From Myxococcales bacterium (GTDB taxonomy: Bacteria > Myxococcota > Myxococcia > Myxococcales > UBA5297): a stretch of DNA of 64,000 nucleotides. Below are positions 1-64,000 of the stretch, piece by piece. The stretch spans positions 226,486 through 290,485 of the forward strand of contig JAVBMV010000007.1 in the NCBI GenBank assembly GCA_031552145.1. The letters are read 5' to 3'. Numbering within the stretch: position 1 is the first letter of the stretch; each line of letters starts with the position of its first letter. Made by a program: the position numbers and the translations under genes. The notes beneath the pieces are model-generated. The model searched no databases, was not told the DNA's origin, and saw nothing but the letters and a program-made list of their open reading frames with translations.

Positions 1-3000
1 CGTTCCTGGGGTTCGTCTTCGATCTAACGCTGCGAGATGTGCCGGCCGCACCGGTGAACGACAAGTGCGAGAACGCAATGGATTTGGGGGTCATGAGACC
101 CAATGAGCCCTCGAGCCATATCGAGCTTGATATTGGTACGTTGGAGGGAGCGACGCGCGACCTGAAGGGAACTTCGGAGAAGGCCCTGGCGTCGCCCGGG
201 GTGGACGTCGTCTATAAGTTCAAGGTGGAAAATACCGTCGCCTTTAGAGCAAGAGTGACGAGCAGAGAGGATAGCTTGGCCGGCCCAACCCTGGTGCTGG
301 TCCAGTCCGATGATTGCGCGCCTAACGTGGAGCTCGCCACTGGATACTACGCCGCAACCAGACTGCCGTTCAACGCGCGTGGCGATACGCTCTTCCTGCC
401 GCGCAATCCGCTTTCATCTATGCCAGGGGCTGCGCTCATGCCGGGCACCTACTACCTCTATGTGGTTGCTACGACGCCCGTCGAAGGGGCCTTCTATCTG
501 GATCTCTCCGTTTATGAGACGGAGGACGAGGTTATCAACGGCAAGCCCACCTCTGTGGTCAAGGGGCGCTCCTGCGCCAAGGCGGTTCAGATCCCAATCG
601 ACGCGGCAACGGGTATTGGAACCATGCGCGCCGACACGGCAGGCGCCTTCGGAGTGGATAAAGCCCGCTCGCTCGACTGTATGTATATGTCGGCTGGCAG
701 TACGCCGGATCTCTTCTTCAAGTTCACGGTTCCCGCCGGGGGGCAGCGTGATGCCGAGATCGTCGTCGCCCCAGATCGCTATTCTGGACAGGCTCCTATC
801 ATCTACTTGCGCACCGACTGTGCCAATCCGCTCACCGAATTCTCCTGTGAAACGGTGAGCAGCACCTATGCGCCGGCCAAGATCACGCCCAAGCGGCTCG
901 CGGGTGGGGCGACCTACTTCCTCGTGGTCGACTCGGTCCTTCACGCGTTGACCGATTCCTACGCCATTGAGATTAAACTCACGGCTTCTGCCGCGGCCCC
1001 CGCCAACGACAAGTGTTCGGCTGCGCTCGTGGATATGGAGTTTGTAGAGAACATCGCCACGGCACAGGGAGACACCGCCGAAGCGACCGATGATTACCAG
1101 GGCTCCTGCTATAGCAGGGCCGTGAGCGGCAACGACCTGGTCTATCAATTCCAGTTGACCGAAAAGAAATATGACATCAAGGTAAGCGTGACCTCCACCG
1201 CCGACTTCGCGCCGGCGGCGTGCGTCAGGTCGACCTGTGACGCGACGGCGGCGGGCGAACTCGCCTGTTCCCGAGATATGGCGGAGCCTATCCTCGTCAA
1301 CAATCTGGCGCCGGGTAAATACTACGTCGTGGTCGACAGCGACCTGCGCCAGTCGTCGGGCCCCTTCACGCTTACGGTCGAGCGCATCGACGCCATTCCG
1401 CCTCCCGCCAATGATGTGTGCGGAGCTGGTGTAACGGGGCTCACCTTCGATGGGAGCAATATTGCATTCATTTCTGGCGAGTCGACAATCCGGGCAAATA
1501 ACGACACCGCGCCGCGGTGTACCCCCTATCCGACCGTCGCCGCCAGCCCCGATGTCTTCTACTCCTTCACTACCCCGGCAGCGACAGTCGACGCGCCCTC
1601 TTGGAAGGCGGTTGCCCGCGTTTTCCGGACGGGTTCTTACAGGCCCGCATCGCCCTACATCGCGGAGGTGGCGATCAGGTCGGTCTGTGACAGCAACGCG
1701 GCCGAGCACCAGTTGGGGTGCGGTTACGACCTTGGCTTCAACATTTCGACGAAGCCCGCGGGAGTCGGCGTCGCCATGGCGGTCGCGCCGAAGCTGTTGC
1801 CCTCGACGACCTACTATGTCGTCGTAGATGGCAGCATAAACACCTCGGGCACCTTCGACCTCGAAGTCCGCCTCTTCGATGGCGCCGATACCCCCGACAA
1901 CTGCGCGTCTGCCGAAACCCTCGATTTCTTAACGGGCGTCGAATCGATACGAGCCAGCACCTTCGGCGCGGTCAACGACTCCGCATCGAGTACGCTTGCA
2001 GCGGCCGCGAGTGCAGGTGCTGACGTGGTCTATCATGTCAAGCCATTGGCTCCCTCCGATTTGACGGTGAACCTGACCTTTGCCTCGACTTTCGCTGGCG
2101 CTACGCTCTATATACGCAAGGGCGTTTGCGCCAGTACCAATAAAACAGACGAGATCGCCTCTGCAGTGCGGGGCGGTGGTGGTCCTGTATCGTTGGTGGT
2201 GCCGGATCTGGTCGCAGGTACTGACTATTACATATGGGTGGACGGCGAGGCGGCCATGATGGGTGAGTACTGGCTCGACGCCGAGCTGATCCCAACGACG
2301 ACGGTGCCCACCAATGTCTCCTGCACGACGGCGACGCCCGTACCGATTAACAACGACGTCGGTTCCATCTCGGGTAGCACCTTGCGAGGCGCGAACACCA
2401 ATACGGCCAGTGGGATGTGCGGCGTGATGAACGGCAATGACCAGGTCTTCTCCTTCGAGATCAGTGGCACGGAGAACAGGAGCGTCAAGATCGAACTGGC
2501 TCCGGCGCTCTCCTCTCCGACCTTTGTGCCGAGTCTCTATCTGCGCAGCGGATGTGGTGGCGCGACTGAAAAGGCGCTGGGATGCGTACTCGGCGTAGCG
2601 GACACCACGACAAGGCTTTCGCGCTACGACCTCAGACCCGGCATCTACTATATCTACGTCGATAGCCCAACCGCGGGTATGGGTGGAGGCTTCGAGCTGA
2701 CGGTGACCTTGGGCAAGCCCATTGCCTATCCGGACACCTGTGACGAGGCCGTGAGCATCGCGCTCGATGAGGCTGGGAGGGCAACGGTCGTCGGTGATAC
2801 GACCGCCGCTACCAACGATTCCTATGGGTCGGTCGCTGGATGCGGAATGATGAGTGGCATAGTGCCGTATGGTGGCCCGGGGCGCTCGGGGCGAGATCTG
2901 GTCTACAAACTCGACACAACCACGCTCTCGGGCAACCGCGACCTCACGGCATCGCTCTTTGGTTCGACGGAGCGCGCGATGCAGCTCTACCTGAAGAGAA

Positions 3001-5945
3001 GCTGCGATGGCCACGAGGCGGGCGATGAGCTTGGTTGTGTCACCGAATCGGCCTTCAAGAGCCCAACGCTCAGGGTGGATAACCTCGCGGCAGGTGTCTA
3101 CTACCTGTGGGTCGATGATGCCACTACCAGCGACACGACAATCTTGGGTGCGGGGAGCGTCTTCTCCCTGGCAATTACTTTGGAGCCGACGATCACTCCC
3201 TCCGAATCTCCTTCGCTCTGCCATCCGGCGAAGCCTATTCACATGCCCGCGGGGGGCTTTGTCGAGGAGCTGGGAACGACGGTGGGCGGCTTTGCTGGTG
3301 ATCCGGGAGCCGGCACCTACAACGGCCCGAGCGTCTACTATGCACTCACCTTGGCGGAGAGCGGCAGGGTCACGATCAAGGTGGAGCGAGGAGCCGACGC
3401 GCCCACGACCTACACGCCCTCCATCATGCTCCGCGACGGCGGCTGCTCACTTTCCCTGGGTAGCGCCAGTCCAACTGTAAACGCCAATTCCAACTTCTTT
3501 GGAGCGCAGCTGACCACGGCGACCGCGCTCTCCAAGGACTCGTCTTACATACTCACTGTCGATAGCCAAGCCGGTACGAATGCCGCCGGCAGCTTCAAGC
3601 TGACGATCATACCCTATCTAGATGGAAAGGCCGTGGTCGAAGGCCAGTGCGCCCCGACGGCCCAGCTCACCGTTGGCCTTGCCGCGCCACGCGCGGTCTT
3701 CTCCTCCACCAGCACCACCAGCAGCGCCCTCTTCACCTCGACCTGTCTCATCGAGCATGAGCCTCCAATGCCAGACAGTATCCTCTCTGGCACTGCCAAG
3801 GAGGTGCTCTTTGGCCTGAGGGTGGCGGCGGGGGTCCCGCAAGGAAAGCGCCTTACCATCGACGTCATGCCGCTCGATACCAACTTCAAGCCCCTGCTCG
3901 AGCTGCGCAGCGGACCCTGCGACATCACCCGACAGCAGGGCGCAACGGTGGGATGCGGTTGGCTCTACAGCACGGGCTCCGCGACGGCCACGCCGAGAAG
4001 AATCGTGGTCGATAACGTGACTCCGGGCGACTATAACCTCTGGGTGGACGCGACGGGAGAAGCGACGGGAGGCGCCGCCGTTTATGGCCCCTTCATCCTC
4101 GATATCAAGCTCGAGGAGAAGCCAGCCGCCAATCCTCCGGGCGACACGTGCGCTCAGGCGGCGCCCATTACGCTGCTTGGAGGTGCCTCGGCACATATCG
4201 AAGGGACCTTCGATGGGGCGACGAACAGCACAGAACTGTCGTGCATCAATGATATGGAGCCATTCTTCATCAACGGTCCAGATCGCTATTATCTGCTCGA
4301 CCTCGCTGTGGCCAGGAAGGTGACCGCCAGGCTGAGCACCTCACCTACCCTGTGGGCCGGCATGGAGCTGCGCCCCGACTGTAGCAGCGACCACAAGTCA
4401 ATGGCGTGTGCCGCCACGACCAGCCTCGGGCGAATGGTCACGCTCTCTAGCTTCTCCATCCCCAGGGTCGAAGCAGGTAAGTACCGCCTCGTCGTCTTGG
4501 CCAACGAGGGGAGGCGATATGGGAATTATGAGATCGACCTCGTTCTGGATGAGCCGGGTCCTGGAATCGACAACGACACCTGCGAGACGGCTACGCCCAT
4601 TATACTCGATGCGCACAATCGCCTCTCTTTCAAGACGGCGCCCATCGGCAATGCCACCTCCGGCGAAGAGCTCCCCAGTTTCGATTTGGATGGCTCCGGC
4701 TACCAGATTCCCGCCGCGCTCGTTGGGCCGGACATCTACTATTCGCTACAGGCGCCTGCTGGAAAGAAGCTCTCCGTCAGCGTTAGGACTCACGAGTCTC
4801 TGGCAACTGCCATCTTCCTAAGAGCCGACTGCGAGCATGCCGGCAATGGCCAGGAGATCCACCGGGTCGATAGTGCCAAGATGAACAGGCAGGGGACGGA
4901 CCCGTCGGCAAAGATCTATGACTCGACCGCAATAATGGTTCACAACTCGCTGCCTCCATCGCCGACCGGCACGTACATTCTAGCCATCGATACTCGAAAC
5001 TCGGGCCCGCACGAACTTCAGATTGACGTCAGTCTCGAGGATTCTCGACCGATCACCAACGACTCCTGTCCTGTCGGTACCGAGACGGGAGAGGTCCTGC
5101 AGTTCGTCGACGGCCGGGCGATGATCATGGGTAACATCGAGGATGGCACCCCCGATACCGTCGGCCGCTGCCACGCCGACTCACAAGGGGAGACCTTCGG
5201 AAGGGGCTCTGTCGGCCCGGACAGGGTCTACGTGGTAAAGACTACGGAGGCACACAATCTCGATGCGACCGTTATGTCTTTCGGTGGGTTCGTCCCCTCG
5301 CTCTACCTGCGAAAGGAGTGCGCGAGTGAGGATGTGGCCAATGAGCTTGCCTGCACCTACATGGAGAGCGTCGCGGCGATCAAGCGGACCGCGCTGCCCG
5401 CGGGCACCTACTATCTTTGGGTCGACTCGTCGGTGATCTCGGCGACCGGCGCCTATGTGTTGGATGTCAAGCTCGAACCCACGACCGGCGCCTTGCCGGG
5501 CGAGTCTTGCGACAACCCCATCGAGCTGGAGAATGGCGTTCCTTGGCTTGGCTCCAACGCCGCCTACCAGAACGACTATGGCAATCCGCTCTTCGCGGGG
5601 AGTGTCTGCAATCCACCGGGGTACGACCCTATCAGAGGCAAGCGTCGCTCGCCGGGCGCCGACATCATCTTTAAGTATACCCACCTGAGTGACGCGCCCT
5701 TCGGCGTCACGGTCGATTGTATCGACGGCGTTGATACCACGATCATGGTCTCGGAGGGTGTTTGCGACGGTTCGCCTCAGAGCTGCGGCTGGTTCTCTTC
5801 GGCTCGCCCGGACCAGAAGAACAACTGCATGGAGAATGTACAGCTCTCCTATCCGAAGAAGGACCAAACCTACTACATCATCGTCGACAGCCCCACCCAG
5901 ACTCAGCTGAAAAAGGGCGGGCGGATTAGCGTAGTGGTCTACTAA
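1..5945 (+). CDS. Giant secreted multi-module protein, 5'-truncated by the window edge (13 tandem ~135-aa four-Cys PPC-like modules in the window)
   Basis: The frame is open back to base 3. The residues before the GTG at 39 (FLGFVFDLTLRD) read like the G-x-F-x-L-x-L end of a preceding module, so the gene starts upstream. There are 13 modules with the skeleton NDxC..A / G(S/T)T..A.(N/D)D / C / G.D(L/V)VY.F / P.(L/I)Y(L/I)R..C / ELxC / L.(P/A)G.YY(L/I).VD(S/G) / G.F.L.(V/L). TAA stop at 5943-5945, followed by a strong hairpin. Confidence 0.85.
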   Translation, partial: FLGFVFDLTLRDVPAAPVNDKCENAMDLGVMRPNEPSSHIELDIGTLEGATRDLKGTSEKALASPGVDVVYKFKVENTVAFRARVTSREDSLAGPTLVLVQSDDCAPNVELATGYYAATRLPFNARGDTLFLPRNPLSSMPGAALMPGTYYLYVVATTPVEGAFYLDLSVYETEDEVINGKPTSVVKGRSCAKAVQIPIDAATGIGTMRADTAGAFGVDKARSLDCMYMSAGSTPDLFFKFTVPAGGQRDAEIVVAPDRYSGQAPIIYLRTDCANPLTEFSCETVSSTYAPAKITPKRLAGGATYFLVVDSVLHALTDSYAIEIKLTASAAAPANDKCSAALVDMEFVENIATAQGDTAEATDDYQGSCYSRAVSGNDLVYQFQLTEKKYDIKVSVTSTADFAPAACVRSTCDATAAGELACSRDMAEPILVNNLAPGKYYVVVDSDLRQSSGPFTLTVERIDAIPPPANDVCGAGVTGLTFDGSNIAFISGESTIRANNDTAPRCTPYPTVAASPDVFYSFTTPAATVDAPSWKAVARVFRTGSYRPASPYIAEVAIRSVCDSNAAEHQLGCGYDLGFNISTKPAGVGVAMAVAPKLLPSTTYYVVVDGSINTSGTFDLEVRLFDGADTPDNCASAETLDFLTGVESIRASTFGAVNDSASSTLAAAASAGADVVYHVKPLAPSDLTVNLTFASTFAGATLYIRKGVCASTNKTDEIASAVRGGGGPVSLVVPDLVAGTDYYIWVDGEAAMMGEYWLDAELIPTTTVPTNVSCTTATPVPINNDVGSISGSTLRGANTNTASGMCGVMNGNDQVFSFEISGTENRSVKIELAPALSSPTFVPSLYLRSGCGGATEKALGCVLGVADTTTRLSRYDLRPGIYYIYVDSPTAGMGGGFELTVTLGKPIAYPDTCDEAVSIALDEAGRATVVGDTTAATNDSYGSVAGCGMMSGIVPYGGPGRSGRDLVYKLDTTTLSGNRDLTASLFGSTERAMQLYLKRSCDGHEAGDELGCVTESAFKSPTLRVDNLAAGVYYLWVDDATTSDTTILGAGSVFSLAITLEPTITPSESPSLCHPAKPIHMPAGGFVEELGTTVGGFAGDPGAGTYNGPSVYYALTLAESGRVTIKVERGADAPTTYTPSIMLRDGGCSLSLGSASPTVNANSNFFGAQLTTATALSKDSSYILTVDSQAGTNAAGSFKLTIIPYLDGKAVVEGQCAPTAQLTVGLAAPRAVFSSTSTTSSALFTSTCLIEHEPPMPDSILSGTAKEVLFGLRVAAGVPQGKRLTIDVMPLDTNFKPLLELRSGPCDITRQQGATVGCGWLYSTGSATATPRRIVVDNVTPGDYNLWVDATGEATGGAAVYGPFILDIKLEEKPAANPPGDTCAQAAPITLLGGASAHIEGTFDGATNSTELSCINDMEPFFINGPDRYYLLDLAVARKVTARLSTSPTLWAGMELRPDCSSDHKSMACAATTSLGRMVTLSSFSIPRVEAGKYRLVVLANEGRRYGNYEIDLVLDEPGPGIDNDTCETATPIILDAHNRLSFKTAPIGNATSGEELPSFDLDGSGYQIPAALVGPDIYYSLQAPAGKKLSVSVRTHESLATAIFLRADCEHAGNGQEIHRVDSAKMNRQGTDPSAKIYDSTAIMVHNSLPPSPTGTYILAIDTRNSGPHELQIDVSLEDSRPITNDSCPVGTETGEVLQFVDGRAMIMGNIEDGTPDTVGRCHADSQGETFGRGSVGPDRVYVVKTTEAHNLDATVMSFGGFVPSLYLRKECASEDVANELACTYMESVAAIKRTALPAGTYYLWVDSSVISATGAYVLDVKLEPTTGALPGESCDNPIELENGVPWLGSNAAYQNDYGNPLFAGSVCNPPGYDPIRGKRRSPGADIIFKYTHLSDAPFGVTVDCIDGVDTTIMVSEGVCDGSPQSCGWFSSARPDQKNNCMENVQLSYPKKDQTYYIIVDSPTQTQLKKGGRISVVVY

Positions 5946-5951
5946 TTGCGG

Positions 5952-5988
5952 TGCTTGCGGCGGCGACTCGATGTCGCCGCCGCAAGCA
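5952..5988 (+). terminator. Strong hairpin directly after the giant-gene stop (16-bp perfect stem, 5-nt loop)
   Basis: TGCTTGCGGCGGCGAC (5952-5967) pairs perfectly with GTCGCCGCCGCAAGCA (5973-5988); loop TCGAT. No clear T-tract follows, so it is terminator-like rather than a canonical intrinsic terminator. Confidence 0.55.
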
Positions 5989-6048
5989 TCGAATTGGAGC
6001 CTCGTGGCGCGGTTGCGGCGAAGCCACTCAGGCAGGTAGCGTGGGCGT

Positions 6049-7053
6049 ATGTGTCGTCGGCGACTCTTCGCGCTGCGCTTTATCTTGCCGCTCTTCGCGG
6101 GCGCGCTGATGCAGCCTGCGCCCGCCCACGCCGGGAGGTTGCGCGTGCGCATCGACTTGTTGCCTTGTCCCCAGCGCGAGGCGATCGGGCGCGAGATCGA
6201 GGAGGGCGCGCAGGGGTTGCTTGAAGGCAGGGGAGAGCTGATGCTCGTGATTCTCCAAGAGTCGGAGGAGATGCTCCGAGTGCTGCTCTACGGCGCCCAG
6301 AGCCCCTTCGAGAAGCGGCTGCCCTTTACGGCGAAAGAGTGCGACGAGCTGCCGACGGTCGCGTCGCTTCTGCTGCAGAGCTGGCTGGGGATGAGCATCG
6401 ATGAGAAGGAGCCCGAGGAGGAGGCGCGCATGCCGGTCGAGAGCGAGCTCGCGATGCAGGAGGTGAGCGGAGAGGCCTCGACCTCGACCTGGACGCTCGT
6501 CGCCGCGCCACGCGCCGGAATCGCCGGAGGGTTAGGGGAGCAGTGGCAGTGGACGCCCTCGATGGCGCTGGGGCTGGGGCTGCGCGCTCCGACGCCCTGG
6601 CCCGAGGCGCTCTCGGGGAGCTGGGGGTTGGAGCTGGTCGGCCGATATGACGCGCCCTTCATCGCCAATAGCGCGCAGGGCTCGGTCCGCGCCGAGCTCT
6701 TCGCCCTGGCGCTCGAGGGGCTCTATTCGACCAACCTGGGAGAGTCGGTGCGGCTCTCCATGGCGGTTGGTCCCGCGCTGGAGTGGACCCATGGCTCCAC
6801 CTCCATCGCTGGAAGGAGCGAGGCGACGCTCACCAGCGCCGCGCTGGCCTGCGCGCTGGGGCTCACCGTGCCACTCAACGAGCGCCTCTCGCTCTCCACA
6901 TCGCTCGAGGCGCTGATGCGGCCGAGAGGGATCGCCTTTACTTACGGGCGCCGCGTCGGGCTGGAGCTGGCCCCCGTGCGGCTGGCGCTCCTGACCGGGC
7001 TCTCCTGGGATTTCGCTTCGGGCGGAGAGCGGCGAGGGGAGGACCGGCAATGA
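6049..7053 (+). CDS. Secreted hypothetical protein with a beta-strand-rich, outer-membrane-barrel-like C-terminal half
   Basis: Signal-peptide-like N-terminus MCRRRLFALRFILPLFAGALMQPAPAHA. The C-terminal half shows alternating-hydrophobic strands ending LLTGLSWDF near the terminus. The stop overlaps the next gene's ATG (ATGA, 7050-7053). Confidence 0.6.
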   Translation: MCRRRLFALRFILPLFAGALMQPAPAHAGRLRVRIDLLPCPQREAIGREIEEGAQGLLEGRGELMLVILQESEEMLRVLLYGAQSPFEKRLPFTAKECDELPTVASLLLQSWLGMSIDEKEPEEEARMPVESELAMQEVSGEASTSTWTLVAAPRAGIAGGLGEQWQWTPSMALGLGLRAPTPWPEALSGSWGLELVGRYDAPFIANSAQGSVRAELFALALEGLYSTNLGESVRLSMAVGPALEWTHGSTSIAGRSEATLTSAALACALGLTVPLNERLSLSTSLEALMRPRGIAFTYGRRVGLELAPVRLALLTGLSWDFASGGERRGEDRQ

Positions 7054-7673
7054 GCCAGGGGCCCGCGCGCGTCCGGTTGCTCAAGGTGGTGACGCCGCCC
7101 GCCGCTCTCCCGAAAGAGAGTGTCGAGTGCGTGGAGCGCGCTCCCCAGGGGCGGCCCGACATCTCGCGGCTCTACCAGGAGCAGAGCCCCATCATCCGGA
7201 AGCTTCTGGGGAGGCTTCTCGGCCCACACAGGGAGATCGAGGACCTGATGCAGGAGGTCTTCGTCGTCGCCCTGAAGAGGCTCCCGGCGTTGGAGCAGTC
7301 CGACTGCGCGCCCAGGCTCTGGCTTACGGGCATCGCGGTGCGGCTGGCGGCAAACGCCCGGCGAAAGCTCTGGTTCAAGAAGGTGCTGCTCGGCGATGGC
7401 GCCGAGGCCAATCGAGAGCTGGTCGAATGGCACACTCCCGAGTGGGCGCTCCAAGGGCTCGAGGAGGCGAAGCGCCTCTACGCGCTCTTGGGGACGCTCT
7501 CCGAGAAGCAGCGGGAGGTGGTTATCCTCTTCGAGCTGCATGGCATGAGCTGCGCCGAGATCTCGCAGGCGCTGGCCTGCCCCCTCAAGACGGTCTATTG
7601 GCGCCTCGATCAGGCCCGCGAAAAATTGATTAGGCGCAATGAAGCGACGCTGCGGCGTTGGACGACGACATGA
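7050..7673 (+). CDS. ECF-type RNA polymerase sigma-70 factor
   Basis: Region 2 (DLMQEVFVVALKRL...WLTGIAVRLAANARRK) and region 4 HTH (LSEKQREVVILFELHGMSCAEISQALACPLKTVYWRLDQAREKL). Start placed at ATG 7050 (MSQGPARV), because the track start at 6783 lies inside the preceding gene. Confidence 0.85.
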   Translation: MSQGPARVRLLKVVTPPAALPKESVECVERAPQGRPDISRLYQEQSPIIRKLLGRLLGPHREIEDLMQEVFVVALKRLPALEQSDCAPRLWLTGIAVRLAANARRKLWFKKVLLGDGAEANRELVEWHTPEWALQGLEEAKRLYALLGTLSEKQREVVILFELHGMSCAEISQALACPLKTVYWRLDQAREKLIRRNEATLRRWTTT

Positions 7674-9052
7674 GCGATCCGAGACGATTCATCGAGTACG
7701 AAACACCGGGACCGCAGGAGCGGCTGGGGCGCCTCATGCGCTCCGCCGAGCTGCTCCTGGAGCGAACCGAAGAGCGAGCCGAGGAGCTGCGCCGGGCGGG
7801 TACTCCCGCGCGGCGCCAACGGAGACCTGCGAGGGGGTGCAGGCTCTGGCCGCGTGCCGCCGCTGCCGTGGTCGCCGCGGCGGTGGCGCTCTGGGTTGGT
7901 CTGGTGCTCCGGGGTGCGCCCCCCGAGCCGGGCGGCGCCGAATTGGCGGCGGTTTCACAAGCGCGTATCGAGGCACCCGCGGACGAAGGGGCGCGCTGGA
8001 CCGAGATGGTTATCCAGGGGCTCGGCTCGTTCGAGCGCGAGTCGGCCCGCAATCTCGTGGTGGAGGAGCGCAGCGAGGCGCGCAGGATCGTAGTGGAGGA
8101 GGGATACTTTAGGGCGCAGGTCGACTCCCAGCCCATCGACAGGCCTCTGATCCTCGATACCCCACACCTGCGTGTCGTGGTAGTGGGGACGCGCTTCGAC
8201 CTCTTCGTCACCCCCGCTCGCACCGACGTCCTGCTCATCGAGGGGCGCGTGCGCATCGAGTCCCCCTTTGGACAGCTCTATCTCTCCGCGGGCGAGTCGA
8301 TCTCCTCCGACGATCCCAGGCTCGCGCCCCGCGAGCGCCCGGCCAGCGCCATCGACGAGGCCGCCGGCCCGATCGCTGGAGTCGAGCGGGTGCGCGCCAG
8401 AGCCTCCTCTCGTGCAGCGCATCAGGGCGCGCCGGCGACCCGGGCCCGCGTCAGCGCCAGCGCCAGCGCCGCGAGGGTGGCGAATCCGAGCGAGTTACAT
8501 CGGTCCGCGGCGGGTCACCTCTCGCCCGACGCGCCGCGCGCTGGGGTCGAGCCACTGCGCGAGCCGCTGTTGCCGGCGCGCGCGCGCGATTGCATCCTTC
8601 GCTCCACCGAGGAGGCAGTGCGCGCCTGCCTCGCGCGGCTCGCGAAGGGGGACGGGCTCTCGGCGCAGAGCGCGCTCTATCTTCTAGGCAAGCGCCTGGG
8701 CGTCGACCCAGAGCGCTACGCCGAGGCCATCGAGACCTTCCGCTCACTGCAGGAGCGCTTTCCGCGCGCGGTCTACCTGCCCGAGGCCAGCCTCGAGATC
8801 TTCGAACTCCAGCGCGCCAGGGGGGCGGTGGCCGAGGCGATTGCCACCGCCGCGCAGTTCGAGCTGCGCTTCCTGGATGACCCGCGCGTGCCGGAGGTGA
8901 AGCTCGCCCGCGCGCGCCTCATCTGCAACTCGGAGGAGGAGCGCCTGCGCGATCCCGAGCAGCTCGCAAGGCTCTTCGGTGAGCTGCACGCGCTCTCCAA
9001 CCTCGGGCTGCGCTTCGAGGCGGTGAGGCTGGAAGAGAGCTGCGGCAGGTAG
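7670..9052 (+). CDS. FecR-like anti-sigma factor (single-pass membrane protein)
   Basis: ATG 7670 overlaps the sigma-factor stop (ATGA). One hydrophobic helix (AAAAVVAAAVALWVGLVL). FecR-like segment LDTPHLRVVVVGTRFDLFVTPARTDVLLIEGRVRIESPFGQLYLSAGESI. The track start at 7658 is also possible. Confidence 0.7.
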   Translation: MSDPRRFIEYETPGPQERLGRLMRSAELLLERTEERAEELRRAGTPARRQRRPARGCRLWPRAAAAVVAAAVALWVGLVLRGAPPEPGGAELAAVSQARIEAPADEGARWTEMVIQGLGSFERESARNLVVEERSEARRIVVEEGYFRAQVDSQPIDRPLILDTPHLRVVVVGTRFDLFVTPARTDVLLIEGRVRIESPFGQLYLSAGESISSDDPRLAPRERPASAIDEAAGPIAGVERVRARASSRAAHQGAPATRARVSASASAARVANPSELHRSAAGHLSPDAPRAGVEPLREPLLPARARDCILRSTEEAVRACLARLAKGDGLSAQSALYLLGKRLGVDPERYAEAIETFRSLQERFPRAVYLPEASLEIFELQRARGAVAEAIATAAQFELRFLDDPRVPEVKLARARLICNSEEERLRDPEQLARLFGELHALSNLGLRFEAVRLEESCGR

Positions 9053-9146
9053 GGGCAGGTGGCGGCATTGGGGCGGGCAGGGTATAGGGTCTACCCCCGA
9101 CGCGGGCGACCCGCAGCAAGACCCACCTGCCCGCAGGAGCCACCAC

Positions 9147-10913
9147 ATGCCTATTTGCAATACCAACAAGTTCATCGGCCTCTGCGCCGCCGGCGCGCTC
9201 GCGCTCGCGCTCGCGGCGGGCTGCGCCAGCGCGCCCGTCGTCAAGGAGGCGCCGGTGCCCGAGGAGAAGCCCATGTCGCTGCAGCAGCGCGTCGATTCTT
9301 TCCTGGAGAGCTACTTCGCCGACCTTTCGCAGAAGGAGCTGGCCGCGAGCAGCGCCTGGTGGAACGCCTCCACGAACGGCTCCGAAGAGGCCAGCAAACG
9401 CTACGCGGAGGCGGAGCTTGCCCGGCGTCTGGTGCACGCCGACGAGGCCCGCTTCGCGGCGCTGAAGGCGCTGCGCGCCGAGGCGGCCGAGCTGCGCGCG
9501 CGCGGCGAGGTGGCGCTCGATGCCAAGTCCGAGCGCTCGCTCGAGCTGGCCGAGCTGGCCTTCAAGGGAGAGCAGCTCCCGCCCGCGCTGCTCAAGCAGA
9601 TGGTCGACGCCTCGACCGAGATCGAACTCATCTTCAAGACCTTCCGCCCCACGGTGGGGGGGAAGCGTTTGACCAACAACGATCTGCTCGGGGTGCTCAC
9701 CTCCGAGAAGAGCAGCAAGAAGCGGCAGGAGGCGTGGCTGGCCTCGAAGGAGGTGGGCGCGCAGGTGGCGGGAAAGCTCATCGCGCTGGCGAAGGTGCGC
9801 AACGAGGCGGCGCGCTCGCTCGGCTACGCCAACTTCTGGGATATGCAGATGCGCCTGCAGGAGCATGACCCCGCGCAGGTGATCGCCCTCTTCGCCGAGC
9901 TGGAGCGCGTCACCGACGCCCCCTTCGCCGCCATGAAGGCGCAGCTCGACGCCGAGGTGGGGCGCCACCTCAAGGTCGCGCCAAAGGCGCTCATGCCCTG
10001 GCACTACACCAACCCCTTCTTCCAGGACGCGCCCCCCAATGAGAAGGTCAATCTCGACACCTTCTTCGCCGGGATGCCCCAGGAGCGGATCGCCGAGCTG
10101 GCGGTGCGCTTCTACGCCGACATCGGCATCGACGCCGCGCCCATCATCGAGCGCAGCGATCTCTACGAGCGCGAGGGGAAGGATCAGCACGCCTTCTGCA
10201 TCACCCTCGATCGCAAGAAAGATATTCGGACGCTGCAGAACGTGAAGGCGACCAACCAGTGGATGGAGACGATGCTCCACGAGGTGGGTCACGGCGTCTA
10301 CTACGCCGGTATCGACGAGAGCTTGCCCTTCAACCTGCGCGAGGCGGCGCACACCCTCACCACCGAGGCGACCGCGATGCTCTTCGGCGCGCTGGCGAAG
10401 AACCCCATGTGGCTGACGAGCTACGCGGGCATCGACGCCAAGGCGATGGCCAAAGTGGAGAAGTACATTCTGGAGCAGCGCCGGCGCGAGCAGCTCATCT
10501 TCGTGCGCTGGGGGCTCGTGATGCTCAACTTCGAGCGCGCGCTCTACGAGAACCCTGACCAGGATCTCGACGCGCTCTGGTACCAGTACGTGGCGCGCTT
10601 CCAGGGACTGAAGCCGCTCGAGGGGCGCCATGGCGACTGGGCCGCGAAGCCCCACTTCACGGTGGCGCCGGTCTACTACCACAACTATGTGATGGCCGAG
10701 CTGATGGCGGCGCAGCTGCGCTCGCGCTTCGCGACCATGGCGGGCCACACGGGCCCCGCCTCGGCGCTCTCCTTCAACGGGCGCAAGGAGTTTGGGCAGC
10801 ACATGAACGAGAAGCTCTTCGCCCCCGGCATGTCGCACCACTGGCCCGAGCTGGTCGAAGAGGTGACGGGCGCCAAGCTCTCCACTGCCGCCTTCGAGGC
10901 CGAGGTGAAGTAG
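9147..10913 (+). CDS. M2-family (ACE-like) zinc metallopeptidase lipoprotein
   Basis: Lipobox LALAAGCAS. HEVGHGVYY...LPFNLRE...TTEATAM parallels the ACE HEMGHIQYY...LPVSLRR...HEAIGD zinc site (HExxH plus a downstream Glu). The segment WLASKEVGAQVAGKLIALAKVRNEAARSLGYANFWD is also ACE-like. Confidence 0.75.
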   Translation: MPICNTNKFIGLCAAGALALALAAGCASAPVVKEAPVPEEKPMSLQQRVDSFLESYFADLSQKELAASSAWWNASTNGSEEASKRYAEAELARRLVHADEARFAALKALRAEAAELRARGEVALDAKSERSLELAELAFKGEQLPPALLKQMVDASTEIELIFKTFRPTVGGKRLTNNDLLGVLTSEKSSKKRQEAWLASKEVGAQVAGKLIALAKVRNEAARSLGYANFWDMQMRLQEHDPAQVIALFAELERVTDAPFAAMKAQLDAEVGRHLKVAPKALMPWHYTNPFFQDAPPNEKVNLDTFFAGMPQERIAELAVRFYADIGIDAAPIIERSDLYEREGKDQHAFCITLDRKKDIRTLQNVKATNQWMETMLHEVGHGVYYAGIDESLPFNLREAAHTLTTEATAMLFGALAKNPMWLTSYAGIDAKAMAKVEKYILEQRRREQLIFVRWGLVMLNFERALYENPDQDLDALWYQYVARFQGLKPLEGRHGDWAAKPHFTVAPVYYHNYVMAELMAAQLRSRFATMAGHTGPASALSFNGRKEFGQHMNEKLFAPGMSHHWPELVEEVTGAKLSTAAFEAEVK

Positions 10914-10935
10914 CCGCTCGACGCGCTGCGTAGTA

Positions 10936-10975
10936 CCCGCGGGGGCCGTGCCGATGGGCGCGGCCCCCGCGCGCT
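10936..10975. repeat. GC-rich hairpin, left copy of a direct repeat bracketing the ATPase gene at 11095-12342
   Basis: GCGGGGGCCG...CGGCCCCCGC forms a 10-bp stem. The 31-bp core GCCGTGCCGATGGGCGCGGCCCCCGCGCGCT (10945-10975) is identical to 12441-12471. The similarity extends about 10 bp further 5' with 2 mismatches. Confidence 0.8.
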
Positions 10976-10984
10976 TTGCGCTGT

Positions 10985-11094
10985 GACTCCAGAACCTCCC
11001 CGGCTCGACTCCAAATTTGCGCCATCCGGACTCCAGATCATCCCCGACTTGACTCCAAATCGTCCCCGGCCTAGCCTCCAAATCGTCCCTTTTC
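10985..11094 (+). repeat. Five tandem ~22-bp direct repeats (iteron-like) ending at the ATPase start codon
   Basis: Units start at 10985, 11007, 11029, 11051 and 11073/4: GACTCCAGAACCTCCCCGGCTC / GACTCCAAATTTGCGCCATCCG / GACTCCAGATCATCCCCGACTT / GACTCCAAATCGTCCCCGGCCT / (A)GCCTCCAAATCGTCCCTTTTCG. Consensus GACTCCARATC.TCCCCGG. Confidence 0.8.
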
Positions 11095-12342
11095 GTGGTC
11101 CGGAGCACCGCCATTCCAGCTCTTTTCCCCAGACTCACCGAGAACCGTCTAAGAGAGGCGTTACAGGACACGCCCGTGGTCTTAGTTGCCGGGCCCAGGC
11201 GTGCGGGGAAGACCACGCTCGTCAGAGGCCTCGAGACCGGTGATCGCCCCTACCTCACGCTCGACGATCCAGGACAGCTCGAGGGTGCCAGGCGAGATCC
11301 CGTTGCCTTTGTCCGTCGCTTCGACAGCGCCATCATCGACGAGGTCCAGCGCGCTCCCGCGCTGCTCCTGGCCATCAAGCGCGCGGTCGATGAGGAGAGC
11401 CGGCCCGGGCGCTTCATCCTGACGGGCTCCTCCAACGTCATGTTGTTGCCGACCGTGGCCGATAGTCTGGCTGGGCGCATGGAGACTCTTCAGCTCTTTC
11501 CGCTTTCGCAGGCGGAGATGCGCGGGGGCTCGGGAGCGTTTCTGGAGGTGCTCTTCGCGGGAAAACTTCCCAAGGCAGGAGCGCCGCTCATCGGCAAGCA
11601 ACTGATCGGCGCCGTACTCGCGGGCGGCTACCCCGAACTCCTTGCGCGAAAGAGCGAGGCGCGCAGACATGAGTGGGCATCGAACTATCTAGAGGCGGTG
11701 TTGAGTCGCGATCTGCGGGAGATTGCCACGATAGAGAAGCTGACCGAACTTCCCCTCTTCGTGGAGTTACTCGCCCGCTACTCGGGGCAACTCTTGAACT
11801 ATTCGGCATTGGGCGTGGGATTGAGTATCTCCTCCAAAACGAGCCAGCGATATGTGTCGCTCCTGGAGCGGATCTTTCTCACCACTTCTCTGCGCGCATG
11901 GCACGGCAACGCGCTGAAGCGCCTCGTGAAGACCCCGAAGCTGCACTTTCTAGATACAGGGCTACTCGCTACATTGCAGCAGCTCTCCCCAGAAGCGCTC
12001 CTCGAGAAGAACGAGCTCTTCGGCCCGCTCCTCGAGAGCTTCGTCGTTGGGGAGGTATTCAAGCTGATGACCCGCGGCGGTCCGAGGGTACGCCCCTACC
12101 ACTTCCGTGACGCGAAGGGGCATGAGGTCGACCTCGTGCTGGAGCGCTCTAGCGGGCAGATGATCGGCATCGAAGTGAAGGCCGGTGCCACCATAGGCGC
12201 CTCCGACTTCAAGGGGCTGAGTGCGCTCTCCGCTGCCGCGGGAAAGCGCTTCGTTGCCGGCGTCATCCTGTATGACGGAAAAGAGGTGGCGCCCTTTGGA
12301 CCCAATCTGGCGGCGATACCTCTCTCCTGTTTATGGGCGTGA
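11095..12342 (+). CDS. AAA+ ATPase with C-terminal DUF4143-type PD-(D/E)xK nuclease-like domain
   Basis: Walker A GPRRAGKTTL; Walker B AIIDEVQ; C-terminal GHEVDLVLE...IGIEVKAG motif typical of AAA_14/DUF4143 proteins. GTG start at 11095 is uncertain. Confidence 0.8.
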   Translation: MVRSTAIPALFPRLTENRLREALQDTPVVLVAGPRRAGKTTLVRGLETGDRPYLTLDDPGQLEGARRDPVAFVRRFDSAIIDEVQRAPALLLAIKRAVDEESRPGRFILTGSSNVMLLPTVADSLAGRMETLQLFPLSQAEMRGGSGAFLEVLFAGKLPKAGAPLIGKQLIGAVLAGGYPELLARKSEARRHEWASNYLEAVLSRDLREIATIEKLTELPLFVELLARYSGQLLNYSALGVGLSISSKTSQRYVSLLERIFLTTSLRAWHGNALKRLVKTPKLHFLDTGLLATLQQLSPEALLEKNELFGPLLESFVVGEVFKLMTRGGPRVRPYHFRDAKGHEVDLVLERSSGQMIGIEVKAGATIGASDFKGLSALSAAAGKRFVAGVILYDGKEVAPFGPNLAAIPLSCLWA

Positions 12343-12431
12343 TCTCCGAGCAGGAGTCCCGCAAGAGCGAAGGCCCGGCGAGACACTGGCTCTCCGAAGA
12401 ACCGCATGCTTGCTCGATAGGCTGCGCAATA

Positions 12432-12471
12432 CCGGCGGGAGCCGTGCCGATGGGCGCGGCCCCCGCGCGCT
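12432..12471. repeat. Right copy of the hairpin/direct repeat; abuts the stop codon of the convergent giant gene
   Basis: The 31-bp core 12441-12471 is identical to 10945-10975. One stem mismatch (GCGGGAGCCG). The giant-gene stop (CTA on the plus strand) is at 12472-12474. Confidence 0.8.
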
Positions 12472-15400
12472 CTAGGGCGTCGTTACATAGAGCTCGAATT
12501 GCCCCTTGGAGCTGTCAGCATCCACGATGATGAAGTAGGTGTGGTTTGGGATGGCGGGAGAGATGGTCACGCTTTTGGCCGAGGTGTTCGAGGTGAGCGT
12601 GGCGCCGACGCAGCTGTTTGCATCGTTGCAGCTCGAATTGACCGAGACGAAACCTGCCCAGTAGGTGCTGACGCGCGAGTTGTCGATCACGACGGTAAAG
12701 AGGGCACTTGTCTTGGGGGTGTAGCTGTAGACGAGGTCGGGTCCGTTGCCGTTCGAGGTTGCGGTGTAGCCGGCGTTGTAGGCCGCGCAGCCGTTGATCA
12801 AGGAGTCTGGTGCGGTCTGAAAGCCAGAGCGCGTCTTGCTGAAGGTGCTGTGGGCGTCGCTTGTCGAACCCATGACGGGGCGGTTGAGCTCGAGCGCGAT
12901 GGCGTCGCCGCAGGTCTGGTTTGGCGGAACGGAACCATCGGCCGCGGGGGTCTTCGTCAGTTCGACGCCGTAGGCCATCGCCGCCGTGGCGCTGATGCCG
13001 CCCTCGATAAAGAGGAAGTAGGTCCCCGGGGGCAGAGTGAGTGAGGTGGCCGTCGTCGGCAAGTTGGGGTTGCAATAGACCTCGGCGTCGCGGGACGTGT
13101 CAGTGCAGGCGGTTCGGATGTAGGCGTAGGCGGTGCCCGAGCTCTTCTTGAGTGTGAGGGTCGTCGTTCCAGTCAGCTCCAGCTTGTAGAGATCCTCCGC
13201 CATGGCCATGGAGGCGAGGCAGTGCCCGCCCGCGAAGCTCTCCGAGGTGGCCTGGGTGATATTCCTCGTGAGGGTGACCGTGCTCGTCGTGCTAGGTGGT
13301 GTGGGGGCTATCCAGTCGAGCGCGCCGAGGTTGTCGCAAGTGTAGTTCATGGGCTTGGCCGTCTCGGCCACGGTCGTGAGGGTGACGTTCAACCTGAAGC
13401 TGCCGAAGGCAGCCGTCGAGACGGAGTCGACCCACAGAAAGTAGGTGCCGACTGGGAGATACTGGTGGCTGAGCTTGCCCGTTCCCGTCGCGACGCCCTT
13501 GCGCCCGATGACATCGCCCTCCGTGCAGGCTGCTCTGAGGTAGAGGACCGGACTGACAAAGTTTGCCTCGATCTCCGAGAGGGAGGCCTCGAGCGACTTG
13601 GGCCCATCCTTGATCTCGAGGCTGTAGACCAGGTCGGCCCCCCACACATACTGATGCGTGCTGGTTCCGACGGAGAGTCGTGAGGAGTCGTTCCGCGCAA
13701 AGCGCAGGTCGCCCGTGGTGGTCGCGGTGAAGGGCCCTGTGCCCGAGAACTCCAGCTTCTCGGGCAAGGTGCAGTCGTCATTCGCGGCATAAGCGAAGGC
13801 GTCGGGCGCCGAGAGGGAGAAGTCGAGCCAGTAGGCGCCGGTATCGTTCGCGGCGTGGCTGTCGATCCAGAGGTACCACTTACCCGCGGGTACCAGGTGA
13901 ATATCGAGTGCCGCGGTGTTGGCCGAGGTGGGGGCGACACAGCCGAAAGAGGGGCTTGAGCTCGGTTCGTCGCAGCGCTTCAACAGGTAGAGGACGGGCC
14001 TAAAACCCGAGGCGACTGCGCTGACTCTGAGGTGCTGTGGCGTGGCGAAGTCGAGCTCATAGACGCGATCGGGCCCCTTCGCCACGGCGCAGGGCGCGGC
14101 GGAGCTATTGGAGCCCTCGTCGATCAGCCCGCTCACGACGGCGGAGCCGTTCGAGAAGGTCACCTTTCCCGCGTCGGGAAAGGGAGAGAGGCAAGTATCG
14201 TTCGCCGCGTAGCGGGGTGCGGGAGCGAGCGAGAGCTCGAGTTGGAAGGGGCCGACGGCCCCGACCTCTTCACTGTCGACGATGACATAGAGCAGCCCCG
14301 AGGTGGCGCGCGTTGCCGAAAGCGTGAGGGGTTGGCCTCGGCGTGCCGAGTTGAGACATGCCAGCTCTCCCGAGGGCGAGGCCGTGCAGTCATTCCTGAT
14401 GTAGAGGGTGGGGGCGAAGCTGGAGGAGAAGGGGGGCTCCTCGGGCGTCAGCGTCGCCGTGAGCCGATAGTTGGCCGGAACCATCACGGGGAAGGCGAGA
14501 TCGGGCCCCTTGGTGGCGTAGCAACTTCCCTCTTGCTGATGCGTCCCCAGCTCTATTCCGGGCAGGTGGAGCGTGCGGCGCCCCGAGGAGTCGATGGCGA
14601 TCGGCTCGGCGCCTGGGTCGCAGAGATCGGGGATGCCCACGGTGGGCGCGTCGAAGGTGAGCGTCAGCGCGAAGAGCGCGCTCTTCGCGTCGGGCGGCGT
14701 CGTGGTCGAGCCCGCGATGAGCCAGTAGTTCCCGGGCGCCAAGGAGTGGAGCGACAGCGTCGCCCTTCCGCCCGCCGGGGCGCTGCAGCCGCGCTCGTCG
14801 GCCCACGTGGCGCTGTCGCATGAGCCAGCGCGGAGCGTCAGTGACGGGAGCAGCGCGCTCTCCATCGCCTCCATCGTCGCGGTAAGCGAGCGCGCTCCCG
14901 CGATGGCCGGGATCGTGAAGGCGTAGACAATGTCGCGACCGTTCGTCGCGGCGCAGGAGCCCTGGTAGTTGGCGCTGGCGCCGCGCAGCGTTCCGCGCAG
15001 CACGTTGGTGCCCGACATATCCAGGCCGGAGATCGGGATGCCCGGACAGAGATCGCCGGAAGCCGCGCCGTAACGTACGCTCGCGTGGAGCGTGAAGGCG
15101 CCGCTCTGGGTCGGGGTGTAGCTGTCGACGATGACGCGATACTGGGACTGGCCTCTCATCGGCACCTGATAGACGAGCACCGCGGGGAGGGCGCGCGTGC
15201 CCGGCAGCGCGCAACGCGGATCCCGCGCCTCGCTGAAGCAGTTGGCGGAAATGTCCGTGGAGAGCGACAGGACCGGGAACATGGCGGTGCTGGTGTCGGC
15301 CTGTACGGAGAGCTCGATTGTTGCCGCGGAGAGCGCCAGCCTCTCGGGATCCAGTTCGAGCGCATACACGATGTCGCTACCGGAGGCGGCCTTGCAGCCA

Positions 15401-18400
15401 GTATGGCCATGGTCGACTTCGATCGCGGTGTCGCCCATCAGCGTCGCCTGATCTTCGTGCAGCTCGATCTTGATCGGTGCTTCGCAGCTCCCTCCGACTG
15501 GCAAGAGCTCTACCGCGATGTCGAAGCGCGTCCTGACGGTGGCGCTCATCGAGTCGAGCCAGAGGTAGTAGTCGCCGGGGCTTTGCAGGGTGGTACGGAG
15601 CATCGCCTTCGCGCCGGTCGTCACCCTGGAGCAGAGCTCTCCCGCCGTCGTGGTGCAGGTCGTTCGCCGCAAGATGATTGCCGCGCCCGAGGTCGAGCCG
15701 TCAATCGTCGCGGTGATGAGGAGATCGGCTGGCATGGGGAGCTCGGGGATGGAGAGCTTGTAGATGTTCTCGACACCGGGGAGCGATCGCTGGAGCGCCG
15801 AGGTGTTGCAGGCATCGAGCGACGCGAGGGTGTTCTGCGCGGAGGCGTCGTTGAAGCCAAAGAACGAGAGCTTTCCATCGGTTAGCGTCAGCGGCGTAGC
15901 CTCGGCCTCGGCGCAGGACATGTTGGTACCCGTTGCCAGCGCTACCTCGAGCGCGTAGACGTCCCCCTCCGCGGAGAGGCCATCGACGATGATGAAGTAG
16001 GTCCCCTCGATGAGCGAGCTGATCGAGGCGCGCTTCGTCGCGCCCGCCGCCACCTCGGCGAAGGCGAGCTCATCGGCCGCCGCGCCTGAATCGCAGCTCT
16101 TGCGCAGGTAGAGCGCCAGGGCGAGGCCGGGCTTCATCGATTGATTGGTGAGCTGAGTCGAGAGGGTGTAGCGCTTCCCGGCGGGGACCACCACAGAGTA
16201 GATGGCCTCCCCTCCCGGCGTGGGTTTGGTTGAGGAGCTTTGTGTTCCAACCAGTCCGAAGGTGCTCCCTGTCAGATGCTGGCTGCCGATGATGCTCGGG
16301 GTGCCGGCAGCCCCCTCCCGCAGCACCTGCGTCGCGCTGGCGCAGGTGGCGTTGGTCTGCGGCGGCGGCGCTTCGTCGCTCTCGATGCGCAGCTCAAAGG
16401 CGCCGCGCAGCGGACTCACCGAGTCGACGATCAGGTAGTAGATGGCGGGCGTCAGGTTGCCCTGGAGCGTGACGGGGCCACCCCGCTCCGAGGCCGAGGC
16501 CATCAGCTCCTCCTCGGGCAGCGCGTCTTCACAAGTGCCCTTGCGCAGGTAGAGAAGCGCCTCGCCGTCGAAGGAGGAGAAGGCCGCCGTCGCGGTGAGA
16601 TGCTTGGGCGAACCCTGAACCTCGAATCGGTAGATCAGATTGCCGCCATTGCCCTTTGCCAGCTTCAGGGAGGCGAGGGTGTTCGCGGCGAAGGTGGTGT
16701 CGCCCGGAATCGTCAGGAGGCCCGGCGCGATGGGCAGCGAGATGGGCTCGGCCGCCGCGCAGGAGTCGGGAAGGCGCGAAGCGAGTGGCGTCAGTGAGAG
16801 ATCGAGCGAGAAGGAGCCGGCGGAGTTGGAGCTGCCATCGACGATGAGGAAGTAGTTGCCGCCGGCCATGAAGGCGTCGAGGGTCACCATTCCCGGCGTC
16901 GCACTCTCGGCGGAGCAGGCCAGCTCGGCATGGGTGTCGAGGCTCGCGCACTGCCCGTCGCTGCGTAGGTAGAGCGCCGGGCTATAGGCTACATCGTTGG
17001 TGTGGGCGCGAATGGTGAGCCGACCGGGCTCGCCGACCGCGATCTTGTAGACCAGATCGGGACCATCGAGCGGCGCGTCGACCTTGCCGCAGGTGCCGCG
17101 GTAGTCGGCGCGCGCGTTGGCCGTCGTGGCGTTGAGCACCTGGGCGCGAAAGCTGGGCGCCGCGAGCGAGAGGCTCTGTGGCGTGGAGCAGGTGTCGTTC
17201 GCGGGAGCGATGCCGGCGTCGACGCCCTCAACCTTCAGCTCGAACTTCCCTTCCTTCTCTTCCAGAGAGTCGACGAAGAGGTAGTTCTTCCCCGTGACGT
17301 TGGGGAGCGTGAGTACGAGCGGGCTGGAGACGCCGCCGACGCGGCATGCGCGCTCCTCCGCCAAGGCGCCGCAGCCAGAGCGCACATAGAGGATCGGCAC
17401 ATACTTCGCTTCCTGGGGCGTCAGCGTGATGGTGAGCGTCTTTACCGCGCTGCCCAGGTCGACCAGATAGACCAGCTCGGCGCCCGTGGAGTCGGCGCGA
17501 CAACCCGCCACCGAGTCGTGAGTGGCGTTGGCGGTGCTGGCGATGGCGTTGTCGCCCAGGGCGAGGTCGGCCGCATCTTCACAGAGGTCGTTCCAGTCGA
17601 TGCCGGAGAGTTCGAGCGCGATCTCTAGGTCGAAGAGCCCTTCGCTCCCCGCGGCGCTGTCGACGACCAAGATCCAGCTGCTGCCCGGCGCACGCCGCGC
17701 GGCGCTCGCCTCCGCTTTTCCGCCATCGAGGGATGCACAGGTCAACTCGCTGCCCTGCTCCTCGCAGTTCCTGCGCAGCGAGAGCGTGGGGATGAGCGCG
17801 CTGCCGGGGCGCGGCGTGACGGTGGCCTTCAGGTTGTAGGTGGCGTCATTGGGGAGATTGAGCTTCCAGAGCAGCTCTCGGCCCGAGCTACCAGCGCCAC
17901 AGGAAGCGCTTCCCAGACTCGCGCTGCCGAAGGAGGTGTCGGAGATGGCGGTGTAGATCAGCTCCGTGGGGGAGAAGGTCACCTCACGCACCGTGGAGCA
18001 GGTGCCATTGTCGGCGCGCGGCAGAAGCGCCGCCTGGAGCATGAAGGCGCCCTCCGAGCGGTCGGCTCCATCGACGACGAGGTACCAGCTACTGCCCGCG
18101 GCGAGCTCGGGCGCGTGGAGGATGGTGTAGGCGCGCCGCGCGGTGTTGGGGGCGCATGCGGTTGCCCCGGTCCCAGGCGCGCACTCCGGTACCAAATAGA
18201 GCGCGGGTCTGTAGCCGCTGCTCGGCTCCGCGGCGTCGACGCGGGCGACGAAGGAGGAGGGCTCGTTGACGCTGAAGTGAAAGCTCACCTCTCCGCCCGA
18301 GTTGGGCAGGCAGGAGGGGGAGAGGTCATTGCGCGCGTCGACGTTGGTGCCGCTTTCGCTGGCTAAGCCCTCGGGATCGAAGGTGAGCGCGATGGAGGTT

Positions 18401-20541
18401 GTGGGGCCGCAGCTGTCGCCCGCGGGCGCGGCGCCTCGCTCCGGTAGCTCCACTTCCAGGTTGAAGTACCCCGAGCGTTCGCCGCCCAGCTCGTCGTTGG
18501 CGCTATCGACGACGAGGAAGTAGGTGCCGGGCGCCAGCCCGAAATAGCCACCCGTGATTGGCGCGGCTTCCTCTCCACGCACGCACTTGGTCGTTCGTGC
18601 ACAAAAGAGCGTGGAGTCGATATCGTCGCAGGCAGTGCGCAGTGAGATGATTGGGCAATAGTTTGAAAGAACGCTCGGCGCAAGGCTGTAGCGGACGGTC
18701 CTGTCTCGCCCCTCGGGCACGACGAAGGAGTAGACCAAGTCGCGCCCGTTAGCCGAGGCGCAGGGCGAGGAGAAGGCGTCGGTTGCCCCCGCGGTAGTGC
18801 CGCTCTTGAAGGCCGTGGGGGTGAGGCTGGTAGGAGGCGAGGTGAGGAACTCCAGCGGGGCCATCGAGCTATTGCAGATGTCGTTGTAGATGGGCGCGCC
18901 GAAGGAGACCTCGAGCGCGAAGTCGCCGCCACCGAGGGTGCCGCCCACACGAAGCATGATCGCTTCACCGGCCGAGAGAAGCGGAACGAAGAGTTCCGCC
19001 GCGATGGGCTGGTTGGGAGTTCGTCCCTCGATGTAGCCCGCCTTAGGGCCCACATCGCAGAGCCGCTCCTCGCCTGCCTCGTTCAATAATGCAAGTCCGG
19101 GAAACCATGGGTTGGCCCAGTAGAAGTCGGAATAGTTCCTTGGCGCCTTGGGGATGAGAGAGGCATGTATGCTGACGTCGGCTTCGAGCGAGAAGGGGAA
19201 GAAGACGTCGCTGCTGGTGAGCGCGCAAGCGCCAGGATTGGATCGCGGTTCGACACTGGCAAGCGCCGTGGAGCCTTCGATGTTGAGCAGCGACTCGCCC
19301 GCTACTACCGTGGGCTGCAGCTCATAGGTCTGCTCGAGGGAATCGTTCTCGGGAGAGGGCTGTTCCTCGGCGGTGATTGTAACCCGCATCTTTCCGGTGC
19401 CGAAGCCGCTTGCGGGGTGGCCCTGCCCAATCCAGAGGTAGACGGTGCCGGGGCCGACGCCGGCGGCGCGCAGCTTGATCGGGTTGCTGTTGGTGAAGGC
19501 AGAACAGGCGAGCTCCAGATCGTGCGTCAGCGAGTGGTCGAGACACTCGGAGGTGAGATGCAGGTAGGGGATGACGCCGCTCTCGGGGAAGCCCTCTACT
19601 ACGAGCCGGCTCGGCCGCTCCAGCGCGATGGCGTAGACGACGTCATTGTTGTAGCTCTGCAGGCAGGAACCCTGTCTGTTCTTGGTCGCGCCCCGCGTGT
19701 CGACCTCGAACTCCACATATCCCTCGATCAACGTGAGTGGCTCGGCCTCGCCGCAACCGTCGTTGCCGGGAGCCGCGGTCGTGGGTTGGCAGGCGTGGTT
19801 GACGCACCGGCTCGTGCCCTCACAGGAGGTGCCGAGCAGCGCGGCGCAATCGACCTTTCGCGGCGCTCCGCAGTTGTCGAGCCCCTGGTATGGATAGGTG
19901 CCGCACTCCTTGCCATTGCGTTGGCAGAAGAGCGTGTCCGACTCGGGCGGGCAGACACAGGTGTTGTCGATGCAGTCGTTATTCGGAGCGGTGCAAGTGT
20001 CGGGACAGGCGACGTCGCGTTCGGTGCCGCAGGCGTCGGTCGTCAGAAGCCGGCCACACGCGACACTGAAGGCCGTGCAGAGCGCCGAGTCGGCAGGTGG
20101 CTTGCAGCAGGATCCCTTGCCCGCTCCCGCGGTGCAGAGCTCCGCGCTGTCGCAGGTGTTGGGGCAGTCGTAGGTGCGTTGGTCGCCGCACAGGTTCTGC
20201 CCGCTGTATTTGCCGCAGATTACGCCGTGCCGTTCACAGAACTCCTCGCGCGACTCCTCTTCGCATTTGGAGACGCACTGCTGCTCCGCGTCGCACTCTT
20301 CGTTTGCGCCGCAAGGACCGCATTCCCCGTCGCAGCCATCGTCGCCGCATTCTTTCCCCGCACAGTCGGGGATGCATTCGGGGCCCGTGTCCGCGTCGGC
20401 TCCCACATCAGTGTCGCCCTTGAGGCCCACATCGCCCGTGTCGGAAGGGGGGAAGGGGTCGCTGGGGCTTGCGGGGCCGCAGCTGCTGGCGCCGAGCGCG
20501 CAGGTCAGGAGTGCTGCTATCGAGATAAGGGTCGTACGCAT
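12472..20541 (-). CDS. Giant lipoprotein: ~256-aa Cys-rich head plus 17 tandem four-Cys PPC-like modules (2689 aa)
   Basis: ATG at 20541 is preceded by AAGGAGAAGCG. Lipoprotein signal MRTTLISIAALLTCALGASSCGP. The head contains CGDDGCDGECGPC and 3 x FCxRxGxxCG...CG...DC units. Then 17 modules with the same skeleton as gene 1-5945, e.g. DLVYKI...PALYLRSDGQC...ELACS...GGNYFLIVDGSSNSAGSFSLDLSL. The track start at 20586 adds 15 implausible residues. Confidence 0.9.
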   Translation of the reverse strand: MRTTLISIAALLTCALGASSCGPASPSDPFPPSDTGDVGLKGDTDVGADADTGPECIPDCAGKECGDDGCDGECGPCGANEECDAEQQCVSKCEEESREEFCERHGVICGKYSGQNLCGDQRTYDCPNTCDSAELCTAGAGKGSCCKPPADSALCTAFSVACGRLLTTDACGTERDVACPDTCTAPNNDCIDNTCVCPPESDTLFCQRNGKECGTYPYQGLDNCGAPRKVDCAALLGTSCEGTSRCVNHACQPTTAAPGNDGCGEAEPLTLIEGYVEFEVDTRGATKNRQGSCLQSYNNDVVYAIALERPSRLVVEGFPESGVIPYLHLTSECLDHSLTHDLELACSAFTNSNPIKLRAAGVGPGTVYLWIGQGHPASGFGTGKMRVTITAEEQPSPENDSLEQTYELQPTVVAGESLLNIEGSTALASVEPRSNPGACALTSSDVFFPFSLEADVSIHASLIPKAPRNYSDFYWANPWFPGLALLNEAGEERLCDVGPKAGYIEGRTPNQPIAAELFVPLLSAGEAIMLRVGGTLGGGDFALEVSFGAPIYNDICNSSMAPLEFLTSPPTSLTPTAFKSGTTAGATDAFSSPCASANGRDLVYSFVVPEGRDRTVRYSLAPSVLSNYCPIISLRTACDDIDSTLFCARTTKCVRGEEAAPITGGYFGLAPGTYFLVVDSANDELGGERSGYFNLEVELPERGAAPAGDSCGPTTSIALTFDPEGLASESGTNVDARNDLSPSCLPNSGGEVSFHFSVNEPSSFVARVDAAEPSSGYRPALYLVPECAPGTGATACAPNTARRAYTILHAPELAAGSSWYLVVDGADRSEGAFMLQAALLPRADNGTCSTVREVTFSPTELIYTAISDTSFGSASLGSASCGAGSSGRELLWKLNLPNDATYNLKATVTPRPGSALIPTLSLRRNCEEQGSELTCASLDGGKAEASAARRAPGSSWILVVDSAAGSEGLFDLEIALELSGIDWNDLCEDAADLALGDNAIASTANATHDSVAGCRADSTGAELVYLVDLGSAVKTLTITLTPQEAKYVPILYVRSGCGALAEERACRVGGVSSPLVLTLPNVTGKNYLFVDSLEEKEGKFELKVEGVDAGIAPANDTCSTPQSLSLAAPSFRAQVLNATTANARADYRGTCGKVDAPLDGPDLVYKIAVGEPGRLTIRAHTNDVAYSPALYLRSDGQCASLDTHAELACSAESATPGMVTLDAFMAGGNYFLIVDGSSNSAGSFSLDLSLTPLASRLPDSCAAAEPISLPIAPGLLTIPGDTTFAANTLASLKLAKGNGGNLIYRFEVQGSPKHLTATAAFSSFDGEALLYLRKGTCEDALPEEELMASASERGGPVTLQGNLTPAIYYLIVDSVSPLRGAFELRIESDEAPPPQTNATCASATQVLREGAAGTPSIIGSQHLTGSTFGLVGTQSSSTKPTPGGEAIYSVVVPAGKRYTLSTQLTNQSMKPGLALALYLRKSCDSGAAADELAFAEVAAGATKRASISSLIEGTYFIIVDGLSAEGDVYALEVALATGTNMSCAEAEATPLTLTDGKLSFFGFNDASAQNTLASLDACNTSALQRSLPGVENIYKLSIPELPMPADLLITATIDGSTSGAAIILRRTTCTTTAGELCSRVTTGAKAMLRTTLQSPGDYYLWLDSMSATVRTRFDIAVELLPVGGSCEAPIKIELHEDQATLMGDTAIEVDHGHTGCKAASGSDIVYALELDPERLALSAATIELSVQADTSTAMFPVLSLSTDISANCFSEARDPRCALPGTRALPAVLVYQVPMRGQSQYRVIVDSYTPTQSGAFTLHASVRYGAASGDLCPGIPISGLDMSGTNVLRGTLRGASANYQGSCAATNGRDIVYAFTIPAIAGARSLTATMEAMESALLPSLTLRAGSCDSATWADERGCSAPAGGRATLSLHSLAPGNYWLIAGSTTTPPDAKSALFALTLTFDAPTVGIPDLCDPGAEPIAIDSSGRRTLHLPGIELGTHQQEGSCYATKGPDLAFPVMVPANYRLTATLTPEEPPFSSSFAPTLYIRNDCTASPSGELACLNSARRGQPLTLSATRATSGLLYVIVDSEEVGAVGPFQLELSLAPAPRYAANDTCLSPFPDAGKVTFSNGSAVVSGLIDEGSNSSAAPCAVAKGPDRVYELDFATPQHLRVSAVASGFRPVLYLLKRCDEPSSSPSFGCVAPTSANTAALDIHLVPAGKWYLWIDSHAANDTGAYWLDFSLSAPDAFAYAANDDCTLPEKLEFSGTGPFTATTTGDLRFARNDSSRLSVGTSTHQYVWGADLVYSLEIKDGPKSLEASLSEIEANFVSPVLYLRAACTEGDVIGRKGVATGTGKLSHQYLPVGTYFLWVDSVSTAAFGSFRLNVTLTTVAETAKPMNYTCDNLGALDWIAPTPPSTTSTVTLTRNITQATSESFAGGHCLASMAMAEDLYKLELTGTTTLTLKKSSGTAYAYIRTACTDTSRDAEVYCNPNLPTTATSLTLPPGTYFLFIEGGISATAAMAYGVELTKTPAADGSVPPNQTCGDAIALELNRPVMGSTSDAHSTFSKTRSGFQTAPDSLINGCAAYNAGYTATSNGNGPDLVYSYTPKTSALFTVVIDNSRVSTYWAGFVSVNSSCNDANSCVGATLTSNTSAKSVTISPAIPNHTYFIIVDADSSKGQFELYVTTP

Positions 20542-20801
20542 CGCTTCTCCTTGCGAGAGAACACATTTGCCCACCGTGTCGCACACTTGTGGCTATCACA
20601 GGCGCAGGAAGGAGAGAAGCGTGGGGGAACGGTGCCGAGAAGAGATGCCAAATCATTGCCCGCGGCGGCGCCAAGCTCCAATTCGCGGATTGAGCGTTGA
20701 GGCGGAAGCCATATTCCAATGACGATTGCCCTGTCTGCGAAAATCCCCTAACATCCCTCGTTTCACATGCTGTGAGGATGCTGGATAGAGCGGGAGTGAA
20801 C

Positions 20802-22487
20802 ATGTCAAAGAGCATCTCTCCATTCGCTGCCGGGCTTGGCCTGGCGATATTGGTCGGGCTTTCGGGCTGCTCCGACGGCGGAGATTCCTCATCCAAGAAG
20901 GTCTGTGCGTCGCCCAAGGTGATCGCGGCCGATGGGAAATGCGTGGCCGATGCCTGCGCCAGCAAGGGTGCCAACTGCCAGGAATGCCAGGTGCGGTCCG
21001 AGGGAAGCTACGTCTGCGGCAGTTGCCTGGATGGGTTCTCGGGCGCGCACTGCTTGGAGTGTGCCGCTGGCAAGGTGGTGGCGGCCGATGGCAAGTGCGT
21101 CGCCGACGCCTGCGCCAGCAAGGGCGCCAACTGCCGGGAATGCCAGGTGCAGTCCGAGGGCAGCTACGCCTGCGGCAGTTGCCTGGATGGGTTCTCGGGC
21201 GCGCACTGCCTGGAGTGTGCCACTGGCAAGGTGGTGGCGGTCGATGGCAAGTGCGTCGCCGACGCCTGCGCCAGCGCCCTGCATTGTGAGGGCTGCGAGG
21301 TGCTCTCTGCGGAAGCCTTTGGCTGCACCTCCTGCACGGACGGTTGGGAGGGAAGTGCGTGTATGAGCTGCCCCTCGCCCAAGGCGGAGCAGCCCAATGG
21401 CGACTGCGCACAAACGCACATTGTTTCCCCTCAAATGACGGGAAATGGCGCGCCCGGGTCGAGTATCGCCTGTGTGCCGAGCCCCGCCTATCACGGGGAT
21501 GAGGTCATCTGCACCGTGACCCTGGCCGCCACCGCGCGCGTGGTGGCGGTGGCGTGCGATCCCGTGAACAGCGGCTGCTCGGAGTGGACGGAAGGTAACG
21601 TGGTGGTGACGTTGCAGAACATTATCGAGGACACGACCCTCAGCGTCGAGATCGTCAGGCCGCTCACTCAGGCAGAGAAGGAGGGGGTGCGGTGGTCTTT
21701 TCCCCTTCCCCCGAACTCGGAGCGCTTCGAGCTGCGCGATTCGGACACGACCGTATATGACAAACGGACGGGTCTGAAATGGCAGCGCGAAGCGGCGGCC
21801 AACGCGATGGACCAGGCGAGCGCCGCCGCGCACTGCGAATCAAATGAACAATCGCTGCCTGGCGAGGGGTGGCGGCTGCCAATGTTGGCCGAGCTGGAGT
21901 CGATTATAGATGATTCGGTACACAACCCGGGCATCGACACGACCTTCTTCATCGCGACAGCCAACCCCTATTGGAGTTCTTCTTCCCACGCGAGCGTGAG
22001 CGGTAGGGCATGGATGGTCCATTTCTACAGCGGCAGCACGCACCATGAGCCCGCTACGGAGGAATACCGAGTGCGCTGTGTGCAAGCGACGTCGGCGGAA
22101 GAGGTCGCGATGGCGCCGTTCACCGCCTCTTCAGACGGGACGGTCTCGGACCCCGAGACAGGCTTGATCTGGCAGGGTGGCGAGAATGGTGATCTGATGA
22201 TCTGGGAGGACGCAGTGGCGTTTTGCGCCGGCACGGCGCACGCGCTCCCTGGTGCGGGCTGGCGTCTGCCGACCCGGGCGGAGCTGCTCTCGCTCAGGGA
22301 CATCACCCTATCCAACCCGGCGATGCGCACCGACGTGTTTGGCGGCGCCAAGGGCGAAGATTACTGGAGCTCCTCGCCGGGGGCCGCCAACCCCGCACAG
22401 GCTTGGTATGTCAACTTCAACAGCTCCGACACGAGCGTCAGCCCCAAGACGATGGAGTATCGGGTCCGCTGCGTGCGCCAGGAGTAA
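20802..22487 (+). CDS. Lipoprotein with three EGF/laminin-like Cys repeats and two DUF1566 (Lcl C-terminal-like) domains
   Basis: GGGAG is 6 nt upstream of ATG 20802. Lipobox LVGLSGCSDGG. 3 x KCVADACAS..C.EC.V...G.Y.CGSCLDGFSGAHCLEC. Two DUF1566-like units: LKWQRE...GWRLPMLAELESI...YWSSS...AWMVHFYSGS...YRVRCVQ and LIWQGG...GWRLPTRAELLSL...YWSSS...AWYVNFNSS...YRVRCVRQ. Confidence 0.85.
   Translation: MSKSISPFAAGLGLAILVGLSGCSDGGDSSSKKVCASPKVIAADGKCVADACASKGANCQECQVRSEGSYVCGSCLDGFSGAHCLECAAGKVVAADGKCVADACASKGANCRECQVQSEGSYACGSCLDGFSGAHCLECATGKVVAVDGKCVADACASALHCEGCEVLSAEAFGCTSCTDGWEGSACMSCPSPKAEQPNGDCAQTHIVSPQMTGNGAPGSSIACVPSPAYHGDEVICTVTLAATARVVAVACDPVNSGCSEWTEGNVVVTLQNIIEDTTLSVEIVRPLTQAEKEGVRWSFPLPPNSERFELRDSDTTVYDKRTGLKWQREAAANAMDQASAAAHCESNEQSLPGEGWRLPMLAELESIIDDSVHNPGIDTTFFIATANPYWSSSSHASVSGRAWMVHFYSGSTHHEPATEEYRVRCVQATSAEEVAMAPFTASSDGTVSDPETGLIWQGGENGDLMIWEDAVAFCAGTAHALPGAGWRLPTRAELLSLRDITLSNPAMRTDVFGGAKGEDYWSSSPGAANPAQAWYVNFNSSDTSVSPKTMEYRVRCVRQE
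20925..21236 (+). repeat. Two near-identical 156-bp (52-codon) tandem repeats inside the DUF1566 lipoprotein gene; a third, diverged unit follows from 21237
   Basis: GCGGCCGATGG starts units at 20925 and 21081; GCGGTCGATGG starts the third at 21237 (period exactly 156). Units 1 and 2 differ at only a few mostly synonymous positions by eye. Confidence 0.8.
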
Positions 22488-22506
22488 CCGATCCGCCGAG
22501 GTGCAT

Positions 22507-22654
22507 GTAGGGCGCTGCTTGCTGCGCCCTTGGTCGTTGTGTCGCCATGTTTCGGACATCGACGTGCATGTAGGGGCGACCGGCGGTCGCCCCCAACGGT
22601 GCCCGAGACGCGCCTGATCTTTTGACGTGCGAGGGCGCGGCAAGCAGCGCCCCT
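22507..22654. repeat. Cluster of three GC-rich hairpins in a convergent intergenic region (bidirectional terminator / REP-like)
   Basis: Hairpin 22509-22530 (AGGGCGC...GCGCCCT). Hairpin 22573-22593 (GGGGCGACC-GGC-GGTCGCCCC, 9-bp stem). Hairpin 22632-22654 (AGGGCGCGGCAAGCAGCGCCCCT). GTGCATGTAGGG is repeated at 22501 and 22564. Confidence 0.7.
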
Positions 22655-22712
22655 ACGACCGTCATTGCATCGACCTGCGGGCGGCGGTGCCTCTCTGGAA
22701 CAGAGAGCCCCT

Positions 22713-23918
22713 TTAGCGCTGCACTTGGCCGATCTCCCAGAGCATCTTCTGGAACCACTCCTGCTTCACGTCGAAGTGCTTGCCGCCCTTCACGCGCTCG
22801 AACTCGATCGCTCGCAGGAGGCCTCCACGCTCTTCGTCGTGTCCCACCAGCCCCGCCTCGCCGCGCAGAGCGCAGTCGACGGCGTAGTCGGTGCAGCTCT
22901 TGATGAGGCGCAGGTCGTCGGCGTTGGGGGCGGCGCTACGGCAGAAATAGCCACCCTTCTGCACCAGCGTCTTCTCGGCCTTCACCGCCTTGGCGAAGGA
23001 GTCGCCGAACCACTTGCCGGGGTTGACGAAGTCGAGCTTCACATGGCCAAAGGCGTCGCGCTCTACCTTCTGGCCCACCGCTTCCAGCTTCGCGACGATG
23101 CCGTCGATGCCCGCACCCTCGGCCAGGAAGATGTTGACGCAGTCCTTCTCGTCCAGCCGCTTCGTGAGACGCTTCGCCTCGGCGTCGAAGTCGATCTCCA
23201 GCTCGGGGAGGTAGACGGCGTCGATGTCGAGGTGCTCGCGCCTGAAGTTGAAGCCGGGCACGAACTCCATCCGGTCGACCATCTTGCGCCACTCATAGGC
23301 CGAGGCGGCGGTGAGCCAGCCGCAGTGGCGCCCCATCACCTCGTGGATGATGAGCATGCGCGGGTTACAGCTCTGCTCGTTGACGACGTGGCTGAAGAAG
23401 CGCGCCGTCTCCTCCGCCGCGGTCCAAGCGCCCAGGCTCTGCTTGATGGGGATGATGTCGTTGTCGATCGTCTTGGGCAGACCGACCACGGTGAGGCCAT
23501 AGCCCCCCTTCTTCAAGAAGGCGGCGAGGTCGGCGGCGGTGGTGTTGGTGTCGTCGCCGCCGATGGTGTGGAGCACGGTGATGCCGTCGCGCGTCAGCTG
23601 GCGCGCGGCCACCTCGAGCGGATTCTCCCCCTCCTTCACGAGGCCCCGCTTCAGGCAGTCCTTCACATTGGTCAGCTTCACGCGGCTGTTGCCGATGGGC
23701 GTCCCGCCGTGCTTGTGCAGGCGCGGCGCCTGGGCTCGCACCTCGGCCGTCACCTGCACGCTCTTGCCCTGCAGCAGCCCCATGTAGCCGTTGAGGTAAC
23801 CGATGATCTCGACCTCTGGGGCCAGCTCGGTGTAGCGCTCGATGAGTCCGCCGACAGCCGAGGAGAGGCAGGGCGCGATGCCGCCCGCCGTGAGGAGTGC
23901 CACCTTCTGCTTTGCCAT
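22713..23918 (-). CDS. pfp: Pyrophosphate-dependent 6-phosphofructokinase
   Basis: MAKQKVALLTAGGIAPCLS; TIGGDDTNT (the GGDD Asp is typical of PPi-PFKs rather than the GGDG of ATP-PFKs); PKTIDNDI; MGRHCGW. Confidence 0.9.
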   Translation of the reverse strand: MAKQKVALLTAGGIAPCLSSAVGGLIERYTELAPEVEIIGYLNGYMGLLQGKSVQVTAEVRAQAPRLHKHGGTPIGNSRVKLTNVKDCLKRGLVKEGENPLEVAARQLTRDGITVLHTIGGDDTNTTAADLAAFLKKGGYGLTVVGLPKTIDNDIIPIKQSLGAWTAAEETARFFSHVVNEQSCNPRMLIIHEVMGRHCGWLTAASAYEWRKMVDRMEFVPGFNFRREHLDIDAVYLPELEIDFDAEAKRLTKRLDEKDCVNIFLAEGAGIDGIVAKLEAVGQKVERDAFGHVKLDFVNPGKWFGDSFAKAVKAEKTLVQKGGYFCRSAAPNADDLRLIKSCTDYAVDCALRGEAGLVGHDEERGGLLRAIEFERVKGGKHFDVKQEWFQKMLWEIGQVQR

Positions 23919-23957
23919 AACCCTTCCTCCGGGTGAGTGTGGTGTGAGCGCCGCGGC

Positions 23958-26486
23958 TCAGTCGTGGTGAACGGGCTGAACCTTCCAGATCTCGTCCGCA
24001 TATTGCGAGATGGTGCGATCGGACGAGAAGTGGGAGGAGCGCGCGACGTTGAGAATGGCCATTGTGTCCCAATGCGCCTTGTCCTTCCAGGCCGCGGCCA
24101 CCTCCTCGTGGCACTTGGCGTAGGCGGCGAAGTCGGCCAGGAGCAGGTAGGTGTCGCCGCCATCGAGCAGCGAGTCGACGATGGGCTTGAAGAGCCCCGG
24201 CTCGTCGGGCGCAAAAGTGTTTTTGGAGATGGCGTCGAGCACGCCGCGCAGCTCCTGGTTGTTGCGGTAGTACTCGCGCGGGTCGTAGCCGCGCCGCTTG
24301 AACTCCTGTACCTGCTCGACCGTGAGGCCGAAGAGGAAGAAGTTCTCGGCCCCCACCTCTTCGCGGATCTCCACGTTGGCGCCATCGAGGGTGCCGATGG
24401 TGAGCGCGCCGTTGAGCGCGAACTTCATATTGCCGGTGCCCGAGGCCTCCTTGCCAGCGGTGGAGATCTGCTCGGAGAGGTCGCTCGCGGGGAAGATGCG
24501 CTCGGCCAACGAGACTCGGTAGTTTTTCAGGAAGGTGACCGAGAGGCGCCCTCGGACGTCGGAGTCGTGGTTCACCACATCGCCCACGGCGTTGATCAGC
24601 TTGATGATCAGCTTGGCCATCGTGTAGCCCGGCGCCGCCTTGCCGCCGAAGATGAAGGCGCGCGGCACGATCTCTTGGTTCGGGTCGGCCTTCAGCTTGT
24701 TGTAGAGCGAGATGATGTGCAGCACGTTGAGGAGCTGCCGCTTGTACTCGTGGATGCGCTTCACCTGCACGTCGAAGATGGCGTTCACATCGACCGAGAT
24801 GCCGTTCTCCGCCCGGATGATCTCCGCGAGCAGCTCCTTGTTGGCCTGCTTCACCTGGCGGAAGCGCTTCCTGAAGCCGGCGTCCAGGGCCAGGGGCTCC
24901 AGCCGTTTGATCTCCGAGAGATCGCGCGTCCAGCCGGTGCCGATACACTCGGAGATGAGAGAGGAGAGCGCGGGGTTGGCGCCGAGCAGCCAGCGGCGCG
25001 GGGTGACGCCGTTGGTCTTGCTGTTGAAGCGCTCGGGCCACATCTCGTGGAAATCGGGGAAGAGCTCTTTGATGAGGAGCGAGGTGTGCAGCTGCGCCAC
25101 GCCGTTGATCGAGTGGCTGCCGTAGACGGCCAAGTTGGCCATGCGCACCTGGCGCACCGGCCCCTCCTCGATGATTGACATGCGCCAGAGCTTCCCCGAG
25201 TCGGCGCCGTGGCGCCGCCGCACCTCTTGCAAGAGCTGCTCGTTGATCTCGTAAATGATCTCGATATGGCGCGGGAGGACGCGGGTGAAGAGCTCGACCG
25301 ACCAACGCTCCAAGGCCTCGGGGAGCAGCGTGTGGTTGGTATAGCCGAAGACCTTGCGCGAGATGGCCCAGGCGTCGTCCCAATCGAGCCCCTTCTCGTC
25401 GACCAGCACGCGCATCAGCTCGGCGATGGCGATGGCGGGGTGCGTATCGTTGAGCTGGATCGCCGTCTTCTCCGCGAACTGGTCGAAGGTGTCGTGGGTC
25501 TTGAGATAGCGGGTGATGATGTCCGCGATGGAGCAGGCGACGAAGAAGTACTGCTGCCGCAGGCGCAATTCCTTCCCCATGACCGTGACGTCATTGGGGT
25601 AGAGCACCTTGGAGATCTCCTCCGAGAGATTCTTCTCCTCGACCGCGGCGAGATAGTCGCCGGCGTTGAAGTCGGCCAGATCCAGCTCCTGCGACGCGCG
25701 GGCGCGCCATAGGCGCAGCGTGTTGACCACGCCGTTGCGGAAGCCGGCGATGGGCGTGTCGTAGGGCTTTCCGATCACCTTGCGCGCGTCGACCCAGACG
25801 CTGCGCGTGCGCCCCTTCTCATCGGTGCGCCGCTCGGTGCGTCCATAGAAAGAGACGGGCACCATGTACTCGGGGCGGGCGATCTCCCAAGGGTTGCCAT
25901 AGCGCAGCCAGCCTTCGGGGCGCTCCACCTGATAGCCGTTGCGGATCTCCTGATCGAAGATGCCGAACTCGTACCGGATGCCGTAGCCGTAGGCGGGCAG
26001 CGAGAGGGTGGCCATCGAGTCGAGGAAGCAGGCGGCGAGGCGCCCCAAGCCGCCATTGCCGAGCCCCGCGTCGGGCTCCTCCTCCAAGAGATCGGTGAGC
26101 TCCAGGCCCAGGCCCGCCAGCACCTGGCGCATCGTGTCGTAGAGGTCCAGGTTGAGCAGGTTGTTGCCCATCGCCCGCCCCATCAGGAACTCGAGCGAGA
26201 GGTAATAGACCCGCCGAGCGTCGGCCTTGTAGTAGGCCTGCTGGGTCTGCACCCAGCGGAGCATCATGCGGTCTCGGATCAACCGCGCAACCGAAACATA
26301 CCGGTCGTGCATCGTGGCGGTGTGCTCGTCGCGTCCCTGGGAAAATTGCAGGTGATCGACGTAGGCGCGCCGGAGCGTCTCCTGATCCATCCCGGTCCTG
26401 GCGTTGGGCAGCTCGCGCGCGCGCTCGAAGGCCTCGGCCTCGGCGCGGAGGTTGGTCGGACTCTTGTTCGGGAGGCGCATGTGCAT
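23958..26486 (-). CDS. glgP: Glycogen/alpha-glucan phosphorylase
   Basis: 842 aa. PLP-lysine region EISTAGKEASGTGNMKFALNGALTIGTLDGANVEI. N-terminal YLSLEFLMGR and LGNGGLGRLAACFLDS motifs. Confidence 0.95.
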   Translation of the reverse strand: MHMRLPNKSPTNLRAEAEAFERARELPNARTGMDQETLRRAYVDHLQFSQGRDEHTATMHDRYVSVARLIRDRMMLRWVQTQQAYYKADARRVYYLSLEFLMGRAMGNNLLNLDLYDTMRQVLAGLGLELTDLLEEEPDAGLGNGGLGRLAACFLDSMATLSLPAYGYGIRYEFGIFDQEIRNGYQVERPEGWLRYGNPWEIARPEYMVPVSFYGRTERRTDEKGRTRSVWVDARKVIGKPYDTPIAGFRNGVVNTLRLWRARASQELDLADFNAGDYLAAVEEKNLSEEISKVLYPNDVTVMGKELRLRQQYFFVACSIADIITRYLKTHDTFDQFAEKTAIQLNDTHPAIAIAELMRVLVDEKGLDWDDAWAISRKVFGYTNHTLLPEALERWSVELFTRVLPRHIEIIYEINEQLLQEVRRRHGADSGKLWRMSIIEEGPVRQVRMANLAVYGSHSINGVAQLHTSLLIKELFPDFHEMWPERFNSKTNGVTPRRWLLGANPALSSLISECIGTGWTRDLSEIKRLEPLALDAGFRKRFRQVKQANKELLAEIIRAENGISVDVNAIFDVQVKRIHEYKRQLLNVLHIISLYNKLKADPNQEIVPRAFIFGGKAAPGYTMAKLIIKLINAVGDVVNHDSDVRGRLSVTFLKNYRVSLAERIFPASDLSEQISTAGKEASGTGNMKFALNGALTIGTLDGANVEIREEVGAENFFLFGLTVEQVQEFKRRGYDPREYYRNNQELRGVLDAISKNTFAPDEPGLFKPIVDSLLDGGDTYLLLADFAAYAKCHEEVAAAWKDKAHWDTMAILNVARSSHFSSDRTISQYADEIWKVQPVHHD

Positions 26487-26634
26487 TGACTTAACTCCTT
26501 AGAGAGGCGCGAGTTTTACCGCTCTTGGGGCTCGGATGGGAGCCCTCTTCTTGGCCGGGGGGCCTTCGCCGCTTTCGTGCCCCCGTAGGGCTTCGGTGGT
26601 AGGATGGCTCCTCACTTTGGTGCCCCCCTTGTCC

Positions 26635-27690
26635 ATGCCCATACCTGTGCGAGCGAACGCTCGATTGGCCCACTTGCTGGCCGCCCCATTGGCTGCCTTG
26701 TCGATCGGCTTCTCCGGCTGCGCCCACTCGCCTTTCGATGAGCCGACGGGAACGCGCGCGCCCTATGTGCCCTACCGCATCGTCTCGCAGTTCGACCTGG
26801 AGCGCGAGGCGGCGAGATCCGAGAGCGCCGGGATGCCCGCGGGAGAGCGCCCGAAGCAGGGCGAGCACGAAACGGCCCAGGCGCGGCGGCGCAGGCTGGA
26901 GCAGAGCCTCGACCACTTCGTCAGGGGAGAGCGGGCGGGGCGCGAGCAGGTTGCCCACTCGGACCCCATGCCCGAAGAAGCGCGGCTGCGCTGGGCGCGC
27001 GTTCTGGCGGAGGTGGATGATTTCATGGTGGCCGATCGCACTGGCCGAGCGCTGGAGCTGGTTCGGGCTCGCACCGCGCTCGACGCGGAGCTGGAGCTCG
27101 ATCGGCGTCACTATGGCGCGCTCCCCTCGGGGCTGGAGCCGTCGATCAAGGCGCGCTGGATGGCGCTGAGCGCGCGGCTCTCGCGGCAGGAGGGGCGCCA
27201 GCAGAGTGCTGGCGCCGAACAGGAGGAGGCGCGCGGGTTCCCCTCGGGCGATCCGGACGCGCTCATCTGGCCGCTCACACCCGTGACCATCACCTCGCTC
27301 TATGGCTACCGGTTCGATCCCTTCAGCGGCGCTGGGCGCGAGCACAAAGGCGTCGATCTTCTCGCCGAGCAGGGCCAGAAGGTGAGGGCCGCCTCCGACG
27401 GCAGGGTGCTCTCGGCCGGCTGGGCGGGGGGGCATGGCCACTCGATCGAACTCTCGCATCGAGGCGAGCGGCAGACGCGCTATAGCCATCTCTCGAAGGT
27501 GTTGGTGCGATCGGGCCAGCGCGTGAAGCGGGGACAAGTGATCGGGCTCGCGGGCTCGAGTGGGCGCTCCACCGGCACGCATCTCCACTTCGAGCTGAAG
27601 GAGGGGGGGAAGCAAGTCGATCCCATGGCTTCGCTGATGGATCCCGTCGTGCTCGACCTCTCGCAAGAGGCGATGGGGGATGGGGAGTAG
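26635..27690 (+). CDS. M23-family (LytM-type) metallopeptidase lipoprotein
   Basis: Start taken at ATG 26635, giving the lipoprotein signal MPIPVRANARLAHLLAAPLAALSIGFSGC. M23 motifs HKGVDL, GHGHSIELSH and GTHLHFELK. Confidence 0.85.
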   Translation: MPIPVRANARLAHLLAAPLAALSIGFSGCAHSPFDEPTGTRAPYVPYRIVSQFDLEREAARSESAGMPAGERPKQGEHETAQARRRRLEQSLDHFVRGERAGREQVAHSDPMPEEARLRWARVLAEVDDFMVADRTGRALELVRARTALDAELELDRRHYGALPSGLEPSIKARWMALSARLSRQEGRQQSAGAEQEEARGFPSGDPDALIWPLTPVTITSLYGYRFDPFSGAGREHKGVDLLAEQGQKVRAASDGRVLSAGWAGGHGHSIELSHRGERQTRYSHLSKVLVRSGQRVKRGQVIGLAGSSGRSTGTHLHFELKEGGKQVDPMASLMDPVVLDLSQEAMGDGE

Positions 27691-27709
27691 GGCAAGCGGT
27701 GCGGTTATT

Positions 27710-27739
27710 TTGGCGACAATGCGCCTTTATCGCTAGAAT
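27710..27739 (+). promoter_or_regulatory. Putative sigma70-like promoter of the hipB-hipA-methyltransferase operon
   Basis: TTGGCG (27710-27715), 18-nt spacer, TAGAAT (27734-27739), in an AT-rich patch. ATG at 27749 is only ~10 nt downstream, so the transcript would be short-leader or leaderless. Confidence 0.35.
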
Positions 27740-27748
27740 AATGGCGCC

Positions 27749-28240
27749 ATGGCCCAAAAGATCTCGCCCCTGCTTCCCCCAACCGCGGAGCTGTTGCGAC
27801 AGCTCGGCGCACGGCTCAGGCTCGCCCGGCTGCGGCGCGGATTGACGGCGCGCCAAGTCGCGGAGAGAGCCGGCATGGCCCCGATGACCCTTCGCGGAGT
27901 AGAGAGGGGCGCGGCGGGAGCGACGATTGGCGCCTATGTAGCCGTCCTGCAGGTGCTCGGGCTCGAGAGCGCGCTGGCCCTGCTCGCCAAGAGCGACGAA
28001 GTGGGGCGCGAGCTGCAGGACGCCCAACTTCCGAGCAGGCCACGGCCCAGACGCGTCGCAGGCGGAGGGCGCGCCTCGAGTGCGAAGAAACATGAAGCGC
28101 CTCATGATGCTCCTTCGAAGGCGCAGAGTAAGGCTCCGAGCTGGGCCGCCGCCGCCGGCTTTGTCACCTCCGAGGAGCTGGCACGCGCGCGCTCCGCACC
28201 GCACCCCAGCACCCACACCGACGAAGACGAGCAGGAGTGA
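27749..28240 (+). CDS. hipB: XRE-family HTH protein, HipB-type antitoxin
   Basis: HTH LRLARLRRGLTARQVAERAGMAPMTLRGVERG. The stop overlaps the hipA start (GTGA, 28237-28240). Long, low-complexity C-terminal tail. Confidence 0.8.
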   Translation: MAQKISPLLPPTAELLRQLGARLRLARLRRGLTARQVAERAGMAPMTLRGVERGAAGATIGAYVAVLQVLGLESALALLAKSDEVGRELQDAQLPSRPRPRRVAGGGRASSAKKHEAPHDAPSKAQSKAPSWAAAAGFVTSEELARARSAPHPSTHTDEDEQE

Positions 28241-29511
28241 ACGTGTCCTCGATCGCGGTCTATGCGGGCTGGGGTGGCATCGGCGGGCCCACGCGCCTCG
28301 GCTGGATCCATCTACGCCAAGGTGGCGCGCGTGAACTCTTCGAATTCGAACTCGACGAGGGTGCGCTCGAGGATCCTGCCTTCGCCGGTCTTCACCTCGA
28401 CCCGCGCATAGGCTGGTACCCGGGGCGCCAGCATCCGCCGCATGGGTTCGCCACGTTTGGGCTCTTCAGCGACGCCAGCCCCGATCGATGGGGCCGTCTC
28501 TTGATGCGGCGGCGTCTGGAGCGGGAGCAGCGCGCGGGGCTCGTGGATAAGAGCGCGAGGCTGCGCGAGTCGGACTATCTGTTGGGGGTCCACGATTCTT
28601 TCCGCGTGGGTGGACTGCGCTTCCGCCTGGAAGATGCGGGTGCGTTTCTGGACGACAGGCATGGGATGGCAGCGCCTCCGTTGGTTCGGCTGCGCGAGTT
28701 GGAGGCGGCCAGCTTGGCCTTGGAGCGCGACACGGAGAACAGCGCGCCCGAGGGAGACGATTGGCTGAAGATGCTGCTGGCGCCAGGAGGCTCACTGGGC
28801 GGCGCGCGCCCCAAGGCGAGCGTGACCGATCCCGAGGGTGGGCTCTGGATAGCCAAGTTCCCCAGCGCGGGCGATCTTCACGACGTCGGTGGCTGGGAGA
28901 TGGTCGTGAATACGCTCGCTCACCAATGTGGACTCTCTGTTCCCGAAGTGATGGTGCAGCGCTTCTCGGGGCCGCACCACACCTTTTTGGTGAAGCGCTT
29001 CGATCGCGAGGGAGAGAGGCGCCTTCATTTTGCCTCCGCCATGACGTTGACCGGTCATAAAGATGGCGAAGATGGCTCGGTGGGTGTGAGCTATCTGGAG
29101 CTTGCGCAGGTGCTCGTCAAAGAGGGGGCAGAGGTCGAGCGTGACCTGCGGGAGCTGTGGTCGCGAGTGGTCTTCAATGTCCTCGTCTCCAACGCGGACG
29201 ATCACCTGCGCAACCACGGTTTTCTGCTGCGCCCCGGCAGAGGATGGTCCCTCTCGCCCGCCTATGATCTCAACCCCGTACCCATGGCCCAAGGGCTCAA
29301 GCTGAACATCAGCGAGGCGGACAATGCGCTCGAGCTCGCGCTCGCCCTGGAGGTCGCGCAGTTCTTCCGCGTGGGTGCAAGGGAGGCGAGCGAGATCGTG
29401 GCGCGATTCAAAGGCGTGGTTCGAGGGTGGCGGGCTATCGCCGCGCGCCTCTCGCTCCCGCGGCGTGAACAGGAGCGGCTGAGTGACGCCTTCCGGGCGA
29501 GTGAGAACTGA
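28237..29511 (+). CDS. hipA: HipA-family serine/threonine kinase toxin
   Basis: N-terminal HipA coupling region (IAVYAGW...RLGWIHL...FEFELDEGAL). GGSLGGARPKASV. Catalytic NADDHLRNHGFLL...WSLSPAYDLNP. Confidence 0.9.
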   Translation: MNVSSIAVYAGWGGIGGPTRLGWIHLRQGGARELFEFELDEGALEDPAFAGLHLDPRIGWYPGRQHPPHGFATFGLFSDASPDRWGRLLMRRRLEREQRAGLVDKSARLRESDYLLGVHDSFRVGGLRFRLEDAGAFLDDRHGMAAPPLVRLRELEAASLALERDTENSAPEGDDWLKMLLAPGGSLGGARPKASVTDPEGGLWIAKFPSAGDLHDVGGWEMVVNTLAHQCGLSVPEVMVQRFSGPHHTFLVKRFDREGERRLHFASAMTLTGHKDGEDGSVGVSYLELAQVLVKEGAEVERDLRELWSRVVFNVLVSNADDHLRNHGFLLRPGRGWSLSPAYDLNPVPMAQGLKLNISEADNALELALALEVAQFFRVGAREASEIVARFKGVVRGWRAIAARLSLPRREQERLSDAFRASEN

Positions 29512-30350
29512 TGAAGACGAATATCGAGCTCATCCAGGGCGACAACCTCGAGATAACCCGGCGCTTCGCCGACGCATCGTTCGACCTTATCTACATCGAT
29601 CCTCCCTTCAACACGGGGCGCGCCCAGTCGCGCACGCGCATCCGCGTGGCGCGCGCCGAGGGGGACGCCCCGGGCGACAGGACGGGCTTCCAGGGACGGC
29701 GCTACAGGACGGAGGTGCTGGGGAAGAGCGCCTACGCCGACGCCTTCGACGACTACATGGAGTTCCTGCTGCCGAGGCTTTTAGAGGCGCACCGGCTGCT
29801 CGCGCCGAGCGGCAGCTTCTTCCTGCACCTCGACTACCGCGAGGTCCATTACGCGAAGGTGGCGCTCGACGCGATCTTCGGTCGCGAGAGCTTCATCAAC
29901 GAACTGATCTGGGCCTACGACTACGGCGCGCGCGCGACGAAGCGCTGGTCGCCCAAGCATGACACCATTCTTTGGTATGCCAAGGATCCGGAGAACTACT
30001 GCTTCAACTACGATGAGATCGATCGCATCCCCTACATGGCCCCCGGCCTCGTGGGGCCCGAGAAGGCGGCGCGGGGGAAGACGCCCACCGACACCTGGTG
30101 GCACACCATCGTCAGCCCTAATGGCAAGGAGAAGACGGGCTACCCCACGCAGAAGCCGCTGGGGATCCTCACCCGCATCGTCCGCGTCCACTCGCGCCCC
30201 GGCGACAGGTTGCTCGACTTCTTCGCCGGCAGCGGCTCCTTCGGAGAGGCGGCGGCGCGCCTGGGGCGCCACGTCACCCTGGTGGACGAGAGCCCCGAGG
30301 CGATGGAGGTGATGCGGCGTCGTCTGGGGTGTTACCTGACGGCGCCATGA
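29511..30350 (+). CDS. Beta-class DNA methyltransferase (N6_N4_Mtase family; the DPPF motif suggests N6-adenine)
   Basis: Motif IV FDLIYIDPPFNTG lies N-terminal and motif I LDFFAGSGSFGEAA lies C-terminal (beta-class order). ATG 29511 overlaps the hipA stop (TGATG). No adjacent restriction endonuclease gene was recognised. Confidence 0.85.
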   Translation: MKTNIELIQGDNLEITRRFADASFDLIYIDPPFNTGRAQSRTRIRVARAEGDAPGDRTGFQGRRYRTEVLGKSAYADAFDDYMEFLLPRLLEAHRLLAPSGSFFLHLDYREVHYAKVALDAIFGRESFINELIWAYDYGARATKRWSPKHDTILWYAKDPENYCFNYDEIDRIPYMAPGLVGPEKAARGKTPTDTWWHTIVSPNGKEKTGYPTQKPLGILTRIVRVHSRPGDRLLDFFAGSGSFGEAAARLGRHVTLVDESPEAMEVMRRRLGCYLTAP

Positions 30351-30430
30351 AGGGCGCGGCAAGCGGCGCCCATCTCGACGCTGCATCTGGAGGAGGCGCG
30401 AGGGAAGGGCGCGGCAAGCGGCGCCCCTAC
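30349..30430. repeat. Two tandem copies of the GAAGGGCGCGGCAAGCGGCGCCC hairpin filling a convergent intergenic region
   Basis: Copy 1 (30349-30371) starts inside the methyltransferase stop codon. Copy 2 (30404-30430) ends on the stop codon (CTA, 30427-30429) of the minus-strand gene. The same element occurs at 22631-22656 and inverted at 22507-22530. Confidence 0.75.
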
Positions 30431-30969
30431 TTTGCTTTCGCCGCGCGCGCCTGGACGAGAGCAATGAACTCGTCCGAGATCGTCGTCATCGAGCGCGCGA
30501 AGGCGTTGAACCTGGCTCTGGCGCGGCGCGCATTCTTGTCGCTCTCCTCGGAGTCGAGCGGAGCCAACTCCAGCGACGCCAGCGCATCTTTCTGCCGCTG
30601 AGTCAGGAGCTTTCCAATCTCTTTGCCATCATCACCTCGAGTGGGCCTCTGGCGGAGCGCGGCGCCCTCCTTCAGGGTCGAGGCGCTGATCTCGCCCTGC
30701 TGCTTCATCTCGTCGCGCGCTTTCTTCAGCGCGGCGACGATGGCAGGGCGCTTCTTCTCGAGGTCCGCCTTGAACTGCTCGGCCCTGGCGCGCGCCTCTT
30801 TGAGCAGCGGCAGGATCTGACGTGCCTGCTCGGGAGTCAGGTCGAGCGCCTTGTCGATCTTGAGCGCCGAGATCTCCCGCTTCAGCGCGGCGACCTCGGG
30901 GTCATTCTCCGCGGCAGAGGCGGCGGTGGGTAGGAGCAGCAGGGAGAGCGCGATGGCGAGTCGTTTCAT
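30427..30969 (-). CDS. Periplasmic Spy/CpxP-like (LTxxQ-motif) helical protein
   Basis: Signal peptide MKRLAIALSLLLLPTAASA. LTPEQ motif. K/E/A-rich helical sequence. Last gene of the sigma/anti-sigma operon. Confidence 0.65.
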   Translation of the reverse strand: MKRLAIALSLLLLPTAASAAENDPEVAALKREISALKIDKALDLTPEQARQILPLLKEARARAEQFKADLEKKRPAIVAALKKARDEMKQQGEISASTLKEGAALRQRPTRGDDGKEIGKLLTQRQKDALASLELAPLDSEESDKNARRARARFNAFARSMTTISDEFIALVQARAAKAK

Positions 30970-31041
30970 GTCGTTCGTCCTTGTCGTTGACGGTCGAGGG
31001 CAGGTGTTTCATGGGTGAGAGACCCTCGGCGCGCGATTAGG

Positions 31042-31422
31042 TTAAGGCGCGTCGAGCTGGGCGAATGGAGAGAGGTGGGCGAGCTCTTCGGGGTAGCTCT
31101 CGAGGAGTTCACCGCTGCACCCCAAGTCGTAGGCCCAGGTGGGCCACTCCTCGGGGACTGGCTCCACCCACACAAAATCATCTGGCGCGCGCACCTCGCC
31201 GAAGTCGAAGAGCCAGAGACCGAGCGCCGCCGTGGCGACGGAGATGCCTCCAGCCAGCGCGAGCCTTCTGGGCCACGGCGTGCGCTGGGCATGAGGGAGC
31301 TTCAACCGCGCGGCCGCTGTTGGGGTGGCGCCCGCGGTCGATTCCAGAAGCGCGAGCACTTCGCGTGCCTTTGCGCATTCGGCGCAGCGCGCTGGATCGG
31401 GACAGTCGTGGAGGGCTTTCAT
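31042..31422 (-). CDS. zf-HC2-type anti-sigma factor
   Basis: N-terminal H-x-C-x6-C-x2-C (MKALHDCPDPARCAECAKA). One TM helix (LALAGGISVATAALGLWLF). The start overlaps the sigma-factor stop (ATGA, 31419-31422). Confidence 0.7.
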   Translation of the reverse strand: MKALHDCPDPARCAECAKAREVLALLESTAGATPTAAARLKLPHAQRTPWPRRLALAGGISVATAALGLWLFDFGEVRAPDDFVWVEPVPEEWPTWAYDLGCSGELLESYPEELAHLSPFAQLDAP

Positions 31423-31991
31423 GACTCTTCCTCACTGCGAATGAGCGACCGCAGGCGCGCGGTCGCCTGATGGAAGGTGACTCTCGCGTTGATCTCGGTG
31501 ATCGAGAGCGCGCAGGCGAGCTCCGCGAAAGAGAGTTCTGCGTCGATCCGCAGCGACACCACCTGGCGTTGGCGAAGCGAGAGCCGCCCCAGGCAGTCGC
31601 GCAGGCGCCGCCGCTCCTCCTCCATGACGAGCGGCTCGTGGTTCGTCGTCGCCACCTCGAGTGGCAGGCCCAAGAGGCGCCTCGCGCAGTCGCGAAGATA
31701 GTTGCGGCAGAGGTTCGAGGCTGCCTTGAAGAGATAGGGCTTGAAGGCGCCCGGCGCGCGCAGTCTCCGCAGCTTCGGCAGCGTCGCGACGAAGGTCCGT
31801 TGAACCAGCTCCTCCGCCTCGTCTGTGTCGCGCGCGTAGCGAAAGGCGAGGCGATAGAGCTGTCGGTAGTAGCGCGCGAAGAGCAGATCGAGCGCGCGCT
31901 GGTCGCCCTCGAGGTAGAGGCAAACCAGCTCGTGGTCGGCCGCGGGATCCGTGGCAGTGGCAAGAGGAAGGGCCTGGGCGATAGCGTGCAC
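31419..31991 (-). CDS. ECF-type sigma-70 factor
   Basis: Region 2 (LLFARYYRQLYRLAFRYARDTDEAEELVQRTF) and region 4 (LSLRQRQVVSLRIDAELSFAELACALSITEINARVTFHQATARL). The track start at 32117 would leave no space before the divergent gene at 32120. GTG 31991 is chosen but uncertain. Confidence 0.75.
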   Translation of the reverse strand: MHAIAQALPLATATDPAADHELVCLYLEGDQRALDLLFARYYRQLYRLAFRYARDTDEAEELVQRTFVATLPKLRRLRAPGAFKPYLFKAASNLCRNYLRDCARRLLGLPLEVATTNHEPLVMEEERRRLRDCLGRLSLRQRQVVSLRIDAELSFAELACALSITEINARVTFHQATARLRSLIRSEEES

Positions 31992-32054
31992 GATTGGAGA
32001 ACACGCGGCAGGGCAAAATGTTAGCGCCGGGGTCGCACGTCTTTCTTCGTTCCC

Positions 32055-32083
32055 TTGTGTCAGTACTCTCGGGAGGCTAAGAT
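32055..32083 (+). promoter_or_regulatory. Putative sigma70-like promoter for the ATPase gene at 32120
   Basis: TTGTGT (32055-32060), 17-nt spacer, TAAGAT (32078-32083), in an AT-rich patch. Imperfect inverted repeat CTAAGAT...ATCTTGG overlaps the -10. GAGG lies 7 nt before ATG 32120. Confidence 0.35.
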
Positions 32084-32119
32084 GTTTTACGTTATCTTGG
32101 CTCTCTAAATGAGGCAACC

Positions 32120-33583
32120 ATGGCCAAAGACTGGGGTTTTTATGGCAGAAAGAGCGAGCTCGAGGCCATGGGCAAGATCTTGGAGCGCGGGCGCTGGTTT
32201 TTCCTGAAGATCACGGGGAGGCGGCGTATCGGCAAGAGCAGTCTCGTTCGACAGGTCATCGGATCAGGGAGGGGGCGCAAGGTCCTCTACATCCAGATCC
32301 CGGACTCCGATCCTTCGGGCGTGGTCAGCGCCGCCCGCGACTTCATGAAGACCTTCGGGATCGATTCGGGACTTCCCGGCGACCTCAGAAGCCTCGCGGC
32401 GCGCTTGGCCTCGCTCGTGGAGGAGGGGTGGGTGGTTGCGCTGGACGAGTTCCAGTACTTCCATCGAAAGGCGCTCTTCGAGTTCACGTCGCAGCTGCAG
32501 GTAGAGGTGGATCGGCTCTCCGAGAAGGCCGAGCGCGTGCGCGGCGGGATGATCGTGCTCGGCTCCGTGCACACCGAGATGGTCGCGCTCTTGGAGGAGC
32601 GAACGGCGCCGCTCTTCAACCGAATCACCGACGAGATCGAGCTGGGTCACCTCGATGTCGCGTCGCTGTTGGAGATGTTGCAGGTGCATGCAGATCTCGC
32701 TCCGCGCCGCCTGCTCTTCCTGTGGAATCTCTTCGAGGGCGTACCAAAATTCTACCGCGACTGCTTCGAGCGCGGCGTCCTCGGAGCAGAGAGGGAGGTG
32801 CTGCTGGAGCAGATGTTCTTCGGCAGCAGCAGCCCGCTGCGCGGCGAGGCCGACAACTGGTTCCTACGCGAGCTTCAAGGGCGATATGACTTCGCGCTCA
32901 AGTACATCGCGGCCCATCCAGGCTGCTCCAACGCCGATGTCGTCGCGCACACGGTGGCGGTGGAGCCCGAGAAGAAGCGGCTCATCGTTGGATACCTGAG
33001 GGCACTGGAGGAGCGGTTCGAGATGATCGAGCGCCTGCAGCCCATCTTCGCTCCGCCCAAGAGCAGGAACGGGCGCTTCTACATTCGAGACAACTTCTTG
33101 CGGACCTGGCTGGCTGCGCTCTCGGTCCCGGCGGCTTCGATCAACTTCAGGCCTGTAGCCGAGCTGGTGCGCCAAGCGAACGAACGACTCGCTGAGTCCG
33201 AGGGATATGGACTGGAGCGGCTGGCAGCGGTCCTCTACGAGGAGCGGAGCCGCAAGGGAGTTGGCGACTTTGGCGTCACGAAGATGGTGCGTGGCTGGTG
33301 GGATCGCGCTGGAACAGAGATCGATCTCGTCGCGGTGAACGAGCAGGAGCGGGTGATTCGTCTCGGTTCATGCAAGCGCACGCCGGAGCGGCTCGTCGCG
33401 TCGTTGAAGGCGTTCGACGGACACGTGGCGCGCTTCAGGGAGACGCGGCGCGAGCTCGGAGATTTCAAGTTGGAGAAGGTGGCGATTGCGCCGGAGCTTA
33501 CGCCTGAGCAGCGGCGCAAGATCGAGGAGCAGGGCTACCTGCCGCAGTCCCTCTCCGAACTGACGGCGCCGTTGAAGAACTAG
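32120..33583 (+). CDS. Arch_ATPase-type AAA+ ATPase with C-terminal DUF234-like PD-(D/E)xK domain
   Basis: Walker A GRRRIGKSSL; Walker B VVALDEFQ; C-terminal GTEIDLVAVNEQERVIRLGSCKRT. Confidence 0.8.
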   Translation: MAKDWGFYGRKSELEAMGKILERGRWFFLKITGRRRIGKSSLVRQVIGSGRGRKVLYIQIPDSDPSGVVSAARDFMKTFGIDSGLPGDLRSLAARLASLVEEGWVVALDEFQYFHRKALFEFTSQLQVEVDRLSEKAERVRGGMIVLGSVHTEMVALLEERTAPLFNRITDEIELGHLDVASLLEMLQVHADLAPRRLLFLWNLFEGVPKFYRDCFERGVLGAEREVLLEQMFFGSSSPLRGEADNWFLRELQGRYDFALKYIAAHPGCSNADVVAHTVAVEPEKKRLIVGYLRALEERFEMIERLQPIFAPPKSRNGRFYIRDNFLRTWLAALSVPAASINFRPVAELVRQANERLAESEGYGLERLAAVLYEERSRKGVGDFGVTKMVRGWWDRAGTEIDLVAVNEQERVIRLGSCKRTPERLVASLKAFDGHVARFRETRRELGDFKLEKVAIAPELTPEQRRKIEEQGYLPQSLSELTAPLKN

Positions 33584-33652
33584 GGGCGCAGAGATAAGGC
33601 CCGAGGCACTCTAGGTGATGCGGCGCCGCCAGGCGTGGTACAGGACGACCCC

Positions 33653-34861
33653 ATGAGACGCTCTTCGAAAATTGTCGCTCTGTCGACGCTGCTCTTTGTG
33701 GCGCGGCCGGTGTTTGCCCAGAGTCCCGCTGACCCCATCGATCCCGATCTCGCCGCCGCGGCGAAGGAGGACGAGGCAGCGCGGGGGGCGGCGGGCGCCT
33801 CGGCTACGTCCGGCCCCGTGGCGAAGCTCAACCCCGACCTCAGCCTCATCATGAGCGCCGGCTTCGGCTGGTTTGGCCGCGAGGAGCACCTGCTCCAGGG
33901 TGGCCACGCCATGGACGAGAACGGCTTCGCGCTGCAGGGGCTGGAGCTGGCCGCCTCGGCCTCGGTCGATCCCTACTTCCGCTTCGATCTCAGCTTTGAG
34001 CTGCGCCATCAGGAGCTGGAGGAGGTCTATCTGACCACCCTGGCGCTGCCCGCGAGCCTCCAGGCCCGCGCGGGCTACTTCAACGTCGCCTTCGGAAGGC
34101 AGAACCCACAGCATCTGCATACGTGGAACTTCGCCAACCCGCCGCTCTCCCACACCCGCTTCATGTCGGAGGAGCACTTCAGAGGGACGGGGGCCGAGCT
34201 CTCGAGGCTCTTGCCTCTACCCTGGTATTCGCTGCTCCTCGCCGAGGTCATGACGCCGAGCGAGGCGTCGGAGTTCAACTCCGCGACCTTCGGCACGGTG
34301 GAGCAGGGGCGGGGCGGAACTACGAATGGGCTGGAGGATCTGCTCTATGTGGGCCGGCTTGAGAACTTCTTCGAGCTCTCTACCGATTGGTCGTTGCTCT
34401 TCGGCGCGAGCGCCGCCTTCGGCCAGAGCCCCTATCTCTCCGGCGGTCGCGCCGCGCTCTATGGAAGCGACCTCTACTTCAAGTGGCGCCCGCTCGCGGG
34501 GGGTGGTGACTTTGCGGTGGCGCTCACGCTCGAGGCGCTCCTGCGCGACAGCGAGCTGCCCGAAGATTCCCTGCGCGACTGGGGCGGCTATGCCCAGCTC
34601 GATTTCTTTCTGAGCCGCCGCTTCATGCTCGGCGCGCGGGGCGACTATGCGGCGACGGCCCAGGGGGCATTGCCCGAAGAGTCGGAGCTCCCGCGCAACG
34701 AGGCGCGCGGCTCGCTCGCCTTCACCTTCCTGCCCTCCCACTTCTCCAAGCTGCGGCTGCAGGCGGATCTGTCGCGGGCCGCTCCAGGGGCCGATTGGGC
34801 GCCGGCGCTCTTCCTGCAGGCCGAGGTGAGCGCCGGAGAGCATGGCGCCCACAAATTCTAA
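33653..34861 (+). CDS. Putative outer-membrane beta-barrel (porin-like) protein upstream of the metal ABC importer
   Basis: Signal peptide MRRSSKIVALSTLLFVARPVFAQ. Beta-strand-rich sequence ending in C-terminal Phe (...GAHKF). Start taken at ATG 33653. Confidence 0.6.
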   Translation: MRRSSKIVALSTLLFVARPVFAQSPADPIDPDLAAAAKEDEAARGAAGASATSGPVAKLNPDLSLIMSAGFGWFGREEHLLQGGHAMDENGFALQGLELAASASVDPYFRFDLSFELRHQELEEVYLTTLALPASLQARAGYFNVAFGRQNPQHLHTWNFANPPLSHTRFMSEEHFRGTGAELSRLLPLPWYSLLLAEVMTPSEASEFNSATFGTVEQGRGGTTNGLEDLLYVGRLENFFELSTDWSLLFGASAAFGQSPYLSGGRAALYGSDLYFKWRPLAGGGDFAVALTLEALLRDSELPEDSLRDWGGYAQLDFFLSRRFMLGARGDYAATAQGALPEESELPRNEARGSLAFTFLPSHFSKLRLQADLSRAAPGADWAPALFLQAEVSAGEHGAHKF

Positions 34862-34900
34862 TATTTAGGAAGGCCCCACGCGCGGGCCGCTGGAGTCCGC

Positions 34901-35842
34901 ATGAGAGTCGGTATGAGTACGAAATGGTGGTGCCCACCGCGCATGGTTGGGCTGGCGATGGTTGTTGCCCTCTGGGCGCTCGCGGCTTCACCGGGCAGCG
35001 CCCACGCGAAGCTGCGCGTGGTGGGAACGCTCCCCGACTTCGCCTCGCTCGCGGCGGAGCTGGGCGGGGAGAGGGTCTCGACCGAAGCGCTGATCCAGGG
35101 GACCGAGGATCCGCACTTCGTCGATCCCAAGCCCTCTCACATCTTGCGCGTGAACAAGGCCGATCTGCTCATCTGCATCGGCCTGGGGCTCGAAGCGGGC
35201 TGGTTACCCAGCCTCCTGACTCAGGCACGTAATGGGGCGGTGCAGGTAGGGGCGCCGGGCTACCTCGACGCCTCGCAGTTCGTCCAGGCCAAGGAGGTCC
35301 CGGCCAAGGTCGATCGCGCCATGGGCGATGTCCACGGCGGTGGCAACCCACACTACTATGTGTCGCCGCCCGAGATGCGCGACGTGGCCGAGGCGATCTA
35401 CCGCAAGCTGGTCGCGCTCGATCCGGCGGGGCGCGCTGAGTATGAGGCGCGCTGGAAGCGATTCTCGGAGAAGTTTGCGCAAAAGAGCGCCGAGTGGAGG
35501 GCGGCGCTCGCGCCGCTGAACGGCGCCAAGGTGGTGGAGTACCACAAGAGCTGGGTCTATCTGCTCGACTGGCTCGGCTTTACCTCCGTCGGAACGTTGG
35601 AGCCGAAGCCGGGGATCCCTCCCTCGCCGGGGCACGTCACGCAGCTGCTCATGCAGGTGAAGGACCAGGGCGTTCGCTTCGTCTTCCGCGAGAGTTATCA
35701 CGCCGACAGCCTCTCGGAGGTCTTCGCCAAGAAGGCCGGCGCGCGCCTGATGGAGCTGCCGACCATGGTGGGAGCGAAGCCGGAGCTGAGGAGCGTCTGG
35801 GAGAAGTGGGACCGCATGATCCAGATGCTCACCGCCAAGTGA
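34901..35842 (+). CDS. Metal ABC transporter substrate-binding protein (ZnuA/TroA family)
   Basis: KLRVVGTLPDFASLAAELGG, GTEDPHFVDPKPS and HGGGNPHYY metal-ligand His motifs. The exact start (34901, 34913 or 34943) is uncertain. Confidence 0.85.
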   Translation: MRVGMSTKWWCPPRMVGLAMVVALWALAASPGSAHAKLRVVGTLPDFASLAAELGGERVSTEALIQGTEDPHFVDPKPSHILRVNKADLLICIGLGLEAGWLPSLLTQARNGAVQVGAPGYLDASQFVQAKEVPAKVDRAMGDVHGGGNPHYYVSPPEMRDVAEAIYRKLVALDPAGRAEYEARWKRFSEKFAQKSAEWRAALAPLNGAKVVEYHKSWVYLLDWLGFTSVGTLEPKPGIPPSPGHVTQLLMQVKDQGVRFVFRESYHADSLSEVFAKKAGARLMELPTMVGAKPELRSVWEKWDRMIQMLTAK

Positions 35843-35899
35843 GCCCACGAAGAAATGTGAAGAAACGTGGAGAGGTGCGGGAGCCCAGTGGAATCTGCA

Positions 35900-36655
35900 A
35901 TGAGTGAGTCCCTGATCCGCCTGTGCGGCGTCGCCATCGGATATGGCCGCCCCTTGATGCGCCCCATCGATTTCGAGCTGAGGCGGGGCGAGTTCTGGGG
36001 GATGGTGGGCCCCAATGGCGCCGGCAAGACGACGCTGGCCAAGACCCTCCTAGGCCTCGTCCCGCCTCTCGCCGGCCGTGTGGAGCGGCGCGAGGGAGGC
36101 GTGAGGGCAAGCTATGCGCCGCAGCGCCATCGCCTGAACCCCAGCTATCCGCTTTCGGTCTTCGAGGTGGTGCTGATGGGGCGCACTGGAGCGCTGCCCC
36201 TGGGGCGGCGCCCCGGCGCCGCGGATCGGCGCCGCGCCGAGGAGGAGCTCGCGCGGCTCGGCATGGCGCCCCTCGGCGCCAAGCTCTATCGCGCGCTCTC
36301 CGGCGGCCAGCAGCAGCGCGTGCTGCTGGCGCGCGCCCTCGCCGCCGATCCCGACCTCTTGGTCCTGGACGAGCCGGCGGAGGGAATGGATCTCCTCGGC
36401 GCCAGCGACACCCTGCGCTACCTGAGGAGCGCGAATGGAAGCGGGCGCATGGCGGTGCTCATGATCAGCCATCACCTGGATGACGTCATCAGCGCCGTGG
36501 AGCGGCTCTGCTTCATCAACCAATATACGGACCTCTTCGAGGCGGGCCCGGCCGAGCAGATGGTGTCGCCGGAGAAGCTCTCCGCGCTCTATGGCAGGCC
36601 GGTCGAGACCCACACGTGCGCGGGCAGGCGCCATGTGCATGTGCGGGAGGAGTGA
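35900..36655 (+). CDS. Metal ABC transporter ATP-binding protein (ZnuC-like)
   Basis: Walker A GPNGAGKTTL; signature LSGGQQQRVLLARAL; Walker B LLVLDEP. Start taken at ATG 35900 (MSESLIRL). Confidence 0.9.
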   Translation: MSESLIRLCGVAIGYGRPLMRPIDFELRRGEFWGMVGPNGAGKTTLAKTLLGLVPPLAGRVERREGGVRASYAPQRHRLNPSYPLSVFEVVLMGRTGALPLGRRPGAADRRRAEEELARLGMAPLGAKLYRALSGGQQQRVLLARALAADPDLLVLDEPAEGMDLLGASDTLRYLRSANGSGRMAVLMISHHLDDVISAVERLCFINQYTDLFEAGPAEQMVSPEKLSALYGRPVETHTCAGRRHVHVREE

Positions 36656-36657
36656 CG

Positions 36658-37500
36658 ATGGAGAGCTTCGGCTTCTGGGAGAGCTGGTTCGCGTGGCGCG
36701 ACGCCATGCTCGTCTCGCTGCTCTGCGCCGCCGCGCTGGCCTATCTGGGCGTCTGGGTGGTGCTCAAGCGGGTGGTCTATGTGCCGCTGGCGCTGGCGCA
36801 GGTCTCGTCGGTGGGCGTCGTCCTGGCCTACCTGCTGGGATCGTGGCTTGGGATCCACCCACACGATGACACGGGGTGCGCCATCCTGATCGATCCGGCC
36901 TGGCTCTCGCTCCTGGTCGCGCTGGCCACGGCCTTCTGGTTCGCCCGCTCGCGCGAGGAGAGCGCGCTCGCCATCGTCGCCGCCTATCTGCTCTCGGGCG
37001 CGGCGGTGCTGATCCTGGGCAACTATGTGAAGCAGGAGCTACACGACGTCCAGTCGATCCTCTTCGGAAACGCGGTGCTCGTGGAGTCGATCCAGCTCCT
37101 CTACGTGGGCGCCGCGGCGGCGGTGGTGGCGCTGCTCCATGCGCTCTTTCTGCGCCGCTTCCTCTTCGTCTCCTTCGATCCCGACGCGGCGGGGGCGGCG
37201 GGTGTCGGCGCCTTCAGGATGGAGGTGCTGCTCTATGCCTCTTTCGCGCTGATGATCTCCATCGCCACCCGCGCCATCGGCGCCCTGCCCGCTTTTGGGC
37301 TCATGGTGCTGCCGGCCATGACGGCGCTGCGCTTCGCGCGCACGATGCGCGGCGCCTTTTCGCTCTCCGTGGGGCTGGGGCTCTTCGCGGCGGGCGTCGG
37401 CTACTACCTCTCGTTTCGCTTCGGCTTCCCCACGGGCGCCGCGATGGTGGCGCTCTCGGGGCTGCTCTACCTCTGTTCGCTCGCCGTCAGGGCGCGGTAG
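36658..37500 (+). CDS. Metal ABC transporter permease (ABC-3/ZnuB-like)
   Basis: Multi-pass hydrophobic protein. ATG 36658 lies 2 nt after the ATPase stop. Typical ABC-3 family length and topology. Confidence 0.85.
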   Translation: MESFGFWESWFAWRDAMLVSLLCAAALAYLGVWVVLKRVVYVPLALAQVSSVGVVLAYLLGSWLGIHPHDDTGCAILIDPAWLSLLVALATAFWFARSREESALAIVAAYLLSGAAVLILGNYVKQELHDVQSILFGNAVLVESIQLLYVGAAAAVVALLHALFLRRFLFVSFDPDAAGAAGVGAFRMEVLLYASFALMISIATRAIGALPAFGLMVLPAMTALRFARTMRGAFSLSVGLGLFAAGVGYYLSFRFGFPTGAAMVALSGLLYLCSLAVRAR

Positions 37501-37520
37501 GGAGGCTTGCATCGGGTGAA

Positions 37521-37568
37521 GTGGCAACTTTGCCACGTGGCAGAGTTGCCACGTGGCAAAGTTGCCAC
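37521..37568. promoter_or_regulatory. Three abutting 16-bp palindromes GTGGCA-N4-TGCCAC (operator-like array)
   Basis: GTGGCAACTTTGCCAC (37521-37536), GTGGCAGAGTTGCCAC (37537-37552), GTGGCAAAGTTGCCAC (37553-37568). They are perfectly contiguous and end 12 nt before ATG 37581. Possible overlapping promoter: TTGCCA (37546-37551), 17 nt, TAGTCT (37569-37574), which implies a leaderless mRNA. Confidence 0.75.
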
Positions 37569-37580
37569 TAGTCTTTCTCC

Positions 37581-39134
37581 ATGTTTCGCACGAGCACGCC
37601 CGTCACCGATCATTCCTTCTTCGACCGCGAGCAGGAGCTGGGCCAGCTGAGCCAGGCCGTGCAGCAGCTGCGCGAGGGCGCGCCGCAGTGGGTCGCCCTC
37701 TTGGGGAGCCGCAAGGTCGGAAAGACCAGCCTGTTGATGGAGTTGTCACGCAGGTGCCGCGATGAGGAGACGCGGTTCGTGATCCTCGACTCGTTCGAGG
37801 ACGGGGCGCTCTCACTAGGGCTCTTCAGACGGCTGGCGCTCAGGGTCGTCGACGCCTTCTTCGCCAGCGAGCTCGGTGTCTCCGTCGAGGCGCTCGCCGC
37901 GCGCCCTGCCGACTATCAGGCGGCGCTGATGGAGTCGAAGCAGCTGCCGCGCCTCTCCCGCGCGCTGAGGACGGATCTGTTGGGACTGGCCCAGATGAAG
38001 GCCGACGCGCGCCTGGTGGAGCTCTCGCTGGGACTCGCGGAGCGGCTGGCAAGCGAGCTGGAGAAGTGGTGCGTCATCGCCTGGGACGAGTTCCAAGAGC
38101 TGGCGCGGCTAAAGTCGGGCACCGAGCGGGAACTCCTGGCGGTGGCGCGCGCCATCTGGCAACGCCATCAGCGCACGGCCTATCTGATCAGCGGCTCGGA
38201 GCGCTCCATGATGCAGGAGCTGATCTCCTCGAAGGCCTCACCGTTCTTTCAGCATTTCTCGCCGATGGAGCTGGGGCCAATGCCCGAGGTCGAGGCGGTC
38301 CGGATGCTGGTGAAGAGCGCGCCCGTGGGGCGGGCCATCTCCGAGACGATCGCGCGGCGCGCCATCGCGCTCCTGGGGGGCCATCCGTTCTACCTCCAGC
38401 TCTTCGGCGAGACGCTCACCGCGCTGGAGCCACCCTACGACGAATCGTCGGTACAGCAAGCGATCGCGGAGCTGCTCTTCCAGCGCACCGGCCGGCTGGC
38501 GCTCTATTTTGCGAGGCAGCACGAGAGCGCTGTGGGGCGCGCGGCGACGCTCGCCGCGGTGCTCGACGCGCTGGCGGCGGGCCCCGCGCGCCTCTCCGAG
38601 ATCGCCTCCCGAATCGGAGCCTCCAGCGGCTCGACAGTTCGGTATCTCGACCGCCTGGGCGAGCTGGTTCTGCACCGCAGAGAGGAGGCCCTCTACGAGC
38701 TTGCCGATCCCGTCTTCGCGCTCTGGTTGCGCTGGCGTAGGCCCGGTGGCTCGGTCGTCCCGCTCACGCTGATGGGGAACGAGGCGGAACTCGAGGTGGC
38801 GCGCCAGCTCGCCCTGATGGGCTTCGAGCTGGTCTATCAATCTCGTGCCTCGCGAGGGGCCTTCGATCTCTTGGGGGTGCGCAACGGAGAGCAGCTCGCC
38901 ATTCAGGTCAAAAGAAGTGGGTTGCCGCTGCGTTTTTCGAAGCCCGAATGGCAGCGGCTCAAGGCCGACAGCGAGAGGCTGGGCTGGCCCTTCGTCGTGG
39001 CCGCCGTAAGCCCGGAAGGGGAGGGAGGAGTCTCTTTCCTCGCACCCAGCGGCGCACAGGTGCGGCGCGCAGTCACGCTCGGCGCCGCGGCGCGTATCGA
39101 GAATCTACTCGCATGGATGGAGGTGGGACCCTGA
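37581..39134 (+). CDS. Arch_ATPase-type AAA+ ATPase fused to a C-terminal Hjc/PD-(D/E)xK-like nuclease domain
   Basis: FFDREQELGQL...LLGSRKVGKTSLL (Walker A); VIAWDEFQ (Walker B). C-terminal EAELEVARQLALMGFELVYQSRASRGAFDLLGVRNGEQLAIQVKRS resembles the archaeal Holliday-junction-resolvase D...(E/Q)xK core. Confidence 0.75.
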   Translation: MFRTSTPVTDHSFFDREQELGQLSQAVQQLREGAPQWVALLGSRKVGKTSLLMELSRRCRDEETRFVILDSFEDGALSLGLFRRLALRVVDAFFASELGVSVEALAARPADYQAALMESKQLPRLSRALRTDLLGLAQMKADARLVELSLGLAERLASELEKWCVIAWDEFQELARLKSGTERELLAVARAIWQRHQRTAYLISGSERSMMQELISSKASPFFQHFSPMELGPMPEVEAVRMLVKSAPVGRAISETIARRAIALLGGHPFYLQLFGETLTALEPPYDESSVQQAIAELLFQRTGRLALYFARQHESAVGRAATLAAVLDALAAGPARLSEIASRIGASSGSTVRYLDRLGELVLHRREEALYELADPVFALWLRWRRPGGSVVPLTLMGNEAELEVARQLALMGFELVYQSRASRGAFDLLGVRNGEQLAIQVKRSGLPLRFSKPEWQRLKADSERLGWPFVVAAVSPEGEGGVSFLAPSGAQVRRAVTLGAAARIENLLAWMEVGP

Positions 39135-39141
39135 AACCCGC

Positions 39142-39978
39142 TCAGGGCAGTCCATGCGCCGTCACGGTGCGCCGCGTCGCGCGCGTCTCGGCGCGAATGG
39201 CTCTGTTGGCTTCGAGATCGGGCAGATTCCGATAGGGCCTGGAGTGTTCGAGGTGGAGGCAGAGCAGGGAGTAGCGCAGCTGGAGGCCCGTGATGCCGGC
39301 GTTCTCGAGGCGCTCGCCCAGCTCGCGGTCTTCGCCGCCATACTTCATCCGCTCGTCGAACCCCTTGGCAGCGAGCAGATCGCTCCGCCAACCCGAGGCG
39401 TTGCAGCCGTTCCAAGAGGCGCGAGTGGGCGTCAGGGTGTTCATGACGTGAGCGACGCGCTCGGACCGGAGCAGCTTCAGGTTCTTGAGCGAGAGGGGGA
39501 GGCCGTTCGCCCGAAGCCAGCCGTGCGCGAAGGCCTGCTCCGTGCCTATCTCCTCCTCGCCGAGCCGCTGGCTCAGCGCGAGCGGCAACCTCAGGTAGCC
39601 TCCCGAGAGGAAATGCCCGCGTCGAGCGCCGCGCTGGTGGCGCTCGACGAAGTCGGCGCGCGGCACGCAGTCCTGATCGGTGAAGATCAGATAGTCGGCC
39701 TTGGCCGCGAGGAGCGCCTTGTTCAGGATCTTGGTCTTCTGGAAGCCGTCGTCGGGGTGCCAAACGTGCTTCAGTCCCGGGAAGCAAGAGGCCGCAAAGC
39801 GCTCGAGCAGCGCCCTGGTCTCATCGCCCGAGCCGTCATCGGCGACGATGAGCTCGAAGGCGCGCTGGCTCTGCCGCGCATACCCCCAGAGCGTCTTCTC
39901 CAGCCACGCCGGGTTGTTGTAGGTGGAGATGACGACGCCAATGCTGGGCGCTGGCCCCTCGTCACGCTCTTCTCTCAT
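39142..39978 (-). CDS. Family 2 glycosyltransferase
   Basis: IGVVISTYNNPAWLEKTLWGYARQSQRAFELIVADDGS...FTDQDCVP (GT-A fold DxD-type motifs). Confidence 0.85.
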   Translation of the reverse strand: MREERDEGPAPSIGVVISTYNNPAWLEKTLWGYARQSQRAFELIVADDGSGDETRALLERFAASCFPGLKHVWHPDDGFQKTKILNKALLAAKADYLIFTDQDCVPRADFVERHQRGARRGHFLSGGYLRLPLALSQRLGEEEIGTEQAFAHGWLRANGLPLSLKNLKLLRSERVAHVMNTLTPTRASWNGCNASGWRSDLLAAKGFDERMKYGGEDRELGERLENAGITGLQLRYSLLCLHLEHSRPYRNLPDLEANRAIRAETRATRRTVTAHGLP

Positions 39979-40041
39979 GGGTCCCCGCTAAGAAAGAGGC
40001 GCCCAGCTTCGCAACGATCTTTGCCGCTAGCAAGAGGGGGA

Positions 40042-40089
40042 GGTGTGGCCCTAGGATGGCCGATCGTTTCCTCAACAGAGGTTGAACGC
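40042..40089 (+). repeat. Left copy of a 48-bp perfect direct repeat (duplicate of the glnS leader including its RBS)
   Basis: GGTGTGGCCCTAGGATGGCCGATCGTTTCCTCAACAGAGGTTGAACGC is identical to 41482-41529. Degenerate similarity extends ~30 bp further 5' (about 40010 vs 41455). It is followed directly by an ATG (40090). Confidence 0.85.
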
Positions 40090-40104
40090 ATGACGGAAAA
40101 GAGG

Positions 40105-41277
40105 TCAGCACAACTCGCGAATCGAGCGCGCGCGGATCCTCGGGGCAAGCTCGAAGCTCTCGGCGCCAGCGTGGAGGACCTCAATGCGCTCTAGCTTCAG
40201 ATCGGCCTGGGCGTTGCGCATCGAGGGCGTGACCTTGGGGCTGTCCGTATATTTCACCTCGAACCCTAGTCGCTCTCCGCCGCGCACGATGAGCAGATCC
40301 AGCTCCGCGCCCGAGTGGGTTCGCCAAAAGAAGCACTCGTTGTCGCGCGCGCCCAAGTGCTGGGTAATCTGCTCGATGGCGAAGCCCTCGAAGGAGGCAC
40401 CCAGCTTGGGGTGACGCTCCAGCTCGCGCCTGTTGCCTATATCGAGCAGGGAGTGCAGGAGCCCGCTGTCGCGCAGGTAGAGCTTGGGCGACTTGACCAC
40501 CCGCTTTCTTAGATTTTCATGCCAAGGGCGCAGTTGGCGGACCATGAAGGTCTGCTCGAGCGCGTCGCAGTAGCCTCGTACGGTGTTGTCGTTGACGCTC
40601 ATGGAGCGCCCCAACTCGGACCAGTTGAGGAGCTGGCCATGCAGGTGCGCCAGCATGGTCCAGAAGCGCTCCAGTGACTTGGAGGCTATCCTCAGCCCAA
40701 GCTGCGCGAGGTCGCGCTCGAGGAAGGTGCGGATGAACTCGCGGCGCCACGATGCGCTCGTCGAGAGAGTGCGGGCGGTAAAGGAACGAGGAAAGCCTCC
40801 GCGAAGCCAGAGGTCGGCGAGGCGGTTGGGCCCTACCTCTCCGAGGTTGAAGCCCGACAGCTCGTGGTAGGCGATGCGGCCGGCGAGCGACTCGCTGCTC
40901 TGGTGCAGCAGATCGCCGCTGGCGCTGCCCAGGAGCAGGAAGCGTGCGCGCAGCGGACGGCGATCCACGAGCACGCGGAGGCTGGGGAAGAGCTCCGGGC
41001 GCCGCTGGATCTCGTCTATGACCACGAGCCCGCGCAGCCCCTCCAGGGCGAGCATGGGGTTCTCTAGCCGCGCCAAATCTCTCGGATCCTCGCAATCGAA
41101 CCAGGTGCCCTGCTTGCTGGCGGCGAAGAGCTCGCGCGCGAGGGTGGTCTTGCCCACTTGACGTGCCCCTAGGAGCGCGACGGCTGGGTGCTGTTTCAAG
41201 AGGCGCGCCACGAATAGGCGGTGTTTGTCTCTGTCGAGCATACCCTGAATATTCGCAGTCAGGCTCTGAATATTCAA
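40105..41277 (-). CDS. AAA+ ATPase with C-terminal DUF4143-type PD-(D/E)xK nuclease-like domain
   Basis: Walker A GARQVGKTTL; Walker B VVIDEIQ; C-terminal GAELDLLIVRGGERLGFEVKY. The track start at 41277 is TTG; ATG 41241 (MLDRDKHRLF) is an equally plausible start. Confidence 0.8.
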   Translation of the reverse strand: MNIQSLTANIQGMLDRDKHRLFVARLLKQHPAVALLGARQVGKTTLARELFAASKQGTWFDCEDPRDLARLENPMLALEGLRGLVVIDEIQRRPELFPSLRVLVDRRPLRARFLLLGSASGDLLHQSSESLAGRIAYHELSGFNLGEVGPNRLADLWLRGGFPRSFTARTLSTSASWRREFIRTFLERDLAQLGLRIASKSLERFWTMLAHLHGQLLNWSELGRSMSVNDNTVRGYCDALEQTFMVRQLRPWHENLRKRVVKSPKLYLRDSGLLHSLLDIGNRRELERHPKLGASFEGFAIEQITQHLGARDNECFFWRTHSGAELDLLIVRGGERLGFEVKYTDSPKVTPSMRNAQADLKLERIEVLHAGAESFELAPRIRARSIRELC

Positions 41278-41481
41278 GGTCAGAGATCGCGATTTTCACT
41301 CTGAAGTCTGCAGGTATGCACCGGAGATGGATGCAGGTCACTCCCTGCTGGTCAGGCCCTGCCTGCAGGGGCCGATGGAGCGGCGCCGGGCGCGGATCCT
41401 CGGGGCTAGCTCGAAGCTCGGCGCTTGCGTGGCTCTCTCTCCGCCCTGCCGGCTCGAAAGATGCCACTAGGAAAGAACTCG

Positions 41482-41529
41482 GGTGTGGCCCTAGGATGGC
41501 CGATCGTTTCCTCAACAGAGGTTGAACGC
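41482..41529 (+). repeat. Right copy of the 48-bp direct repeat; functions as the glnS 5' leader/RBS
   Basis: Identical to 40042-40089. GAGG lies 9 nt upstream of the glnS ATG at 41531. Confidence 0.85.
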
Positions 41530-41530
41530 C

Positions 41531-43306
41531 ATGTCCGAGACGCCCCGCCCCGAGAGTCCCAACACCTCATCAACCCCCAACCCCGCGCCGCCCGAGCGCG
41601 AGGAGGGGCTCGACTTCGTGCGCGCCCTGGTGGCGGAGGCCGTCGCCCAGGGGAAGAACGGAGGGCAGGTGGTGACGCGCTTCCCGCCCGAGCCCAACGG
41701 CTACCTCCACATTGGCCACGCGAAGGCGATCTGCCTCAACTTCGGCATCGCCAAGGAGTTCGCGGGGCGCTGTCACCTGCGCTTCGACGACACCAATCCG
41801 ACGAAGGAGGACGTGGAGTTCACCGACTCGATCATCGAGGACGTGCGCTGGCTCGGCTTCGACTGGGGAGAGCACCTCTACTACGCGAGCGACTACTTCG
41901 AGCAGCTCTACCAGTGGGCGCTCGCGCTCATCGACAAGGGGCTCGCCTATGTCTGCGACCTGGACGCGGAGCAGGTGCGCGCCTACCGCGGCACGCTGAC
42001 CGAGCCGGGCAAGGAGAGCCCCTTCCGAAGCCGCTCCATCGCGGAGAACCGCGACCTCTTCCAGCGGATGCGCGCCGGCGAGTTCCCCGACGGTACGCGC
42101 ACGCTGCGCGCCAAGATCGACATGGCCTCGTCGAACCTTAATATGCGCGACCCGGCGCTCTACCGGATTCGGCGCGCGCACCACCACCGCACGGGCGACG
42201 CCTGGTGCATCTACCCGATGTACGACTGGGCCCACGGCCAGTCGGACGCCATCGAGGGGATCACCCACTCGATCTGTACGCTCGAGTTCGAGAACCACAG
42301 GCCGCTCTACGACTGGTTCATCGAGAAGCTCGAGCTGAAGAATCACCCGAGGCAGGTGGAGTTCGCGCGCCTCAACCTGGGCTATACGGTGATGAGCAAG
42401 CGCAAGCTGTTGCAGCTGGTGCAGGAGAAGCGCGTCAGCGGCTGGGACGATCCGCGCATGCCGACCATCGCCGGGCTGCGCCGCAGGGGCTATACGCCCA
42501 GCTCGCTGCGCGCCTTCGCCGAGCGCATCGGCGTAGCGAAGCGCGAGAGCATGGTCGATGTGGGCCTGCTCGAGAACGCCATCGCCGACGAGCTCAATGC
42601 CAGCGCGCCGCGCGTCATGGGGGTGTTGAAGCCGCTCAAGGTGGTGATCGAGAACTGGCCCGAAGGGCAGGTCGAGTGGATCGACGCCCCCTATTTGCCG
42701 CCCGCGCCGGGGCAGGCGCCCGCCGAAGGGCCGGGCCCGACGCGCAAGGTTCCCTTCGGGCGCGAGCTCTACATCGAGCGCGACGATTTCATGGAAGACC
42801 CCCCGAAGAAGTTCTTCCGCCTGGGGCCCGGGCGCGAGGTGCGGCTGCGCTGGGGCTGGTTCCTCAAATGCGAGCGCTTCATCAAGAATGAGGCGGGGGA
42901 GGTGATGGAGCTGCGCTGCACCTACGATCCCGCGACGAAGGGGGGCAACTCGCCCGACGGACGCAAGGTGAAGGGCACCATCCACTGGGTGAGCGCCGCC
43001 CACGCGCTCGACGCGGAAGTTCGCCTCTACGATCGGCTCTTCAATGTCGAGGACCCGGCGGCGGTCGAGGATTGGCTCGCTGCCATAAACCCCGAGTCGC
43101 TCGTGCGCCTTTCGGGCTGCAAGCTCGAACCCAGCGTCGCCACGCTGAAGCAGGGCGAGCGGGTCCAGTTCGAGCGCCAGGGCTACTTCTGTCTCGACGC
43201 GAAGGAGAGCCGCCCGGAGGCGCTCGTCTTCAATCGGATCGTCACGCTCAAGAGCAGTTGGGCCAAGGCTCAGGCGAAGGACGCCGGCGGCGCGGAGGCT
43301 GGCTGA
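41531..43306 (+). CDS. glnS: Glutamine--tRNA ligase
   Basis: [23 protein letters not shown] (HIGH); TVMSKRKL (KMSKS-like). Class I GlnRS/GluRS core plus C-terminal anticodon-binding barrels. ~30-aa Pro/Ser-rich N-terminal extension. Confidence 0.95.
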
Positions 43307-43956
43307 TGGAGCTCCCCGCGCTCTCGATAGAGCCCCATCCGCTGCTTCACCTGCGCGCCCTGGTGGCCGAGCTGCCCGAGGGGGCCATGGCTGCCCCCAC
43401 TCCGGAGGCCATCGCGCGGCTGCTCGCCTTGGCGCCGGCGCCGGGGCTGACACCGCTCGCGCCGCCCGACGACGCGGTGCGCTCCGAGATCCGGGGGCTC
43501 CTGCGCCACGGCGGCTTCAAGCCGACCGGACGTTCGAAGCCCTGCCCCGAATATCTGCTGCGCGAGGTGGGAGAGGGGCCCATTCGCTCCATCAACCCCG
43601 CCGTCGATCTGGGCAACGTGGTGGCGCTCCACTCTGGCCTCCCGGTCTGCATCTTCGATCTGGACCGGCTCGCTCCGCCGTTGCGCGTAGCGATTGCCGG
43701 GGAGGGGGAGGGCTATCCCTTCAACGCCTCGGGGCAGGTGATCGACCTGGCCGGCCTGCTCTGCCTCTATGACGGCGAGGGGCCCTGCGGCAACGCCGTG
43801 AAGGACGCCCAGCGGACCAAGACCGATGTTTCGACCCGCCGGCTCCTCTGCCTCCTCTGGGGCTGCGTCTCCCAGAGGGCGCGGACCGACGCCGCCGCCC
43901 AGTGGGCGCTAGAGTTGCTGCGCTCGTTAGAAGGTGAGAGCGCCTTTCTCGCATAG
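43306..43956 (+). CDS. Stand-alone B3/B4 (PheT-like tRNA-binding) domain protein
   Basis: ATG 43306 overlaps the glnS stop (TGATG). [21 protein letters not shown]...[26 protein letters not shown]...[12 protein letters not shown] resembles the PheRS-beta B3/B4 fold family. The track start at 43072 lies inside glnS. Confidence 0.7.
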
Positions 43957-43975
43957 CGGGTATACTCCCGCGATC

Positions 43976-46744
43976 ATGTCAGACCAGGACGATCTCCAGA
44001 AGAACTCCTCGCCGCCCGGCTCCCCAGGTCCGGGCGAGCAGGAGGCTGCCATCCCCGCCGCGCCGCCCCCGTCGGATGACGGCGCGGGCTTGAACGTGTT
44101 GCCAGTCGCCATCGAAGACGAGATGCGCAAGAGCTATCTCGACTACTCGATGAGCGTCATCATTGGGCGCGCGCTCCCCGATGTGCGCGACGGCTCCAAG
44201 CCGGCCCACCGGCGCGTGCTCTACGCGATGCACGGCCTGGGCAACACGCACAACAAGGCCTACAAGAAATCGGCGCGCATCGTCGGCGACGTGATCGGCC
44301 AGTACCACCCCCACGGCGATCAGGCGGTCTACGACACGCTGGTGCGCATGGCGCAGGACTTCTCGCTGCGCTACCCGCTGGTTGACGGCCAGGGCAACTT
44401 CGGTTCCATCGACGGCGATCCGGCCGCGGCGATGCGCTACACCGAGTCGCGCATGACGCGCCTCGCCGAGGAGATGCTCGCCGACATCGACAAGGAGACG
44501 GTCGACTTCGGCCCCACCTACGACGACGCCTCGACCGAGCCGCTGGTGCTCCCCGCGCGCTTCCCGAACCTGCTCGTCAATGGCTCGGCCGGCATCGCGG
44601 TGGGCATGGCGACCAACATCCCGCCCCACAACATGGGTGAGGTGGTCGATGCGACGATCCATTTGATCGACAACCCGAACGCCACCGTGCCCGACCTGAT
44701 GCGCTTCGTGCCGGGGCCCGACTTCCCGACGGCGGGCTTCATCCAGGGGCGCAAGGGCATCTTCGACGCCTATACCACCGGGCGCGGCCACCTGAAGCTG
44801 CGCGCGCACGCCGAGATCGAGGTCGATCCCAGGACCGAGCGCGAGACGATCGTCGTCACCGAGCTGCCCTATCAGGTGAACAAGGCGCGCCTCATCGAGC
44901 GCATCGCCGAGCTGCACCGCGAGAAGGTAGTGGAGGGGATCAGCAACCTGCGCGACGAGTCCGATCGCCACGGCATGCGGATCGTCGTCGAGGTCTCGCG
45001 CAACGCGATGGGCCAGGTGGTGCTCAACAACCTCTTCACCCACACCGATCTACAGACCACCTTCGGCGTCATCATGCTGGCCATCGACAACGGTCAGCCG
45101 CGCATCCTCAACCTGAAAGAGCTGCTGGAGCGCTTCGTCAGCCACCGGCGCGACGTGGTGACGCGGCGCAGCCGCTTCGAGCTGAGGAAGGCGCTGGCGC
45201 GGCGCCACATCGTCGAAGGGCTCATCGTCGCCCAGGACTTCATCGATCACGTGATCCGTGTCATCCGCAAGTCGAAGGACGGCGAGGAGGCCTCCTGGGC
45301 GCTGCAGCGGATCCTCTCCGAGTCGCTCTACGAGCGCGAGACCTTCCAGGCGCTCCCGAGGGTGGAGTTCGGTCAGGTGCGGGCGCAGATGGAGGCGCTC
45401 GTCGCGCGCGCCAGCGCCGAGGAGCCGCTCTACACCGGCCTCTCCAAGGAATATGTGGGCACCGGCTTCTCGCCCGAGCAGGCGAAGGCGATCCTCGAGA
45501 TGCGCCTGCAGAAGCTGACGGGCCTGGAGCGCGACGAGCTTCTGAAGGAGATGCTGGAGCTGACGCGCGAGATCGCGCGCCTCGAGCAGATCCTCGCCGA
45601 CGAGCAGACGCTGCTCGGCGTCATCAAGGCGGAGCTGGCCGATATCAGGCAGAACTATGCCGACGAGCGGCGCACGCAGATCGTCGAGGAGGCGGGCGAC
45701 CTCTCGATCGAGGATCTCATCGCCGAGGAGGACGTGGTCGTCACGCTCTCGCACACGGGTTACGTCAAGCGCAACCCGGCCGCCGACTACCGCGCGCAGC
45801 GGCGCGGCGGGCGCGGCAAGACGGGCGCGGGGATGAAGGAAGACGATTTCGTCGAGCAGCTCTTCGTCGCCTCCACCCACGACTACGTGCTGGTCTTCTC
45901 GACCGAGGGGCGGCTCTTCTGGCTGAAGGTGCACGAGATCCCGCCGGGGGGGCGCGCCGCCCGCGGCAAGGCGATCGTCAATCTGGTGCAGTTCAAGGCG
46001 GAGGAGAAGCTGGCCGCCCTCTTGCCGGTGAAGGGGTTCGAGGCGGGCCGCTTTGTCGCCTTCGTCACCGCGAAGGGTGTGGTGAAGCGCACCTCGCTCG
46101 ACCACTTCTCCAATCCCCGCGCCGCCGGCATCATCGCGTTGGGAATCGAGGAGGATGACTCGCTCGTCTCGGTGAAGCTGACCGATGGCACCAAGGATCT
46201 GCTGCTTGCCACGAAGAATGGCATGTCGATCCGCTTCAACGAAGAGGAGGTGCGCGCCATGGGGCGCGCCGCCTACGGCGTGAAGGGGATTACGCTCGAG
46301 AAGGGCGACAAGGTGGTGGGCGCCGAGGTGGTGGAGGCGGGGCGCTCCATCCTCACCGTCACCGAGAACGGCTACGGCAAGCGCACCGACGAAGCCGAGT
46401 ACCGGGTGCAGGGGCGCGGCGGCAAGGGGATCATCGACATCAAGACCACCGAGCGCAACGGCGCGGTCGTGGGGCTCTCGCAGGTGAGCGACACCGACGA
46501 GATCATGCTCATCACCAACCAGGGCATGCTCATCCGCACGCGCGTCAACGAGATCTCGGTCATCGGCCGCAACACCCAGGGCGTGCGTCTCATCTCGCTC
46601 GACGGCGAAGAGGAGCGCGTCTCGGGGCTCGCGCGTCTGCCCGAGGATGACGACGAGGAGCGCGCGGGCGAGCAGGGCGAGGCGAGCGGGTCGGGCGATC
46701 TGGGTGGTTTAGGCGACGACGAGGAGCCGCCGGCGCCCTCCTGA
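43976..46744 (+). CDS. gyrA: DNA gyrase subunit A
   Basis: [32 protein letters not shown]; [40 protein letters not shown]...AAMRYTE (active-site Tyr). C-terminal beta-pinwheel repeats and an acidic tail. Start at ATG 43976. Confidence 0.95.
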
Positions 46745-46847
46745 GCCCGGCTTTTTTGGCGATTGCAGCTCGCGTGGTCTTTTCGGTGTGGGGCGTGCTA
46801 GCCTGCGCGCTCCGCACCGGAAGTAACTTTGCAAGGAGTAATGAATC

Positions 46848-47681
46848 ATGATGCGAAATAATGTTCTCGTTCTCTCGCTGGTGCTCGCGTTCGCGGCGAC
46901 CGGCTGCGTCGGTAAGGGCACTCACCAGGCGCTGCAGAAGCAGTTCGACCAGTCGCAGGCCAATCTGACAGAGCGCGACGACCAGCTCGCCAAGGAGCAG
47001 GCGAAGAGCGCTCAGCTGCAGGAGAAGATCGAGGCGCTCGAGGCGGAGCTGAACGCCCGCCGCGCCGAGCTGGCCGCCGCCAACAACGCCAAGGCCGCCA
47101 TGCTGAAGGACAAGAAGGGGCTCGAGGCCTCGATCGACGAGATGAGGCTGGCGCTCGCCGATCTCTCGCGCCGCAAGGCGGCGGCCGACGCGCGTATCGC
47201 CGAGTTCCGCTCGCTCATCGATCGCTTCAAGAGCCTCATCGACGCCGGCAAGCTGCAGGTGAAGATGGTCGACGGGCGCATGGTGGTGGCGCTCGCCTCC
47301 GACGTGCTCTTCGCCTCGGGCCAGGCGAAGCTGAGCAAGGACGGGCAGGCGGCCATCATCGAGGTGGCGGCGCTCCTCGCCGGCATCCCCGACCGCAAGT
47401 TCCAGGTCGAGGGGCACACCGACAATGTGCCCATCGCCACGGCCGCCTATCCCTCGAACTGGGAGCTGGCCGCCGGGCGCGCCATCACCGTCGTCAAGAC
47501 GATGATCGACGCAGGCATGGCCCCCTCGCGCATCAGCGCCGCCTCGCTCGGCGACAGCCGGCCCGCCGTGGCGAACGACTCGCCCGAGCACAAGGCGATT
47601 AACCGGCGCATCGAGATCGTGGTGGTGCCCGACCTCTCGGCGCTCCCCGGCTTCGAGGAGCTGCAGCAGGCCTCCAACTAG
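46848..47681 (+). CDS. OmpA/MotB-domain lipoprotein with N-terminal coiled coil
   Basis: AAGGAG RBS. Lipobox LAFAATGCVG. Coiled-coil segment (QLQEKIEALEAELNARRAELAAA). OmpA-like C-terminus GHTDNVPI...SNWELAAGRA...NRRIEIVV. Confidence 0.85.
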   Translation: MMRNNVLVLSLVLAFAATGCVGKGTHQALQKQFDQSQANLTERDDQLAKEQAKSAQLQEKIEALEAELNARRAELAAANNAKAAMLKDKKGLEASIDEMRLALADLSRRKAAADARIAEFRSLIDRFKSLIDAGKLQVKMVDGRMVVALASDVLFASGQAKLSKDGQAAIIEVAALLAGIPDRKFQVEGHTDNVPIATAAYPSNWELAAGRAITVVKTMIDAGMAPSRISAASLGDSRPAVANDSPEHKAINRRIEIVVVPDLSALPGFEELQQASN

Positions 47682-47710
47682 GCCTGCTCCACCCCACTCG
47701 GCCAGCCCTA

Positions 47711-47736
47711 CCCGGCGCTGTTTGAGCGGCGCCGGG
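47711..47736 (+). terminator. Hairpin downstream of the OmpA-domain gene
   Basis: CCCGGCGC (47711-47718) pairs with GCGCCGGG (47729-47736); 10-nt loop; no strong T-tract. Confidence 0.45.
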
Positions 47737-47866
47737 AAGTGTCGTAGGATGGGGCAATCGTATCCAACGAGAGTCCTCTGGGAGGCGCCGCGCCTCGGCC
47801 GGAGGGCTCCGTCTTAGTCGAGACATCCTTTCAACAGCGAATCCCATCTCTTGAGGAGTTCCCCCC

Positions 47867-49981
47867 ATGTCCAAGCCGCAGGATCTACAAGCTATCTTCA
47901 GTCCCAAGTCGATCGCCGTCATCGGCGTCTCCCAGACCAAGGCCGACAGCATCGGCAACACCGTGCTGAAGAACCTGATCGAGAGCGGCTTCCAGGGCGA
48001 GCTCTACCCCATCAACCCCCGCGCCTCGGAGATCATGGCGCGCAAGTGCTATCCCAACGTGAGCGCGGTGCCGGGTCCGGTCGACATGGCCGTCTACTGC
48101 GTGCCCGAGGATAAGGCGGTCGAGGCGGCCAAGGATTGCGCCAAGAAGGGCGTCAAGGCGAACGTCATCATCACCAGCGGTTTCTCCGAGGTGGGCAATA
48201 CGGCGGCCGAGAATCAGATCCTCGAGATCGCCCGCTCCGCCAACGCGCGCGTCGTCGGCCCCAACATTGTCGGCGTGTTGCTCAACGCCTCGAAGGCCAA
48301 CGCCAGCTTCGCTCCCTGCCTGCCCTTCCAGGGCAAGACGGCGCTCATCTCGCAGTCGGGCGCGCTCCTCATCGCCCTCGACATGGCGACCTTCGTCCGC
48401 CGCTTCGGCATCAGCTCGATGATCTGTCTGGGCAACATGTCGGACATCGACTTCTCCGACTGCGTCGACTACTTCGCCGGTGATGAGAACACGAGCTGCA
48501 TCTCGCTCTACATCGAGGGGCTCAAGAATGGCCGCCGCTTCATCGAGGCGGGGCGCAAGGCGTGCAAGCCGATCATCGCGCTCAAGGCGGGTGTCTCGGC
48601 CCACGGCGCCGCCGCGGCCGCCTCGCACACCGGCTCGCTCGCGGGCTCGGTGAAGGTCTACGACGCCGCCTTCAAGCAGGCGCACGTCATCCGCGCCAAC
48701 AACCTCGACGAGCTGCTCGACTGCTCGCAGGCGCTCTCGATGCAGCCGCCCATGAAGGGCGAGAACATCATCGTCATCACCAACGGCGGCGGCATCGGCG
48801 TGCTCTCCAGCGACGCGGCCGAGGCCTACGGCGTGCCGCTCAAGACCACGCCCGAGGATCTGCAGGTCGAGTTCCGCAAGTGCATGCCCGACTTCGGCAG
48901 CCCGAAGAACCCGGTCGACATCACCGGCGGCCAGGGCGTCGCGGGCTACCAGAAGGCGCTCGCCGCCGCGCTCAAGAGCGACTGGGTCCACGGCATCGCG
49001 ATCCTCTACTGCGAGACCGCGGTGACCAAGCCCGTCGACATCGCCGAGGGGCTGCTCAAGACGGTCGCGGAGCATGGCAAGACCGACAAGCCCATCGTCT
49101 GCTGCTTCGTCGGCGGCGACGAGTGTGTGAAGGGCGGCGCCATCCTCGGCCAGAACTCGATCCCCACCTTCGATAGCCCCTCCAAGACGATGTCGGCCCT
49201 CTCGGCGCTGCGCCAGATTGCCAAGTTCCAGGCCGAGGGCAGCTCGACCGCCTTCAGGCCTTTCCCCGATGTCGACCAGGCGCGCGCCCGCAAGATCATC
49301 GAGGAGGCGAAGAAGAATGGCCGCGCCGCGCTGACCGAGCCCGAGGCGAAGGAGGTCTTCTCCGCCTACGGTCTGCCCGTCGCGCCCGGCATCCTCGCCA
49401 AGACCGAGGACGAGGCGGTCGCCGCCGCCGAGAAGATCAAGTACCCCGTGGTGATGAAGATCGTCTCGCCGCAGATCATCCACAAGAGCGACGCGGGCGG
49501 CGTGAAGGTCCACATCAAGGATGCCGACGAGGTCCGCAAGGTCTTCAAGCTCATCCTCGAGAACGCCCGCAACTACAAGGCCGACGCCGAGATCCACGGC
49601 GTGCTGGTGCAGGAGATGGCCATGCTGGGCACCGAGGTGATCGTCGGCTCGGTGAATGACGCCACCTTCGGACCCACCGTCATGTTCGGTCTGGGCGGCA
49701 TCTTCGTCGAGGCGCTCAAGGACGTGACCTTCCGCGTCGCGCCCTTCTCGCCCGAGGCGGCGATGGGGATGTTCCCCGAGATCCGCGCCTACCCCATCCT
49801 CCAGGGGACCCGCGGCGCCAAGCCCCGCGATCAGAAGGCGCTCTCGGGCGTCGTCGCGCGCCTGAGCCAGATGGTGACCGACCTGGGCGACCTGGTCGCC
49901 GAGACCGACGCCAACCCCATCATGCTCTACGAAGAGGGGCGTGGCCTGAAGGTGGTCGACGCGCGCATCATCCTGAAGTAA
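47867..49981 (+). CDS. ADP-forming acetyl/acyl-CoA synthetase (fused alpha-beta: CoA-binding + ligase-CoA + ATP-grasp)
   Basis: N-terminal CoA-binding PKSIAVIGVS...; SQSGAL; GSLAGS phospho-His loop region; C-terminal ATP-grasp (YPVVMKIVSPQIIHKSDAGGVKV). Confidence 0.85.
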   Translation: MSKPQDLQAIFSPKSIAVIGVSQTKADSIGNTVLKNLIESGFQGELYPINPRASEIMARKCYPNVSAVPGPVDMAVYCVPEDKAVEAAKDCAKKGVKANVIITSGFSEVGNTAAENQILEIARSANARVVGPNIVGVLLNASKANASFAPCLPFQGKTALISQSGALLIALDMATFVRRFGISSMICLGNMSDIDFSDCVDYFAGDENTSCISLYIEGLKNGRRFIEAGRKACKPIIALKAGVSAHGAAAAASHTGSLAGSVKVYDAAFKQAHVIRANNLDELLDCSQALSMQPPMKGENIIVITNGGGIGVLSSDAAEAYGVPLKTTPEDLQVEFRKCMPDFGSPKNPVDITGGQGVAGYQKALAAALKSDWVHGIAILYCETAVTKPVDIAEGLLKTVAEHGKTDKPIVCCFVGGDECVKGGAILGQNSIPTFDSPSKTMSALSALRQIAKFQAEGSSTAFRPFPDVDQARARKIIEEAKKNGRAALTEPEAKEVFSAYGLPVAPGILAKTEDEAVAAAEKIKYPVVMKIVSPQIIHKSDAGGVKVHIKDADEVRKVFKLILENARNYKADAEIHGVLVQEMAMLGTEVIVGSVNDATFGPTVMFGLGGIFVEALKDVTFRVAPFSPEAAMGMFPEIRAYPILQGTRGAKPRDQKALSGVVARLSQMVTDLGDLVAETDANPIMLYEEGRGLKVVDARIILK

Positions 49982-50012
49982 TCGCTGCATCCAGCAGAGC
50001 AAGGAACGCAGC

Positions 50013-50891
50013 ATGAGTCAGCAGAGGCCGCATCGTTTCATTACAAACGATGCGGCCTTTTGCGATCTATTGGGGCTGCTCGCGAAGGAGCGCGCCTTCG
50101 CGCTCGACACCGAGGCGAACAGCTTCTTCGTCTATTACGAGCGCGTCTGCCTGGTGCAGCTCTCCACGCGGGCGGAGGACTTCATCGTCGACCCCTTCGC
50201 CGTCGACCTGAAGCCCCTCGGGCCGCTCCTGGCTGACCCCGCCATCGAGAAGGTGCTCCACGCCGCGGACTATGATCTGCGCTGCCTGGACCGCGACTAT
50301 GGCTTCCGGGTGGCCAATCTCTTCGACACCATGCTCGCCGCGCGCCTCGCGGGGGCCAAGGAGTTGGGGCTCGCGGCGCTGGTGAAGGCGCGCTTCGGGG
50401 CCACCCTGTCGAAGAAGTATCAGCGCAGCGACTGGGGGCAGCGGCCGCTCACGGAGGAGCAGCTCGCTTACGCGACGCTCGACACCCAATACCTGCTCGC
50501 GCTGCGCGACCAGCTCGGCGCCGAGCTCGCCGCCGCCGGGAAGATGGATGAGGCCGGGCGCCAGTTCGAGCGGCAGTGCGCCTGTCGCTATCGGAAGAAG
50601 CCGTTCGATGTGAACGGCTTTCGGCGCCTGCAGGGCTTCAGGCAGCTCTCGCCCCAAGGGCGCGAAGTGGCCAAGGCGCTCTATCTGCTGCGCGAGGAGA
50701 AGGCGCGCGAATATGACCGACCTCCCTTCAAGATCTATGGCGACACCGTGATCGTCGAGTTGGCCCAGCGGATGCCCGCGAGCCTCGCCGAAGTGGAGAA
50801 GGTTCCGGGACTGGGGAAGTCTACGCTCGGGCGGATGGGGGAGGCGATAGTGGTGGCTTGCGCTGGCGGAGCGGGGCAGGCGGGGCAATAA
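50013..50891 (+). CDS. rnd: Ribonuclease D-like 3'-5' exonuclease with HRDC domain
   Basis: DEDDy motifs FALDTEAN, LHAADYDL and YATLDTQYL. C-terminal HRDC-like segment. Confidence 0.8.
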   Translation: MSQQRPHRFITNDAAFCDLLGLLAKERAFALDTEANSFFVYYERVCLVQLSTRAEDFIVDPFAVDLKPLGPLLADPAIEKVLHAADYDLRCLDRDYGFRVANLFDTMLAARLAGAKELGLAALVKARFGATLSKKYQRSDWGQRPLTEEQLAYATLDTQYLLALRDQLGAELAAAGKMDEAGRQFERQCACRYRKKPFDVNGFRRLQGFRQLSPQGREVAKALYLLREEKAREYDRPPFKIYGDTVIVELAQRMPASLAEVEKVPGLGKSTLGRMGEAIVVACAGGAGQAGQ

Positions 50892-50919
50892 AAAACGCCC
50901 GCCGATTGCTCGGCGGGCG
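50887..50919 (-). terminator. Rho-independent terminator of the minus-strand Cys-repeat/RCC1 gene
   Basis: 9-bp stem CGCCCGCCG (50896-50904) / CGGCGGGCG (50911-50919), loop ATTGCT. On the minus strand it is followed by TTTTTTATT (plus-strand A-run 50887-50895). It overlaps the rnd stop codon. Confidence 0.7.
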
Positions 50920-50945
50920 CTCTGCGGAGCTTCTTTATTCCGTGA

Positions 50946-53900
50946 CTATGGCACGGCTATTGGCGTCGGGTTTGCTATCTTGAATCCGCGCACGTCTGAA
51001 GCCGTATTGGAGTTGTTTATTCCCAGGATGCCGTAGTTGTTCTGCCCCCAGCAATAGACTGAGCCATCCGATTTTAGGGCGCAGGTTGAGCGCAGAGAGG
51101 CTACCACCTCCACGACGCCACTGGCGAGATCGGGCAGGGCAATCGCTGCCGCCGATGAAGTTCCAGTGGTCGTGCCAAGTTGGTAATAGGAGTTGCTGCC
51201 CCAACAATGGACGGCACCCGCCACGACGGCGCAGCTGTGGGACTCGGAGGTGGCTAGGCTGCTGATAGTGCCCGTCACCACGTTTATTTGCGCGCCAGCT
51301 TCCGCGGTTCCCCCATTGCCGTTCTGTCCATAAAAGTTGTAGCCGGTGCAGAAGATTGCTCCGTCAGAGGCCCTGGCTGCGCAAGTCCTGGCATAGGAGG
51401 AGTCGCCGATGAAGATCTTCGAGTACGGGACGTTGGGTAGATCGATAGGTGCCGGGGTCTTATTCTTTTCCCAACAGTGGACGCCGCCCGCTGCTGGCGC
51501 GACACACAGATGCATGCGGCCGCCAGCGATGGCCGTTACGCCCGTATCGTAGCCGACAAGATCGATGGGGGTGCTCGTGCTCGTGCAGGGGAGGCCCTCC
51601 TCGGGCTCCGCATTTCCCCCGGTCCAAGCGCAGTATCCCCAACACTTCACGCCTCCGGTATTAGTTAACGCACAAGTGACGTCGTTGCCGACAGCTACAT
51701 CCGTCGCCGTCCAAGAGGTCTGCCCCACGATATCGGTGGGGGCGCCCTGGTCTGACGGGTTGGGAACTGCAAGTCCATCGCCGAGTGCACCGTTCGCGGC
51801 TTTGCCCCAGCACTTAACGATGCCGGTTGTGGTCACCAGACAGCCGTGGGTATTGGTGGACGGGGCAATCTTGGCGATTTGATAGCCAGTGTTTTGGACA
51901 GCGACTGGATAGTACTTGTTGGTGGTGCCGCCGTCGCCTAATTGTTTGCCGGTTCCGATACCCCAACAGTATGCCGTCCCAGAGTCTTTAAGCACGGCGC
52001 AAATGTTGTAGTACCCGCTGCTGTAGATGTGCGCGATCTGCTCGCACTTGCCGCTGGCCCCTGGGCCCTTGAGGAAGCCCGGCAGACATGTGCAAGCGCC
52101 GCTAAGGCACTGGGACGTTGTCGCTCCCAGAGTCGCCGCGCAGTCGATGGCGGGCGATCCGCAAACATTGAGCGTGTCGAGCACGCAGGTGTTGCCTTCC
52201 TTGTGGTGGGTCGAGAGGCAGGTGGCCACTTCGCAGGTTCCTCCCGCGAGGCAGTTGGCCGTGGCGACGCCCTCGGCCGCGGTGCAGTCAGTCCCGCCCG
52301 CGCCGCAATACGTCCCGTCGTCCGCCATGCAGAGGTTGTTACCAAAGATGGTCACTATGTGGAAATCGGGCTTGCAAGTAAGTGCCTTACACTGCCCGCC
52401 TGCGGCGCACTCCAAGGAGGCTGCGTTGGGGAACTGGTCGACGCAGTTGACATTCTCCACCCCGCAGTGCTCGGCGTCGTCGGGAAGGCAGGTGAAGGTA
52501 GCGCCGACGTAATAGTAGTCGTCGTCGCAGGTGAGCGGCTTGCACGTGCCGCCAGCGAGACAGTCGGCGGTGGCGACACCGGCGGCGGTGGTGCAGTCAA
52601 TCTGGGCGGGGCCGCAGTGCTCGCTATCATCCGCGGCACAGCCGTTGCCGCTGATGTGGAAGTCGAGGTTGCAGGTGAGCGCCTTGCAGATGCCCGCGTC
52701 GCAGTCGACGGTGGCGGCGTTGGTGAGGGCAGTGCAGTCGGCCTCGGCCTCGCCGCAGGCGGTGTTGGTGTCCGGCGCGCAGCCGAGGTTCTTGAGGTGG
52801 TAGTCCGCGTCGCAGCCGGTCGCCTCGCAGTTTTCGTTGTTGCAGATGGCGGTGGCGACGCCGATGATCTCGGTGCAGTTGACCTGGCTGGGCCCACAAT
52901 GCTGGGCGTCGTTGGCGATGCAGGTATTGCCGTCGATGTGGAAACCGGGGTCGCAGGTGAGCGCCTTGCATCGCCCGCCCGCGAGGCACTGGGCCGTCAC
53001 GACGCCTTCGAGCGCGGTGCAGTCGATCTGGCTTCCGCCACAATGCTGAGCGTCGTCGGCGGCGCAGTCGGCCCCGGCGATGTGGAAGTCGACAAGGCAG
53101 CTCAGCGCCTTGCAGAGGCCGAGGTCGCACCGGGCGCTCTCGACGCCAGCGGCGGTCATGCAGTTGGCCTCGCCGGTGCCACAGAGCGTGGGGCTATCCT
53201 GGATGCAGGCGTCGCTCTTGAAGTGATAGCCCGGGTCGCAGGTGAGCGCCTTGCAGGTTCCACCTGTGACGCAGGAGGCGGTGGCGACACCGGCAATCGC
53301 CTCGCAGTTGGTTTCGCTGGTGCCGCAGGCCGAGGGGGAATCCGGGATACAGGCGTTGTTCTTCAGGTGATAGTTGGCCTTGCAGGTATCGACCTTGCAA
53401 AGTGCGTTGACGCAGCTGGTCGAGGCCGCGTTGGGATTGGCGGTCTCGCAGTTGAGTTCGGTCGCGCCGCAGGCGGTGGCGCTATCGGGCAGGCAGGCGA
53501 AGTTCTTCAGGTGGAAGTTGGCCTTGCAGGAGGTGGCCTGGCAGTTGCCGAAGGTGCAGACGGTAGCGGCGGCCCCCGCGGCCGTCGTGCAGTTGGTTTC
53601 GCTGACGCCGCAGAGGGTGGCGCTGTCGGCCACACAGGTGTTGTCCTTCAGGTGGAAATTAGCCTTGCAGGCCGTGACCCGGCAGGCGCCCGCGTCGCAG
53701 ATGGTCGCGGCGGCGTTGGGGTTGGTGGCGCCACAGTTGGTCTCGCTGACACCGCAGACGGTGGTGGAGTCGGGGATGCAGGCGTTGCCGCGAAGGTGGT
53801 AGCCGGAATTGCACGTGTCGACCTTGCAGAGGCCGCTGACGCAGGAGGTGGTGGCCGCGTAGGGGATGGCGGCGCAGTTCACCTCGGCGGCACCGCATGC

Positions 53901-55100
53901 AGTGTTGCTGTCGACCACGCAGCTATTTCCGTTTTTAGGATGGCGATTGGCGGCGCAGGTATCCACCTTGCAGAGGCCGCCGACGCAGCTCGTCGCCGTG
54001 GCGCCCGTAATCCCGGTGCAGTCGGCCTCGGCCTCGCCGCAGAGCACGTTGCTGTCGGCGATGCAGAGACCGCCTTTGAGGTGATAGTTCGCGGCGCAAG
54101 CGTCGATCTTACAGGCGCCGCTGATACAGGAGGTGGCCGCGGCGTGGGGCAGAACCTCACAGCTGACCGGCGGGATGCCGCAGGCGGAGGCGCTGTCGGC
54201 CACACAGGTGTTCTGCGCGACATGAAAGTTGGGCCTGCAGTTCTCTACCTTGCACGCGCCCGCCACACAGGAGGTGGCGGTGGTATTGGCGATGAGAGTG
54301 CAGTTCTCCACCATGGCGCCGCAAGCGGTGACGCTATCCGCGGCGCAGGCGTTGTTCTTCAAGTGGTAGTTGGCGTCGCAGCGCTCGATGCGGCAGAGAC
54401 CCTCTTCGCAGGTGACATCATCGACGCCGTCGAGCGCGGTGCAGTCGACGCCGGAAGGGCCGCACCCTTCGGCGCTGTCGGGAAGGCACTCGCTGCCTTC
54501 GAGGTGGTGAGCCGACTCGCACAAGGCGATCTTGCAGGCGCCGCTCTCGCAGGTAGCGCTGGCGACGCCGGGCAGGTCCGTGCAGTCGACCGCGCCCGCG
54601 CCACAAGCCCTCTCCGTATCGGGTTCGCAGACCGCGCCCTCGACGTGGTAGTTGGCCTTGCATGTGTCGGCCATGCAGGCTCCTTGAACACAGGAGGCAG
54701 TGGCGATCCCGACGCCTCTCTTGCAGTTGGTGCAGCGGTCGCCGCAGCAGGAGGCGGTGTCGTTTGCCACGCAGGCCTCGCCCTCTGCGTGGAAGCCGCT
54801 CTTGCACTCATGAGTACAGGCGCCGCCGAGACAGAGAGCATCGGCGTTGGCTGGAGGCGTGCACTTGGCGCAGTCGTTGCCGCAGCAAGAGACGTCGCCG
54901 TTGGGCACACAGAGGTTTCCTTGGCGATGGAAACCCGGGTCGCAGGTAAAGCCACAGATGCCGTCCTCGCAGAGCACGGCGCCATGTTCAGGCGCGGTAC
55001 ATCGAGCGCAGGGGTCGTCGTTGACACTGGTCTCCTCTCCGCAGCCGGTCAGAGAGAAGAGTCCAAGAAGGGGAAGCAGTGCAGCCAGGGTGTTGCGCAT
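50946..55100 (-). CDS. Lipoprotein: ~21 tandem six-Cys (~45-aa) repeats fused to a C-terminal 7-bladed RCC1-like beta-propeller (1384 aa)
   Basis: GGAGG RBS before ATG 55100. Lipoprotein signal MRNTLAALLPLLGLFSLTGCGEE. Repeat unit: CG....(D/N)C(T)...G(V)A(T)A(S)C..G.CK...C.(A)N(Y/F)H(L)....C..D. RCC1 blades include HSCAVVAGAVHCWGSNSYYQLG and STCALKSDGSVYCWGQNNYGILG. The track start at 55295 adds 65 non-signal residues. Confidence 0.9.
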   Translation of the reverse strand: MRNTLAALLPLLGLFSLTGCGEETSVNDDPCARCTAPEHGAVLCEDGICGFTCDPGFHRQGNLCVPNGDVSCCGNDCAKCTPPANADALCLGGACTHECKSGFHAEGEACVANDTASCCGDRCTNCKRGVGIATASCVQGACMADTCKANYHVEGAVCEPDTERACGAGAVDCTDLPGVASATCESGACKIALCESAHHLEGSECLPDSAEGCGPSGVDCTALDGVDDVTCEEGLCRIERCDANYHLKNNACAADSVTACGAMVENCTLIANTTATSCVAGACKVENCRPNFHVAQNTCVADSASACGIPPVSCEVLPHAAATSCISGACKIDACAANYHLKGGLCIADSNVLCGEAEADCTGITGATATSCVGGLCKVDTCAANRHPKNGNSCVVDSNTACGAAEVNCAAIPYAATTSCVSGLCKVDTCNSGYHLRGNACIPDSTTVCGVSETNCGATNPNAAATICDAGACRVTACKANFHLKDNTCVADSATLCGVSETNCTTAAGAAATVCTFGNCQATSCKANFHLKNFACLPDSATACGATELNCETANPNAASTSCVNALCKVDTCKANYHLKNNACIPDSPSACGTSETNCEAIAGVATASCVTGGTCKALTCDPGYHFKSDACIQDSPTLCGTGEANCMTAAGVESARCDLGLCKALSCLVDFHIAGADCAADDAQHCGGSQIDCTALEGVVTAQCLAGGRCKALTCDPGFHIDGNTCIANDAQHCGPSQVNCTEIIGVATAICNNENCEATGCDADYHLKNLGCAPDTNTACGEAEADCTALTNAATVDCDAGICKALTCNLDFHISGNGCAADDSEHCGPAQIDCTTAAGVATADCLAGGTCKPLTCDDDYYYVGATFTCLPDDAEHCGVENVNCVDQFPNAASLECAAGGQCKALTCKPDFHIVTIFGNNLCMADDGTYCGAGGTDCTAAEGVATANCLAGGTCEVATCLSTHHKEGNTCVLDTLNVCGSPAIDCAATLGATTSQCLSGACTCLPGFLKGPGASGKCEQIAHIYSSGYYNICAVLKDSGTAYCWGIGTGKQLGDGGTTNKYYPVAVQNTGYQIAKIAPSTNTHGCLVTTTGIVKCWGKAANGALGDGLAVPNPSDQGAPTDIVGQTSWTATDVAVGNDVTCALTNTGGVKCWGYCAWTGGNAEPEEGLPCTSTSTPIDLVGYDTGVTAIAGGRMHLCVAPAAGGVHCWEKNKTPAPIDLPNVPYSKIFIGDSSYARTCAARASDGAIFCTGYNFYGQNGNGGTAEAGAQINVVTGTISSLATSESHSCAVVAGAVHCWGSNSYYQLGTTTGTSSAAAIALPDLASGVVEVVASLRSTCALKSDGSVYCWGQNNYGILGINNSNTASDVRGFKIANPTPIAVP

Positions 55101-55275
55101 TGTCGCCTCCGAAACGTGTGCAGCCGATGAAGTCGCCGGTACGCCGACGATGATGTAACCGCGGAAGTAGAGCACAAGCGGAGGGTCGATGTGAAGAGAT
55201 GTAGGAGAGGGAGGCCACCGCCTCCGGGCGCATAGATGTAGGGCTGGCGGGAAGATGAGCGCGGAGACAGGAGGC

Positions 55276-55950
55276 TCAGAAAAAGACCAGCCCAAGGGCG
55301 GCGTTGGGGAAGAGCCCTCCCTCCAGATCGATACGACGACCGTCTTCGCGCCAATGCCTAATGGAGTAACCCAGGTATATCTCCGGAAAGAGAGCGAAGC
55401 TCCGAGAGAGGTATATCAGGTAGCCCACCGACGCGCCGACGACCAGAAAACTCACGTCTGGTACGCGCTCGAAAATACCCAGATAGCCATCCAAGTGCTC
55501 ATAGCGAAGGCTGGGGCCGAAGACGAGTTGGTCGCGCTCCCAAAGGTCGATCCCAATAAGCATGGGCAACGCCACCATCCAGGACTCCATCGCGTTGCTG
55601 CGCAACTGCGGGTTGAGCGCGACGCCGACACGAAGCGCGTCCTCGTCATCGGGCAAGCGCAGGGCCACCTTTATATCGACGCCGACATCATCGAGGCTAA
55701 AACGTACCGCGCCGTCGACCCTGGAAGAAATACCAAACCGCGCGGCCATCTCCAGGTTGGGCAGTAGCGCGACATCAGTTCTGCCGTCGTCGATCGCGGG
55801 GCTTGGAGCGGCAGAGAGCGCCGGAGCAATTGTCGCTTGCCACACCCCTTTCTCGATAGGGCGCGCCGTGGTCAAGGTAGAGTGGGAGAGGCAAGCGCTC
55901 GCGGAGAGTGTCCAGAGTGCTATGGGGAGCAGCAACGGTCTGCCAACCAT
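55276..55950 (-). CDS. Small outer-membrane beta-barrel-like lipoprotein (hypothetical)
   Basis: GGAGGG RBS. N-terminus MVGRPLLLPIALWTLSASAC. Alternating-hydrophobic strands. C-terminal ...NAALGLVFF (aromatic terminus typical of OMPs). Confidence 0.6.
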   Translation of the reverse strand: MVGRPLLLPIALWTLSASACLSHSTLTTARPIEKGVWQATIAPALSAAPSPAIDDGRTDVALLPNLEMAARFGISSRVDGAVRFSLDDVGVDIKVALRLPDDEDALRVGVALNPQLRSNAMESWMVALPMLIGIDLWERDQLVFGPSLRYEHLDGYLGIFERVPDVSFLVVGASVGYLIYLSRSFALFPEIYLGYSIRHWREDGRRIDLEGGLFPNAALGLVFF

Positions 55951-55964
55951 TTATTCCCTCCGAG

Positions 55965-56672
55965 CTAGAAGCTGAGCGCTGTATATGCGGCCGACAACGA
56001 GAGACCAAGCGTGAAGGGAAGATCCGCGGACTCTGTAGCGGAGATGGAGTTCTCATGGACCCTGTCATAAAACCTACCGACGCGCCAGATATATAAAAAC
56101 ATTGCGTGTGCCGACGCCCCGATAGACCAGTTTTGCGACAATGCCCAGTCCTTTCCAAAACCCACCTTGGCGCCGACGCCTCCCTCACTCCAATGGCCAA
56201 TTTCTCTGACTGTGTAGGTCCCTGCATAGTTGTCGGTTTTGTTTTGCCAGTTGGCGACAAGAAGAGCGAGGTCAATGTGGTAGCCGTCGGAAAAGTGCAG
56301 CCCGATGAAAGGCCCGGCGCCATAGGTGGCGGTCCACGCGTTCCGGGAGCCTTCCTCGGGGGGAAGATCATCGAAAGAGAAGCGCCCGAAGGCATATGCG
56401 CCAAGTGTGAGTCGTTCCGAAAGCTTGATTCCGACGGCGAGGTTGGAATGTATTGGCAGCCCCGCTTCGAGCTCGTGCCCTGGATATCGTTCGGGGTCCA
56501 GATGGTAGCCCTGAGACCAGAGGCCCAGCCCCACCTCGCCACGCAGAACTAAGCTGCAGCAGCGGGGCGGGGGTTGGTGGAGTTCTCGGTAGTCTGAGTC
56601 GGGCGATTGCCCTAGGGCAACGCCATTCCAAAACAGAAAGAACGATGTAAGCAGAGTAGCCGCGTAGCGCAT
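55965..56672 (-). CDS. Small outer-membrane beta-barrel-like protein (hypothetical)
   Basis: Signal peptide MRYAATLLTSFFLFWNGVALGQ. Strand-like alternation, Gly/aromatic girdle residues. C-terminal ...SAAYTALSF. Confidence 0.6.
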   Translation of the reverse strand: MRYAATLLTSFFLFWNGVALGQSPDSDYRELHQPPPRCCSLVLRGEVGLGLWSQGYHLDPERYPGHELEAGLPIHSNLAVGIKLSERLTLGAYAFGRFSFDDLPPEEGSRNAWTATYGAGPFIGLHFSDGYHIDLALLVANWQNKTDNYAGTYTVREIGHWSEGGVGAKVGFGKDWALSQNWSIGASAHAMFLYIWRVGRFYDRVHENSISATESADLPFTLGLSLSAAYTALSF

Positions 56673-56681
56673 GGCCGCACC

Positions 56682-56957
56682 TTATGGGCAATTGGAAAGC
56701 CCGGGTGGTGGCATGGCCTGGCCGTAGCTGTTTCCGCCCCAGCATTTGACCATGTGATAGGTGTCAATCGCACACGAGTGGCTTTGTCCCGCGCCGATGC
56801 GCATTGTATCGGATGTGCCATAGTCCTGTTGGATGCCTTTGTGCACAACCTTTTCTGTTGTGAGCCTTTGGCATCCTGCAGTGAGGAGGAATGTACCCAC
56901 CCAGGCCGCGATGATACTGGCCGCTGCCCAACTGCCCCGTCGACGAGGTGAGTCCAT
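56682..56957 (-). CDS. Mini-lipoprotein carrying a single RCC1-like blade (91 aa)
   Basis: AAGGAG lies 6 nt before ATG 56957. Lipobox FLLTAGC. The mature part contains GAGQSHSCAIDTYHMVKCWGGNSYGQ. 9 nt separate it from the next gene. It could also be a remnant fragment. Confidence 0.5.
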   Translation of the reverse strand: MDSPRRRGSWAAASIIAAWVGTFLLTAGCQRLTTEKVVHKGIQQDYGTSDTMRIGAGQSHSCAIDTYHMVKCWGGNSYGQAMPPPGLSNCP

Positions 56958-57030
56958 AACGACTCCTTGCTGGCAAGGAGCGCGGGCCATGTAGCCACGC
57001 GCTCGGGTGGTACATCGCTCTACAGAGCAC

Positions 57031-57060
57031 CAAATATCCAAAAGCATGGGCGCTTGTCAA
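57031..57060 (-). promoter_or_regulatory. Putative sigma70-like promoter for the mini-lipoprotein/barrel/RCC1 gene cluster
   Basis: On the minus strand: TTGACA (57060-57055), 18-nt spacer, TATTTG (57036-57031). It lies just downstream of the terminator of the preceding gene. Confidence 0.35.
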
Positions 57061-57123
57061 GCTGTCGACGGTCCGGCAGGCGAGGCTGCCGTCGGCAGAG
57101 GGCGCCATGGATGGGCTAAAGAC

Positions 57124-57155
57124 AAAAAAGTGCCCCGGGGATAACTCCGGGGCAC
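57124..57155 (-). terminator. Rho-independent terminator of the 57188-59659 gene
   Basis: 9-bp stem GTGCCCCGG (57130-57138) / CCGGGGCAC (57147-57155), 8-nt loop. On the minus strand it is followed by TTTTTT (plus-strand A-run 57124-57129). Confidence 0.75.
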
Positions 57156-57187
57156 GTATCGATCGGTTCAACCGGTTTCGTGCTTGA

Positions 57188-59659
57188 TCACGGAGTGGTT
57201 GGTGGCGCGTCGATCAGCGGGGTCGGCGTTTCGACAATCTTTGCCGTGGTATCGGTGCCGTTTGCATCGCCCGCTCCATTGAGGCATCCGAGCACGCCGA
57301 AGGCGTTTCGGCCCCAGCAATAGGCGGCTCCTTCGGCGGTGAGCACGCAGCTTCCGTTGTAGGCTGTGACTGTCGCTGCGACGCCAGCCTCGAACCCAAT
57401 GACGTCTAGCGGCGTCGTGGAGTTGGCGGTGCCATTACCCAGTTGTCGATTCGTGTTAGTGCCCCAACACTTAGCTCCGCCGTTGACTACGGCGCAGGAG
57501 TGCGAAAAGGCGATGGACATGGAGCTGATTGGGGCTGGATCGAAGACGGTGACCAATTTGGCGGTGTTGGGGTGGCTCGTCTCCGTGCCATTGCCGTTTT
57601 GGCCCGTAGTGTTGAACCCCCAGCAATAAATGGAATTGTCGCTCGCCATGGTTGCACAGGCGCGGGTCTGCCCGCTCCCCCCTGCGGACCCAGCGACAAG
57701 CTTCGAGATGGCGGCCGTTTTGTCGGGAGCGCTCTCGGGCAGCTGAATGATGGGTATAAGTGTTCCCACATTGTAGCAGATGACCCCGTCGTCTCCGACG
57801 CCGATACAGAAAACACGTCGGCTGACCGCCAGCTTGGAAACCCCGCTAGAATAGTCAAAGCCGCCAATAGCGGATTTGAAGTCGACCGGTGCGTGCACGT
57901 CGTCGTCGAAGCCGTAAAGGAAGAGGCTGTCTCCCCAGACCTTGACGCCTCCCGTTGTCGTTAGCGCTACGGTATAGCCCTGTCCGACGCCGACGTATTC
58001 CGCCTTCCAGGTGGCGTCATTCACTTTGACGGGAGTCTTTCTGTCGTCAGTAGTATTGTCGCCCACGCCCCCATATTGATTCTGTCCCCAACAGTAGACG
58101 TCATCATTCGCATCGATCATGCAGCTGTGGTGCCACGTCGAGGGTGCCACCATCTTGACGCCGGCGGTCGCACCCACTACCTGCACGGGTACGGAACTGT
58201 TCGTGGTCGTGTCATTCCCGAGAGCCCCGAATTCGTTGCGTCCCCAGCATTTAAGCGCGCGCGTGGTCTTTAGGATGGCACACATTACGAAATCGCCCGT
58301 GCCGACGAGCTCGGCGATGGCGTCGCAATTGCCATCCGGACCGGTCAGCATTCCAGGCTTGCAGACCGGTGCGCTGCAGAGGCCGCTCTCGCAGGGTGCT
58401 GTCTGGTAGGGAGTCAATCCCACAGTGCAGTCCACCGCGGTGGGGCCGCAGGCCGTGGAGGTGTCGGCCACGCAGTTGGCGCCTACTGGATGGAAGTCGA
58501 GCTCGCACTCGGTCGCCCTGCAGGCGCCATTCTCGCAGATTGCCTCGAAGACATTCGCCGCGGCGTAGCAATCCTCCTGGTGGGCCCCGCAGGAGTCGAC
58601 GGTATCGGGGGCGCAGGCGTTGTTGGCGACGTGGTAATTGGCGATGCACGTATTGATGACGCAGGCGGCGCCCACGCAGCTCGCGGTGGCCACGCCCGCG
58701 CCGCTCGTGCAGTCGAGGGCGGCGGCGCCGCAGGAGGTGGCGCTGTCGGCAACGCAGGTGGCGCCGCTCAGATGGTGGGCGGGCTTGCAGCTCTGTGCCA
58801 CGCAGGCGCCCGCGCTGCAACGCACGGCGCCGACGCCGGGAAGCGCGGTGCAGTCATTGTCGTGCGCGCCGCACGCGAGCTTGCTGTCGAGGACGCAGGC
58901 GTTGCCGTCGAGATGGTAGTTGGCGCCGCAGGTGAGCGCCTTGCAGACGCCCGCTTCGCATGTGGCGCTGGCGACCCCCGTGGTCGCTCCGCAGTCGACG
59001 AGGTTGGCGCCACAGGCGGCGCCGGTGTCGGCCGCGCAGGTGATGCCCTTGAGGTGGAAATCGGCGTCGCAGGTGAGCGCCTTGCAGCGACCCTGCACGC
59101 AGGAGGCCGTGGCCACGCCGTTGGCGGCGGTGCAGTCGGTGGCGGAGAGGCCACAGGCGGTGGCGCTGTCGGCCTCGCAGGCGCCCCCTTTAGGGTGGAA
59201 GTTGTCGAGGCAGGAGAAGGCCTTGCACGCTCCATCGATGCAATCGACGCCGGCTACGCCGGTGCCCTTGGTGCAATCGGTGGCGGCGGCGCCGCAGGCG
59301 GTGCGGCTGTCGAGCGCGCACTCGCCCTGGGCGAGGTGATAGCCCGCGGCGCAGCTCTCGGCCACGCAGCGCCCCTCCGCGCAGGTCGCGGCGCTCACGC
59401 CCTTCTTCGCGGCGCAGTTGCGGCACTCGGCGCCACAACACTCGGCGGTGTTGTTCGCGACGCATTGGTCGCCAGAGCGAATGTATCCTTCGTCACAGGT
59501 GAAGCCGCAGATCTTCTTCTCGCAGAGAACCTTGCCGTGCTCGGGCGCGACACAGCTCTTGCAGGGATCCGCCGAGGTCTCCGTTTCGCCACAGGCCGAA
59601 AGACCGAGCGAGGAGAAGAGCAAGAACGACGATATCAGGGGGGTCGATGTGAGGCGCAT
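57188..59659 (-). CDS. Lipoprotein: ~9 six-Cys repeats fused to a C-terminal RCC1-like propeller (823 aa); paralogue of 50946-55100
   Basis: ATG at 59659 gives the lipoprotein signal MRLTSTPLISSFLLFSSLGLSACGETE. The N-terminus is colinear with the paralogue (DPCKSCVAPEHGKVLCEKKICGFTCDEGY vs DPCARCTAPEHGAVLCEDGICGFTCDPGF). RCC1 blades include HSCAVVNGGAKCWGTNTNRQLG. The track ORF 57188-63358 runs upstream through antisense sequence and is not all coding. Confidence 0.9.
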   Translation of the reverse strand: MRLTSTPLISSFLLFSSLGLSACGETETSADPCKSCVAPEHGKVLCEKKICGFTCDEGYIRSGDQCVANNTAECCGAECRNCAAKKGVSAATCAEGRCVAESCAAGYHLAQGECALDSRTACGAAATDCTKGTGVAGVDCIDGACKAFSCLDNFHPKGGACEADSATACGLSATDCTAANGVATASCVQGRCKALTCDADFHLKGITCAADTGAACGANLVDCGATTGVASATCEAGVCKALTCGANYHLDGNACVLDSKLACGAHDNDCTALPGVGAVRCSAGACVAQSCKPAHHLSGATCVADSATSCGAAALDCTSGAGVATASCVGAACVINTCIANYHVANNACAPDTVDSCGAHQEDCYAAANVFEAICENGACRATECELDFHPVGANCVADTSTACGPTAVDCTVGLTPYQTAPCESGLCSAPVCKPGMLTGPDGNCDAIAELVGTGDFVMCAILKTTRALKCWGRNEFGALGNDTTTNSSVPVQVVGATAGVKMVAPSTWHHSCMIDANDDVYCWGQNQYGGVGDNTTDDRKTPVKVNDATWKAEYVGVGQGYTVALTTTGGVKVWGDSLFLYGFDDDVHAPVDFKSAIGGFDYSSGVSKLAVSRRVFCIGVGDDGVICYNVGTLIPIIQLPESAPDKTAAISKLVAGSAGGSGQTRACATMASDNSIYCWGFNTTGQNGNGTETSHPNTAKLVTVFDPAPISSMSIAFSHSCAVVNGGAKCWGTNTNRQLGNGTANSTTPLDVIGFEAGVAATVTAYNGSCVLTAEGAAYCWGRNAFGVLGCLNGAGDANGTDTTAKIVETPTPLIDAPPTTP

Positions 59660-59851
59660 TGGAGACTCCGAATCACGGGTTGTATCCAGCGTCGGCTCGC
59701 CTTTCTTGGTTTGCCGAACCCTCGAAGCGTAGCCTAGGCAGGGCAGGTGTGGCAACGGAGCACATGTCGATTGCCATATCGCTCTGCTCGTCAGAAAAAG
59801 GCCGAGTCCGCGACATAACAGAGGCGCAGCGCCCATCCCATGGAGGTTCCG

Positions 59852-62800
59852 ATGCGCTCTTTCCCAAAGTTCCTCTCGCTCACCCTGTTGGTGGCATCGC
59901 TCACGGCCTGCGAGAAGGACCAGATCAATCTGACGCCAGACGTGGGGACGGACGCGGACGCGGGCGACGCTTCCCACGACGCCGATGTGGGGCAGTGCCT
60001 TCCCCCGGACGAAATATGCGGCGAGGAGTGCTGCGAGGCGCCCGGGCGCTGTGTGGCGGGCGAGTGCGTGACCTGCGAGCGCCAATGCGAGGGCAAGCGA
60101 TGCGGCCCCGACGGCTGCGGCGGCACCTGCGGTGAATGCGCGGAAGAGGAGCGCTGTGTCGATGGGCTCTGCGAGAAAGATTGCGCGGACCCCGAGACGG
60201 ACGCGGCCTTTTGCATGCGCCTGATGCGCTGCGGCCAGACGACGGCCCAGGATCGGTGTGGCGAAACGCGGACGGTCGATTGCACGGAAATGCTGGGGTG
60301 TACCTCGACGCAGCGATGCGCGGCCGCGGGGGATTGCGTCTGCGCCGACACCCCCGAAGACGGCGACTACTGTCCGCTGGCCAAGTCGAAGCTCCACGTC
60401 GAGTGCGGCGCCGGCGAGGTCGAAGATCAATGTGGGGCGCTGCATACCTTCGATTGTGGCGATCCCTGCATCGGCGCGGCCTATTGCGGGCCGAGCAACG
60501 TCTGCGACTGTCCCGAGGAAACCGAGGCGGAGCTCTGCGCGCGCCACGGCAAAGACTGCGGCAGGCTGCAGGCGCCCGATCTGTGCGGCAGAGTGGTGGT
60601 AATACCCGATTGCGCCGAGGCGCTCGAGCGGGAAGCTTGCGCCTCGCCGAACCATTGCCTCTATAATGTTTGTGTCCCGACGACGGCCCCGCCCGCCAAT
60701 AACGAATGTGCCGAGGCGGAGCCGCTCTGGCTCTATAATGGCAAAGTGGAGTTCGACGCGGACACCAGCAAAGCGACCGACTCGGGCGACGGCAGGTGCA
60801 ATCGCTATTCGGCCTTCGACTTGGTCTACGAACTGCACCTCGATCGGGCCATGGCGCTCACCATCGAGAGCACCCCCACGTCGGCGGTCACACTTCCCAA
60901 CCTCTATGTCCAGAGCAGCTGCGGCAGCGCGCTGCACGAGCTGGGCTGCATCGCCACGGGCGAGCTCTCGACCAGAGCGGTGTTGCAGGTGCCGCGCGCG
61001 GGGCCGGGCAGCGTCTATCTCTGGGTAGATGGCTATGGAATCAAAGGACATGGCGCCGGGCCCCAGCATGTGGAGATCACGGGCCTCCCCGTCGATGCCC
61101 CCACCAACGACACCTGCGCCGAGGTCGAGCGCCACGTCCTGACCCCGGCGCGGAGCGCCCTCTCCCTGAATGGTTCCACCGCGCTGGCGCTCAATGAGCT
61201 GACGCCCTCCTGCGCTCCGGCGCCGTGGGATGGAAAGGAGCTTATCTATGCCATCACGACCCCGACCGACGGTCCCCGTACCTTTAGCGCCAAGCTCACC
61301 CCGGCGCCCAACTCCTTCTATTGGCCGACGCTCTCCATCCGGCGGGGCTGTGAGGACACAGAGGAGGAGCTCCTCTGCCATGTGAGCGCCGACTCCGGGC
61401 TCATGGAGGCGCTGCTGCCCGAAGTCGAGCCGGGGAGCACGCTCTTTTTGGTCGTCGACAGCCACGGCGATCTCACCGGAGATTTCGTGCTGGAGGTGAG
61501 CTCCGGGCCGCGGGGTGCGCCGCCGCTCAACGCCACCTGCGCTTCGCTCGAGGCCAACGCGGCGCAGTTTGTGCCCGTACAGGATCCCGCCGCGCCGCAG
61601 CGTTACTCCTTCATGGGCCATGGAACGGTGAAGGATGCCGCCGACAGCGCCAAGGGGAGCTGCATGGGGGCGACGGGCGGCCGCGACGTTCGTTACCCCA
61701 TCCACATTGGCGCGCAATCCTCCGTCCAGGTGATGGTGGCGCGCGCCTCCTACAGCCTGGGCTATTTGCCGGCGATCTATCTGAGGTCTCAGTGCGAGGG
61801 CGAGGCGGAGGTCGCGGGCAGCTGCGCCGTGGCGACCGAGGCAAACCCGACGGCCACCTTCTTCACCTCGTCGCTCGCCCCGGGCGATTATTACTTGGTG
61901 GTCGATTCCGCCACGGCGGGCGAGGGCGATTTTACGGTCGACCTCTACATCTGGTCGCCGCCCATCGCCAACTCGGCCTGTAACGCCGCGCCCGAATATG
62001 TCCTGACCACCGGCGTCGAGACGCGGATCGTGGGCAATACGCGCGGTGGCGCCAACACTACCGCGAGCAGCTGCAAGCGAGACGCGAGCGCTCGGGAGTT
62101 GGTCTACAAGGTTCAGATGCCCCCCGAGGGCCACTACGACCTGCTCCTGAGCTATCCACGCGTGCGCGGCGCCACCAATCGCCCCTTCATCTCGATCAGG
62201 AGGGATTGTGCCTCCACCGCGGCGGGCAGCGAGATCTATTGCCAGGGACAAGAGACCCTTATCGACGCCGACCATATCGGGTCGGTCGGCACGCTGAAGG
62301 GGGGCGCCACCTACTCCTTCTGGCTGGAGGAGCCGGCGGGAACCGTCAATGGTCTCTTCGAGCTGGAGCTGGTGGCGCTGCGCGCCGGTATTCCGACCCA
62401 TGCGGTCTGTGAGACGGCCGATCCCGTGACGCCCGATCTCGACGCCGGCGGCAGGGTTACGCTCTCGGGCAAGCTGCGGGACACCGCCGACGATTATGTC
62501 GCCAGCTGCGCCGCCTCCTACGGCGCCGACCTGGTCTATCGATTCGACCCGGGCGCGGAGGTGGTCAACTACCGCTTCTCGCTGACGGCGAAGGGGTCGG
62601 ATGACCGCCTCGCCATTTATATCCGCGACACCTGCGCCGAGGGCGCGGCCGACGTGCTCTGCCATGGGCAAGTCACGAGCGCTCTCACGAAGGTCTTCGA
62701 ATACCGAGGGGTGGATAGGCCCTTCTATCTCTTCATCGACACCGTGGAGCCCGCCAACGCCAGCCCCAAGATGGTTGGCGATTTCACGCTCGAGGTGTGG

Positions 62801-64000
62801 GCCAGGCGCAAGGGCGAGCCGCCGCAGAATGATCTGTGCGGCGGGGCGCGCGAGCTCGTGCCCGACGCCGCGACCGGCAAGGTGAGCGTGCGCGACTTCA
62901 CCACCTCGGATGCGAATGGAGATTATATGGGCAGCTGTACGCCGAAGACCGAGGGAGAGAATGCGCCCGACATGGTCTACAAGGTGCACGTGACGAGCCC
63001 GAGCAAGCTCTCGGCCATCCTCGCTACGTCGCGTCTCTTCCCCGACTTCCGCCCCTCCGTCTATATCCGCCGTGAGAATTGCATGGACGAGACGGGCGCG
63101 TCGGAGGTGGCCTGCGCCAACGCGGGCAGCAGCGACGACGTGACCTATGGCATCGCGACGGCCGCGGCGACGGTGAGCCCTGGCTGGTATTATATCTTTG
63201 TGGATGGGGTCGACAGCGCCTCGCACGGCGATGCTTCGCTGGAGGTGCTGGTGAGACCCGTCGCGCCGCTCTCTGACTCCTGCGCGGGCGCGGAGATGGT
63301 CGAGCTGATGGTGCCCGGCAGCGAGCGCATCGAGGGCGACACCTCCGCCGCCACTCACTCGACGCGCTCGGCCTCGCTCTCCTATGGCAACGGCCCCGAC
63401 GTCGTCTACGAGCTGCGCCTGAACGCGGCCGCCCGGCTCGACGCCACGCTCGCCTTCGTGCCCGCCTATGGCATTCCGGTGCTCTACCTGCGCGACGACT
63501 GCACCGGCGCCACGGCGGACGATGAGCTAGGCGCGGTGCGCGGCGCCGACGGCAGCGCCATTTCGCTGAGCCGAACGCTCCCCGCCGGTACCTACTGGAT
63601 CTGGATCGACTCGCACTTGCCGCTCTCTGGCCCCTTCTCGCTGCTGCTCGAGACGACGGCGCTTCCCTCCGCCCCCGCCCATTCGCTCTGCGCCACGCCC
63701 GAGCCGCTGGCCCTGGTGCAGGAGCGGCTCTCCTTCCGCACCTCGACCGTCGCCGGGTCCGACAACGCTTACGGCACGTGCGGCGGCGCCGGAGGCATCG
63801 AGCGCTATTACCTCTTTACGCCGCCGGTGCAGGCGCGGGGCGCCCTGCGGGTGCAGGTGCGGCGCGAGGCGGGGCCCGCCAACTATTCGCCCGTGGTCTA
63901 TCTGAGGAAGGTCTCGTGCGGCGCGGCCATGCCCGAAGAGGAGCTGGCCTGCGCCACTGCCTCGGGCGGGGTGGCGGAGTTCTCCGTGGAGGCGCCCTAC
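59852..64000 (+). CDS. Giant lipoprotein, 3'-truncated by the window edge: ~278-aa Cys-rich head plus 7 complete and 1 partial four-Cys PPC-like modules (not in the supplied ORF track)
   Basis: By my manual translation, frame 2 is open from ATG 59852 to base 64000 (1383 codons, no stop). GGAGG lies 6 nt upstream. Lipoprotein signal MRSFPKFLSLTLLVASLTACEK. The head contains CGPDGCGGTCGEC and 3 x (F/L)CxRxGxxCG...DC units, homologous to the head of 12472-20541. Module examples: FDLVYELHL...PNLYVQSSC...ELGC...GPGSVYLWVDG and GPDVVYELRL...PVLYLRDDC...AGTYWIWIDS. Confidence 0.9.
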   Translation, partial: MRSFPKFLSLTLLVASLTACEKDQINLTPDVGTDADAGDASHDADVGQCLPPDEICGEECCEAPGRCVAGECVTCERQCEGKRCGPDGCGGTCGECAEEERCVDGLCEKDCADPETDAAFCMRLMRCGQTTAQDRCGETRTVDCTEMLGCTSTQRCAAAGDCVCADTPEDGDYCPLAKSKLHVECGAGEVEDQCGALHTFDCGDPCIGAAYCGPSNVCDCPEETEAELCARHGKDCGRLQAPDLCGRVVVIPDCAEALEREACASPNHCLYNVCVPTTAPPANNECAEAEPLWLYNGKVEFDADTSKATDSGDGRCNRYSAFDLVYELHLDRAMALTIESTPTSAVTLPNLYVQSSCGSALHELGCIATGELSTRAVLQVPRAGPGSVYLWVDGYGIKGHGAGPQHVEITGLPVDAPTNDTCAEVERHVLTPARSALSLNGSTALALNELTPSCAPAPWDGKELIYAITTPTDGPRTFSAKLTPAPNSFYWPTLSIRRGCEDTEEELLCHVSADSGLMEALLPEVEPGSTLFLVVDSHGDLTGDFVLEVSSGPRGAPPLNATCASLEANAAQFVPVQDPAAPQRYSFMGHGTVKDAADSAKGSCMGATGGRDVRYPIHIGAQSSVQVMVARASYSLGYLPAIYLRSQCEGEAEVAGSCAVATEANPTATFFTSSLAPGDYYLVVDSATAGEGDFTVDLYIWSPPIANSACNAAPEYVLTTGVETRIVGNTRGGANTTASSCKRDASARELVYKVQMPPEGHYDLLLSYPRVRGATNRPFISIRRDCASTAAGSEIYCQGQETLIDADHIGSVGTLKGGATYSFWLEEPAGTVNGLFELELVALRAGIPTHAVCETADPVTPDLDAGGRVTLSGKLRDTADDYVASCAASYGADLVYRFDPGAEVVNYRFSLTAKGSDDRLAIYIRDTCAEGAADVLCHGQVTSALTKVFEYRGVDRPFYLFIDTVEPANASPKMVGDFTLEVWARRKGEPPQNDLCGGARELVPDAATGKVSVRDFTTSDANGDYMGSCTPKTEGENAPDMVYKVHVTSPSKLSAILATSRLFPDFRPSVYIRRENCMDETGASEVACANAGSSDDVTYGIATAAATVSPGWYYIFVDGVDSASHGDASLEVLVRPVAPLSDSCAGAEMVELMVPGSERIEGDTSAATHSTRSASLSYGNGPDVVYELRLNAAARLDATLAFVPAYGIPVLYLRDDCTGATADDELGAVRGADGSAISLSRTLPAGTYWIWIDSHLPLSGPFSLLLETTALPSAPAHSLCATPEPLALVQERLSFRTSTVAGSDNAYGTCGGAGGIERYYLFTPPVQARGALRVQVRREAGPANYSPVVYLRKVSCGAAMPEEELACATASGGVAEFSVEAPY

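Follow-up and report, generated by a model that had tools for sequence, protein, structure and literature searches.

Giant repetitive adhesins built of tandem β-sandwiches include SiiE, LapA and the Marinomonas ice-binding adhesin, and they carry Ig-like (BIg/cadherin-type) repeats, often near-identical, together with type-1 secretion signals. Among myxobacterial envelope proteins, the Cys-rich surface receptor TraA is described as having a PA14 domain, Cys-rich repeats and a MYXO-CTERM (PMC3325183). GC-rich genomes also give rise to shadow ORFs, spurious long antisense open reading frames that the AntiFam resource was made to flag (PMC3308159), and in Pseudomonas aeruginosa long antisense ORFs have been claimed to be translated overlapping genes (PMC8850804). 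The locus described here lies at the end of a 64,000-nt stretch of DNA (the window) from an uncultured Myxococcota bacterium, where the ORF list contains, as the original prediction pointed out, a minus-strand ORF of 2056 aa with a GTG start (57188-63358). This ORF is a false fusion, and the real giant gene, here called gene A, lies on the plus strand and is truncated by the window edge. As to the taxon, GyrA shares 79% and 74% identity with its counterparts in Myxococcales/Myxococcaceae MAGs. The locus very probably consists of two real, divergently transcribed lipoprotein genes, A (plus strand) and D (minus strand), together with a single long ORF that is an artefact; no evidence contradicting this gene structure (A, D and the shadow) emerged from any of the analyses run.

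On the plus strand, the frame beginning at ATG 59852 is open to the end of the window, and translation of 59852-64000 gives 1383 codons without a stop, just as predicted; in random sequence of 65% GC we estimate the probability of such a run at about 4e-16, assuming about 2.5% stops per codon. Codon-position GC over this interval is 0.642/0.534/0.847 (GC3 of gene A, 0.85-0.87), and a comparison of the two strands by GC3 favours the plus strand (0.847 versus 0.633 in the part of the minus ORF upstream of 59659). Extension of the gene upstream is limited by an in-frame TAA at 59816. Direct reading of the sequence places a Shine-Dalgarno-like GGAGG (59842-59846, plus strand) 5 nt before the ATG; the motif is the one first noted, the spacing of 6 nt given for it is not. 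The sole other candidate start, ATG 59840, overlaps this GGAGG. A public assembly sequence (L004) matches window positions 49852-64000 with 0 mismatches over 14,149 bases and supplies the 3′ end: the whole gene spans 8,007 nt and encodes 2,668 aa, its stop ending at window-equivalent 67858. Gene A is thus an 8.0-kb gene, not the 4.1-kb gene originally proposed; the initial 4,149 nt (59852-64000) fall inside the window. The first 1383 aa of the corresponding public protein (P0011, 2668 aa) are identical to the product translated from the window. The window also contains paralogues B (E = 1.8e-86) and C (E = 9e-39), the former matched exactly by public protein P0012. Its GC3 signature, Pfam matches, window paralogues and exact full-length public counterpart establish the plus-strand gene as real. 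The sole reason for its absence from the ORF list is that it extends past the window: the ORF tool omits any ORF that runs off an end of the source, as had been surmised from the lack of a stop before 64000. The absence therefore reflects the track's window-end rule and not the genome.

The 2056-codon minus ORF is made up of the 823-codon gene D, 64 stop-free intergenic codons and 1,169 codons that are an antisense shadow of gene A and not a gene (59852-63358, minus strand). The shadow is in register with gene A, (63358-59852+1) mod 3 being 0. As in other shadow ORFs, the frame runs antisense, codon for codon, to a real gene that avoids the three stop-complement codons, its GC peak falls at the first codon position, and its Ala/Gly/Arg-rich product has no Pfam homologues. 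Upstream of ATG 59659 the codon-position GC of the minus ORF is 0.822/0.530/0.633, the first position there being the third position of gene A, and a Pfam search with the corresponding product gave no match. Its composition (A 14.7%, G 13.9%, R 13.9%) bears out the description of these roughly 1230 codons as Arg-, Gly- and Ala-rich nonsense, but His, also named as enriched, is outside the eight commonest residues. In a frame so aligned, stops can arise solely opposite TTA, CTA or TCA, and gene A, with its high GC3, keeps the antisense frame open for as long as it lacks these codons, which it does before CTA 63527. By codon count, the shadow stays open because the first 1,383 codons of gene A hold no TTA or TCA and a single CTA (63527-63529, plus strand). 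Read on the minus strand, this CTA is the TAG that bounds the shadow, and the first start after it is GTG 63358; full-length gene A holds just four such codons (63527, 64658, 64874 and 65093). The 64 intergenic codons, by chance stop-free (P = 0.12) and in frame with gene D, complete the chimera. Unlike usual shadow ORFs, this one is unusually long, and its frame carries on across the intergenic codons to join D, a real gene of the same orientation. The phenomenon is nevertheless generic in the window, where the shadow signature marks 27 of the 58 ORFs that reach 250 aa or more.

The real 3′ part of the fusion, gene D (57188-59659, minus strand), encodes a lipoprotein of 823 aa that combines CPL1-like six-Cys repeats with an RCC1-type β-propeller (Pfam RCC1, 2e-26; RCC1_2, 9e-23; CPL1-like, 3.8e-22). 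The original prediction had recognized only these last 823 codons as protein-like and had assigned them a lipoprotein signal, six-Cys repeats and RCC1 blades, in agreement with the 823-aa public call on L004, the Pfam matches and a …LGLSAC lipobox. Codon-position GC downstream of 59659 is coding-like, at 0.575/0.575/0.794. Between D and A lies a divergent intergenic region of 192 bp (59660-59851) that has no stop in the minus frame linking the shadow to D. Here a search for a σ70-type promoter consensus and an Rfam search found no match. Bases from about 59785 to 59851 form part of a leader patch common to gene A and the gene for P0004.

Two other readings of the gene structure were weighed. 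That all or part of the minus frame 59852-63358 is a genuine translated antisense gene overlapping A seems extremely improbable. No stop interrupts the 1,233 codons of this frame that precede ATG 59659, a run with a probability of only about 0.001 at the window-average frequency of TTA, CTA and TCA (about 0.55%), and translation of long antisense ORFs has been reported elsewhere (PMC8850804). At the codon usage of gene A itself, however, the length of the run is unremarkable: a stretch of 1225 codons free of antisense stops has a probability of 0.16, and with 4 stops spread over 2668 codons a largest gap of at least 1225 codons has one of 0.43. Moreover, the composition of the frame mirrors the sense gene (GC1 of 0.82, with an Ala/Gly/Arg-rich product), Pfam offers no match, the public annotation of identical DNA does not call it, paralogue B has 16 TTA, CTA or TCA codons that break the corresponding frame and paralogue C has 10, and the identical signature occurs in 26 other ORFs of the window. 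It is also very improbable that gene D starts upstream of ATG 59659, so that the extra part of the 2056-aa ORF would belong to D, even though the frame is continuous beyond 59659 and offers more potential start codons. The signal peptide with its lipobox starts at ATG 59659, which has GGAG 6 nt upstream on the minus strand; GC3 falls upstream of this ATG; the public call is 823 aa long; residue 1 of the homologue of D in L003 aligns at window position 59638; and an extended gene D would intrude on gene A, covering its leader and start. The long minus ORF is accordingly an ordinary high-GC artefact, which public gene calls already resolve correctly: on L004 they list the 823-aa minus-strand and 2,668-aa plus-strand products and no 2056-aa product. 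The warning that this locus would be misannotated, through a fused ORF and the loss of the giant gene, holds for naive longest-ORF calling and does not extend to the public calls.

As read from its sequence, the gene A product begins with a type-II (lipobox) signal peptide, and its head contains 39 Cys and includes three six-Cys units of about 50 aa. The signal peptide (59852-59911, plus strand, as are all the gene A features below; MRSFPKFLSLTLLVASLTA-C, with residue 20 the predicted lipidated Cys) lies in an N-terminus, MRSFPKFLSLTLLVASLTAC, whose L-T-A-C lipobox supports the lipoprotein signal first proposed at ATG 59852. The N-terminus of P0004 is nearly identical, and 101 of the 152 top family representatives have a lipobox within their first 50 residues. 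An acidic low-complexity tether follows (aa 21-48, 59912-59995, EKDQINLTPDVGTDADAGDASHDADVGQ), about 28 residues long and predicted to be disordered: in the AF2 model of the head, pLDDT is low over roughly the first 40 residues and drops below 50 at model residues 14-27, and in the head alignment a D/G/A/T-rich stretch at this position is common to the family. The Cys-rich head opens with aa 49-110 (59996-60181, including CGPDGCGGTCGEC), a part delimited from alignments of 7 and 29 proteins that gave no match in Pfam, NCBIfam or a PDB fold search. The three six-Cys units (aa 111-162, 167-218 and 220-274; 60182-60673) were found with an iterated HMM (domain E-values 2e-12, 7.9e-10 and 6.5e-14), and each is predicted by AF2 to form a helix and two hairpins. 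Paralogues B and C likewise have three copies, and the unit occurs in 47 of the 152 representatives. The proposed homology between the head of gene A and that of 12472-20541 is borne out at 34% identity over 212 aa (E = 5.6e-22).

Module-HMM matches show that the rest of the full-length protein is a tandem row of 17 modules, each about 134 aa long and the final one a variant tip. Seven are complete in the window, in keeping with the "7+" first counted: modules 1 (aa 280-403, 60689-61060, 90.8 bits), 2 (aa 416-547, 61097-61492, 89.9 bits), 3 (aa 557-696, 61520-61939, 91.8 bits), 4 (aa 704-838, 61961-62365, 86.4 bits), 5 (aa 848-980, 62393-62791, 66.1 bits), 6 (aa 990-1130, 62819-63241, 93.4 bits) and 7 (aa 1138-1264, 63263-63643, 94.7 bits). 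Module 8 (aa 1274-1402, 63671-64000) is cut by the window end, and nine more follow beyond it, the last at aa 2534-2663. The modules are about 25% identical to one another, some being position-specific across paralogues. Among 96 modules, 74 have the Cys pattern CCCC, 9 (C-C-) lack the second pair, as does module 7, and 1 is -C-C; because Cys residues are lost in this correlated fashion, each module probably forms two disulfides, Cys7-Cys83 and Cys38-Cys94 in model numbering. Module 6 was modelled with AF2 (pLDDT 88.5, pTM 0.85), and the modules are predicted to be β-sandwiches like the PPC/collagen-binding domain. The best Foldseek matches of the model are the collagen-binding domains of ColG and ColH and the PPC domain of a B. 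anthracis collagenase (TM 0.50-0.72 normalised to single-domain targets, E about 1e-3, identity 13-17%), with the sugar-binding modules CBM6 and CBM35 nearly as close in fold (TM about 0.40-0.43); by sequence, matches to the PDB are remote (E 0.25-0.7).

The modules of gene A thus resemble the ColG/ColH domains (PF04151; tandem s3a-s3b) in predicted fold and tandem arrangement, and a conserved N-terminal N-D may resemble the Ca2+ ligands of ColG. They differ in their low identity (13-17%), in copy number (17 versus 1-3), in having no peptidase attached, in two extra predicted disulfides per module and in the N-terminal lipid anchor of the protein. Both PF23759 (63.3 bits) and PF04151 (34.1 bits) score above their gathering scores on the full-length protein. 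The best curated sequence match is PF23759, GBD_T9SS_assoc (cut-off 27), whose best stretch, aa 282-370, lies within module 1. In contrast to PF23759 proteins, few of the 17 modules are detected by that family, the host belongs to the Myxococcota and a lipobox is present; we recognized no C-terminal sorting domain and saw no link to a T9SS. An NCBIfam search with the gene A product gave no match at E ≤ 1. Like adhesins of the SiiE/LapA type, the product exceeds 2,000 aa, consists of a long string of small β-sandwich domains with no enzyme domain and probably shares their extended shape and binding role, whereas its repeats are PPC-like and about 25% identical and its anchor is an N-terminal lipid. 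As with TraA, we are dealing with a Myxococcota cell-envelope protein with many Cys-rich repeats from a polymorphic multi-copy family, but gene A encodes neither PA14 nor MYXO-CTERM, and its Cys-rich part is N-terminal and built of a different unit.

The family is large, with 18,717, 8,109 and 1,793 representatives at E ≤ 1e-3, 1e-10 and 1e-30, respectively, and our literature searches found no described relative. Homologous genes for an ECF σ and a FecR-like anti-σ adjoin giants in the window (7158-9052) and in L003, L087, L092 and L093. Because several paralogues adjoin such pairs, expression of or signalling by the family is probably tied to envelope signalling, although part of the association could be chance, since ECF σ genes are numerous in Myxococcota and 6 of the 11 giant-gene contexts have no pair.

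That the gene A product serves an ECF σ/FecR-like module mainly as its extracellular sensor or antenna, or that the gene is simply a regulated target of one, and does not encode a stand-alone adhesin, is a somewhat unlikely reading with several observations in its favour. Of 11 contexts, 5 have the pair adjoining a giant, and in two of them it directly precedes the giant in the same orientation, separated by 44 nt in L087 and with overlapping stop and start codons in L092; these gene sets repeatedly include a protein of 314-350 aa that has a signal peptide and a barrel-like C-terminus; and the 5′ leader of gene A is common to P0004, whose gene is oriented divergently from a σ/FecR-like cassette. 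Yet no such pair adjoins gene A itself in the DNA examined, and simple transcriptional control would explain the adjacency equally well, the interaction being putative. It is unlikely, too, that the modules bind carbohydrate in the manner of CBMs and that the protein captures polysaccharide and not protein ligands. The name of the top Pfam family, "galactose-binding domain-like", and the presence of CBM35 and CBM6 structures among the leading fold matches speak for this. The collagen-binding/PPC domains are closer in fold, however, PF04151 (PPC) is also above threshold, and no glycoside hydrolase or polysaccharide-utilisation genes were found adjacent to gene A.

We favour a binding role in the cell envelope. 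Since head and modules fill its whole length, the gene A product lacks a catalytic domain, and a string of binding-type β-sandwiches would therefore make it an adhesin or ligand-capturing rod and not an enzyme; an adhesin-like function in particular is proposed tentatively. The protein would be exported, lipidated and then anchored in a cell-envelope membrane of this bacterium, and would project from there as a long chain of β-sandwiches stabilised by disulfides. Overall, gene A probably encodes a long envelope-anchored binding rod.

In the ORF list for the window, the minus strand has a 2056-aa ORF at 57188..63358, and the plus strand has none past 61197. The first 1,233 codons of this minus-strand ORF are Ala/Gly/Arg-rich, after which the translation continues as MRLTSTPLISSFLLFSSLGLSACG…, with Cys-rich repeats and RCC1-like sequence. 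The original prediction was that only the latter part, the 823-codon lipoprotein gene with six-Cys repeats and RCC1 blades here called D (57188..59659, minus strand), is real, and that the opposite strand carries a giant lipoprotein gene, here called gene A, reading from ATG 59852 off the end of the window. Consistent with this prediction, the plus frame from ATG 59852 to 64000 translates as 1,383 codons with zero stops and is protein-like throughout. A comparison of codon-position GC content likewise favors the plus strand: GC1/GC2/GC3 are 0.642/0.534/0.847 in the plus frame 59852-64000, a pattern that matches the window's housekeeping genes, versus 0.822/0.530/0.633 in the minus-strand ORF above ATG 59659 and 0.575/0.575/0.794 below it. 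The gene A product begins MRSFPKFLSLTLLVASLTAC, and an in-frame TAA at 59816 sets its upstream limit. The GGAGG sequence reported ahead of the start codon is present at 59842-59846, with a spacer of 5 nt instead of 6 nt, and overlaps the alternative start ATG 59840. The open plus frame, the GC pattern, and the start-site features thus confirm the observation with small corrections, and both the observation and its interpretation were correct.

Extension of the contig, as had been proposed, led to the 3′ end of gene A. The public contig L004 matches window positions 49852 to 64000 with zero mismatches over 14,149 bases, and L004 and its protein P0011 place the end of the gene at window-equivalent 67858. 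The complete gene A therefore spans window-equivalent 59852-67858 and encodes 2,668 aa, a full-length public call that shows the giant gene to be real but not 4.1 kb long. P0011 (2,668 aa) is identical to the A product over all 1,383 window-encoded residues and was found on two Logan contigs, from SRR23967709 and SRR23967707; similarly, P0012 (2,689 aa) is exactly the product of gene B, the giant paralogue at 12472-20541, and the products of A, B, and C (the giant at 39-5945) are all on record from one NCBI contig too. The gene calls stored with the Logan contigs list D at 823 aa and A at 2,668 aa and contain no 2056-aa product, so that gene A was lost only from the first-stage ORF track; the expected misannotation of the locus holds for that track, from which A is absent, but the public gene calls are already correct. 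The finding amounts to two ordinary artifacts, a window edge and a shadow (spurious antisense) ORF, both of which those calls already resolve. A word-index homologue search returned six real relatives only, all at ≤ 30% identity, and missed the identical P0011, which was recovered by the exhaustive profile search that led to L004. Scans of genome and metagenome contig collections with the C-terminal 700 aa of A gave no match, and an exact look-up of protein D returned no record, though L004 lists the same 823-aa gene.

Downstream of A lie lptC-like, lptA, lptB, rpoN, hpf, ptsN, hprK, rapZ, and mannose-type PTS genes (contig L005, 8120-16949), and because the lptC-like gene directly follows A, A heads a conserved lpt-rpoN cluster. 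A terminator search after the end of gene A found none, no σ70-type promoter was matched in the D/A intergenic region, and an Rfam search of 59600-59960 gave no match; within the leader of A there is one weak minus-strand hairpin that resembles a terminator (59834-59822).

Could the upstream part of the 2056-aa ORF nevertheless be a coding sequence? Its frame is in exact codon register with gene A, the sense gene is real (homologues, Pfam matches, and a public full-length call), the part antisense to A has GC1 > GC3, a noncoding composition, and its translation has no Pfam match at E ≤ 0.1. With the two frames in register, an antisense stop requires a sense TTA, CTA, or TCA codon. The window part of gene A contains no TTA, no TCA, and a single CTA, at 63527, which is the TAG that bounds the minus-strand ORF, and the first start codon after this TAG is GTG 63358. 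Such codons number 4 among the 2,668 of the whole gene and make up 0.14-1.2% in other window genes. The rate in gene A itself gives P = 0.16 for 1,225 consecutive codons without an antisense stop, and P = 0.43 applies to a largest gap this long given four stops in 2,668 codons. The 192-bp intergenic region (64 codons) would be stop-free in the minus frame with P of about 0.12, and this stretch would be in frame with D with P = 1/3. Together, the shadow run, the stop-free intergenic codons, and the shared frame account for the chimera that had been proposed, which consists of 1,169 shadow, 64 intergenic, and 823 real D codons and represents a modest coincidence added to a generic effect. The shadow signature, with GC maximal at codon position 1, is seen in 27 of the 58 window ORFs of at least 250 aa; examples are 47885..50014 (minus strand, 709 aa), which covers the whole of a 704-aa gene at 47867..49981 (plus strand), 41570..43453 (minus strand), which covers the whole of a class I GlnRS/GluRS-type tRNA synthetase gene, and 51942..55130 (plus strand, 1062 aa), which lies over gene E, the paralogue of D. 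These data show how the genes are structured and how the shadow ORF arose. The locus is a worked example of two known annotation traps, with which standard gene callers cope: genes cut by a window edge are dropped from an ORF list, and a codon-aligned antisense shadow ORF in GC-rich DNA is fused in frame to a real neighboring gene. The annotation puzzle requires no new biology.

Protein A has the features of a lipoprotein (a basic n-region, a hydrophobic h-region, and a lipobox [LVI][ASTVI][GAS]C about 15-35 residues from the start): residues 1-20, read from the sequence as a signal peptide with lipobox, contain MRSFPKFLSLTLLVAS-LTAC with Cys as residue 20, in agreement with the lipoprotein signal originally described. 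A lipobox is present in 101 of 152 relatives. The protein would be exported by its type II signal peptide and then lipid anchored. Residues 21-48 form an acidic tether that the model predicts to be disordered, residues 49-110 a Cys-rich part including CGPDGCGGTCGEC (delimited from head alignments), residues 111-274 three ~50-aa six-Cys units, and residues 280-2663 17 modules of about 134 aa. In line with the proposed homology, the heads of A and B share 34% identity (E 5.6e-22). The head model is locally confident (pLDDT 85.4), but the Cys-rich head did not match any PDB fold significantly (best E 0.5). No enzyme domain was found, and the head and modules leave no room for another domain; searches of NCBIfam with the full protein, the head, or the tip gave no match. 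The C terminus of full-length A is the tip module, ending …GQFTIHVVDG. The idea of a more conserved C-terminal tip was not supported, its mean pairwise identity being 0.325 versus 0.32 for first and middle modules.

The modules were delimited by iterated HMM, and the 37 modules of the window's three giants were aligned to give a search profile. Each module has four conserved cysteines, with the complete set in 74 of 96 modules; exactly the second and fourth are missing in 9/96 and the first and third in 1/96. This correlated loss argues for Cys1-Cys3 and Cys2-Cys4 disulfides, predicted as Cys7-Cys83 and Cys38-Cys94, in an oxidizing, extracytoplasmic location. Mean module identity is 25.6% within and 25.1% between proteins, which rejects recent repeat homogenization; judged by their sequences, the modules are ancient and not recently amplified.

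An AlphaFold2 model of module 6 (pLDDT 88.5, pTM 0.85) was used in a Foldseek search, in which ranks 1-5 include 5iku, 1nqj, 3jqw, 1nqd, and 5sv5 (probability 1.00), with TM scores of 0.50-0.72 for single-domain targets among the top matches. The best PDB matches are the collagen-binding domains of ColG and ColH and the PPC domain of a Bacillus anthracis collagenase, followed by CBM35/CBM6 modules and the C-terminal domain of Clostridium perfringens enterotoxin. Superposition of the predicted module on the ColG/ColH collagen-binding domains marks it as a β-sandwich. Those domains bind collagen in a Ca2+-dependent manner, and the N-D motif of the modules may resemble the ColG Ca2+ ligands. Consistent with this fold, full-length A matches PF04151 (PPC) at 34.1 bits, above the gathering threshold of 25.9, while the window fragment alone gave no match at E ≤ 0.01. 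PF23759 (GBD_T9SS_assoc) scores 43 bits with the window part and 63.3 bits with the full protein (cut-off, 27). Matches of the module profile to PDB sequences are marginal, both for 2luw, a 101-aa chain deposited as “Metalloprotease” (E 0.011), and for collagenases (E 0.25-0.7). MYXO-CTERM/TraA-like myxobacterial surface proteins have a C-terminal sorting tag and PA14, whereas A has neither (NCBIfam/Pfam, E ≤ 1). Type-1-secreted RTX/BIg giant adhesins have BIg/cadherin-like repeats, RTX nonapeptides, and a C-terminal T1SS signal; in Pfam searches A has none of these, and it carries an N-terminal lipobox where those adhesins use the T1SS signal. The modules of A may be disulfide stabilized, giving an extended multidomain shape that would measure tens of nm if all 17 modules are stretched out. 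Their fold family, together with the absence of a catalytic domain, suggests a binding role, either adhesin-like or ligand capturing, for a protein or glycan ligand at the cell surface or in the periplasm.

An exhaustive search with the module profile found 18,717, 8,109, and 1,793 representatives at E ≤ 1e-3, 1e-10, and 1e-30, respectively. Gene A is a further member of a large, uncharacterized, but recognizable kind, the PPC-like repeat lipoproteins of Myxococcota; the giant family is unnamed in the protein collections searched, and a literature search on PPC-repeat lipoproteins in Myxococcota found nothing relevant. Six giants (P0011, P0012, P0014, P0015, P0016, and P0017) have 2,635-2,712 aa and 16-17 modules at only about 25-30% identity. 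Gene C is also cut by the window edge: the ORF listed at 39..5945 (plus strand) is open from the first window bases (3-5945), and its product is the C-terminal 1,968 residues (668-2635) of P0015 (2,635 aa), so the listed GTG start is not real. When A, B, P0014, and P0017 are compared, their best-matching modules lie approximately along the diagonal, pointing to position-specific modules. Module counts peak at 5-8 and 15-17 among the 152 top-scoring representatives, a list biased to long proteins. The two sequencing runs carrying window DNA contain at least 11 giant genes, and P0003, P0004, P0014, P0016, P0017, P0019, P0022, and P0024 all come from these runs; P0013 is the only looked-up top-scoring giant from outside them. 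Many paralogues have arisen by expansion of the family in this organism or community.

The window is chromosomal, and its genes include gyrA, a class I Glu/Gln-type tRNA synthetase gene, and genes for glycogen phosphorylase, PFK, and an OmpA-family protein. GyrA is 79% and 74% identical to homologues in Myxococcales/Myxococcaceae MAGs and 61% identical to that of Anaeromyxobacter. These values place the source among the uncultured Myxococcota. Within these 64 kb lie three giants (C, B, and A) and two CPL1-like/RCC1 lipoprotein genes (E and D), and on contig L003 the giant P0004 is followed by a 2,017-aa CPL1-like/RCC1 protein. E (50946-55295, minus strand) encodes eight CPL1-like repeats and RCC1 repeats; the TTG start listed for it at 55295 (1449 aa) probably lies too far upstream, since identical DNA carries a public call of 1,384 aa, starting at 55100. 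Between E and D are three small genes (55276-57047, minus strand), two of which encode probable small outer membrane β-barrels, one of 224 aa ending …GLVFF and one of 235 aa ending …YTALSF (Pfam Autotransporter β-domain, 29.2 bits); the third, an ORF of 91-121 aa with a single RCC1 repeat, is possibly a gene fragment. The region between the giants encodes four ATPases, two of the AAA_14/DUF4143 type and two of the ATPase_2 type (DUF234 is present in one of the latter), as well as a HipA-like kinase whose gene directly precedes that of an N6/N4 DNA methyltransferase. The ATPase, kinase, and methyltransferase genes lie at 11095-12342 (+), 40105-41277 (−), 32120-33583 (+), 37581-39134 (+), and 28237-30350 (+). 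Genes of these kinds commonly occur in mobile or defense islands. Divergent from B lies a gene (20697-22487, plus strand) for a 596-aa protein that carries two Lcl C-terminal domains (PF07603, E 1.7e-55).

In FecIR-type signaling, an ECF σ factor and a FecR-domain anti-σ factor are encoded beside an outer membrane signal receiver, and classical cell surface signaling uses a TonB-dependent transducer. Homologues of ECF σ and FecR-like proteins directly adjoin giants in 5 of the 11 contexts examined, in cassettes that often also encode a 314-350-aa protein with a signal peptide and a barrel-like C terminus. The cassettes lie at 6049-9052 in the window (plus strand, just after C; σ gene at 7158-7646), on L003 (7080-9881), on L087 (1532-4315, 44 nt upstream of P0017), on L092 (5297-7001, with a stop/start overlap with P0024), and on L093 (2-967 and 8600-9652); in two contexts the cassette looks cotranscribed with the giant. 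All cassette σ and FecR proteins are mutually homologous (blastp E 2.5e-63 to 4.4e-21). The 224- and 235-aa barrel-like proteins encoded between E and D were rejected as members of the 314-350-aa family (blastp E ≥ 0.03). No TonB-dependent transducer was seen, and gene A has no adjoining σ/FecR pair in the DNA examined. The genes for A and P0004 have in common a 174-nt patch, 84% identical at the DNA level, that extends from −67 to +107 relative to the ATG (window ~59785-59958; L003 ~9936-10107) and takes in the leader, signal peptide, and beginning of the tether. Elsewhere the identity of the two proteins is about 26%, and in a comparison of 8 giant genes no further pair had a common 5′ end. 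This patch suggests either gene conversion or a common regulatory leader.

A broader reading, which we consider improbable, is that the giants form an undescribed envelope system of Myxococcota in which the lipid-anchored rod would serve an ECF σ/FecR-like anti-σ module as its extracellular arm for ligand capture or sensing, replacing the TonB-dependent transducer. It would fit the abundance of giants (at least 11 in the two runs, three in the window), the conserved rod length and position-specific modules across paralogues, and the pairing of the rod with a small barrel-like outer membrane protein. In such a system, the 174-nt leader and signal cassette common to A and P0004 would place A in the same regulon.

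The modest biological value of the locus lies in gene A itself, as one of the giant Cys-rich lipoproteins of Myxococcota with PPC/collagen-binding-like modules. Their 16-17-module length, many paralogues, σ/FecR neighborhoods, and shared leader would perhaps repay study. If these proteins are surface rods for contact with prey, kin, or substrate, they would bear on the ways in which myxobacteria sense their surroundings and keep hold of them.
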